From assembly GCF_037042905.1 (NCBI RefSeq), contig NC_087251.1, positions 11,534,001 through 11,598,000 of the forward strand: a DNA stretch of 64,000 nt. Direction: 5' to 3'. The stretch is from Lytechinus pictus (taxonomy: Eukaryota). Every line of letters begins with the position of its first letter. Positions within the stretch are counted from its first letter, which is position 1. The position numbers were made by a program, and so were the translations under genes. The notes under the pieces were generated by a model that was not told the origin of the DNA, did no database searches, and was given only the letters and a program-made list of their open reading frames with translations. This document shows, in pieces, positions 1-64,000 of this stretch.

Positions 1-768
1 TCTCATTTTGACCTGGAATGGTGATACGTCAATGGCAAATGATTTCAATGGAATATTAAGGGTTTGTTAATTAATGATACATAATAAATCAGAAAAAGTT
101 TTCATTTTATGTGTATGTCATGTGTCCATAGTTTTCTATACTGTGCTATCATGTATCACCATGAAGAGACATGCACAGAGAGAGAGAGAGAGAGAGAAGG
201 GGGGGGGGGGCAAATTAAATGTCCAATAAGAGAATTGCAAAGAACAAAAGGAAATGGCGGAGGGGACAAAGAGATGAACGGAAATTACGGAAGAGAGAAG
301 GATGCAAATATAAAATCCTGCTCATTGCAAATTATGCCTAAAACAAAGCACCCCTTTCCCCTTAATATTTACAATAAGTCCCCATTTAATCCCACCCCTT
401 GCTTTGGGTGCACCTTTTCTAAATTAAAAAATCTACCCTCTCAAATCATTATACACTTGCCAATTATGGCAGATATGGTGATCTATATTTGGAGACTGCC
501 CTGCGGCAATAATCTTTATTCAATGTTTAGAGGTGCCTCTTAACCTGACAAGTGACTCCCACTATGTTTTTATTTTCTCAAATATTTGAAGATGTTATTT
601 TTCTTTAATACTCGAATCATTCTTTTTGAACGAGAGACCATTGTTACTCGTGACATTCATTTGATTAAAAAATGAAATAAATCGCTTGCCTCAATTTAAT
701 TTTCAATCAATCAGAAAGAACTCATGGTGTCAACATTTTCAAATGAAATTCATAAAAACGTTCTTTTG

Positions 769-850
769 CGACGAGGGTGGGATTCGAACCCACGCGTGCA
801 GAGCACAATGGATTAGCAAACCATCGCCATAACCACTCGGCCACCTCGTC
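769..850 (-). tRNA. tRNA-Ser(GCT), variant copy, possibly non-functional
   Basis: Reverse complement GACGAGGTGGCCGAGTGGTTATGGCGATGGTTTGCTAATCCATTGTGCTCTGCACGCGTGGGTTCGAATCCCACCCTCGTCG. 82 nt with A/B boxes, a long variable arm and a TTTTT terminator about 10 nt downstream. Versus the intact copies it has a D-loop A>T, an AC>TT change that breaks the last anticodon-stem pair, and a T>C in the T-stem. Confidence 0.85.
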
Positions 851-1919
851 ATATAATTGTTATTAAGACAATTATACTCTTTAACTGGTTTTGCATCAAA
901 TTTCACGTCAGTTTCATCATAAATTTCGACTGGACCACACAACACACAGGTATTGCGCAATATTCAGGCAATTCCCACGCAGGTGCAGATTAACCATAAT
1001 TAAAAGCGGTTGAGTACCATTGATCTTCAGTCTTCACGCAATAGTTCTTACCACTGCTGGCGTTCAGATGGGGGGGGGGGGCTTAAATGTGCCATATCCC
1101 ATCCCCTAAGAAGTGAAAAAGGGAGAAAATGAATGCACATGCCGGGAAAGAGTGAAATATACTATTTTCTGAATATTACATAAAAATATACCAAAATACT
1201 TGATCTCAAAATATGCCAAAAGACTTGATCTTTTGATGAGAAAAGGTCAAAATTTTGCTCGTTCGCATTAACTTAAAACTTTCGCTCCTCCCACCATATC
1301 TGGTCCTATCATAATTATTATTATTGCTTATTACGCCACCGATTCGCACGAAGAGGGGAGCCTTACCACCGAATTTATGCAGTTCACAGTTTTATAAATT
1401 ATCTATATGGCACTCGCCGTCTTGACAATTATTTTGAATCCAGTCTCGGGCTGCAATCAATATTTTTTATTATAAAAGACCATCATTGAAATTTGATATC
1501 TTACCACAAGTTGCCTTTTTGTCGCCTGCAATGAACCCCTCCCAATTTCCTTCTTTTTGATTAGGGTACATTCACATACCAATACATTGCCTTTATATAC
1601 TCTGACTGATAAAAGTTCCCCTTGACTCCTTCCCCTCCCCATTCTCACCTTGGCTCATTTATATTTGCTCTGGCAGCATCCCTATCGACGATTTCTATAG
1701 TGCATTTTCTTTTCTTTTTTCCTAAGTATGGCACTTTTTAATGAATTCAGGTGTCACGTACTCGCTCATTTTATGAAAAAAAAACTCATCTCCTTTTCCC
1801 TTTCATTTTTATGTTTCTCGCCTCTTTGCAGTGACAGTTTTCATATGAGGAAAAAATAAGATTTCAACTGACGAGTGATTTCGAAACGGATGGAATTGTA
1901 AACTGTTATTCTATAACTG

Positions 1920-1990
1920 CGTTGAGGGTGGGATTCGAATCCACGCGTGCAAATAGCAATTCATCGCCATAACCACTCGGCCACCTCGTC
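1920..1990 (-). pseudogene. tRNA-Ser pseudogene with an internal deletion of about 11 nt
   Basis: The 5' half matches the 769-850 copy, including its TTATGGCG variant. The anticodon/variable arm is collapsed and the acceptor 3' strand is mutated. Confidence 0.85.
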
Positions 1991-2309
1991 ATATGCATCA
2001 ACTCTTAAGTTTTAGCTAGTAATTCGACATCGACAGGCCTATAGTTTTTTGGCCTAGCTAGAATAGAAGAAACCAATGCTAATTGCATTGGTGATTGATT
2101 CAGAAGTGCATAAATGCATGTAAAGTAGGCCTTCTATTAAACAAAGACGCTTAGAAACGTCGTTCCGATATTAAACACTAAATAAGAGCGAAATATTATT
2201 ATTATCTCTCTTGTTCTGAATTCATACATTGTTATTTGTGTCCAATGTTATAATCAAAGTGGGAAGGAAAATATTTGAAGCATTTATTATACACAAAAAG
2301 TTGATCTGG

Positions 2310-2391
2310 CGACGAGGATGGGATTCGAACCCACGCGTGCAGAGCACAATGGATTAGCAGTCCATCGCCTTAACCACTCGGCCACCTCGTC
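2310..2391 (-). tRNA. tRNA-Ser(GCT), intact
   Basis: GACGAGGTGGCCGAGTGGTTAAGGCGATGGACTGCTAATCCATTGTGCTCTGCACGCGTGGGTTCGAATCCCATCCTCGTCG is a canonical metazoan Ser-GCT cloverleaf with a downstream oligo-T terminator. Confidence 0.97.
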
Positions 2392-2554
2392 AAATATATA
2401 TCATATAAAACATTAAAGCATTTTGTTATTTGATAAATAATTGCATTGTTATTTTATCACAATTTAAACATCTGGCACCACTTCAGTTGTTTGTTGCGCA
2501 GTCATGCACAAAGAAATAATTAACCTTTAAGCACCACCCCCCTCTCTCTCTCTA

Positions 2555-2582
2555 TAATATATACATATCAATATACATATAT

Positions 2583-2636
<54 letters not shown>

Positions 2637-2650
2637 CATATATATATACA
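2555..2650. repeat. (TA)n / (TACA) microsatellite
   Basis: Direct reading of the sequence. Confidence 0.9.
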
Positions 2651-2967
2651 AAGAGTGATAATGCACCTGAGTGTGCACCTGAATGGAAGCGGATCTAGAG
2701 GGGGGGTTGGGGGGGTTGCAACCCCCCCAAAAAAAAAAATCCGGGGACCATTTTTTTAAATCTTATCTTTTTTTTAAAACTTGTAATGCAAGAAAACGCC
2801 ATTTTCACACACAGATTTTCAAAAATTTTCCCTACTGTGGGAGGGGGACACCCCCCTCCCACACCCTCACCCTCGCTCGCTTGGACTCGGTCGCTACGCT
2901 CCCTCGCATACCACCCCAACCCCCCCCCCCCTTTATAAAAAGCTGGATCCGCCCCTGTAATAGCCTA

Positions 2968-3110
2968 TAGCGTAGCCGGGTAATAATAGCACGGCCCGCT
3001 AGAACAGTTTTCGGAAACTGATGTGGCTACCCTGGGTAAATATACCGTTATTATTATCATCATTATTATTATTATTACTACTATTACTATTATTATCATC
3101 ATTATTATTA
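2968..3110 (+). mobile_element. Probable SINE/LINE 3' end with (ATT)n tail
   Basis: A structured segment (cagttttcggaaactg hairpin) followed immediately by an (ATT/ATC)n tail. Confidence 0.5.
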
Positions 3111-3529
3111 TATTGTCACTCACACTCTTGTCTGGCGAATTTAGTTTAAAAAATGAACTAAAAAAGAATTGTATGAAACACATGGATTTTATTTGTCAGC
3201 TTGAATAATACCAAATACTGAATATAATACTTTGAACTAATGACAAGCTTGGAATTCATAATACTATTGGTTTGAAATGTAATATCATGTACATAATAAT
3301 CGACTTATATATTGTATATAAAAATATATATAGAGAGAAAATCAAAAGCTTCGGCCTTTGGCCTTGATGCAGATATGAAATAATTACATGTATCCTTAAA
3401 AAGCTTTCAATAAATGAAATGTGATAACACATTGAAAAGTTAATGAAAAAAATGGCACAGAAATTTGATACATCAAGTAGGATATGAGTAATCTTATATG
3501 TCAGAAAGAATATAGTGTAAATTTTATAA

Positions 3530-3677
3530 GGGCTCCGTAACACAAAGATAATCGCTAATTTGTAAGAACAATTCTGATTGGTTCCTAGTCAGTCTACGGA
3601 GCAAAATGTGCATGCAATAATGATCATGATAGGCCATTTCATTTAGCGATCAATCGCTAACCTTGTGTTTCGGAGCC
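3530..3677. mobile_element. Short MITE, PIF/Harbinger-like
   Basis: Terminal inverted repeat (TIR) GGCTCCGTAACACAAAG ... CCTTGTGTTTCGGAGCC. Confidence 0.6.
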
Positions 3678-4088
3678 AAGAACACATCAAGGGATTATCA
3701 TTGCTTTACCATCACGGAGGTAAAATCACCCTTAGTACTTACTGACTATTCAACATACGACATAGTGAAATGAATAATGTCAACAATTTCTTTAGAAATA
3801 TATTAAAACATAGACCGATTCATGCTGATTTTTTTCCTTGACAATTAATTTACATTATTGAATCACTAAGTTGGCTTAAATGGCCTATTTGGATTCCTCT
3901 AAAAACTCTTCATTGAGGCACATAGGCGGTTTAAAGCCTTGATAGCAACAAGTTAGGAAAATCACGGAAGTCTTTCTACTTCTAAGGTAAAACTTGTCCA
4001 ATATTTGGGATAACATGCGTGTTTCGTGAGTACTATTGGCTTAGTAAAGTTAATGCAACAATTTTTGGCATTATTTTGCCCATGCAAT

Positions 4089-5180
4089 CAGAGGTGTACC
4101 GTGGGTCACCAGCAAAAAAATTGAGTCACTTTAGCCAGGCATACTGACCTAAAAGACATTTTAAGGACTGTGCCATTCAAAGAATATGTATCTCACTGAT
4201 CAAATAACGCGAACGCGAAGCACGAGCTGAACATTTTTGATATTCAGACCTAAAAGGGACATAATAAGCAAATTTGTGTAAACATGATAGTACGTATATA
4301 CCTGTCTCACTAAACGAACAGAGCGAGCGTGAAGCGCGAGCTGAAATTGAAACCAAACAGGGACGTTTCAAGGACTATTTTTAAGAATTCATGAGAGCAT
4401 GACATCTCACATAATTTTATAGTCATCTAATGCGATCGTCAAGCGCGTGTTGATTTTTTCATTATTACACCTAAACATTATGAAGTACTTTTTGTATCAT
4501 GAACATGATATAAGTATCTCAATAATCAAAATAATATTGCGAGCGCGAAGCTGAATTTTTTTATATTCAGACCTGAAGAGGTGCATTCTAAGGCCTGTTT
4601 CATCAAGATCATACGTATTTCACTGACCAAATAAAGCGAGCGTAAAGCGCGAGCTGAAAACTTGATATTCAGACCAAATAGAAAAGGGACACAAGGACTG
4701 TTTAAAGAATTCATGGAGAGCAGACAAATCTCACCGTAAGACCGGACTAGAAATGTTTGATATTCAGACCTTAAAAGGGGCTATCACTTTTATAGTCATG
4801 AAAAATAAGCATATGTCACAACCTAAAGTAATAAAAGCTCGGAGAGGAAATATATTTGGCGTATATTGACTTGAAAATTGACGTTTTAGTAAAATTTAAT
4901 CCCCTCGAATAGGATTATTTATCTCAAAAGACAATGCGAGCACCAGGTGTGATGAACACATATAGGCCCTAGAAAATTTGTTTCATAAGGTTATGAAAAA
5001 AATTCTTAATGTAATATAATATAATATATATAATATGATGTAACAATGTAATATAATATACAATAATTTCTTCTTCTTCCTCTTCCACTACGTTTCTCTT
5101 TCTTTCTCCCCCGTTTCCCCCGTTTTTTCCCCAGCCGATGGGGGGGGGGGGGGGGGGCGTGCCCCGTAGTTACGCCAGTG
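4089..5180. mobile_element. Non-autonomous hAT-like element carrying the ~110-bp GCGAAGC satellite
   Basis: 8-bp TSD CATGCAAT (4081-4088 and 5181-5188), decayed CA(G/C)TGGCGTA-type TIRs, and internal units containing gcgagcgcgaagcgcgagctgaaa. Confidence 0.8.
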
Positions 5181-5604
5181 CATGCAATCACCCAGTGCAG
5201 GATAAATGGTAGGGTGGGGCAGACTTCTTAAAAAAACAGAAGGTTTCACTAACTTTTATTTCACGCTGTGTTAAACTCTCGTTGATCACGTCATCAATCT
5301 ATTATTTCTGTAGTGAAGACCATGCAGATTAAACATTCAATTGTCCCCAAAGATGTAAAGAGCAAATTTTCAATCTACTTCCACTCCTCATGGGTCAAGT
5401 CACAAGGACTGATATTTTTCTAAGAGGACTGAAAACTTCCATATTAATTATTTCTCGTCAAAATACCATCAAGGTTTCTTATTTTTCTATAATTTGACAG
5501 GCTAAAGAACAAAAAAAAAAAAGATAAGACATGAAAAGTCTAACGCATTTCAATCATAATGGTGAGACCAATAAGGCATGAAAGTTTGCTTGATAAGGTA
5601 ATTC

Positions 5605-5916
5605 TCAACCCACAAATATGGATTTCTCAATACCATCCGGTAGACTGGTAAACTCGAAAGAACTCTCGAAGTATTCCGATTCGTACTTCGGTGAATTTCG
5701 GACGTACTCGAGATAGTTCGGCGACCCTGGTATGACCATATTGTCCGCAACGACTACGGTTCCGTTTCTCACAAGTCGATGGTCTTCCAGGAGGATGAGA
5801 TCGGCTTTGTACAAAGATTTGACGTGATCGATGAACACGTAATCGAAAGAGTCGATGTTGAATTCGTCTTTTAGATTTGGAATCACTTTGTTGGAAAAGC
5901 CTTTTATGACTTGGAC
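5605..5916 (-). CDS. COMT: Catechol O-methyltransferase-like protein, coding exon 4 (last)
   Basis: Acceptor ATACAG|GTC. Encodes VQVIKG...FDYVFIDHVKSLY...VVADNMVIPGSPNYLEYVR...SFEFTSLPDGIEKSIFVG*, which carries the COMT DH-K, ADN and DG-EK motifs. 312 nt, phase 0. Confidence 0.95.
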   Translation of the reverse strand, partial: VQVIKGFSNKVIPNLKDEFNIDSFDYVFIDHVKSLYKADLILLEDHRLVRNGTVVVADNMVIPGSPNYLEYVRNSPKYESEYFESSFEFTSLPDGIEKSIFVG

Positions 5917-7286
5917 CTGTATATCGTACACGGAAAAGAAAGTATAACAGAAAATTATATAAAACATGAAATTGATTTCAGATGACAACCCTCATCTGGT
6001 CAATGATTAAATCAGTATTGATTGTTCTCTTAAAAGTATTAATCAATGGTGTTTTTTTTCCTTTTTATTGCTTGTTGCATAATATGTTAGTGGCAATTTC
6101 AAGTGTATCATTACTTGGAGGCATATGTGAAAAATTGAAGAAAATAAAGTAGATATGCCCCAGTTATTCAAGATATTGACTTTCTATCATTCTCTCAGTC
6201 CCAGTTGATCAAGCTCAATCTGTAAATACTTTTATCAAAGCTATCTACAGTCCCTTGGAACTATATATCTATGTTAAGATTGAATTTTACCTTTATCGCG
6301 AATAGACGCACAGTTCTCTCTAAAATGAGCTAAAATTCACAAAGATAATAGTTCACTCCAAGGGCCATAGTCCCTTGTCTATAAGGGTTTGATTATAGTT
6401 ACTTTGTATTTAAAGAACACATAATGGCTCAATTTCGACAACGTTTCAGGACGACGATATGAATCGTCCATGCGTCCTCAAAGCAGAACTTGCCGTATCA
6501 CGGCAAAATTTACCCCTCCCCCCACCCCCTTCAGATGCCTTCTGATTGAGAAAAGAAAGGTCAGCATTCGAGGTATCATGGTTTCGAGTGAGATTCGAAG
6601 GTTCGGAAAACTTTACTCATGCAGTCTCGGAATTACATCTATTGTTCGTAGGTTAAGGATATCATTCACAAGAACGGCTTTGTAGTTAAAAAGAAAAATG
6701 CTTTTAAAAACTTGATTTTGAAATTCTGGCGGACTAATATATTCTGAAGATTTTCAAAGCTCTGTGTAAATTTTGGAGTAAAGACTCTAACTTTTGGGGA
6801 TATGTTTTTGAGCGGACATATGGTTTGTGGATGAAGCGAATGTCGAAAAATTGTTTAAAAAAATAACTTTCGAAACTCGAATGCTACAAAATTCCCCGAG
6901 TGTTATATTTGGAGATGTCGCTAAAGGCAGTTTTTATTTTTTAATTGTTCAGAAATAAAATGAAAGACTGCAATTTCTTTCAAATAAATTGTATACGACT
7001 CCCAACCCCAGCGCAAGTATTTGTCAAAATATCGATGCACAAAATGCAAAGGTTTTTTTTTTCAATCATGAAAAAATACCTGTTGCCGAACTAAAAACGA
7101 TTAGGGTCCTAGTGAAAACTTTGGACCAAAAAATGTTGAGTACTTTACGGAGCATAAGAGCTTAAAGTTTAATTTCCTTAGAATAACTCTTTTGATACTA
7201 CATCCTTTGCAAAACTCAACAAGTGAAAGTGGGGGTATAAGTTTTATGGAACTTTGTCTCCGAGCACCAACTAACTTGACTAACTA

Positions 7287-8210
7287 ACCCTTAAAAATCT
7301 GGGCCATGAAATTTGGAAGAATGGCGGATTCAGCCCCCCCCCCCCCCCCTTCTGATCTATGGCGTCGACCGCATGATCGCGACGAAAATCGGCACGTGTG
7401 TTACCCACGGCATACTCTACAAAACAAATCAAATTCTTCGAAAATTACATTACAAAATAATTATGCTAATTTATGCGTACAATCAATAATCGTAGGTCAA
7501 GTCCACCCCAGAAACATACTGATTTGAATTAATTGAGAAAAATAAACAAGGCATAACACTGACAATTTCATCAAAATCGGGTGTAATCATGTAATAAGAA
7601 AGTTATATTTCAAAGTGCCGTTTATTTTTTACGTAAAGACATGCAAATGAGAGGGAGTATGATGTCCCTAAAATACTACTTCTTTAGTTTTTTTATTATT
7701 TTAATTATATTATATTTCTTTTTCCTTTTTTTTATATAGATTTGACAATAAGGACCAACTTGACTGAACCACAACATGTAAAACCAATACAAAAGAAAGA
7801 GTGAGTGGGTGATGTCATCAGTCCTTTCATTTGCTTACCAACCAATATGTGCAGATAAATGTTTTGGAAAAATTAGGAGAAACTATGTCTTGTCATAACT
7901 TCCTTAATTTACATCCAATTTTGATGACATTTTTCATGTTATGCTTGTTGGATTTTTCATGAATTTTGACTTTAAAAATCCATTGGATTTATGACTCCAC
8001 GTTTTTGAGCAATTTGGGGTCTGACATGCACTTATGAAATGTTGCGTAATTTTAATACCGCGTTCCGGGGATCGCAAATCATTTTGCTCTCAAAAGTTGC
8101 GCAAGAATTGAAAGAAAAAAGTATAGGTGCGGCGCGGCGCCAGATTTTCGCGTTACAGATATATTGAACAAAACTGTCGGGTTGGGGGGGGGGAGGCTGA
8201 ATAAGCACCA
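7287..8210. mobile_element. DNA-transposon-like element, possibly piggyBac-like, interrupted by a Kolobok-type MITE fragment (about 7494-7975)
   Basis: 7330-7490 resembles the reverse complement of about 31600-31760, and 8000-8150 resembles the reverse complement of about 29560-29720. The insert starts GGTCAAGTCCACCCCAG like the 54054 MITE. Confidence 0.6.
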
Positions 8211-8434
8211 AATACATAATACTAGTGGCGTATTGAGTATCTACGAAGAAAAGGTGGAAAGGACGAAGGGTCACTTGCCACAGGTGTTACTTTAGTGGAC
8301 AAAAAGGCAGCTCTTTGTCCATTCTGACAATAACCAAACAAGCAACCAATTATTTAGGCACAATTTTAACGCTTGTCCTGGGTGCTTTTTCGCTTGAACT
8401 GCATGGTTTTTTTTTAAGTTAATCTAAATGTTAC

Positions 8435-8628
8435 CACATCTTGCAATCCTGCAAATTCGACCATCTTTCTGGCAATAAAAGCCCTATCTTCATCGGCCTC
8501 CACGCACAGGTACCGAGATCCTTCCAGAAGTTCCCGAGCAGCGTTGATAGCCGAGTAACCGACGAAAGTACCGAGTTCGAGACACGTCATGGGTTTCGTT
8601 TCCTGCACGATCTTTCTCACTATGGGGG
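8435..8628 (-). CDS. COMT: COMT-like coding exon 3 (SAM-binding motif I)
   Basis: CCCAG|CC acceptor and GTG|GTAAC donor. 194 nt. Encodes (A)PIVRKIVQETKPMTCLELGTFVGYSAINAARELLEGSRYLCVEADEDRAFIARKMVEFAGLQDV. Phases are compatible with both neighbours. Confidence 0.95.
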
Positions 8629-9038
8629 CTGGGATGACAGACGGGTGGAAGGAATAAAAGGAAGAAAGCGATGGTCGTTTGTAGATCTTTAAATGCGCCC
8701 CAGTCTGATTATGAAAGGGTAAACTCCTCTCAAACCGTCAATAAAAAGCGTCGATCGGTAACATTATACATATATATATAATTATTCTAGGTATAATACA
8801 TACATTCGAATTCTGGAACTCAAACATGAAATCTAGCTTACTATGGGTTGGGTTGGGTCTGAGCTGTAAAACGTTTATTGTATCGAGATTGAAGAATTAC
8901 TGGCCTCTGATTGTTACTATGGAAACTGTCCGAGACTGTCTATTATTGTGCAGCTAATTTATTCATTAAAATTTTTTAAAAAATCACCCAATCATAACCA
9001 ATAAAACATTGACAAAGGTATGTTTCAGTAGTTATGTA

Positions 9039-9183
9039 CAGGAGCCGCGGAACGGGTTTAAAAGTGGGGGGGGGGGGCTGACCATGCAAAAAATCACAAT
9101 TGTATGGTAATTATTACGTTTTTGTACACGGTTTTGGAAAAAAAAGTAGGGTGAGGGGCTGAAGCCCGCTTCCGCGGCCCTTG
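9039..9183. mobile_element. Short CAGG-ended MITE with a 5-bp TSD; second, partial copy at about 13482-13640
   Basis: TIR CAGGAGCCGCGGAA ... TTCCGCGGCCCTTG, with ATGTA on both sides (9034-9038 and 9184-9188). Confidence 0.7.
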
Positions 9184-9341
9184 ATGTAACCCGCCCCCCC
9201 CCCAAAAAAAATAGTCATATCCCATTGCTTAATGATTAATGAAACTGAATGAAACTTATAATATAAAAAGAAATGATCGAGTGCTGTTTCCACTCTCCAC
9301 ATACCCACTTACAGTCTTACACCAAAATGATATACCGATAC

Positions 9342-9506
9342 CTTTATCGTCACCGAGGCAGAACGTCCACTGCTCTTCACGACAGAAACGATCCATCGTT
9401 TTAATGATACTCTCGGGATCTCCTCTCTGCGCATGCTCAATGACGTACTGATAAATCCTATCGCACAGTCTGCCATACCATCGGTCGTATAATCCCTTTA
9501 AGACTC
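9342..9506 (-). CDS. COMT: COMT-like coding exon 2
   Basis: TGCAG|GA acceptor after a pyrimidine tract and AAAG|GTATC donor. 165 nt. Encodes (G)VLKGLYDRWYGRLCDRIYQYVIEHAQRGDPESIIKTMDRFCREEQWTFCLGDDK. Confidence 0.93.
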
Positions 9507-10489
9507 CTGCATGAAGAAGGGAGATCATAGAGACAGAAGAAAAAACGATGAGAAACAAAACTAGGAGAAAGGGAAAAGTTTGTATTACATGCATGTAGTT
9601 AGGTAGGCTATACTTTTGTGAAAATTAGAGGGGGTTCTTACTTTTGCAATAGGAAAGCGAAAAAAAAGAATAATGAAATTGTTATGGATATTTACAAAAG
9701 AGGACATCGTAGAATGTAAAGGATACCTCTTTCCTATTTTTGAAAAAAAAATGTTCGCAGTATTCGATCCCCCCCCAAAAAAAAAATATATAAATATATC
9801 AAGAAATCGCCGCGCCTGTATCCTTGAGATGTGTAGGCCTATGTGTGAGGATTATGTAGGGAAATAATGACTCGATCAGTATAGTTCGAGAGGGTAGGCC
9901 TATATACTCCAGGTTGAAAATAATTACCAAAATAAGATGAGTAAAATTCAACGAACAGAGCGATGAAAGTGTAATATAAAATTTGATAAAAACTAATGAA
10001 GTTATTGAATTTCAAAGTTCGGCATTGTGGAAACATGCAGATGCAGGTATATCATGTACATGCCGTCATGAAAGTGTAATAAGATAATTATTTGATATGT
10101 TTATTTGATGTGTGTAAAAACTCTGTTTCCTTGTAATGAAACGAATTTCAACAATCAAGACACAGTCAATCAGGGGAGCCTTTCATGAAAGTAGTTGTCA
10201 GAAATGTCATCCGACAAGTCCCATGTTATCCGACAGATATACTATCAGGCGCGTATCCAGGATTTTGCACACGGGGGGGGGGGCGTCCTAATTTTGGCGC
10301 CCCTGTGAACTTTTAGGAAAATGACCCCCCCCCCCCCGCCAGGCAATCATAGGTGCCTTTTTCATAATCACGTGAAAAAAAAGACAATCGAAGATCACTT
10401 TTTTTAACGTGTTCATGAAAAAAATATCCACAAATATGTTGCAATACCATTTTTTGAAAAGATTTAATGCGACCAGAAAGCATAGAATC

Positions 10490-11163
10490 TTAAAGCAGAA
10501 TAAAACATTTGGAACAAGATAGCTTGTGTGAAAACAGAAAAACAAAGAAACAGATCAATGAAAGTTTGAGAAAAATAAGACAAATAATGAGAAAGTTATG
10601 AGCATTTGAATATTGCGATCACTAATGCTATGGAGATCCTCTTATTGGCAATGCGACAAAGATGTGTGATGTCCACCACTGAACTGGAAATACGTATTTC
10701 CAGTTCAGTGATGTCCACTGATCTCTCACTTGTGAACAACTCTCCCCATTACTTTAGTATATATTTCACTTAAACTGCCTCTTTTATCACATCTATCAGT
10801 AGATCATGTGTTCTTTCTATAGGAGAGCATGTAATACAGATCATGGACCTAATAGGTCCATGTACAGATTTCTAAAGAATACATCATGGATGAAGAGTTT
10901 GTATCACCTTAAGAAAAAGCAAAAAGAGACATTTTGGGGGTATTTTATAGTCGATCAAAGGGAAAGTTGTTCACATGTGACATCACACATCCGTGTCGCA
11001 TTGCCAATAGGAGGATCTCCATAGCATTAGTGATTGCAATATTCAAATGCTCATAACTTTCTCATTATTTGTCTGATTTTTCTCAAACTTTCTTTGTTCT
11101 TATTCTTTGATTTTTCTGTTTCGACACAAGCCAACTTGTTCCAAAGGTTTCATTTCCCTTTAA
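10490..11163. mobile_element. Kolobok-type palindromic MITE (TTAA TSD, AG terminus)
   Basis: TTAA-AGCAGAATAAAAC ... GTTTCATTTCCCT-TTAA with inverted arms of about 200 bp. Paralog at 13795-14388. Confidence 0.8.
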
Positions 11164-12474
11164 GCACTTGGGGTTTCAATTAAGTTTAATTTCTCATCAG
11201 AGTGGTAGGCCCTACTAAAATTATGTGGGCGGGAGCTGTAATTTCTTTACCAGGGGCGGATCCAGTTTTCGCCAATAGGGGGGGGGGGGTATTTTCATCT
11301 ATATGTTTTCCGATCGGACATTCTAAGTACTTTTTGCAACCGTGAACAATATGTGTATACGTATATCTAAACAAAATTGATGTGAGCGCGAATCGCGAGC
11401 TGAAATTTTTTGATATTCTGACCTCAAATTTGGAAAATCTATAAGTACTTTTGGCAATCAACAATAGGATGGTATCTATCTCAACATTTTATGCGAGTGC
11501 GAAGCGCGAGCTGAAAATTTTTGATATTCCGACCCAAAGTTGGACATTCTATATAAGCACTTTATCTAACCATGAACAGGATCGTCACCTTATCTATCTC
11601 AACATTTTATGCGAACGCGAAGCGCGAGTTGACAATATTTGAATTTCCGACACCAAACTGGATATATGCATATTTTGTAACCATGAACAGGATGGGTATC
11701 TATTTAAACAATTGTGCGAGCGGGAAGCGCGGGCTGAAAAATTGCGAGATTCTGCCAAAATTTGGACATCCTAAGTACTTTCTGTAATCATGAACAAGAT
11801 GGGTATCTTATTAATCGATGCGAGCACGAATAGTGAACTGAAAATTTTTGATAAAATTCCGACCGAAAACTTGTCATTCTAAGCCTATTTTGTGACCATG
11901 AACAGGCCAAGTATGAGTATCTATTTAAACAATTGAGCGAGCGCGAAGCGCGAGCTGAAATTTTTTATGTTCTGATTTAAAATTTGGACATTCGAGTAAG
12001 CATTTTTGATCAGGATCAGGATAAGTAGGTCCGATATAACAAAACATTTTATGCGAGCAAAGCGCGAGTTGATCCTTCGACATCATCCAAAGTTGGACAT
12101 TCTAAGCACTGTCTTTATCTATTATGAACAGGATCGTCAACTTACTAAACAATTGATGCGAGTGCGAAGAGCGAGATGAAAATATTTTATATTCTGACCT
12201 AAATTTGGACTTTCTAAGCACTTTGGGTAATCATGAACAAGATGGACATCTAACTAGCATTTGATGCGAGCAAACATGAGTTTGGAGCCCCCCATGTGAA
12301 ACATGAATTTGGCGCCCCAGGACAAACATCCAATTGGCGCTCTAAAGGTCGAATATGAATTTTGCACCCCCTCCCTAGGTTGAACATGAATTTGGCGCCC
12401 CAAGCAGGACAAACATCAAATTGGCGATCCTATATATAACATCAATTCGGCGCCCCCTGCGTTGAAGATCAATT

Positions 12475-12710
12475 CACTGTAAAAATATTGGGTAAATTTT
12501 TACCGCCACGAGGGTAATTATGTGTCCAACCAATTTTGGGCAGTATTTTACCCAATGCGGGCAGCATATTGTCCAGTAAGGTTAAAAAATAAGCAGCAAC
12601 TTATATGGGCAAAATTTTCAGCACACTGGATAAATAAAAATGCCCAATGTTGGTTGGACACATAATTATCCTCGTGGTGGTAACAATTTTACCCAATATT
12701 TTTCACAGTG
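12475..12710. mobile_element. CACTG-ended palindromic MITE
   Basis: cactgtaaaaatattgggtaaa ... ttttacccaatatttttcacagtg with inverted arms of about 70 bp. A related copy lies at about 25703-25908. Confidence 0.75.
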
Positions 12711-13794
12711 TAGGTCGGACATCAATTCGGCACTCCCCTATGTCAGACCGTAACAAACGTCAATTCGGCGTCCCCCTATGTCGAATATCAATTCGGCGCC
12801 CCTAAGTAAAACATCGATTCGGCGCCCCCTCTTTTTTTATCATTTTCTTTTCTTCTTCTCTTTTTTCTCCCCTTTTTCTTTCCCTCTCTTTCTTCCTCTT
12901 TTTGGCGTCCCCTTTTCGCCTACCCGGAGGGCCGGGCCAAGCCCCGAAAGCCCCCCCCCCCAAAAAAAAAAAGATAAATACGCGCATGACCATGGTAACA
13001 CTGCTTCTTAGCCAATCAACATCAAAGAAAGTTGTCAGATCTGACAACTTGTCGGACAATAATGTTGATGAAATGCTCCCCAGGCCCACAGGGGAGCAAT
13101 TCATGGACTTGTCGGACGTTTTATCCGACAAGTCCTGTTTTATCCGACAGTTACCATATACCTCTCAGCCAATCAGAATCAAGGAAAGTTGTCAAATCTG
13201 AAAACTTGTCGGACGAAAATGTTGATGAAATGCTCCCCAGGGGCCCGTTGCATAAAACTTTTTACCTGAGAAAACTCTGGTAAAAACTGAAAACTAAGGT
13301 TAGTCTGATTTCTGCCATTGACTTTAACACAGGGCAAAAACTCCGGTAAAAACAACCTGAGTTTTCTCAGGTAAAAAGTTTTATGCAACGGGCTCCTGAA
13401 GTCAATCTCATTTTTTACATTCTTAGAACAAAAACTGTGTTTAAACATGTTTTCATATAATATAATGAAATACAATAAAAGCAGGGGCCGCAGAACGGTT
13501 TTCAAAGTGGGGGGGGGGTGGGCTGAGTCAAAAGTAGGGGGCTGACCATGCGAAAAATCACAATCATACGGTCATTTTTGTTTGTTTTTGTACACGGTTT
13601 TGGAAAAAAGTGGGGGCTGAAGCCCCCCAGCCCCCATGAAAAGTGGGGATTATCATGGGCTTGCTCATTTTCATCAATGAGGACGTGCACAGAGCTGTTT
13701 CACCGAAATAATATAAACCGTTAAAATGTATTTGCTAAATATTCCTTGTCCAATTTGATGAAATTTTCAATGTTTATGTTCGTCTGATTTTACA

Positions 13795-14388
13795 TTAAAG
13801 GAGAATGAAACCCTTGAAACCAGCTGAATCCATATCAAATAGGAAAATCAAAGAAACATATTGTTGAAAGTTTGAGGAAGATTAAATGAATAATAAGAAA
13901 GTTATGAGCATTTGAATATTGAGATCACTAATGCCATGTAGATCCTCCCATTGGCAATGCGACCAAGATCTGTGATGTCACACACGTACAACTCCCTCAT
14001 TACTTTAGTACTTATTTCACTTATATTCTCACTTTTATAGAGTCTATCACAAGGTGAGGTGTTCTCTTTATGAGAGGACAAGTACAGAGGTTTCACAACA
14101 TTATATCAATGATGAATCGTTTGTCATATGATTAGAATGAGCAAAAAGAGATGTTTTGGGGTATATTTTCAGCATCCAAAAGGGGAGAGTTGTTCATCTG
14201 TGACATCATAGATCTTGGTCGCATTGCCAATGGGAGGATCTCCATAGCATTAGTGATCTCGACATTCAAATGCTCATAACTCTTCTGTTGCTAGTCCTAT
14301 TTTACTCAAACTTCTGTTGATCTTATTCTTCGATTTTTCTGCTTTCACAAAAGCTAACTTGCTCCAAGAGTTTCATTCTCCTTTTTAA
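13795..14388. mobile_element. Kolobok-type palindromic MITE
   Basis: TTAA-AGGAGAATGAAAC ... GTTTCATTCTCCT(TT)TTAA with long inverted arms. Confidence 0.8.
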
Positions 14389-15317
14389 CAAAAACCATAT
14401 AATTTACTATACCTTGAATACCCCTTTAACAAAGAAAATATGAGATGCTACTATTGCTCACATGAGTATAGTGAGAATTGAATGTTAATATTATTATATT
14501 CAAGGATCTATCCTCAGTCTCAGATACTAGAAACAGCTAGGTGGATAATAACTGCAGTAGCCATTAACATCGCTTTGAAGACTGAGACTTTTTATAAACG
14601 CTTGGATAATTCATGACATACAGATCAAGGGATCCAAAGAGAATGCCACTTCGTGATAGGATTTATTCTCAATGTTTGGATTGGTTTTTATGGTAAATGT
14701 ATACTGTATGGATATAGTGTGTTTTAACTTTTATGTATAAAACCGATAGTTAGATTTCAGATACTGTTGAATATATCAAGAAAAAATAAACTACAGGCAA
14801 ACTGGAAGTGTTTCCACTATTTCTTTTTTCAAATAAAAATGAAGATAAATTAAGGAAAAGTAATTAAAAGAATATTGAAGAAAGGTGGAATACAATATTT
14901 TTCATATTGTCAATCAAGCTACTGCAAAATTATTATTTTTATATTAAAAATCTCTTTTTTTTTGCTTGCCCACGACTTTTTAGAAATACGTAAATATTGC
15001 CCCCGCCCCTCCCCCCAAATTGTGGGCTCATATACGCCACTGGTATGCATAAACAATAATAATGTTTAATTGTAACGGTGATTAATATACACTCAATGAA
15101 CGATCACCAATGACACTGAATATCTTGAGCAAGATATTATTATAGCTATATCTTTATTATAGCTATAATAAAGAGAGAGGGGGTGGACGTAGTACACCTT
15201 TTCAAGTAGCTGGTTTATTTCCCCCTCCCCCAATGACGCGAGCCATGTTTCCCCCCGTTTCCCCCAAAAAGCCATCATTTTCTTCTCTAAATTTATGTGG
15301 ATAAACCCGAATCTTAC

Positions 15318-15408
15318 CTTCGTCTGGATCGTACAAGAAGAGTAAGATCATGCAATATATATACTGACTCCATGAAAGCTGTTGTACTTGTGATCTCCAT
15401 TTCTCCAT
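15318..15408 (-). CDS. COMT: COMT-like coding exon 1
   Basis: AAGATGG Kozak context with an in-frame stop upstream. Encodes MEKWRSQVQQLSWSQYIYCMILLFLYDPDE+G. The strong donor G|GTAAGA is phase 1 and joins exon 2 as GGA. Total CDS 762 nt = 253 aa. Confidence 0.75.
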
Positions 15409-15479
15409 CTTCAAAACTTGTACATCATCGTTTCACAACCTTTCGAACAAGAATGTCATGCACAGACAACATTAATGTG

Positions 15480-15674
15480 TAAACCGACCCGCTAGTGTGC
15501 AGGAATATGTGTTGTACATGTATCATCGTACTCCGGGATAGGCTACAGTATTTGCAGAGACGACGGACTCAAGGTCACAAAGATCCCGAGCAAATAGGTC
15601 TATCCATGCATAGCTGATCACGATTCGACCCCTTGTGTTACGTGAGTAAATACCCGGCCTCCCGCCCCTCCCCA
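15480..15674 (-). promoter_or_regulatory. Probable COMT-like proximal promoter
   Basis: CpG-enriched unique sequence directly upstream of exon 1, with a GC box (CCCGCCCC at 15661) and TTACGTGA. Confidence 0.4.
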
Positions 15675-15831
15675 TAGCCTCTTGTCGAGGCCCTGGCGGC
15701 TGCTTCCCGAGCGAAGCGAGGGATTTCCTTATTCGCGAAGCGAATTATAGGCCTGGCGCTCTGCTTCGCTCTCTCCCTTGCTTAGCCATGTTCGCTCGGA
15801 AAGCAGCCGACAGGGCCTCGACAAGAGGCTA
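15675..15831. mobile_element. 157-bp TAG...CTA MITE, Academ-like
   Basis: TIR of about 40 bp: TAGCCTCTTGTCGAGGCCCTGGCGGCTGCTTCCCGAGCGAA ... TTCGCTCGGAAAGCAGCCGACAGGGCCTCGACAAGAGGCTA. Confidence 0.75.
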
Positions 15832-17759
15832 CCCTCCCCCCCCCCCCCCACTCCGGGGTCGGAGGGACCGCATGCGTGTTCCCAAAATGTCCGGTAACGG
15901 GGTACTTTTTCGCGAGACAAGTCCGGCCCGCGAATTGTAAAAAAGGGGGTGTATTTGACTTTTCAACCGGAAATTTCTTTAAAAAGGGTCTGCTTTTTTT
16001 TTCTCTCTCTCTTTGGACTCCTGAGAAATTTAAAAAGGGGGTTGTAAAATATCTTGAATATCATAAAAAAATTGATCAAATCCTGGGATCAAATTCCTGA
16101 AATTCCTTCTCGAAAGCTAATTCAGGATTATTTCATTTTGAAAGAAAAACATAGGAAATATAGTCCCCCCCCCCCCCCGGGAGTCCCCCACGATCGACTC
16201 GATAGTCGATACGGACTTCTCGAAATCTGCGAGAGAGATAACCCCGGGTATCCCATTGTGATTCTGTTTACAAGTGATCACGGAAAGTATGAAAAGTTGA
16301 AACTATTAACATGACTTACCATTAACAAACATTTATGTCATGGGATTTTCATCTTTTCTTGTTGTTTCGTATGACTGCATTGAGTTCTGAGATCTCATTT
16401 TAAACATCAAAATATATTTCCTTAGGTATAGAGGGTTCCCACAAGCAGTCATATTGGAGGACAAAAAAAAAAAATGTGCATCGGACTATGAAAAGTTATT
16501 GTTTTCATTGTTTTGCTATTGTTTTGTCCTCCATCATGACATCAGGGAACCTCTATTATAATGACAGCTTACCTGAGATGAAAGGGGGGGGGGGGGGGAG
16601 GTTGGCTGTCTTGAGATAGGGGGTTGGAATGAGAGCTCACCTGAGATAGGGGGTACATTGAGCAGTGTTCTGGATTTAGGGGGGTCTTCAAGGCAGGAAA
16701 AGCCCGCGAAAGGGGGGGGGGGTTCAGAAATTTTGGCAGACATGAGATAGGGGGTGATTTCAAAGGAAGGGATCGAGCATAGGCCCCGGGCATAGGCGTA
16801 CCCTAAATGACACTGAGTGGGGGGGGGGGGGAGGGTAAATACTAGGATATACCCGCTTCCCTAGATTAATCGGGAGATTAATTAATGATATCATTTAATT
16901 ATCGTGTTTTTCTTTGCCAAATCCGCGCGAGAAAAAAAAATCCTGAAAAAAACCCGGTTCCATGACATTAATTTGACGTCATGGAACCCAATGGGGAAGA
17001 TGTCAAGATAATATAGCGCTGCCGGGTGGGGGGGGGGGGGGGCGATGGGGGTATACCACCTAGTTAACAATTCGAAGCTCCTTGGTAACGCTAAAGAGAC
17101 CGATCGAGGTACCACATAAAGATAAACTGTATCTCTATGCATCGAGGTCAGTTGTGGGCCGCGGCACGCGAGTGTCCGCGGGTCAGGTGAATGGGATTAT
17201 GAAGCTGCTTACATAATCTGCTGTGCAAACCCTTTACTCGAGTTAAGGGTCTGAATGTGCTGCCTACTCATGCCTTGTGTACTGAAGGCCCTCCCCCGGT
17301 GGGAAGGGGGCACTTCCATTGACAAGTGAATACCATGTGCGACCGTGGGGTCTCGAAAAGCACCCTAAACAAGCATTTTCCATATTCTGAAAATGCATTA
17401 ACAAGTATTGGCATGCGAAACCCTATACCCTTGGCAAGTATTGGAAACAAAACGATGCGCGGGACGCGCCTCTTGGCAAGTATTCCCTGAATTGAATTAC
17501 CCCTAAACAAGTACAGCGATATTTAAATTGTTATATGTCACGGACGTCGGTCGTCGGTTTTCCTATAGGCCCCATGCACCTCCCAAACCTTGCGCAAATC
17601 GTACTCTGAACACGTACCAGTGTTGACTGTTGGGGCAAAAAGTACATCCTTCATATAAAGCATTTTTTATACCCTCGCAAATTTGACCCTAAACACGTAC
17701 CTTTTTTATTATTATTTTAGTGTTTTCGATACCCTTATTACGTTACTGTACCCCATATA

Positions 17760-18150
17760 ATATTACATCATCATACAATGATTCACAAATTTATTTTGTG
17801 AGTATTTCCCTCTCATGTATTTATTTTTTTCTCATTTGATTATCTGTATTTTTACTTTGTTATTTTGTTATTTGTTGTGTTATCTATTTTTTGAGGGGCC
17901 CACATTGTACAAGCATTGCTTTTTATAGTAAGTCCCTCCATTTCCATCTTAATTTATTTTCTATTGAAAAATAGTATACATATTTAAAACCTACAATGTG
18001 TTGCCCAAATTGTCTAAGTGTTTTTTTCACAACATATGTATCATTGATTTTTTTTGCAACGGATACAAATATTTATGTTTATATATGGTATACAATTTGT
18101 TTTTGTTCGATGGAAGTGAAATAAATAAATTTGAATTTTGAATTGAATTT
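17760..18150 (+). mobile_element. LINE (L2/CR1 group) 3' UTR fragment with an ATTGA-type tail
   Basis: About 17800-18150 is a near-identical reverse complement of 49635-49985. Its conserved gagggg-cccacattgtacaagcattgc-tccctc stem also occurs at about 24293-24340. Confidence 0.75.
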
Positions 18151-18554
18151 GATGGAAGAATGACTTGTGGGCAGAATTAATTATACATGTAGGTCAGGGG
18201 TACATGGGGAGGGATTTTTGTTTTTGTTTTGTAATAGTATTCATTCAGTTTAAAATCATACAAGTAATAATATATCAACAAAACACTTTTCACAGAGTCA
18301 AATAATTATTCATAATACAAAAACAATTCCCAAAAAAAAATGCAGAATATAACATTCAAATCATCTAGAACAAAGTAAATACTTAGTAGAAAAAAAAATA
18401 CAGATATAACAAAAAAGAATTCATAGCGACGCAATTAAACTGAATGAGTATTAGAAGTAAAACACCCTCCCATCCCAACTGCCCCCCCCCCCACATCCCA
18501 TCCAAGCCCAGGAAGTGCGGCCTGCTTCAGACCGCAGGTCCCTATCCAAATCCC

Positions 18555-19612
18555 ATCCAAATCATCTCGTGGCTGAATCCTCCTCCTTGCAAAATCTCGT
18601 GATTCGTGAGATTTTCTTTCTCTAAGAATTTACCTGTTTTAACCTCAAGTTAAATGAAATATTATTGCACCATCAGATAGAGTAAAAGTTACTCTTTCAT
18701 ATTGGTCATTTATTTTGTATACAATATTTTGTTAAATAAGTAAATTTCTGGCCTGAAAATGTGCCTCAAAACTGAATTTTCTTCCTCTGTTTTCTTTTGC
18801 AAATTGTGCAAAACTTTTTATTTTGAGCCTCAATGATATCTATATCACCATAAAGCTGAACTTCTGTACTTTCTCACAATGCCACTCTTGATATGCGGCA
18901 CCTTTTATTCGGGTCAAGATCACACTTTTCCCAACAAGGTACAAGACGAGATTTCTGAAATTTTGTACTTGCATGAAATCCAGAGCTCTGATTGGCTGGA
19001 TAAGGTTCACGGTTCACAGAACAACAGGCGCGGGGTATTTGAGGAGATTACCACATGGGAAGTGTGACCTTCCCACGAACCCAGGCACTGGAACCGTTGG
19101 AATTTGCCATTGTGTGGTCTTTTTGACCAATCAGAGTGCAGTATTCTTGTTTTCAAGCTGCTTTATGTACTTGGCAAATGAAAAGTGTGATCTTGACCTG
19201 ATTAAACCAATTCTTATTTTGAAACCTATATCATTTCAAAGCATACATATTCAGCTTTATCATGGTATAAAAATCATTTGGGCTCAAACAAAAATAAAGT
19301 GTGAAAATAGCAGCTTTTGTCAGGTGAAAATATTTATTTTGTAGCATATTTTAGATCAAAATTTTAACCTATATTACAAAATCTTTGAATAAATCCAAAC
19401 ACATGACCTGAAAGAATGATTCTTCTTCTTTACAGTGGTACCAAATTCATGAAATTCAATGCACAATTAGAGCAGCAATGACCGAATGAAAAGAGGTGTT
19501 TTGGTCCGCATCAAGCTCATTAAATATGCAAAACATCTCAAGTCATGAATATCACTTGGATGAAACAAGCCACTTTCTTGGGACCTGCAGTCTGACTGCT
19601 AAACCCCAGCTA
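18555..19612. mobile_element. ~1.1-kb non-autonomous DNA element; paralog at 53113-54741
   Basis: Colinear similarity beginning atccaa-tc-tctcgtggctgaat, with an internal inverted repeat at about 18915 and 19195. Confidence 0.7.
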
Positions 19613-19839
19613 CCCTCCATTTCAATCGGCATTCTGTACCGCAACCATGATCTAACTTGCGCACCTGAATCTTCACTCCAAATGCAAAAGAGCCACTCCG
19701 GCCCCAATCACACCCCTCCCAGAGAGAGATAAGAGACTAGTCATTCCAGAAGCGGGATCCATTATATCTAGTGTATACAGGGACACTAATTATATCCCCG
19801 AGAGCGCGCCATAGCTCGTATATTCACTCTTTATATATA

Positions 19840-21751
19840 CACAACGAAAAAATAAAGCCCCCCTTGAACAAACATCCATAATTTCCGAACCACTGGGAGT
19901 TTTTAATATATTTTTACATGAGCGTGAAGGTAATTTTATAAGAATACCCTCTTATAGTGAATGTTACGGACGTATCTTATGTCTTGCTTCAGTGAGCACC
20001 GCCAGAAGGCAAAATTGTCACTTTTGAAAAGTCACAAGCAAAATATCATGACTTTGATTCCAGTTTAATGGAACGAATTCCACATTCTCACCATGAAAAA
20101 ATAGTCGGATGGCTTGTAAAAGGTACTTTCTAAAAGACGATACCACTTTTTTGGCTAAATTCACGGTTGAATAAACACAGTCAAAATTTGCTATCATTGC
20201 AATTTTTACACATTTCTATCGATGAACATGATCGAATATGATAAGAGTATCTTCAACAATATTCATCATTTCACGGCTCAATGAACATTCAATGAAAACA
20301 AAAAATACGATTTTTAGATATCATCGGCAAGTAATGCTTTAATTTGGTAACTGAAATTATCTTTTCTTAACCTGTTTCGTGATGTTCATGACCAATTATC
20401 ATGTTTCAATAATTTAAAGGCGTTTAATTAAAAATTCACGCTTGAATGAACATGTGGAATGTGATTAGCTCTTTTTTACGTTATTGGAAAAAAATGCAAT
20501 TGCTAACTATGGATATCTGTCACAAACCTTGCATACTAAATTTGATTTGATTTTTATGAAAATCCCTATGTTTAATGCTTCAGTGAGCACGCAGTATTCG
20601 AAATTATGCAAATGAGAAGAAAGTTCAAGGCTTTGGCCCCACTCTTTGCCGTATCGAATGGTTATTTTGGTGTGCGCACCTTTTGGATAGTATCACTCTG
20701 AAGCCATGTGCGAAGTTTCATGAGTCAAATAATTGGCAGAAGTAACAAAAACCGTCCATGAAACAAACCCTCATTTCACTTTTGTTAAAATTTTGACTTA
20801 ATCCTCTCTCATAGACATTGTGTACACTATGGGTGCATAATTATGTTTGAGAATAAGTATAACCCCTTATTTAATATGGTGGAGCTTTTTTTCAAAGCTG
20901 TCCTTATATCATTTGGCAGTAATGTTTATTGACCTATGGGCAGAATTCTATGCAGAAATGAAATTGATTTGTTTATTTATGGATGAGTGAGCACGCCTCA
21001 AAGGGGGAAAAGGTGCATTTTCAATGTCACTGACTCATTTTGATGGGTTATAAAGTTAATAATGGGGGCAAATTTGGTATTAAATGTAACTTATTTGGTG
21101 TTGTTTTTATTATCCATCATTTTTATTACCACACACTTTCCGAACTTTTTACACTTTCATGGTTGAACGAGCACACTCAAAAACTTAGGAATTAATACTC
21201 TTTTTACTGCATAAACGTATACTTTTCCTAACAATTTTTCATGATCAGTTGGACAAATCAGTGGTGGATCCAGAATTTTAAAGTGGGGAGGTGCCGAGAA
21301 ATTGGGGGAGGGGAGCCACTAACATTTTCAAATTTCAACATGATTTAACAACTTACAGAGGATACTACCATAAACACCCATGATGATACGTCACAAAAAG
21401 AATGTGTTCACTCAACTATAAACATACGTTATCAAAATTTTGTGTGGAGTATCTAAATGCTGGATAGTAAAACCGCATTAACACCATAAAATTCACCAAA
21501 AAACAACCTGTGCCCAACTTTGTCATGTTTGTATTTACACAATCTGAAAAACGACTCTTGTGACTTTCAAAAATTGTCATTTTTAATTCAGTCTTTGATT
21601 TCTCATGCATGACCACACCGATCAATCTCATTTTTCCCCAGGAGTTGCTTAATGCGTGTACAAAACCACCTACGAAATATTATATTTCAAAATTATTCCG
21701 TTAAAAAGTTACAGCATGTTGATTTAGGGGGGACTTACTTTTTTTGTTGTG
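19840..21751. mobile_element. Non-autonomous TA-targeting TIR element, Tc1/mariner-like
   Basis: TA-CACAACGAAAAAATAAAGCCCCCC ... GGGGGGACTTACTTTTTTTGTTGTG-TA. No transposase ORF is visible. Confidence 0.7.
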
Positions 21752-21759
21752 TATATATT

Positions 21760-22622
21760 ATTATTTCTTTTACATTTTCACTCCAGAAGGAACCATAATG
21801 CACCCCAAAGACAAAAAGCCCACCCAAAATGACTGCCCCGACCCACTCCAAGAGGAGTGCGACTATAGGGACCAGACCACCCACTCACTTGAATTTACTT
21901 TGCCCCAGCATCCCTAGAAAATAAATTTGTCCCATTTTCTGAAATGGTTTGTTAATAGACCTCTCTGTTCAGCTAGTTTTCTTTCTTCTAGTCTATCTTC
22001 TTGTATTTTTTCCTTAATATGGTTAAGGGACGGTGGATCTTTTGTGTTTCTACTATTTTTAAAAATTTTGCCTCCGACGAAGATTCTGCTAGGATCGAAA
22101 GCTTAGGCCCCTTTTTTACTTTATAATTTTTAAAAATCATATACTTTATTAGAATTATTATGTGATTTAATAATTGAGCCTCTCCTCTACACCTCTGAAC
22201 ACCTTTTTTTCATCTATATTTGTAATAATAGGGAGTTGAAGCATGTTCCCACATTCTTTCCATTTAGTTTTTATCTTATCACATGAAAAAAATATATGAT
22301 CATATGTTTCTTCTTCTTTACTGCAGAATGAACATAAATCATCTGTTGTCATTTTAAATAAATATAAATATTTTTTGTGTATAGTATATTGTGTAATATT
22401 TTTATATTGAAATTCTCTGAGTCTGCTGTTCAGAGTGGATTTTCGTGGTCTTAGAAAAATGTCAGAAATATCTTTTCTTGTTATATTATATTTTTCCTCA
22501 AGCTTTTTAAATGCTTGTGGTATATCCGTTTTCATACTTACAAGAGTATCATATATTATTTTTGATGTGATGTCTTGCAAGTCAAAAATCCTGCCCTTTA
22601 ATTGAGGGTGGCCCGGGGGCAA
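21760..22622 (-). mobile_element. L1/Tx1-type LINE 3' fragment (ORF2 C-terminal zinc finger)
   Basis: ORF 22167-22622 contains LREFQYK and LCSFCSKEEETYDHIFFSC (CxxC...H...C), followed by a frameshifted tail and a 3' UTR. Confidence 0.85.
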
Positions 22623-23045
22623 CGATGCATGAGCTGAACTGATACCGATCCACGATCCAGTATATGTACGTAACTTGCCCTATCTTGACAAAGACATCCT
22701 TTTTACATGTTTTTTTTTCGCGCATGGTATCCACTCGTCAATGTAAGTGGCCTCCCGGGAGCGAATATTTTTTCCGTACATGGAAACGCTATGGGATATG
22801 CATTATTCATAAGTTGAGCTAAAAAACCGAAGTGCCCATGCAGGCGCATGGACTTCGCGATAGTTCTATAGCTTCATCACTTTGTACATGAACGTATGGA
22901 CGAGCACAAGTTTCGATTTCTCTCTTCCCCTCTCTCTTGTAATCTCTATCCCTTCCTCTCTCTTAGCACACTCTCTCTATGTTTCTTAATGAATAATGAA
23001 TGAATTGACTAGCATAATGTCCTCGCCACCACCCCCATCTAAATC

Positions 23046-25159
23046 GGGGCAGTAAAAATGGCAGAGGTAAAAATGGCAGAGGTAATAATGGCAGAGGTAA
23101 AAACGGCAGAGGTAAAAATGGCAGAGGTAATAATGGCAGAGGTAAAAATGGCAGAGGTAAAAATGGCAGAGGTAAAATTGGCAGAGGTAATAATGGCAGA
23201 GGTAAAAATGGCAGAGGTAAAAATGGCAGAGGTAATAATGGCAGAGGTAAAAATGGCAGAGGTAAAAATGGCAGAGGTAATAATGGCAGAGGTAAAAATG
23301 GCAGAGGTAATAATGGCAGAGGTAAAAATGGCAGAGTCAAAAATGACTAAGATAAAGATCATGACATGCTATATCAACAAGGAAAAGACAGAGCCTTTCC
23401 AGTTAATATCAGTCATAATTATTGGCCTTGAATGGAATCCTATCGACGGAATGAGCATTATGAACTGAAAAGATATTATTTAGATTTTTTTAATCATTTT
23501 AGGTTAGCTCTATACTTTATCGTTCATATGATTAAACTCAAACATTTTCAGGCCAAAATGATTTCAATTAGTGAGTGATGAAAGGATTTATCTTTGCCAT
23601 TTCGTAGAGTAAAACAGCACTTCATCACATACATACCAAACGAATTTTAATGTAAACACCAAAATGTGCGCTACCATTAACACACTGAAATAGACAAGTT
23701 CGGGATTTCTTCGAACAACTTGCATAGTTGCATTACTTGGATAACAGAAAAATAACAAAACGCTCTGTAATAAAAGTAATTTTTCATATTTCAACATCAT
23801 AATGGATCCGAATAGATATTGATATGATACGTATATAGTTCAATGTAAGTGATATAATAATAGCACTTAGTGTTTAATTTTCAGAGCAATACCTCATTGC
23901 AGCTAGTCCAGTGGATGGCAGGTTCCTAAACTAGTTTCTATGGGTAACAGTTACCGCATGAATTTGGAAATGTGTAGCGAATCAAGGATTTTATTTCAAA
24001 TTTTTAGGCTTTTCTTAGGTACCATTCTATCGACCTGTTTTGAAGGGGAAATTCACACTGACAAATGATTTACTGTAAAAATAGCAGAAAATTTATTGGT
24101 GAAGGTTTATGGAAAACCCATCAAAGATTAAGAAAGTTATTAGAAGTTTGAGTTTTTGATCTATGAAGTCATATACGAGCAGCTGCCCCGTATTACTTTT
24201 CAAATTTTTAATCAGTTCATGATTGCTAAAAAAAGTCTTTCAGGGGCGGATGTGAAATGATTTGTTTGTTGATATACTACAATAATTATTTAGAGGGGTC
24301 CACACAATACAAGCACTGCTTTTTAGTGGATCCCTCCATTTTCTCAGAATTTTATTTTATAATGATATTTTGCTAATATATAATACTTTGTTTTGTTTTA
24401 CTTATGGAAAAATATCATATATTGTACATGCCTCAATGTATATTGTCTGTATAATTTCATTGTAATTATTTCGATCACTTTACTTCGTTCTGTTGAAAAT
24501 GAAATGAATTGAAATTGAAATAAAAAAAAATTGAAAAACAATAAAAAACATTTTCATTTTTTTTAATGACATTTCATTGATATTTTTTATTACACCAGAT
24601 TTGGAAAAACTGCTCGCAAATGACGTAACCATTAAAATGTAAAATTCTAATAGCTTTTTAAATCTTTGATGGATTCCCTTAAACCCTAACCAATATCATT
24701 TTGATTATTTTCTGCTATTTTTACAATAAACTTTATGTCAGGGTGAATTTCCCCTTTAATACTTGGGTACAAAGTGTGCTTCAAATTTGAATATTAGAAG
24801 AGCGATTTGACATGAGAAGGCTGTGCATGTAAGTCCAGGAATAAATTAAGACAAACCAACTCAGGTGTTATCAATTTGGTGCAGAAAATCTACAGTATGA
24901 TTTTAAAATGTTACCCTTTCCATTAGTCAAACATTATAATTCTAGTTTTCTTCTCAGAACCTTTTTTTATTTAATCTATTGTACATGGAGGGGCTTTTGG
25001 ATATTTGTCATGGGGGTTTAAGACTGGCCATTTATACCTCTGTCATTTTTACCTCTGCCATTATTACCTCTGTCATTTTTACCTTTGCCATTTTTACCTC
25101 TGCCATTTTTACCTTTGCCATTTTTACCTCTGCTATTTTTACCATTTTTACACCGAGCC
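23046..25159. mobile_element. Foldback (TU-like) element with 15-bp tandem-repeat arms
   Basis: About 19 copies of GTAA(A/T)AATGGCAGAG at 23052-23340 and about 8 inverted copies at 25027-25150. 8-bp TSD TCTAAATC (23038-23045 and 25160-25167). Confidence 0.85.
24041..24759. mobile_element. Kolobok-type MITE containing a LINE 3' UTR piece; related copy at about 28110-28563
   Basis: AGGGGAAATTCACACTGACAAA ... TATGTCAGGGTGAATTTCCCCT-TTAA. Confidence 0.7.
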
Positions 25160-26683
25160 TCTAAATCTCTTTTCCTTACTCTAACATGTCTAATAGCCAA
25201 GTTTTCTTTCTCTCACGGTTGCTCTGTCTCTCCCATCTCTCTCGGTTATTTCCCCTTTCTCTCTCTTAAGTTAAAACAAAGGCATGATAATTGTAGTGTC
25301 TTCGGATAATGATTTTTGTTTTTGATCGACACCACGCGTTCGTCCATCCCACACTGCTATTTGTACCATCACTTAATATTTTTTAGATGACCATGTCGTC
25401 GGCGATCATCCGAACCGTCGCACAGGTACGACAGTGCAAACCCATTTCAGAGAAATTTGACTTCAAAGTTTATTAAAATTTCAAAGTTTATTTTAAAAAA
25501 ATTGGGGGGGGGGCGATGCCCATGCACCCCCCAAATTTTTTTTTTGAAAGTTTCACTGTCGAATATTCCTTGCAGACACATATAAATAATTTTGTGGGGG
25601 CTAACCGAGGTCACTTAATAGATTACAAAATCATAGGATATTGCATAACGAGTACAAGGGAATGAATGTCCGAATATGGTGCTGTATAAAGGAATAAGTC
25701 TACACTCTGAAAATAGTTGGGCAAAAATGTCCAACTTTTAACCAACCCTGGGCAACATACTGTCTACACAACTATTGGTTAAAGTCTGTCTAAATTGGGT
25801 AATAAATTTGTTCAGTTGGATAATAATTGCCCAGAATATATATATATATATTACCAACATACATTACCCAACACAGTGGACAGTATGTTGCCCAACATTT
25901 TAAGTGTGTATGGTGAAAACAAGAGCTAGACAGGAGAGACAAAATTGCTACGGCGTTATCTCAGAACCTATCAACTTGATAATGTGTCTTATTTCGTCTA
26001 TGCCTAAAGAAATTATGTAAGTTGTTGGACCAAAATAAGAATTAAAAACAATCAGAATGTATTCATTTATTTTTATTTATTAAAATATCTTTATACAGGA
26101 TAACAAGCACAGAATGACTGTTTTTCAGCATGGTCCTGTTAACATGAAATAACAATAAATGATATACATGATAAATTATTGCAAAACCATCCATCGCACA
26201 AATTGAATGCTTAAGATATTGCATATAAAAATTTTAGAGCTATTTGCCAGATAAAATTCATGAAGATATAATATCCTAAAAAAATGACAAGGCTTCCAAT
26301 CAACCTCTGACCGTATCGATATTAAAAATAATACAAAGTGTAAAGTTATTTTTTGTCAAAGACTGAATAGTTACCCCCAAAATGATAATAAACTTGCGAA
26401 TTTTTATAATTATATGGGACATTATTATATTGCATAACATGAAAAAGGTCCATCATAATAGACCCACTGTAAAGCCGGTATAGTAAGGATTTTTTTTGTG
26501 GGGGCTTATTTTTTTTCGGGGGGGGGGTGTTCTCTAAAGTTGATTTTGTTTTAGTTTTGTAATAGTAGGCTTACTATAGGTGTATCCTTTAGAAAGGGCA
26601 GGCTATATCTGTCCATGTTGTTAAACTTTGTGGATGTTGGTATAGCTCTTGGATATAACCAACCACTTTATCAGTAGAACAAT

Positions 26684-27427
26684 CAGTGGCGGCACCAAGG
26701 GGGGGGGGGGGGCATTTGCCTGCAGTCAAGATCGTTGCCCTTCCCCCCTAAAATTTTGACAACTGAATAAAAAAATGAATTAAATGCTATCATAAACATC
26801 CTACTCGAGCTATAAAGTGCTCCAAAGCAACATTCTTACCCTTCAAATATTAAAATTTTGTCACCATGCCATTGTTAGCTCCCAACAATATTAGTCTCTA
26901 ACACAAATCTTTCAGGTCATTATATAAAATTAAAAATTTCGTCGCGCTTCGTGCTCGCAGTGGCTGTCGATTGAGATAAATAAATGCGTTCAATAGGATA
27001 ACATGGGACTTAAAAATCCAGTTTTCAAGCCGATTTGCACAAATTCTTTTTCTAGAGATTCGAGTTTTCATTATTTGTTTTAGCAAGATATACGCATCCT
27101 GCATGTTCATAATTTTCAGCTACGCGCTAGCATCCATTGTTTAGTGAGATACCCATCCTGTTCATGGTTGCTTAAATGGTGCTTAAATAACGTCAAGTTA
27201 TCATATCAGGATTTTTTTTTAGCTAGCGCTTTGCACTCGCATTATATATTGGAGAGATATAATCTTTATAGTTCTTAACAGGTCCATTTTCCAGTCAGAA
27301 GTGCCTACTTTTAGAAATGTTAGCTCGTGCTTCGCGCTCGCGATTTTGTGTAAACAGGCAAACTGAAAAAATTCATGTCCGCCTTTGCCCCCCCCCCCCC
27401 CCGTTGAAAATCCTGGTGCCTCCACTG
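26684..27427. mobile_element. Non-autonomous hAT-like element with the GCGAAGC satellite in reverse orientation
   Basis: TIR CAGTGGCGGCACCA ... TGGTGCCTCCACTG. TSD AGAACAAT/GGAACAAT (7 of 8 match). Confidence 0.8.
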
Positions 27428-27607
27428 GGAACAATAATTTCTTCAATTGGTCAGCAGATAGTCAGTAGGGGGCCTACTTGTAAAATGACCCCCCCTCCCA
27501 CATGCCCCCAAGAATGAAAATACATCCCTTCATTATGATTAGTAACAATTTTATTAGTACTGCACTATCATTATTGTTTTTGCTATCATCCATATTCTTC
27601 TCCTTTT

Positions 27608-27772
27608 TGTTATTATTATTAGAATTGATATCATTATTATTAATATTAATATTATTATTACTACGATTATTATTATTATTATTACTACGATTATTATTAT
27701 TATTATTATTATTATTACTACGATTATTATTATTATCATTATTATTATTATTGTTATTGTTATTATTATCAT
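27608..27772. repeat. (ATT)n microsatellite, probably the tail of a minus-strand retroelement
   Basis: Direct reading. It accounts for the poly-L and poly-I ORFs. Confidence 0.85.
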
Positions 27773-28619
27773 CAAGTCCTGTTTATACAGGGTATATAGC
27801 CTGCAGACTGTTCACACAGAGGGCCCTGTTACATGCCCACAAATACAAAAAGCAAAGGACAACAAAAAATAGAACGATACAGCAAAAAGAAAATAGGCCT
27901 ATAAAAACATAGTGTAAGTTTTCAAAAAGACAATATAAAAATCATTGAAAGAGCAAGTTTTGTATGTGCTAGTCTTTACGTGGAGACACACTTGCTGATC
28001 AAATTTTCAATCAGGGTCTGTGCCTGCAGACTACTAACATAGCTCCATGATGGGATGTTGACAGTGCACTTCAGAACCAGCTCCAATTTTTGTTGGAGTT
28101 AAAGGGGGGGGGTTACCCTGAAGGTTGTAAAAATAGTAAAAATAATAGAAAATATTGGTAAAGGTTTGACGAAAATCCATTAAAATTAGAATTTTAACTT
28201 TTGGATTTGTGACGTCATAAACGAGCAGCTGTCCCATATGTTATGTAACATAAAATGCATAAATTTATTTTTTTATGGTTCATGATGACTTATTTTTGTT
28301 CTTTTTTTTAGGAACGGTTGTGAAATGATTTGCCTATATTAATATACTTAAAGTAAAAAAAAAATACAGTTTTCTGATAAAATGGCATTTCATTGATATG
28401 TTTACCATACTGTAGGAAAGATGCTCGCATTTAATGACGTCACAAATCAAATAATTGAAATTCTAATCACCCTTTTTTCTTTGATGGATTTTTCTCAAAC
28501 CTTCGGCAAAATTCTTTCTGCTATTTTTACAATAAACTTTTTGTCAGGGTGAACTTCCCCTTTCCGAAGAGCAAAACGCGACGGTCCAAACATTATCTAT
28601 GGCATGCTATGATGGGCTT

Positions 28620-28895
28620 CATACAAATACATGAGATTTGTATAGCACACTCGAGCGCACTTTCCATCTTGATTAGATGTTCAAGGCGCTTCAGAGCAGA
28701 ACAAAAACTATTTACATAAGTTATAATACATGTCTGAACAATAAGTCAATGTCTATCAAAAAGCACTCTTATACATTTTTCAGGTTGCCCTTGAAGGTGG
28801 TCACCGAAGTCTGGGTTTTCAAACTCTGTGGGAATTCACAGGCTAGCATGAGCAAAGGCCCGTTCCCCGCATGATTACTTAGCAACTGGAATTTT
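28620..28895 (-). mobile_element. L2/CR1-group LINE 3' fragment
   Basis: The minus strand reads a decayed GERAFAHA...TSVTTFKGNLK, then a 3' UTR beginning agcgccttgaacatc. Confidence 0.6.
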
Positions 28896-29056
28896 AAGAG
28901 ATTAGATTAGATTAGAGATTAGTATCGTAAATTTCTAGAGGGTTGGTAATTATGCATTGAGAATGATTTTTATTTTTGGAAGTACTTTAGCCCCATATAA
29001 TATCAGAGGGACATTTTTGGGGGACGCGCTGTATATTATATACGAAACAAAAATAA

Positions 29057-29138
29057 CGACGAGGATGGGATTCGAACCCACGCGTGCAGAGCACAATGGA
29101 TTAGCAGTCCATCGCCTTAACCACTCGGCCACCTCGTC
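29057..29138 (-). tRNA. tRNA-Ser(GCT), intact
   Basis: Identical to 2310-2391, with a TTTTT terminator a few nt downstream. Confidence 0.97.
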
Positions 29139-29518
29139 AATCTGGCTATACAGGAGCGCTTATAATTTTATATCTCCAGTGCGTATTGGGCTAATTCTAG
29201 CGACCATTAGCGCGACCGTAAAGATGTCGCGCAGTTAGCAGACCATCGTACCCAAAATACGGTGTCTTCAAAAGGACAAACAAAATCGAGAAGACTATAT
29301 AAATTTTAGGTTTGGACGTAAAAGTACAATATTACACTGACTCATATTCATTACACGTAGACGGGATGAATGACTCATATTCATTACACGTAGACGGGAT
29401 GAATGATTATTGTAAAAAAAAAAAGTATTTTGCTGAGGGAATCAAAATCAAGGATTCCATGCAAGTTACCTTTGGATGGCAGTTACCATTATAATGGTTA
29501 CTTAGGCGATGGGGCCCT

Positions 29519-31760
29519 TGACCCTAATTAGACTTGGGAAAGCCCCCCCTCGACATTTTTCGTGATATATCCGCCACACAAAATTACTTGACTGCGTCGC
29601 TCGCTGACTTTATACTTCCAAGTCTCGTGCAACGAGAAAATTGTGACCCCCGGGTACGCGGTTCCGAAATTACACAACATTTCGTAAGTGCATGCAGACC
29701 CAAAATTGCTCAAAAACGTGAATTTTGTACAAATTCAATGCAAATAGTGTTTTTAGTCAAAATTCTTGTCTTTCCTTTTATGAATTGAAATAAATCAATT
29801 TCATCTTGTTTATGGTCAAAATAAAATCCCGACAATTTCCATTGAAAAAAAAACATAAAAATGCATAAGAAATTTAGAAAACAATAAAATACATAAAAAA
29901 CTAAATGTGATTTTTTAAAGTAATAATAATTATAATAATAATAATTGTAAATTTATATTGCACAATTTCTATTTGGATATACTCAACTGCGCATTACAAT
30001 ACATAACAGATAAGCAGAAAAACAATTATTAACAGGATACGCTTTAGAAGTAAATTTAAGTTCGCTAAATTAATCAAAGAAAAATAAGTAAATATTTATT
30101 ATTTCTACATAATACATAACAAAAAAGTGACTTATTTATTAAAACTCTCTTGAAATAGGTGGGATTTCAGTTTAGTTTTAAATAAGTTGACAGAGGATGC
30201 ATTTCTTATTGAGGAAGGGAGACTATTCCAGAGTTTGGGTGCAGCACTGATAAAGGCACGGTCACCTAGTGTAATCTTTGTTTTACATGGTGGGAGACTG
30301 AGGAGCATTGTGTCATGGGAACTACGAAGCCCGTAAGACTGGGTGGGTGATTTTAATTTAAGGAGTTCACTGAGATAGGTGGGGGCCATGTCATGTAGTA
30401 TCTTATATGTTAGGAGCATTATTATTTTTTTTTTTTTAAAAGCAGTATTTCTGCATTTATTAATAAATCAAAATTACAAATTTATAACAATGATATAAAA
30501 TCAAACATACCTACTGATCAAGTTACAAAGGTGACAATTGTATAGTAGTTAAGTAGATATATAGACATAATATTCATGTAAACAATAACAAATGAATTTA
30601 AATGCAGAGGCCAGCTATCGTAAGCTGAAAGCTTGAAATAATAGCAGCCAGGGGAGGCTACATGGAAACCATAATAAAAATACCGGGTCTTTATTATTTA
30701 AAAATGATGTCACTTATATTGCTTAAAATATAATAAAAGGAAAGGGGGGGAATTTGAATTTGATTCGCTGACGTACTGGAAGCCAATGTAGATCGTGGAG
30801 TAGGGGCCTTACATGGGAAAATTTGGGGGAATTACAATTGAGTCTGGCACATGCATTTTGAACACGCTGTAATTTGTTTATCTGAGAATCTGGTAAGTCA
30901 AAAAGTAGTCCATTACAATAATCCAATTTGCTTGTTACAAGTGCATGGACCAGTGTATTAATACATGTGCTGCTTAAATATTTTTGGATATGACGTAAGT
31001 TGTAGAGATGATAGAAGGCAGTTTTGCATGTTTTGGATATGTGGGTTTCCATGTTTAACTGCGAGTCAAACCAGACACCAAGGTTTTTGCAACCATGGTC
31101 TGCTTGACTACAGTATTTCCAACTGTTATGCAATCTATATATAGTTTAGACACTTGTCTAGGTGTTCCAATGATAAGAAACTCAGTTTTGCTATCATTGA
31201 GTTTCAACTTACTGCTCAAGGCTCAACATCCATCTACGAAGTTCCTGTAGACAGTGCATGTTCAAGAACCAAAACACAGGACTGTTGTTGTTCCCTGACT
31301 GGGCTGAAGGAAATGTATAATTGAGTGTCATCTGCATAGCAGAGTGTGCTTTGATAACCGAAAAAAGTATACATAGTAGAATAGAGGGAAAAAAGGAGAG
31401 GTCCGAGCCTGGACCCTTGGGGAATGCCCCATCTAACGTCAAATTTCTTTGAGGTAATGTCACCAATTGATATTTGTTGCTGCCTATCGGAAAGGTAAGA
31501 CTGCAACCAAGACAACATTTAATCAGATTCCTATAAAGAGTTTGTGAACCCAAAATGAGCATTTAAGTGGCAATATTTAGTTAATTAGGGCAAAATTTTA
31601 ATTTTACACATAAATTAGCATAATTAATTAGCAATGAGATTTCTTGCAGGATTTTATCTTACAGTTTTGTAGATTATGACATGAGAAATGCGTGTGCCAA
31701 TTTTTGTCGAAATCGCGAGATCGACGGCCGAGATAGGGGCTGATTCAGTCCCCCCCCCCT
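29519..31760. mobile_element. DNA element of the 7287-8210 family (opposite orientation) hosting an L2 insertion
   Basis: Both end segments resemble the reverse complement of 7330-7490 and 8000-8150. Confidence 0.6.
29925..31520 (-). mobile_element. 5'-truncated, frameshifted L2/CR1-group LINE, interrupted at about 30420-30750 by another poly(A)-tailed fragment
   Basis: WLQSYLSDRQQ, GIPQGSRLGPLLF, YADDTQLY, KNLGVWFDSQL, SKLDYCNGLL, LHWLPVRQRIKFK, GDRAFISAAPKLWNSLP, and an (ATT)n tail. Confidence 0.92.
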
Positions 31761-32667
31761 TCACGCTTTTTTTTATAATGATGACAATCATGATCGTACA
31801 CAGGAGGGGCGTCGCTTGGCCTTTTCCAGTAGGGGGGTGTGGAGGACCTGATTACCGTCAAATATCGGTAGCGACTACCGACGTCCGGCAACCATGAATC
31901 TTGGGAGTGTTCGACATTCTCCTTAGTCACATTTTCTTTCGTCATACCCAGGATCAGTTTCAGCTTTTATCGATTGGGAGGGGGAGAGATATTTTAATCA
32001 ACACTTTCCCGTCGCGGCCGCCGAAATCTGATTTTCTTTTTCTTTCATTAAGCATGTTAAGGGGTCAGTCCTAACTAAACTTTCATTTTTAGAAGCAACA
32101 TAAGGTATTGAATGTGGCCTGAATATAAATTACCACGCGAGCGCGAAGCGCGAGCTCAAATTTTTGGATATTTAGCCATGAAAATTGTACATTGTGAGTA
32201 GTTTTTGTAATCATCATGGGGTATCTAACCAAACGATCTGAAAATGTTAATATAATGGACAGTAGAAAGACCTGATAAAGACTGTTCGCAGAGATCCATG
32301 AAATAATTTTTCTCTCAATGCGAGCGCGAAGCGCTAGCTAAATAATTGTATATTTCGACATAAGAACTTGATTGCAACCATGAAGAGGGAAGATATATCA
32401 ACCAAACAATTGATGCGAGCGCGAAGCGCGAGCTGAAATTTTGATTTCCGTCCAGAAAACTGGACATTTTAAGCACTTTTTGCATGAGTACAGCAATTCA
32501 TGTTTTATACTTTTAATTAACCTTTCTGAAAAAGGACATGTTTATCAACTGTTTGCAGTGACTCATTAATATAATACATTTCTCACTAATCAAATAGACC
32601 GAGCGCAAAGCGCGAGCTGAAATTTTTATAGATATTGGACCTGAAAACTGGACTGTTTAAACATTTT

Positions 32668-33548
32668 TTAATAAGGGAACGCAGTAAACGAGCTGAAGTT
32701 TTCTTCAGATTAAGAACTAAAAACAGATCATTCGAAGCAATATAACCATGAAGAATGTCGGCATAGAACTAAGCAACTGTTGCGAGCGTGAACTGATTTT
32801 TGTAAAAATTATTTTACAACCTAAAATTTGACACTTTCAACAATTTTTGCAATCATGAACATGATGGTTATCTAATCAAACTTAGATTTGAAATCGGACA
32901 TTCCATGTAGTTTTTATATATAATCATGAAAAGGAAGGGTATCACTGAATGATGCGAACGCGAAGCGCGAGCTGAAAATTTTGCATATTTTCACGTGAAA
33001 ACTAAATATTTTTATATATTTTTACATTAAAACAAACTCAGTTTCTGCATCTGTAATCGAACAAGCTGTGTATCTCAATAAACATTAATCCGAGCGCGAA
33101 GCGCGAGCTATTTTTTAAATTTTTATATTTGACTTGAAAACTAAACGTTTTTACATGATTCTATATCAAAACAAACTCGGTTTCTGCATCGGTAATTGAA
33201 CAACATGTGCATCTCATTAAACACAATGCCAGTGCGAAGCGCAAGTTGAAAATTTTGGGATATTTTTACTTGAAAACTAAATATTTTCCATGTTTGTACA
33301 GGTTGATTTAATTTGAAACAAACTCAGTTTCTGCACCTGTAATTGAACAAGATGTGTATCTCAATAAACATAATGCGAGCGCGAAGCGCGAGCTGAAATT
33401 CCGATTTACCATCTCGAAAGGGAACATTTTAAGCACTGTCCAACATGAAGGAGAATGGTTCCCTGTCGGTACCGAAGTATGAAATGACAACTCTTGATAC
33501 TTTGACCTGAAAACTGAACTTTTTCACAATTTTTATAAGAACAAACTT
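32668..33548 (+). repeat. Copy 1 of the ~880-bp direct duplication flanking the LINE
   Basis: Runs ttaataagggaac ... ttttataagaacaaactt and is nearly identical to 36833-37712. Confidence 0.95.
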
Positions 33549-36500
33549 TTTTTTTCTTTCTTTCAATAGCATTTATTTAATCATCTGAATATACATTTCA
33601 CATTTACATCAAAATACATTAAACATAATCAAATAATACATACGGAAGACGATACAGAGATTTACCAGTACAGTTTATGTTCATATCTAGTCTCCTACGC
33701 AATTCTGATTTAAATAAAAACGTTAGATTTGATGGTCTATTGTCTACTTTCCTGTAATTACGTAGCAAAATTGATTTATACACAGTCCAAAAAGCTATAT
33801 TAATGATATCATCTAGTTCTTTGTGCTCGTTATATTTTATCAAAAGATCGACATCGATAACAACGTGTTTATTGAAGGCTTTTTTAATCAACCAAATTAT
33901 ATATGACCAAAAATTTTGATTCAATTCACAAGTGATCAAAGCATGTGTTATGTCTTCTTCTACATGGCAACTAAATTACAATAAGCATCTTCGCTTATAC
34001 GCCATTTACATAAATTTCTTTTCACAGGCAATATATTATACAGTATTTTTAAATTAAATGATCTAAGTTTGTTTTCTTTTACTGTTAACAAGTTTCTCTC
34101 GAAACAAATATTCCAGCCTATACTCATTTTCGAAATATTTTCCCAAAAGAAACAACAATGTGAATTTGACCCTTCAAGACGTATAATATAATTGTAAAAG
34201 TATCTTGAAGGTACATGGTCCAGACATTTTACTGAGTTACCTATTTTTAGTTTGGGTATATCAAGATGCGCATATCTTTGTAGGTTCTTATTAAAAGATT
34301 TTGAGAGCCAAATTTTTGGTATAGCTTGCCTCAATTTTGAATAATAAAAAATGACAGATCTTTTACTGTTTTTAAATTTCAACATTGATGAAATTTCGGA
34401 TACATCTTTAAAGCCTCCATCCACATTCAAAATGTCTTCCAAGTATATTATTCCGCTATTATACCATTCCTTGAAAAATAGTGGTGATTTATTAAAAACA
34501 ATATAATGATTAAACCATAGAATATTTTCAGCCTCATGTTCTTTTCTGAATAATATTTCTTTATCAATCAGACTCCAAGCTCGAATTATTTCAACATAAA
34601 AGGGAGGTATTTTCTTGTCAAACAATGGGGTAACATTGTGAACCCGAAAGTCGCTATTCAAGATTAGATTAAGAGTTCCAAAACGCTCAAACCAATAATT
34701 TCCAAGTGTTTTCAACATAGAATTTACCTCATTTGTTAACCTTCCTAACCACCTTAATCTGAAACTGACTTCTTTCTTTTCTATATCAACCATTTTCAAA
34801 CCACCTTGTGTGTAATCTTTGATATGTTCATCACATCTTCTAACCTTTTCCATTCGTGAATTCCAAAGAAATTTGAAAAACATTCTATTTAGTTTCTTAA
34901 TAATTATTGATGGAACATAATTAAACATAAGCAAATGAACTACTTGGCTTAATGCCAGGCATTTCACAATCGTCACTCTACCATATAATGTCAGGTTTCT
35001 TTTTCGCCAATTATCGAGGAGACGCATTTTCTCTAACTTATTTTCCCAATTTGCACTGTTAGCAATTTGCTCATTATTAGAGATAAAAAAGCCCAAATAT
35101 TTTACCGGGTTTTCTGCCCATGTCAGGTCAAGGTCTTGTATCACCCATCGATTTTTTTTTCTTACCTATCCATAAGAGTGCAGTTTTTTCTTTGTTAATT
35201 TTAGGACCGGCTACACTACCAAAATCTTCTAATTCAGTTAAAATAATTTCTAATGAGCTATCGTCTCCAACAAAAAAGGTAGTATCATCTGCATACTGTA
35301 ATATCTTTAACTCAAAGTGACCATTGGTTTCATCAAAACAAACACCTCTTATAGTATCATTTTTACGTATTTTGTTTGCAAAGAATTCAGCTGCAATCAC
35401 AAACAGGAGTGCCGAAAGAGGACAGCCTTGCCGTATTCCTCTTTGCACTTGAAACTCTTCTGTTATCCTGCCATTTACAATTACTGAACTTACTATCTGA
35501 TTGTAAAGGACACAGATCCAATTGCGAAATTCATTGCCAAAATTCAACTTGTCTAAGCATTTCATTATAAAAGATATATCAATACAATCAAATGCTTTGG
35601 TGAAATCAACCATCATGACCGCACCTTCAACATTTTTTTCATGCATGTAATCTATCATATCTTTAACAATTCTTACATTGAAACCTCCTAATCGTCCTTT
35701 AATATACCCTACTTGTGTTTCCATAATAATACTCGTTAATATCTTTTGTAATCTTAATGCTAGAGCTGTTGCAATTATTTTATAGTCGCAATTGAGTAGT
35801 GTTACTGGTCTCCAGTTCTTTAAATCGTCACTGTTTCCTTTTTTATAAATCAAAGTTATGAGACCTTTTCGTTGTGAAGGCGACATCTGTCCATTACTGA
35901 AAAATTCATTGAATGCATATTTCTTCCCAGAAAACTTGATAAATTCGATAGGCAGGCCGTCCATACCTGGCGCTTTATTCCTCTTCATAGAGAAAACAGC
36001 CTTTTTGCATTCTGCCATATTCATTAAGCCTTCACATTTATTTCTTTCATCTTGACTAAGCCTTTTCACATCTTGTGAGAACACATATTTATTCATATGA
36101 TCTAAATTAATATGATTTCTCTTATACAGATCTTCATAATACAGTTTAACTTCTCTTAAGATATGTTGTTGCTTAGTAACTACATGTCTCTTCCCATTCA
36201 CTCTTAGTTGAGTAATAAGCTTATTTTCCCCATTTTTTTTTCTCAAGGGATAAAAAATAGTTTGTGTTTTTTTCCCCTTCTTCCGTCCATCTGATCCGTG
36301 ACCTTACTGCGGCCCCTTTACATTCATTTATGTATAACTTCTCTAACTTTTCTTTAACTTGAAGGTATTTTTCTTTTGATATATCATTATTTCTATTGTC
36401 TAAATCACATTCATATTTGGCTAACTTAATTTCCAAAAGTTCTTTTTCACGTTTTGTTTTCCTTTTTCGTTTGCTAAATTTCTGAGAAAATTCTCTACAT

Positions 36501-36840
36501 TTAATCTTCAGAATCTCTAGTTTCATCATAGAGGTATTTCATTATCACTGAGACATTTTGATATAACATTTCTAATTCCTGTCTTAAAGTTATTGTCACT
36601 AAGGTAGGAAGTATTTAGTTTACAATATCCTGGACCTTTAATTATATCGCTCAATCTTAATTTCAAAGAAATTGCATTATGATCTCCCTTATCAACGGGT
36701 CTAATGTCTGTAGAGACAACTTTCCCCAACATGTCCTTACTTATTATCCAATAGTCTAATCTGGATGCAATATCCATATTCATATTTCTCCAAGTGAATT
36801 GTCTTACATCTTTGTTAAATTTTCTCCAGACATTAATAAG
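33547..36840 (-). mobile_element. 5'-truncated L1/Tx1-type non-LTR retrotransposon with a frameshifted ORF2
   Basis: Endonuclease C-terminus (VWRK, FTW, SRLDYW, DHNAI), RT (KAPGMDGLP, NWRPVTLLNCDYK, GIRQGCPLS, QYADD), a C-terminal Cys/His remnant, AATAAA and an A-rich tail at 33547-33577. Confidence 0.95.
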
Positions 36841-37712
36841 GGAACTCAGTAAACGAGCTGAAGTTTTCTTCAGATTTAGAACTAAAAACAGATCATTCGA
36901 AGCAATGTAACCATGAAGAATGTCGGCATAGAACTAAGCAACTGTTGCGAGCGTGAACTGATTTAAAAAAAATTATTTTACAACCTAAAATTTGACACTT
37001 TCAACACTTTTTGCAATCATGAACATGATGGTTATTTAATCAAACTTATATTTGAAATCGGACATTCCATGTAGTTTTTATATATAATCATGAAAAGGAA
37101 GGGTATCACTGAATGATGCGAACGCGAAGCGCGAGCTGAAAATTTTGCATATTTTCACGTGAAAACTAAATATTTTTATATGTTTTTACATTAAAACAAA
37201 CTCAGTTTCTGCATCTGTAATCGAACAAGCTGTGTATCTCAATAAACATTAATCCGAGCGCGAAGCGCGAGCTATTTTTTAAATTTTTATATTTGACTTG
37301 AAAACTAAACGTTTTTACATGATTCTATATCAAAACAAACTCGGTTTCTGCATCGGTAATTGAACAACATGTGCATCTCATTAAACACAATGCCAGTGCG
37401 AAGCGCAAGTTGAAAATTTTGGGATATTTTGACTTGAAAACTAAATATTTTCCATTTTTGTACAGGTTGATTTAATTTGAAACAAACTCAGTTTCTGCAT
37501 CTGTAATTGAACAAGATGTGTATCTCAATAAACATAATGCGAGCGCGAAGCGCGAGCTGAAATTCCGATTTACCATCTCGAAAGGGAACATTTTAAGCAC
37601 TGTCCAACATGAAGGAGAATGGTTCCCTGTCGGTACCGAAGTATGAAATGACAACTCTTGATACTTTGACCTGAAAACTGAACTTTTTCACAATTTTTAT
37701 AAGAACAAACTT
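36833..37712 (+). repeat. Copy 2 of the ~880-bp direct duplication
   Basis: Matches 32668-33548. Duplicate 60-aa ORFs 33308-33490 and 37472-37654 differ at one residue. Confidence 0.95.
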
Positions 37713-38394
37713 AACTTCCGCATATGCAATTGAACAAGCTGTGTATCTCAATGCGAGCGCGAAGCACGAGTGGAAATTTTCGATATTCTGAGGGAAATTT
37801 AGGTAACATTTTCACTAAAAATATGATGCGAGCGCGAAGCGCGAGCTGATTTTTTTAAATATTTAGACTTTAAACCGGGACATTCTTATCACTGTCGGTA
37901 CAGAAGGGCGAGTTGAGAACTATTGATGTTTTGACTTGAAAACTTAACTTTTTCACACGTTTTTTTAATATAAAGAACAATCTAAGATATGCATATTCAA
38001 TTAAACAATCTGTGTATCTTAATGCGAGCGCGAAGCGCGAGCGGAAATTATTTGATATTCTGAGGGAATTTTAAACAACATTTTCAGCAAAATTTTAATA
38101 AATATATGATGCGAGGGCGAAGCGCGAGCTGAATTTTTGAGATGTAGATCTTAAACCGAGACTTTCTAATCAGTATTGGTAGCCTATACAGCGAGCTCCC
38201 CACGATCACAATGCGAAAAAAATCTTTCTTTCTTTCTTTCTTTCCTTCCTTCGTTCCTTCCTTCCTTTTCCCCTTTTTTTTCTCTTTTTCCCTTTTCCTT
38301 TCCTCTTTCTCCCTTCTTTTTTCCCCTTTAGTCGCTCCTTTTTTTTTCATTTTTCCCGACGATATCCAAATAGTCCGCGACCGAAAAGATAGTA

Positions 38395-38870
38395 CATGCC
38401 TTGATTTCTGTAATGTCCTTTTGTTTAATTTACCGCAGGCTCAGTTATATAAGCTTCAGAATGCAGCTGCTCGCCACTTTGTCAAGTAAACGCTCTCATA
38501 TCAATCCCATCTTGTATTCGCTGCACTGGCTCCCTATTAAAAATCGGATTATCTTTAAGATTTTGTTGCTTGCTTTTCATAGTATTCTTGGATCAGCACA
38601 ACACAGTCTTTCATTTATCAATTACTACAGACCAAGCAGGTCTTTGCGCTCATCCACTTCTGGCTTCCTTGTCATTCCAAAAGTTTCAAAAACTTGGGGG
38701 GAAAGATCATTTGCTTTTGTGGAATAGCCTTCCTGAAGACACTAAAAAATGTACCTCTGTCGAAGCTTTCAAAAATCTTCTAAAAACTTTTTTATTTAAA
38801 TATTAGCTCTTTATGCGCCTTGAGCACTCTACAGAGTGGATTTGGTGCTTTATAAGCCACATTATTATTA
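38395..38870 (+). mobile_element. L2/CR1-group LINE 3' fragment
   Basis: LDFCNVLL, KLQNAAAR, HINPILYSLHWLPIKNRIIFKIL, WGERSF, LWNSLP, LKTFLFKY*, then a 3' UTR with an (ATT)n tail. Confidence 0.88.
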
Positions 38871-39522
38871 AATTAGTGGGGGGGGGGGGTGTCGCCCCCG
38901 GTCCTCACCCCCTTTTTAGCGACGGTCCTGCCCTGATCGTACATGTGAATATTTTCATGGACATCTTCATGGATTTCTCCAAGAATCAAGTTCCCTAGCT
39001 ATTAGTCAAGAAAAATACATAAATGTTTATAGGTTGTTGCCCTTATCATAATATCCTGGTACTAAGTAATACTGTATAGTGCCATTGTTTTGGGTTTCGG
39101 TGAAAAGTGCATAGATACAGGCTATATCTTAATCCAAATCAATAAAACAAGAAAGTCACTACTAAATGTAATTGCCATTTTAAAAGAAACTCTTCCCAAT
39201 ATCAACCTCATGTTTATACTTAGACAGCTGGCAGCCGTCTGTTTCGAGGAGTTTTTTAACATTTTATTTTTTTTCATTTCTCTGAGTGGAGCCAACGGAG
39301 TTTAGCGGAACGACCAACATAACAGAGACCGAAGCTTTTGGTCTAGGATATACTATGAGTATAAATGAAACCATTTATGATTTGCTATTTTCAAATCACG
39401 ATAGACTTTTTTTTTTCATTCGTTAACTTCCTCCGTTCGATCTCGCTGTTGGTCGCTAGCTAGCTAGACAGGGTACGCTATCGATATCGCTAGCTAAGCT
39501 AGATCAATTTGTCGCATCACAC

Positions 39523-42434
39523 CATAGAGATGTATACTAGTAACGCTAGAGGGCGTACTTCGTCAAATCGCTGTGATTACGTGGAGACCGTCCGCCATTG
39601 CTCGATAGGTATTCGCAGCCTGCCATGCGCGTACAGTACCTATGGGGCATGTACACGGATGAGCACAGAACATGACAAATTGATGACATATGAGCACGAA
39701 AGCATATGGAAAAGCAAAATTGTAAATATTGCACTGGATTAAAGTTCAAATACAACAAAAATCTAGCAAAACTGAGGTCAAAAGGCCTATATAGGCCTAT
39801 CTATAGCGCATAATATAGGCCGATACAGCTATAATACAGGCAAACGATTTAAAGTCCCAATTGTTTTTGCTTAGGTAAAATTTCGATACATTAATATGAC
39901 TTCTATTTTCTAATGATTTGGAAGAGATGAATATCAAAAATAACATTTAGGCCTAGGTCCTGATATATAAATTTAATGTGTTTTAATATGATTTGATGTA
40001 CATTAACCTAAGAAAATTCATAGGCCATATCACAGTGTCTGATGCATCTGAGACGCTGTATCGAAAAAAAAACCACGATTGTATTTTTATAGTTCATAGT
40101 TTCCTAATTACTATTATGCTGATTGCTGATAATTTATTTCTTCACTTTAGATAATTGTTATAATTCATTTTCCATATATATATCTACACAATAGGGCCTA
40201 TAATAACTCGATCCCTTTTCCCCATGTCTTACACGCTGATGTAAACCAACATCACAAAAACTCGCGAATCATAAAATGACTTTTTATTGATATTTGGAAA
40301 TGATTTACGCATTGATTCAGTTAAAAATTGATGATTTAGATTTCCTTTGCTGGCAACCATCCCATCATATTTATAAATATGTATATAAAAGTATACTTTC
40401 TTACTTGCGATCAATGTATAGAAAAGTTTGTTGACAGCAAAATTTGCATATCAAATGCGCGCATGCAGTCGTACAATTTTGCAATGTACAGGAGGCCTAA
40501 TGGGGGGTTGGATGTTTATGTACAGTGTTATTGCCTTGCAAACATTTTAAAACTTCGGAGAGTAAACAAATCACAATGCGCAAAACAATTTTACTTTGAT
40601 TTTCTGGAAAGTATAGACTTGATTCTCCCCGGCTGAAAATATGCTGATCGGCAAACTGGCTGAAATATTTTGTTTATCGCCGTTGTTTCTGATCCTATAA
40701 TGATTGGACCAATATCATGTGAACAAATCAAGGATAGAATAATAAGGAGAGGAAGAAGGGGGAGAAGGAGAGAAGAAAAGGGGCGGGATTATGATATATA
40801 ATTTGTATTATACTATAAAGAATATTATTACTACTGCAAGAGTGTATAAAACTAATATCATGAAAGACATCAATGCAAACTTATCATAATTATGAAAACG
40901 GTTGCAAAATTGTGAGTACTAAAACCAAACATAATTATGAAACAATAATATTGCAAAAGTGACAATACTTGGAATAAGATATTAAAGATCCTAATTTAAT
41001 CTCAAATTTGATACCTGCCTTGAAATTGTGTTAATTAACTGTGTCTGTGTCGCTTGAATAAATGAACTTTATGGCAAATATTTGTAAGCACTGGCACCGG
41101 CCTAACATATAAACAGATAAACACGCGTTTTGAATATCCAGTTTTGTTTTTCATTTTAAAAGTATAACTGAATTTGATTTTCTAGTTTTCTTCCTTTAAT
41201 GTCATTTGCTGGCCTATGGACCTGAGTTTGGTTATTCGATCAGTTTTTTTTTAAATAAGATTTCCATGGATGAACAAAATTATTATATTATGTTACGGCG
41301 TCGCGGAATGATTTTGAAAGTGATGGGGTGTATAAAATCACAATCATTTATTATGTGTAATGTTCATTTTCATTTCAGGGAGGGGTCCGGTCGCGCCCCC
41401 TGTATTTTATTTTGATCAGTATGTTAAAGCGAATTTGCTTAGGTGTGTTTGTTATTTTAATTGCACACACGGCCCCTAAAAAGCGAATTAAAACAAATCT
41501 AACTTAAAGTGAAGGGAATTAAAACTGTCATTTTTGAAAAGTTTGAACAAATTAGGCTATATTCTCGACATTTTAAATCAATATTTTATTTTCGGGCCAT
41601 ATAGGCCTGCAGATTTTGGGGAATTTATTATGTTCCTATAAGAACAAAATCAGCACGTTCACCAAATAACACGAATTTCAACATTGATGGTGTAACGGGA
41701 GGCTCACCAAGAACAATAATGAGATGCCCTTTAATAGCGCATGTAGATCAAAACACTAACTTATACAGAATTATTGTACAACTTAATATATAAAAATGAT
41801 AGGCCTATATTTCATACAAATTGAAGCAAGTTACATATCATGTAGGCCTATATAGAAATTACAAAATTATATCCAACATAAACATAGAATCAAAGGACGT
41901 ATATGTGGGAAGGATGGAAGGAGGACGATGCAGTTAAAGGTAGGGAAATCCAGAGAAGGGCTAATTCACTGCAGTCTTTTGAATTAATTGTCAATCTTTC
42001 TATTAATGTCCGCTGTATGTTTTTATTTTTATATGATTGTTTATATGATAGTATATCAACATTGTTATCTATTACAGGCCTATAAACGGACAGGTAAATG
42101 CAAATTATTTAGAATTTCATCCCGAGAAATCAGGTTTTTAAAATGCCAAATTAATAGCATAATCCCCATGTAATCACTCTAATAGTGTATTGAGATGCAA
42201 TTTGTCATTCATATTTTCGATTTTTATGAGGTTGTATTCTTTTCTTCAAGATAAAGGCCGGAGACGGCACCCCTTTTCACAGCGTTACAACGCACGAGCT
42301 ATGGGTACATCCGGGTACTTTTGCGAATCTATACCTATCGAGCAATGGCCGCCACGCTCCACACAATCACAGACGTTAAGTACGCGCGCCTATGGCGACT
42401 CCGCACTCTAGCGTAGTTAGTATACATCTCTATG
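39523..42434. mobile_element. 2.9-kb non-autonomous P-superfamily-like element
   Basis: TIR CATAGAGATGTATACTA (17/17, extending to about 33 bp with 4 mismatches). 8-bp TSD CATCACAC (39515-39522 and 42435-42442). A second subterminal inverted motif GCCATTGCTCGATAGGTAT lies at about 39594 and 42331. Confidence 0.88.
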
Positions 42435-42508
42435 CATCACACAGATACATGATCACGACCGTGTTCTCTCTTACTTATTGAGCTGGAAAGGAAAGATAAA
42501 TAATAACG

Positions 42509-42600
42509 ATGTCTGTGAATCAAATTGAGATCATAGAAATAGACAAATGGATCGAAGAGAATAAGAAGTTTTTTCTCCCACCTGTGTGCAACAAGATGAT
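42509..42600 (+). CDS. HAAO: 3-hydroxyanthranilate 3,4-dioxygenase, coding exon 1
   Basis: Encodes MSVNQIEIIEIDKWIEENKKFFLPPVCNKM(M), with the HAAO W.EEN...F.PPVCNK motif. Donor AT|GTAAGT, phase 2. Missed by the ORF track. Confidence 0.93.
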
Positions 42601-42674
42601 GTAAGTGAATAGGCTCAATCGGTCTGCAAAAATGAGGGCAAGCCCCTACCGGCTACCGGTACGGTACGGTTATT

Positions 42675-43246
42675 AAACCCAGGGAGCTCCCGCCCGCGCA
42701 GCGGGCGGGAGCCCAGGAGCTTACCGTGTATTTGACCATAGGCATAGTCACCGGACTAGGGTGATTTATGGTCTAAATATTTCTCCAAATGAATTGTGAA
42801 AACAGAAAGTATACAATAACCACGATTATATGGATGAAGGTCTAACGAGTGGCAGTTTCCTGACATCTGGGCACAGACTGGAACCTCAAAAAAACGAAAA
42901 CTTAAAGTTCTCTCCTCTACCCCAGTCCCGACCCCAGTCTCGATCGGCCATTTTGTTATGATAATTGATATGATTCATAACAAAAATTGCCGATTTAGAC
43001 TGGGGTAGAAGGAGAGAACTTTTCGTTTTTTTGAGGTTCCAGTCTGTGCCTCGATGTCAGGAAACTGCCACTCGTTAGACCTTCATCCATATAATCGTAG
43101 TAAGTGCATAATTTCTGTTTTCACAATTCATTTGGACTTGGAGAAATATTTAGACCATAAATCACGCTAGTCCCGTGAGTATGGTCAAATACACGGTAAG
43201 CCCCTGGGCTCCCGCCCGCACAGCGGGCGGGAGATCCCTGGGTTAG
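42675..43246. mobile_element. ~570-bp foldback (whole-element palindrome) with terminal GC hairpins
   Basis: Arms of about 280 bp, aacccagggagctcccgcccgc... / ...gcgggcgggagatccctgggtt, with a central spacer of about 14 nt. Confidence 0.85.
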
Positions 43247-43717
43247 ATATAACCTTGACTTGTTCTCAGTTATATGTTAGGGCCTATAGTATAGTATATT
43301 TATATTATAATCTTGTGACTTTTGTGTGGCAAAAAAGGGTGGCAATGTTTGGCTTATTTTCACTTTTTCTTTGGGACAAATGCTTCATTTTTTTTACACT
43401 GACAGTTTCCATTACACCTATTCGTCATACAACTTGGCTCTTAAGTAAATTTGATTCTTTAAATTATTATTTTCTTAATTAAAAATAGAGATAAAAAAAT
43501 GACAATTTTCTTGCCATATTACTTTCCACCAATAGAGGGCGTACACAAAAATATGCCCAAAAATCAAGTTTTTGAGCGCTCTGGTGAATACAAAAATTAT
43601 TCCCAAGTTACTAATGAAAAATAAATTGCAACTGTATGAAAATTAGTAATTTTGGTTACAAAAGTGATATTTTAATGATTTTTTAAAGCGTGTGCTCTGT
43701 ACAACATTGGCATACCA

Positions 43718-44486
43718 TAGTCTGTCTAGACCAAAAGCTTTAGTCTCTGTATTTTGGTTGTTCCGCTGAACTGCGTTGGCTCAATCGCCAATACATAGAC
43801 TGAAGAGCTTGGAGGCCCGTACGTACAGACAACGTATTAGCAGTAACGTTAGTTCTAACTTACTCTAGCATTCGGCGAAAACCCGATATTCCGATCGTTT
43901 TTTGTACATAAAATGTCACATTATGAAAAAGAAATCACATCCATATTTACGAAAAAATGTTTAAAATTCAGAAATATTGTACCTTAGACCGCAGTTACCG
44001 CTAATTCCTTTAAAATGATGATCGAAACATCGTCATCTTCGATCCTTTCGTTGGTCAACGTAAGTTGCCATCTTGGACGACGTCATCATCCTTACAGACG
44101 TATTTACCAGTCGCTATATATCGAGATTTGTGCCGCTGCTTTGCGCTTGTAGATGTGCCTTGATCGCATTGATTGGCCAGGATATAGAAAATTTAATCGG
44201 AAAGCCTTGATAAAAGCACAACTCGTTGAACGTAAAGGACAACAATGCACGGCTGCCATTTTTTCCTTTCCGGCAGAAAATTTAAAAAAAAGGAATAACG
44301 GGGGAATAACTCATCGGTAACGTATATTTTCGACATTTTTGTTGAATTTACATAGTATCAAAAGAAAGATTAAAGTCTAACGAAAATAGTGGGCCTTCGT
44401 TCAAGATAATATAATGTCATTTAGAATCTAAAAAAAATTAAAATGCAGGCTCGCACTAACACACTACCGTCGGTGAATGGGGACTA
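43718..44486. mobile_element. TAG...CTA (Academ-like) non-autonomous element; an inverted end of the same family lies at about 39290-39355
   Basis: tagtctgtctagaccaaaagctttagtctctgt...cgttggctc resembles the reverse complement of 39290-39355. The right end (gacta) is tentative. Confidence 0.5.
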
Positions 44487-46664
44487 CAGTAAAATGTCAG
44501 AAATTGTTGAATAAATCCCCGGAAACGACGGTTATTCCTGTCTAACCCTAGTCCTACCTGTAGATTCCCCACAGGCAGGATGGTTGCAGTGAACAAGTGG
44601 GCAGTATCCTGACATCGAGGCACAGACTGGAACCTAAAAAAAAACGAAGTTCTGTCGCGGTAGCTCTTCTTTCAGAATTCATATAGTCTAGTTCTAGACG
44701 ATTTTAAACGAATCTATTTGCACCACGATATAATATGTTCTATTCCGTGCGTACGCCCAGCCGAGTGTGCGCGCAAAACCGAGAACCTGTACTCCGAGGA
44801 AAAATCGTCTAGACCAGTTGCTCTGCGGTGACGTCAGAGGTCAAAGGTCAACGGACGAGTGCTTCATAAATATGCATGAGTTACTTGTCAATCTCGCCGC
44901 GCCGAACAACAGTGCAACGTTGTTTACGTTTTGCACGTGTTATCAGCTGTGTGCATGCATTGTACACATGGGATTGATGTAATACTCAGTAGATCTATGT
45001 GATATGAATACATGTACACGTATCATACGAAAGTTTGAGATAGTTCATTATTTTTAAGGCTACAAATAGACATTTCATTGTTGGGAAATTACTGTAACAT
45101 GCATAGGCCTATAGTTATTTCACTCAATGTGCATATCTTGGTTAAATCTGTGGGTATGATGTATACCATCATGATATATGAAAGAAGGTGCTAATGTACC
45201 AAATTTCAAACTTCAAAACAATACAGACTAGTTTTTCCACTTTATTCAGATGGAATAATTAATATATACAAGTTTGAATGATATATTTTATATTCTTCTT
45301 CATCTACACATGTAATTACATAGAGGTAATTTGTCTTAGTATGGGTATTGAAAATTAAGACTCATAAATGTAAACTCTCATTCTTGTGAATGGATCACAT
45401 CACGGTACATTTTACTGTGGGCACTTGTAAATATATCATTTTCAATGTCTTCTTTACATATTTCACTGTCAGAGAGTATGACAAAAAGGGTTGAGAAGTA
45501 CATGTACTTTGTACAGATTAGTACAGAGCTGTGAAAGGGATAAGGAAAACAGAATAAAAATCATTAATGATTTTTAAAAGTAGATTAATCTCAGGCTCAC
45601 AAAAATTTTGTATGCGGATTTTGATGCGTGCAGTGCATCAGATTTTGGAAGAAAATCTTTGCAGTTGTCCTTGGAACTTTTAGTTTATTTATTTACTTTA
45701 CATGAACATCTAGATAATGCGTACAATTATTTTTGTTGTTCAGCTACATTATAATCTAGCTACATGTAGCCAGGAAATGATATTGCCAATGATGTACATG
45801 AAGCCTCTTCTATAAATAAAGGCACCTTTTCTCATTACATTTGAAGTACAGTATTTATGAAATATATTTTTGCAGCCATTATGAAAGAGCATTGTGTTCA
45901 GATCTACATGTAACTTGCCAGTTAATTAAATTGCTAGTAACTATTCCATTGCAGTGTAAGTTTTACATGTAGTTTGCATAGGCGGATCCAGCTTTTGGCG
46001 AAAGGGGGGGGGGGGGGCACACTGCCGAGCGGCGCACATAATTATTTTTGCACTTCACCGGCGCCATAAAAGAAAATGTTGAAAAAGGGGTAAAGTCTGA
46101 CCCTGTCAAATGCTCTTTTCAAAATGTAGGATTTTCAGTCATGCCATTTTGCATGACCACACGCAGATAATATTTCCGGGGGGGGGGGGGGGGGGGGTAA
46201 CTCGAACATATTTTTGAAAAAATAAAAACGATAGAGTAAACGGTCCGAGCTGCTCAATGGGGCGATTATTTTTTTACAAGTGTAATAAAAGTATTTGGTG
46301 CACATCTCACATTTGCACATTTTTCATAGTTTTCATGAAATGTTAAGGGAAAAAATGTGTTTTCACAACAACTGATCGGGAATTTGCCCCCCCCCCCCTT
46401 CCCCCTTGCTGCGTACGAACATTCCCTGAAGTCCACTTAAACATATATCATTATAACAGAAAATATACATGAATATAAACATACTGTATAATCTTTCTAA
46501 GACATATATAGAGAGAGATTGAAAAAATTATTAAAGAAAGAAACAAACAAATTATGCATGTTATGTGCGATTTCAAAATCTCGTGTACTAACCCTTTTAT
46601 TGCGATGAGGCAAATACTTGTGTATATTAATTGAGATACAAGTTTTTTTTTTACTATATATACA

Positions 46665-47430
46665 AAGGGGCGTCGATCCTTTTTTCAGATTGGGGGGGGG
46701 GGCAAAATCATGAATCAACTTTCCAAAGGCGCTCGATCACACAAAACAAACTCACACACACTCATATGTATATATATATATATATATATTTCAGCGCGAG
46801 CTGAAATTTTTTAGTATACTGACCTGAAAACAGGAAAAAGGTGCCTTTTAAAGACTGTTTGTAGTAACTCATGAGGAGAATACATATCTCACTACACAGA
46901 TAATGCGAGTGCCGAGGGCGAGCTGAAATTTCTTTATATTCTGACCAGAAAGCTTGATATCTTATATGCATTTTGGTACCAATGATTAAGATGGGTATCT
47001 AAAAAAGACAATAGATGCGAGCGCGAAGCGCGAGCTTAAAATTTTAATATTTCGATCTGAAAAAAATGAGTTTAATGGACGTTTTTAAAAAAGAACAAGA
47101 TTATATCCAACAAAAGATTATTGCAAATCGAAGCGGGACTTCTTTTGAGGTTTAGAACTGAGAACGGGACATTCTATTCACCTATGTAATTATGAAAAGT
47201 ATGGGGTTTTGCTACAGAAATGGTGCGAGCGCGAAGCGCGAGCTGAAAATTTTTATATTGCAATCTGAAAAGCGGACAATTTGAGCACGATTTTAAACAA
47301 AGAACGAGTTGTGTAGCTCAATCTTGCTTGCTGATTTCTGTGTAACATTACCATCTTATTTTATTTTTGTACATGCGGAATTATTGGGGGAGGAGGGGGT
47401 GGGCAAAACGATATATGATCGACGCCTCTG
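46665..47430. mobile_element. Non-autonomous hAT-like element with the GCGAAGC satellite
   Basis: TIR (A)AGGGGCGTCGATC ... GATCGACGCCTCTG. 8-bp TSD TATATACA (46657-46664 and 47431-47438). Confidence 0.8.
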
Positions 47431-48239
47431 TATATACAATGATACTACATCATGAATCATTCGGAATACATCACCAATCCAGGTTTATATATTATCATTC
47501 AATTTTTCATGTACATGATGTATACATCATGTACAGAATTTAGTATATATTGTGATGCTTTTCACTAAATCTAATGCAATTTGTAATGATGAGTAATTTT
47601 ATCTAATTAATTTGATGAAACTGGATATGATGGTTATGACCTGAATTCAGAAAGAGATCCTTCAAGACAGAGCTTTGGAAATAGTTCTCCTGTTTTACAG
47701 GTATCGTTATCTTTGTTTTTAACTTCTTCCTGAGTGATCAGATGAATAATATTTAACTTAATGGAAGATGAAAATAAATCAAATTTTGTGGGGTAAACAT
47801 TTAAACGTTAAAACAAAGATATTGACAAACTGTATTAATACATTGAAAATGATATTTAGTGGTTTAAGGTCTAACGAATATACGTCTGGTTGCGTAATTA
47901 TACACTCCCTGTAATAGCAACGGGTTTTAGCAAAGTTTTGGACTAAAATATCGAATCATCTTCATAAAACACTTTAGTAGCCGTCTTACACTAAAGGCCA
48001 TACAGGTGGCACAACGTGGAATGTGTAAAGAAGAAAAGTGACTGACCTTTTTTTATTAAAGCATTGGAAAATAAGATCAAAATTAAAGGATTTGCTCTAC
48101 GCTTTTGTATGATTCTGGGATATTTTTCAATAACAAAAGTTTAGATTTTATGACATCTGTGTGAAACTCCCCCGCCCCAGTCCACTCTGTAAGGGCATGT
48201 GATAAGCTTTGTTATGACCATTCAACAATAAAATGTATA

Positions 48240-49022
48240 ACCAGGTGCCGCTGACCATTCTTGACCGGCGCCGATCTAGATTTGGTTGGCAATAGGCCCT
48301 TCTTCATTATTCTACCGGCGCCTAATTATTGGAACCAGGGGACGCTGATTATTCTTGACCGGCGCCGATTTAAATTTAGGTGGCGCCGGTTAAGACAAAG
48401 GCAGCGCCGATTTGTCTTGACCGGCGCCGATTTAGAACAAGTAGTGCTGATTATTTTTACCGACGTCCAGACGTCACGTAAGATTCAGGCAGCGGCAAAT
48501 GATCGACTGGCGCCGATTTGGAACCAGGAGGCGCCGATTATTCTTGTCCGGCGCCGATTTAGATTTAGGTGGAGCTGATTATTCTTGATCGGCGCCGGTT
48601 AAGACTCAGGCAGCGCCGATTTATAATCAGATGGCGCTGATTATTCTTGACCAGCCCCGATTTAGAATGGCGCTGATTATCCTTGATCGGCGCCGGTTAA
48701 GAACTCAGGCAGCGCCGATTTTTCTTTACCAGCGCCGATTTATAACCAGATGGCGCCGATTATTCTTGCCCGGCGCCGATTTAGATTTACGTGGAGCTGA
48801 TTATTCTTGTCCGGCCCTGATTTAGATTTAGGTGGCGCTGATTATCATTGATTGGCGCCGGTTAAGAACACAGGTAGCGTCGATTTTTCTTGGCGCCGAT
48901 TTATAACCAAATGGCGGTGATTATTCTTGTCCGGCGCCGATTTAGATTTAGGTAGCGCTGATTATTCTTGATTGGTGCCAGTTATATGCTGGCAGCGCAC
49001 AGCTGATAATTTTTTACCGGCG
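48240..49022. repeat. ~20-22-bp minisatellite with a GGCGCCGATT core
   Basis: More than 30 units with a small set of recurring linkers (attcttgacc, tagatttaggt, aagactcaggc, tataaccagat). Confidence 0.85.
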
Positions 49023-49634
49023 AAGTTGTTGGGAAAAGGGTAGTTAAAAGAAAAGATAAGGAAGATGATATGACATTATTGTGCTTTGCTGGGGGATAGT
49101 ATTTCCTTTACTGTCGCTAATATTATATCAGTGTATATTTTTTTTAAGCGGCGCCTTTTCTTTTCTTTCCTTTATTTTTATTTTTTCAAGCAGCGCCTTT
49201 TCTTTCTTTTACTTTTCTTTTCTTTTTTTTTTTTGGGGGGGGGAGCGCGCCCCCTGCGCCATCCCCCTGGATCCGCCACTGGTTTGTGATTTTTTTAATT
49301 TAGAAGCTGTATTATTAAGAAGTAAATATCTTAAAGTCACTATAGCGTATCTAAGGGGGGGGGGGGCAGTCTGCCCCCCTGACGAGCCACAACCCATGCA
49401 AAGGACGTATCCTGGACCCCTGACGAGATTGAAAGGCCTTTTTTGCCCCCCCCCCTGACGAGCTTGAAGACCTTTATTGCCCCCCCCCCCCCTGACGAGC
49501 TTGAGCTTGAAGACCCTTTTTATTTGCTTGTCAATTTTTTTTCAGGTACGAAGTTCTTTATTTCACGGTGATTGAATACTTTTTTTTGTTTTGTTTTGCC
49601 CCCCCCCTGTGGAAAATTCTAGGTACGCCACTGT

Positions 49635-50860
49635 TTCAATTCAATTCAAATTTATTTATTTCACTTCCATCAAACAAAAACAAATTGTGTACCATATATA
49701 AACATACATTTTTGTATCCGTTGTAAACAAAATTAATGATACATCTGTTGTGAAAAAACACTTAGACAATTTGGGCAACACATTGTAGGTTTTAAATACG
49801 TATACTATTTTTCAATAGAAATTAAATTAAGATGGAAATGGAGGGACCCACTAAAAAGCAATGCTTGTACAATGTGGGCCCCTCAAGAAATAGATAACAC
49901 AACAAATAACAAAATAACAAAGTATAAATACAGATAATCAAATGAGAAAAAATGAATAAATGAGAGGGAAACACTCACAAAATAAATACAAAGTTATCAA
50001 AAATATATAGTTTGATAAAGGACAAAACAACTCGTCCTCAATATCTACCCTTCCCCACCCCCCCCCCCAGAAAAAGAGAAGAAAAAAGGGGAGAATGCCC
50101 TGAGAAGATGGATGGGTGCTGCTGTACGTAGATAGAACACATGCCTCAAGCAAACTGGATTCAATGATGTGTATAAAAGGAGAAAAAATATATAAAATAA
50201 CCTGGAAAGAATATAATGCACAAAAAATAATGATTGATGCCGTAAACAAATAACCGGTAGGAAGGCGGATAAGCGGACAGGAGATGAGAAAATAGAGGAG
50301 AGGATATACACAATAATGAGCATATCTGCATATGAGAAGGACTTGTGTCAGATTTTTTTTTTTTTAATAAAAAAAGGATAATAATTATTTTATGTTTTAA
50401 TTGTGGTGGTGGTGATTTTTTTTTTACCTGATTGCTAAGAAAGCATGAATGCTTGTAAGCAAGCAACCAGAGGACCGACGGCTTAAGGTCCCCTCCGAAG
50501 GACCTTAATTGTAATTGTAATTGTAGTTTAAAGTAATAATGATGACTTGACAGAGATGATGAATTAAACTTAATTTGGGAGTATATTATAAGGTTTTAAT
50601 AGAGATAATTTGAATTTAGTCTTAAAAGAGTTCAAAGATTTTGCATTTGTTATATCATTATGAAGTGAGTTCCATAACTTCGGTCCATCATATATAAATG
50701 CGTTCTGAGCCCGCAACGTTCTTAAAAGTGGTAAATGAAATTCACCCAATCGCCTTGTTGGATAGTTGTGAATGGATTGATTTTTTGGAAACATTGAATT
50801 AAATACATTTGGGAGGTTGTTGTTGTTATAGTTATACATAAACTGACCGAGATTAAAGTG
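49635..50860 (-). mobile_element. L2/CR1-group LINE 3' end with a long UTR and an (ATTGA)n tail
   Basis: ORF 50570-50839 reads LPNVFNSMF..N.SIHNYPTR...GPKLWNSL...SLNSFK. AATAAA and the tail lie at 49635-49660. Confidence 0.85.
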
Positions 50861-51098
50861 ATTAAAGTGATATACTGTACGTACTAATATGACCGACTTG
50901 TTTCGAGTTTTGTTTTACCGCATTCAGGTCATGGTTCTTTATGATTTTTTTTGTTCCAGAGAGAGTTTACTCAGTACACTTCAACATATATATGCAAAAT
51001 GGAGACAATTACTGTATTCTTGTTCTACTGCAAATGCCAATTATTGTTTGGTCAGCCATACTATGAAAAAACTGTACATTTCAGATCAAACTTGCCAG

Positions 51099-51695
51099 TT
51101 AAAGGACAAGTCCACCTCAACAAAAAGCTGACTTGAATAGATAAAGAAAAATCAAACAAACATAACTCTGAAAATTTCATCAAAATCGGATGTAAAATAA
51201 GAAAGTTATAACATTTTTAAGTTTCGCTTAATTTTTCAAAACAGTTATATGCATATCTTAGTAAGTATGCAAATGAGGGGACCGATGACATCATTCACTC
51301 ACTATTTCTTTTGTATTTTATTTTATGAAATATTTTGATTTTCTCGTCATTGCCTGTGAAACAAAGTTGTCTGTGAAACAAAGTTTCATTCCTCCCTGAA
51401 CACATGTAATTCCATTATTCTCACATTTTGTGATTCGAGCAAAGGGGTACTAATTGTCGAATTCGTAAAAATTGAAATATTGTATTATTCAAACAATAAA
51501 AAACACAAGAAATAGTGAGTGAGTGACATCATCGACTCTCTCATTTGCAAATCACTGAGTTGAGTATAGAACTGTTTTGTGAAAAATAAGCAAAACTTTA
51601 AAATGTCATAACTTTCCTATTTTACGTCCGATTTTGATGAAATTTTCAGCATTATTCATGTTTGATTTTTCTCTATTTATTAAAATCAATTTTTT
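51099..51695. mobile_element. Kolobok-type MITE, right end truncated
   Basis: Starts TTAA-AGGACAAGTCCACC. Inverted paralog of 54054-54664. Confidence 0.75.
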
Positions 51696-53112
51696 CTTTA
51701 CCATATTACTGCCATGTGAACAAAGGAAGCAACTCTGTGGAACAAGTTTATGAGGAAATGAGTAAAATTGTCATTGTCATTTTACATGTGGAAATATAGA
51801 ATTTCTTGTTTTTTTAAAAGAAACTTGGGGCCATGTGACTTCAATTAAACTGGCATCATGAAGAGCTTACATAATTAACCCAAATCAAGGGGGATGGTCA
51901 AGTTTGAAGGATAAAAAGTTGCTTCCCTCCCATGCAGTAGGAACACTCAAGAAGACATCGTGGCCTCGGAGGAAACTTTTTAATTCGAGAGAACTTTGTT
52001 CTGTTGGATCTTCAAAGTCGTTGTTCCCAACTGTTCGGACATAGGCCTATGCAGGATGGAATCTCTGATAGAATGACGTTCATTTTCCGTCGCCATCACA
52101 CCATATAAAAAAAAACGAAGATAAGTGATCAAGACCTGTATGCACACTATAGCTGATTTGGTAAACAAGCAAGAAACTGAATTTGGAAACCGCGCGCAGT
52201 ATACAACACACAATACAACCAGGGAGTCTCCCTGATACAACAGCACGATACAGTATACACAAATCTATGGCTTATGTTGTGCTGCTTTGTGCGATCTGAT
52301 TGATTCTGTAATCCATATACGATAGTCTACGCTTATAAACCCTATTGTAGGTATCAGGGGAAACATACACGATACGATTCATTTCTGATGTTTTTGTGTG
52401 TTTAATTTGATTTCTTTTATCAATTATTTATAACAAAAAGTCCTTTCTTAGGTAACTGATATTCATTTTATCGGTAGATCACACCATATTTCTCAACCGA
52501 GTAATCTTCCCTGCTGTTAACAAAGACTAGCGGCTGAACGGGAGGCGTTTCCACTTTTAACGACTTTCCCTCAAAAATCTGAGGGAGTGACGTCACCGCA
52601 GAGCAACTGGTCTAGACGATTTTTCCTCGGAGTACAGGTTCTCGGTTTTGCGCGCACACTCGGCTGGGCGTACGCACGAAATAGAACGTATTATATCGTG
52701 GTGCAAATAGATTCGTTTAAAATCGTCTAGAACTAGACTAGAATTCATAGCAAAATGGCCGATCGAGACCGAGGGTGTAGGGCGCATGCGCGAATTTCAC
52801 CGAGTCTATATGTGCTAGTGCTATAGCCTCGGTCTCGATCGGCCATTTTGTTTTGAATTTTGAAAGAAGGAGAGCTACCGTGACAGAACTTTTCGTTTTT
52901 TTTAGGTTCCAGTCTGTGCCTCGATGTCAGGATACTGCCACACGATAGACCTTCATCCATATAATCGTGGTAAGTGCATAATTTCTGTTTTCACAATTTA
53001 TTTTGCTAGATATTTTGACCACAATCTACCCTAGTCCCGTGAGTATGGGTAAATACACGGTGAGCTTCTGGGCTCCGGCCTGCTTCGCGGGCCGGAGCTC
53101 TGGGTTAGATTT

Positions 53113-54741
53113 ATCCAAGTCCTCTCGTGGCTGAATTCATATCCCTGCAAAATCTCATGAGTTGTGAGACTTTTTTCTCAAAGAATTTAACCATTTTCTC
53201 CTTGAGTAAAATTGTACCATGGAAAAGAGTCTTTTATATTGGTTATTTCTTTTGAATAAAATGTTATGATAAATAAGTGAATTTCAGGCCTGAAAAGATG
53301 CCTAAAATAAAAGTCAAACAGAATTTTCTTTAGGTTTTCTCTTGCAAATTGTGTAAAATTTTGTGTTTTAGGCACAAACATTATTTATATATATCAGAAA
53401 GCTCAAACTTTGTACTTTCATACAATGTGACTCTTGATACGTGACACCTTTTAGATGGGTCAGCAGCCAGCTTTTTCCATCAAGATGCAAGACATGATTT
53501 CTGAAATTTCTGAGTAGGTCTAGCATAAAATCTATAGTTCTGATTGGCTGAATAAGGTTTCAAAACAACAGGCGTGGGTAATTTGAAGAGATTACCACAT
53601 GGTGAGTGTGACCTTGCTGAGGCCAAGTGTGGAGAACATTGGAATTTGCGTGGGTGTGTGGTCTCTATGACCAATCAGAGCGCCGTATTCTAGTTTTTGA
53701 GCTGCTATTACTTGGCCTATGCAAAGCTGGCTGCTGACCAATCTAACATATCTCTTGTTATAAAAATATAAAAGCTTAGATCTTTAGCTTTATCATAATC
53801 TAAAAATCATTTGGGCTCAAGCAGAAATTAAGTGTAAAAAGAACATTTTTTGTTGCATGAAAATAATTATTTTGTTTCATGTTTTAGATCAAAAGTTTCC
53901 CCTATATTACAACATCTTTTTAAAAAATCCAAACACATGACCTGAAAAAATGATTTTTCTTCTTTATAAAGATACCAAAAACATGAAATTTGGTCAATAT
54001 TTAGAGCAGCAATGGCCGAATAAAAAGAGGTGTTTTGGTCCACACCAAGCTAATTAAAGGTCAAGTCCACCCCAGAAAACAGTTGATTTAAATAAATAGA
54101 GAAAAATCAAACATAAATAACGCTGAAAACTTCATCAAAATTGGATGTAAAATAAGGAAATTATGACATTTTAAAGTTTCGTTTATTTTTCACAAAACAG
54201 TTCTATGCTCAACTCAGTGATATGCAAATGAGAGAGTCGATGATGTCACTCACTCACTATTTCTTTTGTTCTTTATTGTTTGAATTATACAATATTTCAA
54301 TTTTTAAGAATTTGACAATTAGGACCTCCTTGCCTGAACCACAAAATGTTAAAATAATGGAATTCCACGTGTTCAGGGAGGAATGAAACTTCGTTTCACA
54401 TGACATCGACGAGAAAATCAAAATATTTTATATTTCATATAATAAAATACAAAAGAAATAGTGACTGGATGACGTCATCAGTCTGCTCATTTGCATATCG
54501 ACCGGATGTGCATATAACTGTTTTGTGAAATTAAGCGAAACTTTAAAATATTATAATTTTCTTATTTTAAATCCGATTTTGATGAAATTTTCAGTGTTAT
54601 GATTGTTTGAATTTTCTCTTTTTTATTCAAATCAGCTTTTTGTTGGGGTGGACTTGTCCTTTAACAATGCAAAAACACTCTAGTCATGAATATCACTTGG
54701 ATAAAAGCTACTTTTTGAGGGCTTGCTGACCGACTGGGCTA
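53113..54741. mobile_element. Paralog of the 18555-19612 element, interrupted by a Kolobok-type MITE
   Basis: Colinear similarity on both sides of the 54054-54664 insert. Confidence 0.7.
54054..54664. mobile_element. Complete Kolobok-type MITE
   Basis: TTAA-AGGTCAAGTCCACCCCA ... TGGGGTGGACTTGTCCT-TTAA. The empty site, a single TTAA, is visible in the paralog at about 19520. Confidence 0.88.
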
Positions 54742-54989
54742 GATATCCTAGTTCATAGACACAGGCGGATCCAGGGGGGGGGAGGGGCCCGCCCCCCCTT
54801 ATTGGTGGAGGAAAAAAGGAAAGTAAGAAAAAAAAGAGGAAAAAGGATAAAAAAGAAGAGGAGGAAGACGAGTGAATAATGTAGGGTTTAAAACTGCTGC
54901 TGCCAGTTGTAGGGTTTAAAAACTAAACACCTACTTGATGAAAATAAAATAATCAGTTTTAAAACAACAGCATAACTCAGGAACTAAAC

Positions 54990-55568
54990 TTAAAGGGATC
55001 GTTTAACTTTGTGAGCTGCTGATTTAAAAAATTCTCAAACTGAGTTGAAACGTGCGTATGAGTGTCTGTATTTGTCCTCAAAAACCCTGAAACAGACCAC
55101 AATATAGGACGAAAAACTCTAATTTAGATACAAGTAGCAATTTATTAGCCTGATTTTGAGAACCGTCTAGTAGACGGGTTCAGCTTATGACCAGTTTCCT
55201 CCAATTCAAAAAGTCCGTTGGCTATTTTGACTGCCTTATGTTGTGTGTATCTCCTATACACACACTATTAGCTGCACTGTACATTCAGTGTATACCTTGT
55301 ACACACTGTATGTAGGTCATGCTGTGTTCATCTAGAATTAATGTGTTGTGGTGCACATATTCCCTGTATACACATAGTCATTGAAACCAACTCCCAATTA
55401 TTTCAAACTTTGGTTTACATCTCCAAGGTTTTAAAATTGATCCTGTAAATATAATACTCTGAAACTTTTGGGATGGTATTTTTACACTACAAGCCTAATG
55501 TTTAGCCCATTTTCAGGAACCAAAAGGAGAATTTTCTAAATCAGAACAAAGTGAAATGATCACTTTAA
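54990..55568. mobile_element. Kolobok-type MITE, another family
   Basis: TTAA-AGGGATCGTTTAACTTTGT ... ACAAAGTGAAATGATCACT-TTAA. Confidence 0.7.
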
Positions 55569-55742
55569 CAGCAAAACATAACATATCAGGAACAGAAGAC
55601 AGAGAATAACTAAACAAAGAGACTGGATCTGTAGTGTCGTGCATCTGTGTCTCATTGACTCATGCATTCATTAAAATACTCTCTCTATACCTTTGGCCTT
55701 CCTCGGCCCACATCAAAATTGTTGCTACAGTAACAACATTAT

Positions 55743-56328
55743 TTAAAGGGATGGTCCGGGCTGAAAATATATCTTAATACATAAAGTAGAATTCACTGAG
55801 CAAAATGCCAAATATTTCATCAAAATCGGATAACAAATAATAAAGTTATTGAAGTTTAAAGTTTAGCAATATTTCGTGAAAACAGTCGTCATGAATATTC
55901 ATTAGGTGGGCTGATGATGTCACATCTCCACCTTCCGTTTTCTTATGTTGTTACATAAAATCATAATTTTTTCATTATTTCATACTTGTGTGAATAATAT
56001 GTCTCCCTTATAGTGAAATAAGTTGCAGCAATAAATATATAATGCACTTAATCAGTTGTCAATCCAATTTTTCTAGTTCTTGGAGGAAAAACTTTGAATA
56101 AACCTAATTTCATATAATAAAATACAAAAGAATAAGTGGGGATGTGACATCATCAGCCCACCTAGTGAATATTCATGGCGACTGTTTTCACAAAATATTG
56201 CTAAACTTTAAAATTCAATAACTTCGTTATTTGTTATCCGATTTTGATGAAATTTTCAGCATTTTGCTCAGTGAATTCTACTCTATTTATTAAGATATAA
56301 ATATTTTCAGCCCGGACCATCCCTTTAA
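55743..56328. mobile_element. Young Kolobok-type palindromic MITE
   Basis: TTAA-AGGGATGGTCCGGGCTGAAAATAT ... ATATTTTCAGCCCGGACCATCCCT-TTAA, with near-perfect arms of about 190 bp. Confidence 0.9.
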
Positions 56329-56949
56329 ATCATCTAAACACTAACCAATGAAATTAAAGAAAATAGAAGAACCCAACTGAAATGTAGTAATCCATTCATA
56401 ATATAAACCAATGAGGAATAAGATGAAGGTGATAAAAGATGTCTGGGTGATTATGTAATAATGGCATTAGGAACTAAGGAGTCAGGTGAGGGATGGAAAT
56501 GAGTGGAACACCTGAATAGAGAAGGAATGAAGATGACAAAAGAGAATCAGAGGAAAAGAATCCAATGTGGAGAAGGATAAATTAAAACTGAATATAATTA
56601 AACTCAAATAACCTATGTTCAGACTGCAAGGGTAGTGCTGCAGAAATGCAAATGAACTCAAGTCTCGATGGAACAGAAATGTAAAACAGCTGAAGAAAAC
56701 ACAAGTTAAAGAAAATGAACAAAATAGGAAAATTACAAAATATCCATCCTACAAAAAAAAATAAGATGAGGGGAAGAAAAGTTATATGTTAGGTGATTTT
56801 CATATCTTGTTCAATATGGAGTTTAAATATCAAGTTTGGAAGTCAATATACAAAACATATTTCATCTCGGAAATTGAACTTTCATTATTTTGTGTGATTT
56901 ACAAATTGATTTTTTTAAAGTGCTTTGTAAAAATGTCAGTTTTATGGTC

Positions 56950-58300
56950 GGAATATTAACGTTTTCTGCTCGCGCTGCACGCTCGCAAGTTTTTGATTTA
57001 TCAGGTACCTATTTTCGTGTATTCCATAAAGTTTTCAAAATATTCCTTTTCGGGTCTGATTGTCAAAAGGTATCAGCTAGCGCTGCACACATGGCACACT
57101 CACATTTTTATTGGTGAGTTATGTATATGTCTCAATATTGATTATACAGCAAACTACTTAAAATCCCCATTTTCATGACAGTTTATAAAAAATGTTGGTT
57201 CGCAATTTGCGCTCATTAATGGTTATACATCCTATTTATAATTACAAAAGTGCTTGAAATGTCCAGTTTTCATGCCAATATATCAGATTTCGCACCCTCA
57301 TTAGGCATTAATGAATAAGATATTAATTTAATGATTAAATTGTCACGTTTGTTTCATCTCGTGCTTAGCAAGAGGAATAGGAAGATAGTCATCATTTTCA
57401 TATGATGACATGTCCTAAGGATGTCCCGGTCCTATGTCATAACTCAAAGTACACAAATATCAGCTCTTTATTAAGTGCGATCCATATCCATCTCACAATT
57501 TTCCTACAAAGTGCTTGAAATATTATAGAGCTGAAATTTGACTCTTTTTTTCAGATCGGAATATCAAATAGTTTAAGCTCGTGCTTTGCGCTCGCTATGT
57601 TTTTCATGATAAAAGATGTATTCAAAATGCCTAGATTTTATAGCTCCATGGTCTAAATATGAAACAGGTGCACGCAGGAGTCGAGTACCGGTATCTGAAT
57701 AAACATACATGCACCCAGGTACGTTTATTTAGATACTCGACTTGTTCTCTATTTAAATCATTATCCAGTTTCAGATCACAATATCTAAAATTTTCTGCTC
57801 GCGCTTTGTGCTTGCATTATTAATGTAGGAAGATCCCCTATTACTCATTCTTTTCATGATTTACAAAACATGAATAGAGTGTCCCGTTTTGAGGTCTAAA
57901 TCTCGATATTTTTTTTCCGCTCGCGCTTCTCGTCAAAATTTTAAGCTCGCGTTTTGCGCTCGCATTATTTAATTGTTGAAATCTGTAATGTCTTCATGGC
58001 TAAATGCAAGCAGTCCCTATACCTTTTTGATCAGTTCAAAACATATATAAAAATTTTCTGCTCGCGCTTTTCGCTCGCATTATTAATGTAAGGAAGATCC
58101 CCAATTACTCATCCTTTTCATGATTTACAAAACATGAATAGAGTGTCTTCTCGTTCAGTAGGTCTAAATCTCTGAATTTTCCGCTCGCGCTTCGCGCTCG
58201 CATCAATTGTTTAGTTATATACATTTTCTGTTTAAGTTACAAAAAGTGCTTAGAATTTCCATTGTTTAGGTAAAAATGTAAAAAAAATTCAGCTCTGTAC
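56950..58300 (-). repeat. GCGAAGC satellite array in reverse orientation
   Basis: Recurrent gctcgcgcttcgcgctcgcatt units. Confidence 0.8.
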
Positions 58301-59058
58301 CCAAAACTTTATTCACATAACCCACACCACACTTATAAAAACATGAAAATCCTCTCAATGCAGTATGCACGTGTCTTTTTTTTTATGAGGGGGAAGGGGT
58401 TACTTTGGAGATTAACTCATTAAACATGTGATTATAGAAATAAGAGTTCAAAAATATATTTATTTTTTTACTTCTTGGGTTTCAGTGAAAATTGGCAAGT
58501 CTTAATTTATGAAGTGGAATTGCTTTCATGAATGTATGTTGCTGAAAAAGTAACCAAGGTGTTAAAAATATTTAGAAATGGTCCAAAATAGGGCAGAGAT
58601 TGTATTAGATAGTTTCCAGGGCCCTTGAACAGGCCCTAAGGCCTAACCCCTGCTGCAGGGACTTCTTGCTTCACGCTCGTATTGTGTGCTTTCTGCACAT
58701 ATTTTATCCTTCGCGATAGGTTTCAGTTTTTTTTAGGTGACTGAGTGGCATCCCTGATGTACACATTCTGTTAGAATTTGCATTGTTATTTGATGAGAAT
58801 GGCCAATTTCACTGGGAATAAGCACAAATTCAGCTACCCCGTAACAAGGTCTATGATCACTCATTTACTGATTCCTTCACACCATAGAAACAAATAGAAT
58901 TTTTCAAGTGTATTGGTCCTTGTCACAGAATTTATTCAAGACTTACACCCCACTTTATACCTGACAACAAACCACTATATCTCACTCCCATACAATATTG
59001 CAGAATCTCATGAAACATAAATAATTTCCTTTCATCACTATATTTGTTTTATATACAG

Positions 59059-59140
59059 GCACAGTGAAGGGCAGATGAAGTCTTTCTTTGTTGGTGGTCC
59101 AAATGTCAGGAAAGATTATCACATAGAAGAAGGAGAGGAG
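59059..59140 (+). CDS. HAAO: HAAO coding exon 2
   Basis: TACAG|G acceptor and GAG|GTACG donor. 82 nt. Encodes [27 protein letters not shown], with the VGGPN.RKDYH.EEGEE iron-ligand motif. Confidence 0.96.
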
Positions 59141-59881
59141 GTACGGTCTTTTTTTATAAAATGTTGATGAACTCCACTGAAGAAAAAAAAAGATTCTGTA
59201 ATTATTATTTTTTTAAGTTATCCATGTATGTGATATATTTTTGGTGTTGAATAAATTCATTTACCAATTCATTCATTCATTCGCTGACAAATTCTCGTAG
59301 TTTATACTAATGGATCAGTTTTATAATGTATTCTAGGTACATGAATTTGCATAAATATCTGTGTGAAGTCATTATGTTGAAAAACACTACTATTCACAAT
59401 TAATAAATGGTTTGTAAGGGTTAACAGGGGGTTGTGTTGTTAAAATAACCTTCCTAAAAAGTTGTTGATATTACACATTTCACATCATTACATCCAAGAA
59501 ATGGCCATCTATTTTCTAATTTCTTTGAAGTTGTTTTGATATTATAGTTGGAAATGTCAAGAAAATGAAGAATATTCCATTCTTTCTTGACTCTGAAAGT
59601 CAATTATGTGGGACTACAATATGTTGTAATATGTAGTTAATTTTGACCTTTTCAACAAAATAAAATGAAATAAACTATTTAATTTCTTTGCCGGAAGACA
59701 GAAGGGCCCAACTTCATTTATGTGCTAGTTCTCCATTTTCATCACTTCATAGAATCATCCCTGTATTCATGAACAATCTTATGTATTTTTTAACTTTTTC
59801 ATTATAACACTCCTTTTGGTGCAGTAAATATGCAGATTATGAAATCATTATAACCTGTCTGTTGTATTGTTCTATTTTCAG

Positions 59882-59965
59882 CTTTTCTACATGAAGAAGG
59901 GGGATATGTGCCTTAAGGTTGTTGAGCAGAACAAACATAAAGATATTCACATCAGAGAAGGAGAG
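59882..59965 (+). CDS. HAAO: HAAO coding exon 3; the gene continues beyond the window
   Basis: TTTCAG|CTT acceptor and GAG|GTAAC donor. 84 nt. Encodes LFYMKKGDMCLKVVEQNKHKDIHIREGE. Confidence 0.95.
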
Positions 59966-60447
59966 GTAACACAAACTAGACATGTTTATTCAATGTCTTC
60001 CAAATATCCAAGTATACTGGCTTTGTTGCATGTAATTTCATTTATAGTCCAGGCTAGATGAGGCATGAAATTGTTTTTTCATATATACAATAATTTTTTT
60101 ATGTTTTTTTTTTGTCAGTTTGTGTGAGCTGATTACGAATCTGAATGATGCCACTCGTGAAACCTTGAGCATTTTCCGCAAATTGACAAAATCCAATATG
60201 GCCCCCAAAATATGCAAATTACATATGAAAATCATAAAAATTGCCCACACATTGGCTATAAAATGCATGTACATTTAATTGTGTGGCAGGAGTGAAATAG
60301 TCCCTGAAAAAATGATTTTTGACAAAATATTTATATTCTCGATTATATTCAGAATGGCTGCCAGAGACCCCTGTATGCCCTATTATGTAATTATGTACAA
60401 TATGAATGGCGAAAACTAATTTTAACAAAAATGTGCACCATTATGTC

Positions 60448-61500
60448 AAACCCTCGTTGCAGATTCGCCGCACCAGCTCATGCGGTCGTATACCCCGATA
60501 ACAAAATCCTCGGAGGAACCAAGATATTTCATTCCCAAGCACTATCAACCCTGAATCGCCCGATAATCCCTCTTATGTAACATTTCTCCGCAGGCGCAAG
60601 CCCGAGGGTTAGACCATAAACAACAGCTGTGATATTGCATAAGAGCAGCTCTGCCTGTAGTAGGCCTATCGGAATAAAATTATTATTTGATATTTAATCA
60701 AGTTTGCAAAGGCATATTGTATTTTGAAATTCAATGGTAATTTGTTTTCAATTTCGAACGAAGAAAATCGGCCCTGAAAAAAGGATACTGTTAAAGAGAA
60801 TAAAAATGATTGCATGCGCTGGTGGGCCGCAGAGTTTGATTGAATCCTCACGCTGCGTATGCAATAAAGAAAGAAAGATCGAAGCCAAAGGAAGAAAGGA
60901 AGATAGGAGCCGAGGAAGTAAAGAAAGATAGGAGCCGAGGAAGGAAAGAAGAAAGAAAGAATAACATTTAAACAAACAAAAATAAACGTAAAGAAGGAAA
61001 AATAAGAGGAAACACAGAAACGTAAAAGGAGATAGGAAGAGAGACAGAAAGAGAAAGGATCCATGATATTTCATTTCCAAGCGCTAGATCAACCCTGTAT
61101 CGCCGATTATCCCTCTTATCAGGCAAGCCGAGGGTTAGACCATGAACAACAGCTGATATTACGTAAGAGCAGCTGTACCTGTTGTAGGCCTCTCTGAATT
61201 AAATTCTTGTATTTGATATTTAATCAAGTTTTCAAAGGTATATTGTATTTTGAAATCCAATGTTATTCTGTTTTCAGTTTCGAACAAAGAATATGGGACC
61301 CGAAATTAGGAAACTATTAAAGAGAAATGAAAATGACTGCATGTGATGGCCAGCAAGTTTGCTCAAATCGGCGCGCTGCATATGTAATTGCGGATTAGTT
61401 TTTTTTTTCAGACCCATCGTGGTCAAGAAACACATGTTTAGATACTTAAATAACTGGCCTGGGGTGATTTAGGCTTTCCATGGTTCGTAACAGGGGTTAG
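60448..61500. mobile_element. CCC...GGG-ended element with an internal diverged ~330-bp direct duplication
   Basis: 60523-60860 resembles 61065-61385. Ends are aaaccctcgttgc ... gtaacaggggttag. Confidence 0.5.
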
Positions 61501-62433
61501 CCTTCTCCAATGATGGTTTTGCGTCATGCTAAACTGCAAGTAATTGTTATCTATGAAACTGAAGTAATGTATGAAAATCATCATTACTAACAAGATATAT
61601 AATTTATTATGTCATATATGGGATAAATGCTGTATTTTGATATTCAAAATAGCCACCATTGGCCCTAACAGTAGTATATATACAATGGGAATGGGGACCA
61701 AATAATTTACAAGAGTGAGCACTAAAATGGATGTTATTGTGATAAACGAGTGGAATACGAACATAATTGTTAATAAAACATATTATTCAATATACTATGT
61801 TTGTGATAAATGCAGTATTTTTATCTTCAAAATGGCTGCCAAAGGCCTTACAGTATTATGTACAATGTGAAAGAGGGCCAAAGATATCACAAGAGTGAGC
61901 ACTAAAATGCATGTATTTGTGATAAATAAATGGGATATTGTCTACAAAAATATATATTTTTTAACGAATGATATCATGCAGGTTTCATGTTTCTGTTAAA
62001 TACTGTATTTTGACTTTCAAAATGGCCGCCACAGATATTGACTGTATTATGTACAATGCGAACTGGGAAACCAATTTTCACAGGAGTGAACACCATAAAT
62101 GCACGTAATAGTGATCTTTGAGCAAAATATTGTCTGAAGACATGATTTCTAACAAGATATATAATTTCTTCTGCCAGGTCAGTGATAAATACTGTATTTT
62201 GAAAGTCAAAATGGCCGCGACAGGCCCTAACTGTATTATGTACAATGTGAATGGGGACAAATAATTTTAACAGAATTTGGCTTTGCTAAAATGTGTTGTA
62301 TGAGTGAAATATTGTTTGAAAACATGATTTCTAATGAAATTTGCCATATCTTATAGCATTTAGGGGATTTTAATATTTCAAAATTCAAAATGGCCTCCAT
62401 ATATGCCCTTTTGTGAAAATTATCTGTCCCATT

Positions 62434-63077
62434 CCCGGAGGGGCCACTTCCATTGACGAGTGGATACCATGCGCGACCACGGGGTCTTGAAAAGCACCCT
62501 AAACACGTATTTTCCATATTCTGAAAATGCACCCCTTAATAAGTATTGGCGTGTAAAACTAGATACCCTTAACAAGTATTGGAAACAAATACTATTGGCA
62601 AGTATTCCCAGAATTGAGCCCCTAAACAAGTACAGCGATGTATTTTCCATATTCTGAAACGAAATGATACTCTTGGCAAGTATTCCCAGAAATGAACCCC
62701 TAAACAAGTACAGCGATGTTTTGTTGTTGTCACGGGTCCGTCGGTCGTCGGTTTTACCTTTACACACCATTATTATGGTTTAGTACGGCCCCATCTTCCA
62801 TACCTCGCGCAAATCTGACTCTAAACACGTAGTGTTGGGGCAAAAAGGACATCCTTTATAAAACATTTTGATATTGTTTTATCATCCCCGCATATTTGAC
62901 CCTAAACAGGTATATTTTTCCGAGCGAAATAGATACCCTTTTTTCATTATTTTTGTGTTCTTGACACCCTTATCACGTTACGTACGTAGCGCGCCCTATC
63001 TTGAAAAAGACATCCTTTTTATGTGTTTTTTTGGTCGTGCATGGTATCCACTCGTCAATGTAAGTGGCCCCCCCGGG
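62434..63077. mobile_element. Intact 644-bp CCCGG-ended MITE
   Basis: TIR of about 45 bp, CCCGGRGGGGCCACTTMCATTGACGAGTGGATACCATGC. 8-bp TSD GTCCCATT (62426-62433 and 63078-63085). Confidence 0.9.
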
Positions 63078-63369
63078 GTCCCATTCAAATTGTACATTGC
63101 GGCCATTTTCAATTTCAAAATGCAGCATTTATCACCTCAATGACACAAGATCTATATTTCATTAGAAACCATGGTTTTATACAATATTTCACTCTTACAT
63201 CATAATTATATGCAATATTTATAGTCAAGCAAAGCCAAATTCTGTCAATATTATCTGTCCCCAGTTACAATACTCTTATGGCCTATGGCAGCCATTTTGA
63301 ATTTCATAGTACAGCATTAATTACCTTCATGACCAATATGTAATGTATTTAGTTAGATTTTAGGTGGGA

Positions 63370-63725
63370 AACTGTTCGAATCCCAATCACAACAGGTATA
63401 CCCTTGGGCAAGGTATTTTATTCTGATTGTCTAGTCTTTCGGAGGAGACTCTAAGCCGTCGGTCCTGTGTAAGGGAGAGTCACACCATTTGCACGTTAAA
63501 AAACCTACTCCTCTTTTCGTAAAGAGTAGGGAAGTTATCCCGGGGAAGTAGTTAACGTATTAATTTATTACTTATAATCACTTATTTATAATCCTGTTCC
63601 TTTGTAAAGTTGCATTAGGGTAATTTGTACTGTATTATAGTAACCTTTCCAGATTAACTGTCTGACACTTATATGACACGCATGTGTTGATAGTGTCGTT
63701 AATTTTTTATCAATCAATCAATCAA
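63370..63725 (+). mobile_element. tRNA-derived SINE with a Deu/Nin-type central domain, 5'-truncated
   Basis: B-box GTTCGAATCCC, then gtctttcggaggagactctaagccgtcggtcc...gcacgttaaaaaacc...ttcgtaaagagtaggg...cccgg, then a (CAAT)n tail. A reverse fragment of the same core lies at about 50466-50504. Confidence 0.7.
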
Positions 63726-64000
63726 GACAATATTTTACTTATACATCACAGTTACATGCATTTTATGGTTCTCATACTTGTGAAAATGAGTTTCCCTACA
63801 GCATGTAACATGAATTTAGTTAGGGCTTGTAGTTGTAGCGGCTATTTTGGATGTCAAAATACAGACATCAACCTACATGGCAGAAGAAATGCTATATTTT
63901 ATAAAATCATGTTTTCAAACGATATTTTACTCATAGAACAGAATTATATGGATTTCATAGTCAAGCAAATCCTAATTCTTACAGAATTCTGTCCCCATTT

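Follow-up and report, generated by a model that had tools for sequence, protein, structure and literature searches.

A young, non-autonomous and probably P-type transposon just upstream of the HAAO start codon in the sea urchin Lytechinus pictus

The HAAO locus

The window, the whole 64-kb (64,000-nucleotide) stretch of Lytechinus pictus DNA that was analysed, contains exons 1–3 of HAAO on the forward strand and a transposon just upstream of the HAAO start codon (Table 1; positions are counted from the first letter of the window). The best named homologue is the L. pictus HAAO protein P0001: exon 1 encodes its first 31 residues (31 of 31 identical), exons 2 and 3 match the residues that follow, and both exon 1 and exon 2 score above the Pfam 3-HAO cut-off. 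An L. variegatus protein in the same cluster as P0001 differs at three exon-1 residues. Because an in-frame stop lies shortly upstream, we take the ATG at 42509 as the start codon; intron 1, which follows exon 1, is 16,458 bp long. The exon-2 methionine is the first residue in P0053, which is one of two HAAO models for L. pictus, and in P0031 from Diadema; either the first exon varies or the annotation has a gap here, both being possible.

Several other features share the window. O-methyltransferase exons with Methyltransf_3 matches, COMT-like by eye, occupy 5608–9624 on the minus strand, divergent from HAAO. A broken non-LTR retrotransposon (32668–37712), with an RVT_1 match at about 33960–36930 on the minus strand, is flanked by 881-bp direct repeats (98.4% identity, units of about 137 bp). 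Right after the exon-1 donor comes a foldback element of about 580 bp (42671–43249), with partial copies at 44592–44656 and 52854–53116, and an 8.06-kb element with terminal inverted repeats (TIRs) of about 150 bp (TAG...CTA ends) and a 9-bp target-site duplication (TSD) lies at 44684–52740, also in intron 1.

Table 1 Features of HAAO, the transposon at its start and the upstream flank.
Feature	Position	Strand	Remarks
MITE-like high-copy repeat, 125 bp	39221–39345		Hundreds of reads, many flanks; borders the patch upstream
CpG-rich patch; proximal promoter that may have been displaced	39421–39514		Composition
TSD, left copy, 8 bp, CATCACAC	39515–39522		Perfect
Non-autonomous TIR DNA transposon	39523–42434		2,912 bp; AT-rich non-coding interior
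Left TIR	39523–39551	+	First and last 17 bases of element identical (17/17); 26/29 matching, 3 mismatches within the first 29 bp
Left subterminal inverted repeat, 42 bp	39571–39612	+	Begins 49 bp from element end
Right subterminal inverted repeat, 42 bp	42331–42372	−	Begins 63 bp from element end
Right TIR	42406–42434	−	Boundary backed by other flank in run X9
TSD, right copy, 8 bp, CATCACAC	42435–42442		Perfect
Native leader, 66 bp	42443–42508	+	Between right TSD and ATG
HAAO coding exon 1	42509–42600	+	GT donor next; Pfam 3-HAO
HAAO exon 2	59059–59140	+	Pfam 3-HAO
HAAO exon 3	59882–59965	+	Match to P0001; bounds approximate

Structure of the element

The transposon just upstream of the HAAO ATG is real and has both TIRs and an 8-bp TSD; the ATG lies 74 bp beyond the end of the element and 66 bp beyond the right TSD. 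The TIRs, the perfect 8-bp TSD, the end at 42434 and the ATG at 42509 had all been described in an earlier reading from sequence only (hereafter the sequence-only reading), and each was reproduced here. The right boundary is independently confirmed, since a contig of run X9 departs from the window immediately after 42434 and continues into a different flank. When the window was simulated 15 times with a fifth-order Markov model, no combination of an 8-bp TSD with a 12/12 TIR arose, compared with ten cases in the real sequence, of which five are TA microsatellite, three lie inside the long TIRs of another element, one is a 34-bp scar and one is the 39523–42434 element itself.

Internal to the TIRs, the subterminal inverted repeat is placed asymmetrically, its right copy being set 14 bp deeper than its left copy (offsets of 49 versus 63 bp and 72 versus 86 bp). 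The left copy contains a YY1-like box at 39592, of which a degenerate counterpart lies at 42344 in the right copy. The longest ATG-initiated frame in the element spans 85 amino acids; of its 61 stop-to-stop frames with a length of 28 amino acids or more, none matches Pfam (E 0.01), and an Rfam search of the element returned no match. The element thus lacks a transposase of its own, which an autonomous P element would carry. No second copy is present within the 64-kb window.

Copies, age and mobility

At least nine public runs from three studies contain 66–72% of the words of a query of which 79% was element; no RNA run is among those listed as containing query words. Four runs were compared with window positions 38900–42670: X1 and X9, available as contigs, and X12 and X13, available as raw RNA reads. 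The seven listed X1 contigs differ from the element at 4 positions in 2,789 bp (leaving aside one more contig, an eighth, that is diverged) and the five listed X9 contigs at 10 positions in 2,944 bp (leaving aside three that are short or diverged), so that the interior is tiled by sequence of 99.7–99.9% identity, or 0.14–0.34% divergence. X1 and X9 agree with each other against the window base at 39966, 40987, 41673, 41823 and 42236, which implies about five private substitutions (~0.2%) in the window copy since it left the family. Together, the near-identical contigs and the different X9 flank after 42434 demonstrate that the element is mobile and present at more than one locus; it is also very young, and, judged by how little it diverges from the other copies, it was inserted at HAAO very recently. 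X12 and X13 reads over both element ends differ from the window copy at many positions and point to older related subfamilies.

Among the records listed for the four runs (4/4), none bridges either junction of the HAAO insertion and none shows an empty-site joint. As no listed record bridges a junction, the absence of an empty allele is uninformative about polymorphism, and it is from its youth that we infer the insertion to be polymorphic.

Run X9 is labelled as another organism. It contains the element at 99.7% identity and a depth of about 9. Neither unique flank nor exon 1 is covered, and the 125-bp repeat, on which X1 has a depth in the thousands, is matched by just two small records; almost none of the query words occur in two further, smaller runs from that sample. 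Recent sharing of the element between species by horizontal transfer is an unlikely reading of this pattern, which low coverage, fragmentation, filtering or contamination would also fit.

A scan of public sequence with the 17-mer of the TIR returned two viral and 40 metagenome loci. By BLAST, none of the 42 resembles the element beyond 21 bp. A second TIR was sought at 16 of the 42, the other 26 repeating three flanks (24 of them a single unchecked flank, the rest duplicates of two flanks among the 16), and one of the 16 has a partial second TIR with four mismatches and no TSD. All 42 loci were put down to chance, and no transposase partner emerged from the scan. Within the window, a lone end on the minus strand at 17127–17139 has the same first nine bases as the element TIR, and a TIR/TSD scan of the window found no partner for it. 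We found no description of the family in the literature searched, though it may be catalogued in Repbase or Dfam; as far as these searches show, it is a new non-autonomous family of a familiar type.

Superfamily assignment

The layout of the ends makes a P-superfamily origin likely. The TSD, perfect over 8 bp in this single insertion, falls within the 7–8 bp of that superfamily; the TIR starts with CA(T), as do those of Drosophila P and zebrafish Pdre2; and subterminal inverted repeats are present with unequal spacing, as in P, a feature also found outside it. In hAT elements, 8-bp TSDs, short TIRs and subterminal repeats are found too, so membership of hAT or of another superfamily with 8-bp TSDs, a matter separate from that of the promoter, would fit these features, and the element has no transposase tying it to P. 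The hAT terminal consensus, however, has a purine at position 3, where the element has T.

A further argument comes from a short form of the element. One X1 contig (depth 4) consists of 16 left-end bases, two letters and 18 right-end bases; this 36-bp form, seen in a single contig that shows neither flank, resembles a P excision scar and fits repair after a 17-nt staggered cut, and could alternatively be an abortive gap-repair product. Hairpins form on the flank during hAT excision (PMC5499845), and such a cut should not leave 16–18 TIR bases; the 36-bp form, unless it is such a gap-repair product, would therefore disfavour hAT, an assignment that we regard as doubtful. The short form in X12 and X13 (seven and four reads, respectively) joins 21 and 23 bp into 44 bp, which exceeds a 17-nt scar.

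The corresponding properties of P are documented in four papers: in the fly, P makes 8-bp TSDs, carries internal as well as terminal inverted repeats, spaced differently at each end, and is cut with a 17-nt stagger (PMC7776569); the stagger is described again for fly P, which starts CAT (PMC5466332); zebrafish Pdre2 also begins CAT (PMC10983969); and TSD lengths are 8 bp for P and 7 bp for 1360 and Galileo (PMC3698922). The designation 'P-like' in the sequence-only reading is accordingly strengthened by the layout of the ends and by the scar-like short form, and for this element, which has no transposase of its own, the class is likely.

Two palindromes of other families occur elsewhere in the window. 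The one at 10677–10710 is perfect over 34 bp (17 + 17), has an 8-bp TSD and shows the same scar geometry; the other, at 10842–10862, is 21 bp long and its TSD measures 7 bp. Both are likely P/Galileo-type excision scars.

Composition around the HAAO start

The upstream patch and both element ends have 9–10 CpG per 100 bp (10 at the right end), placing them in the top 1.4–2.8% of windows. At a threshold of at least 8 CpG per 100 bp, however, 38 zones covering 7.4 kb of the 64-kb window are equally rich, and CpG richness was dropped as evidence for a promoter. The CpG-rich patches pointed out previously are thus present but not distinctive. At 39479 the patch contains a DRE-like octamer, one of two in the window, the motif being one from Drosophila. 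There was no sign in the four runs that the patch is a high-copy repeat. The 125-bp repeat has a partial second copy at 43727–43782.

Intron 1 has CpG-rich zones of its own at 42599–42766 and 43786–44177, and in the second of these we noted by eye presumed YY1-, CRE- and CCAAT-like words. The sea-urchin enhancer paper PMC8527612, in the portion available, gives no core-promoter motifs.

Transcript evidence and alternative readings

The raw RNA runs X12 and X13, of which about 6% each was searched, have no exon-1 reads (2/2 runs), which is not evidence of silencing, as reads may have been filtered out. X1, on the other hand, has depth on the exon-1 bins and no record beyond 42670, suggesting that it derives from RNA and that its coverage, of about 43, is confined to the exon. 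If so, the 5′ edge of its exon-1 coverage lies at about 42442–42477, as judged from bin means of contigs, which cannot show starts. The mapping of the start by RNA that had been called for has accordingly yielded an approximate coverage edge in X1 and nothing on exon 1 in X12 or X13. On the same premise, depth in the X1 patch bin is fully accounted for by the TIR. At 42236 the whole X1 depth comes from contigs that differ from the window copy, with none carrying its base. For want of patch signal and of the 42236 allele in X1, transcription starting within the patch, or far inside the element, is mildly disfavoured, and the data, from animals that may or may not carry the HAAO insertion, weakly suggest that HAAO transcripts begin near the insertion point.

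Two proposals of the sequence-only reading gain little from these data. That 39420–39520 was the original promoter finds little backing in CpG content and no signal on the patch in X1; that HAAO is driven from the element end is unsupported, X1 having no window-copy allele at 42236. Promoter capture, in which HAAO on the filled allele would be transcribed from, or activated by, the CpG-rich right end, could draw on the YY1-like box in the subterminal repeat and on the X12 and X13 reads of related copies that accumulate on both ends. Those reads, however, are highly different from the window copy and so come from other loci; the RNA signal is from animals that may not carry the insertion; the motifs are common to both ends, as transposase-binding sites would be; and a start upstream of 42345 would add three leader ATGs (42345, 42392 and 42432). 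We consider capture improbable. Very improbable, in our estimate, is the broader proposition that the family is a live deuterostome P-type system with ends that act as outward promoters and are swapped in at gene starts, including that of HAAO.

The leader itself has an upstream ATG at 42449, opening a 10-codon uORF, and a pyrimidine run at 42464–42479 followed by a weak possible splice acceptor AG at 42481–42482. Were an upstream non-coding exon spliced to this AG, the element would lie within an intron of the 5′ UTR and close to its branch region; the pyrimidine run leading to an AG 26 bp before the ATG and the upper X1 edge of about 42477 close to it would suit such an arrangement. The AG is nevertheless preceded by G, which is rare at acceptors, and none of the listed records has a joint or loose end at 42483; we consider an intronic site quite improbable.

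Somewhat unlikely, but possible, is that the insertion is a harmless neighbour that changes little, with the core promoter and start inside the 66-bp leader and regulation from intron 1. The X1 edge permits a start within the leader, a TCT-like pyrimidine run lies at 42465, the upstream ATG at 42449 would otherwise fall in the 5′ UTR and intron 1 also has CpG-rich zones. Against this, the native sequence left upstream amounts to no more than 66 bp, which is short for a full proximal promoter, and promoter insertions in the fly typically reduce expression (PMC1592238).

A model for the insertion

With a probability of roughly 45%, we tentatively favour a P-type insertion at the HAAO start that has produced a segregating allele of somewhat lowered expression, not an adopted promoter. 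A P-superfamily (THAP-type) transposase would mobilize the element in trans; the element would have landed in accessible promoter chromatin, either on the site where HAAO transcription starts or some tens of bases from it; the native upstream 100–170 bp would thereby have been shifted 2.9 kb from the start, and displacement of the native promoter is plausible; and the filled allele would segregate with somewhat reduced HAAO expression. The X1 coverage edge near the insertion point fits insertion at a promoter, and because the element is young, a segregating reduced-expression allele is what would be expected. In Drosophila, P insertions are frequent around promoters (PMC7776569), and those in Hsp70 promoters typically reduce expression and segregate (PMC1592238); promoter insertions there sometimes reach high frequency (PMC1592238), which counts against the lowered-expression reading.

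Discussion

The insertion is genuine but belongs to a well-known class of event, in which an element, here probably of P type, lands at the 5′ end of a gene, as in Drosophila; it is probably segregating. Should it do so, the allele would offer natural cis-regulatory variation in de novo NAD synthesis that is easily genotyped. Should an active transposase exist for the family, L. pictus, in which stable transgenesis has been achieved with Minos (PMC11361634), would gain a vector of its own that possibly seeks out promoters. And if the X9 organism is a distinct species, recent horizontal transfer of a non-coding element would have been documented.

Among known systems, the element shares its 8-bp TSD, short TIRs and subterminal repeats with non-autonomous, Ds-like hAT elements, from whose terminal consensus its end bases depart. 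Nor would the flank-hairpin cut of hAT (PMC5499845) lead one to expect TIR–TIR remnants. With the non-autonomous members of the P superfamily, namely internally deleted Drosophila P, zebrafish Pdre and the BuT5 MITE, it has in common CAT...ATG ends and an 8-bp TSD, as well as a TIR followed by an unequally spaced subterminal repeat and a non-coding interior, as those elements are described in PMC7776569, PMC10983969 and PMC3698922. From the fly P and Pdre2 its TIR diverges after the first 3–4 bases, and its 2.9-kb length equals that of fly P by coincidence only. The absence of a transposase remnant in the interior is like BuT5 and unlike simple deletion derivatives (PMC3698922). In its position, the insertion resembles the P insertions in Drosophila heat-shock promoters (Walser et al. 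2006, PMC1592238), being a probably P-type element in a proximal promoter region that would be expected to segregate and to reduce expression; it differs in being a single insertion in a single sea-urchin sequence at a metabolic gene.
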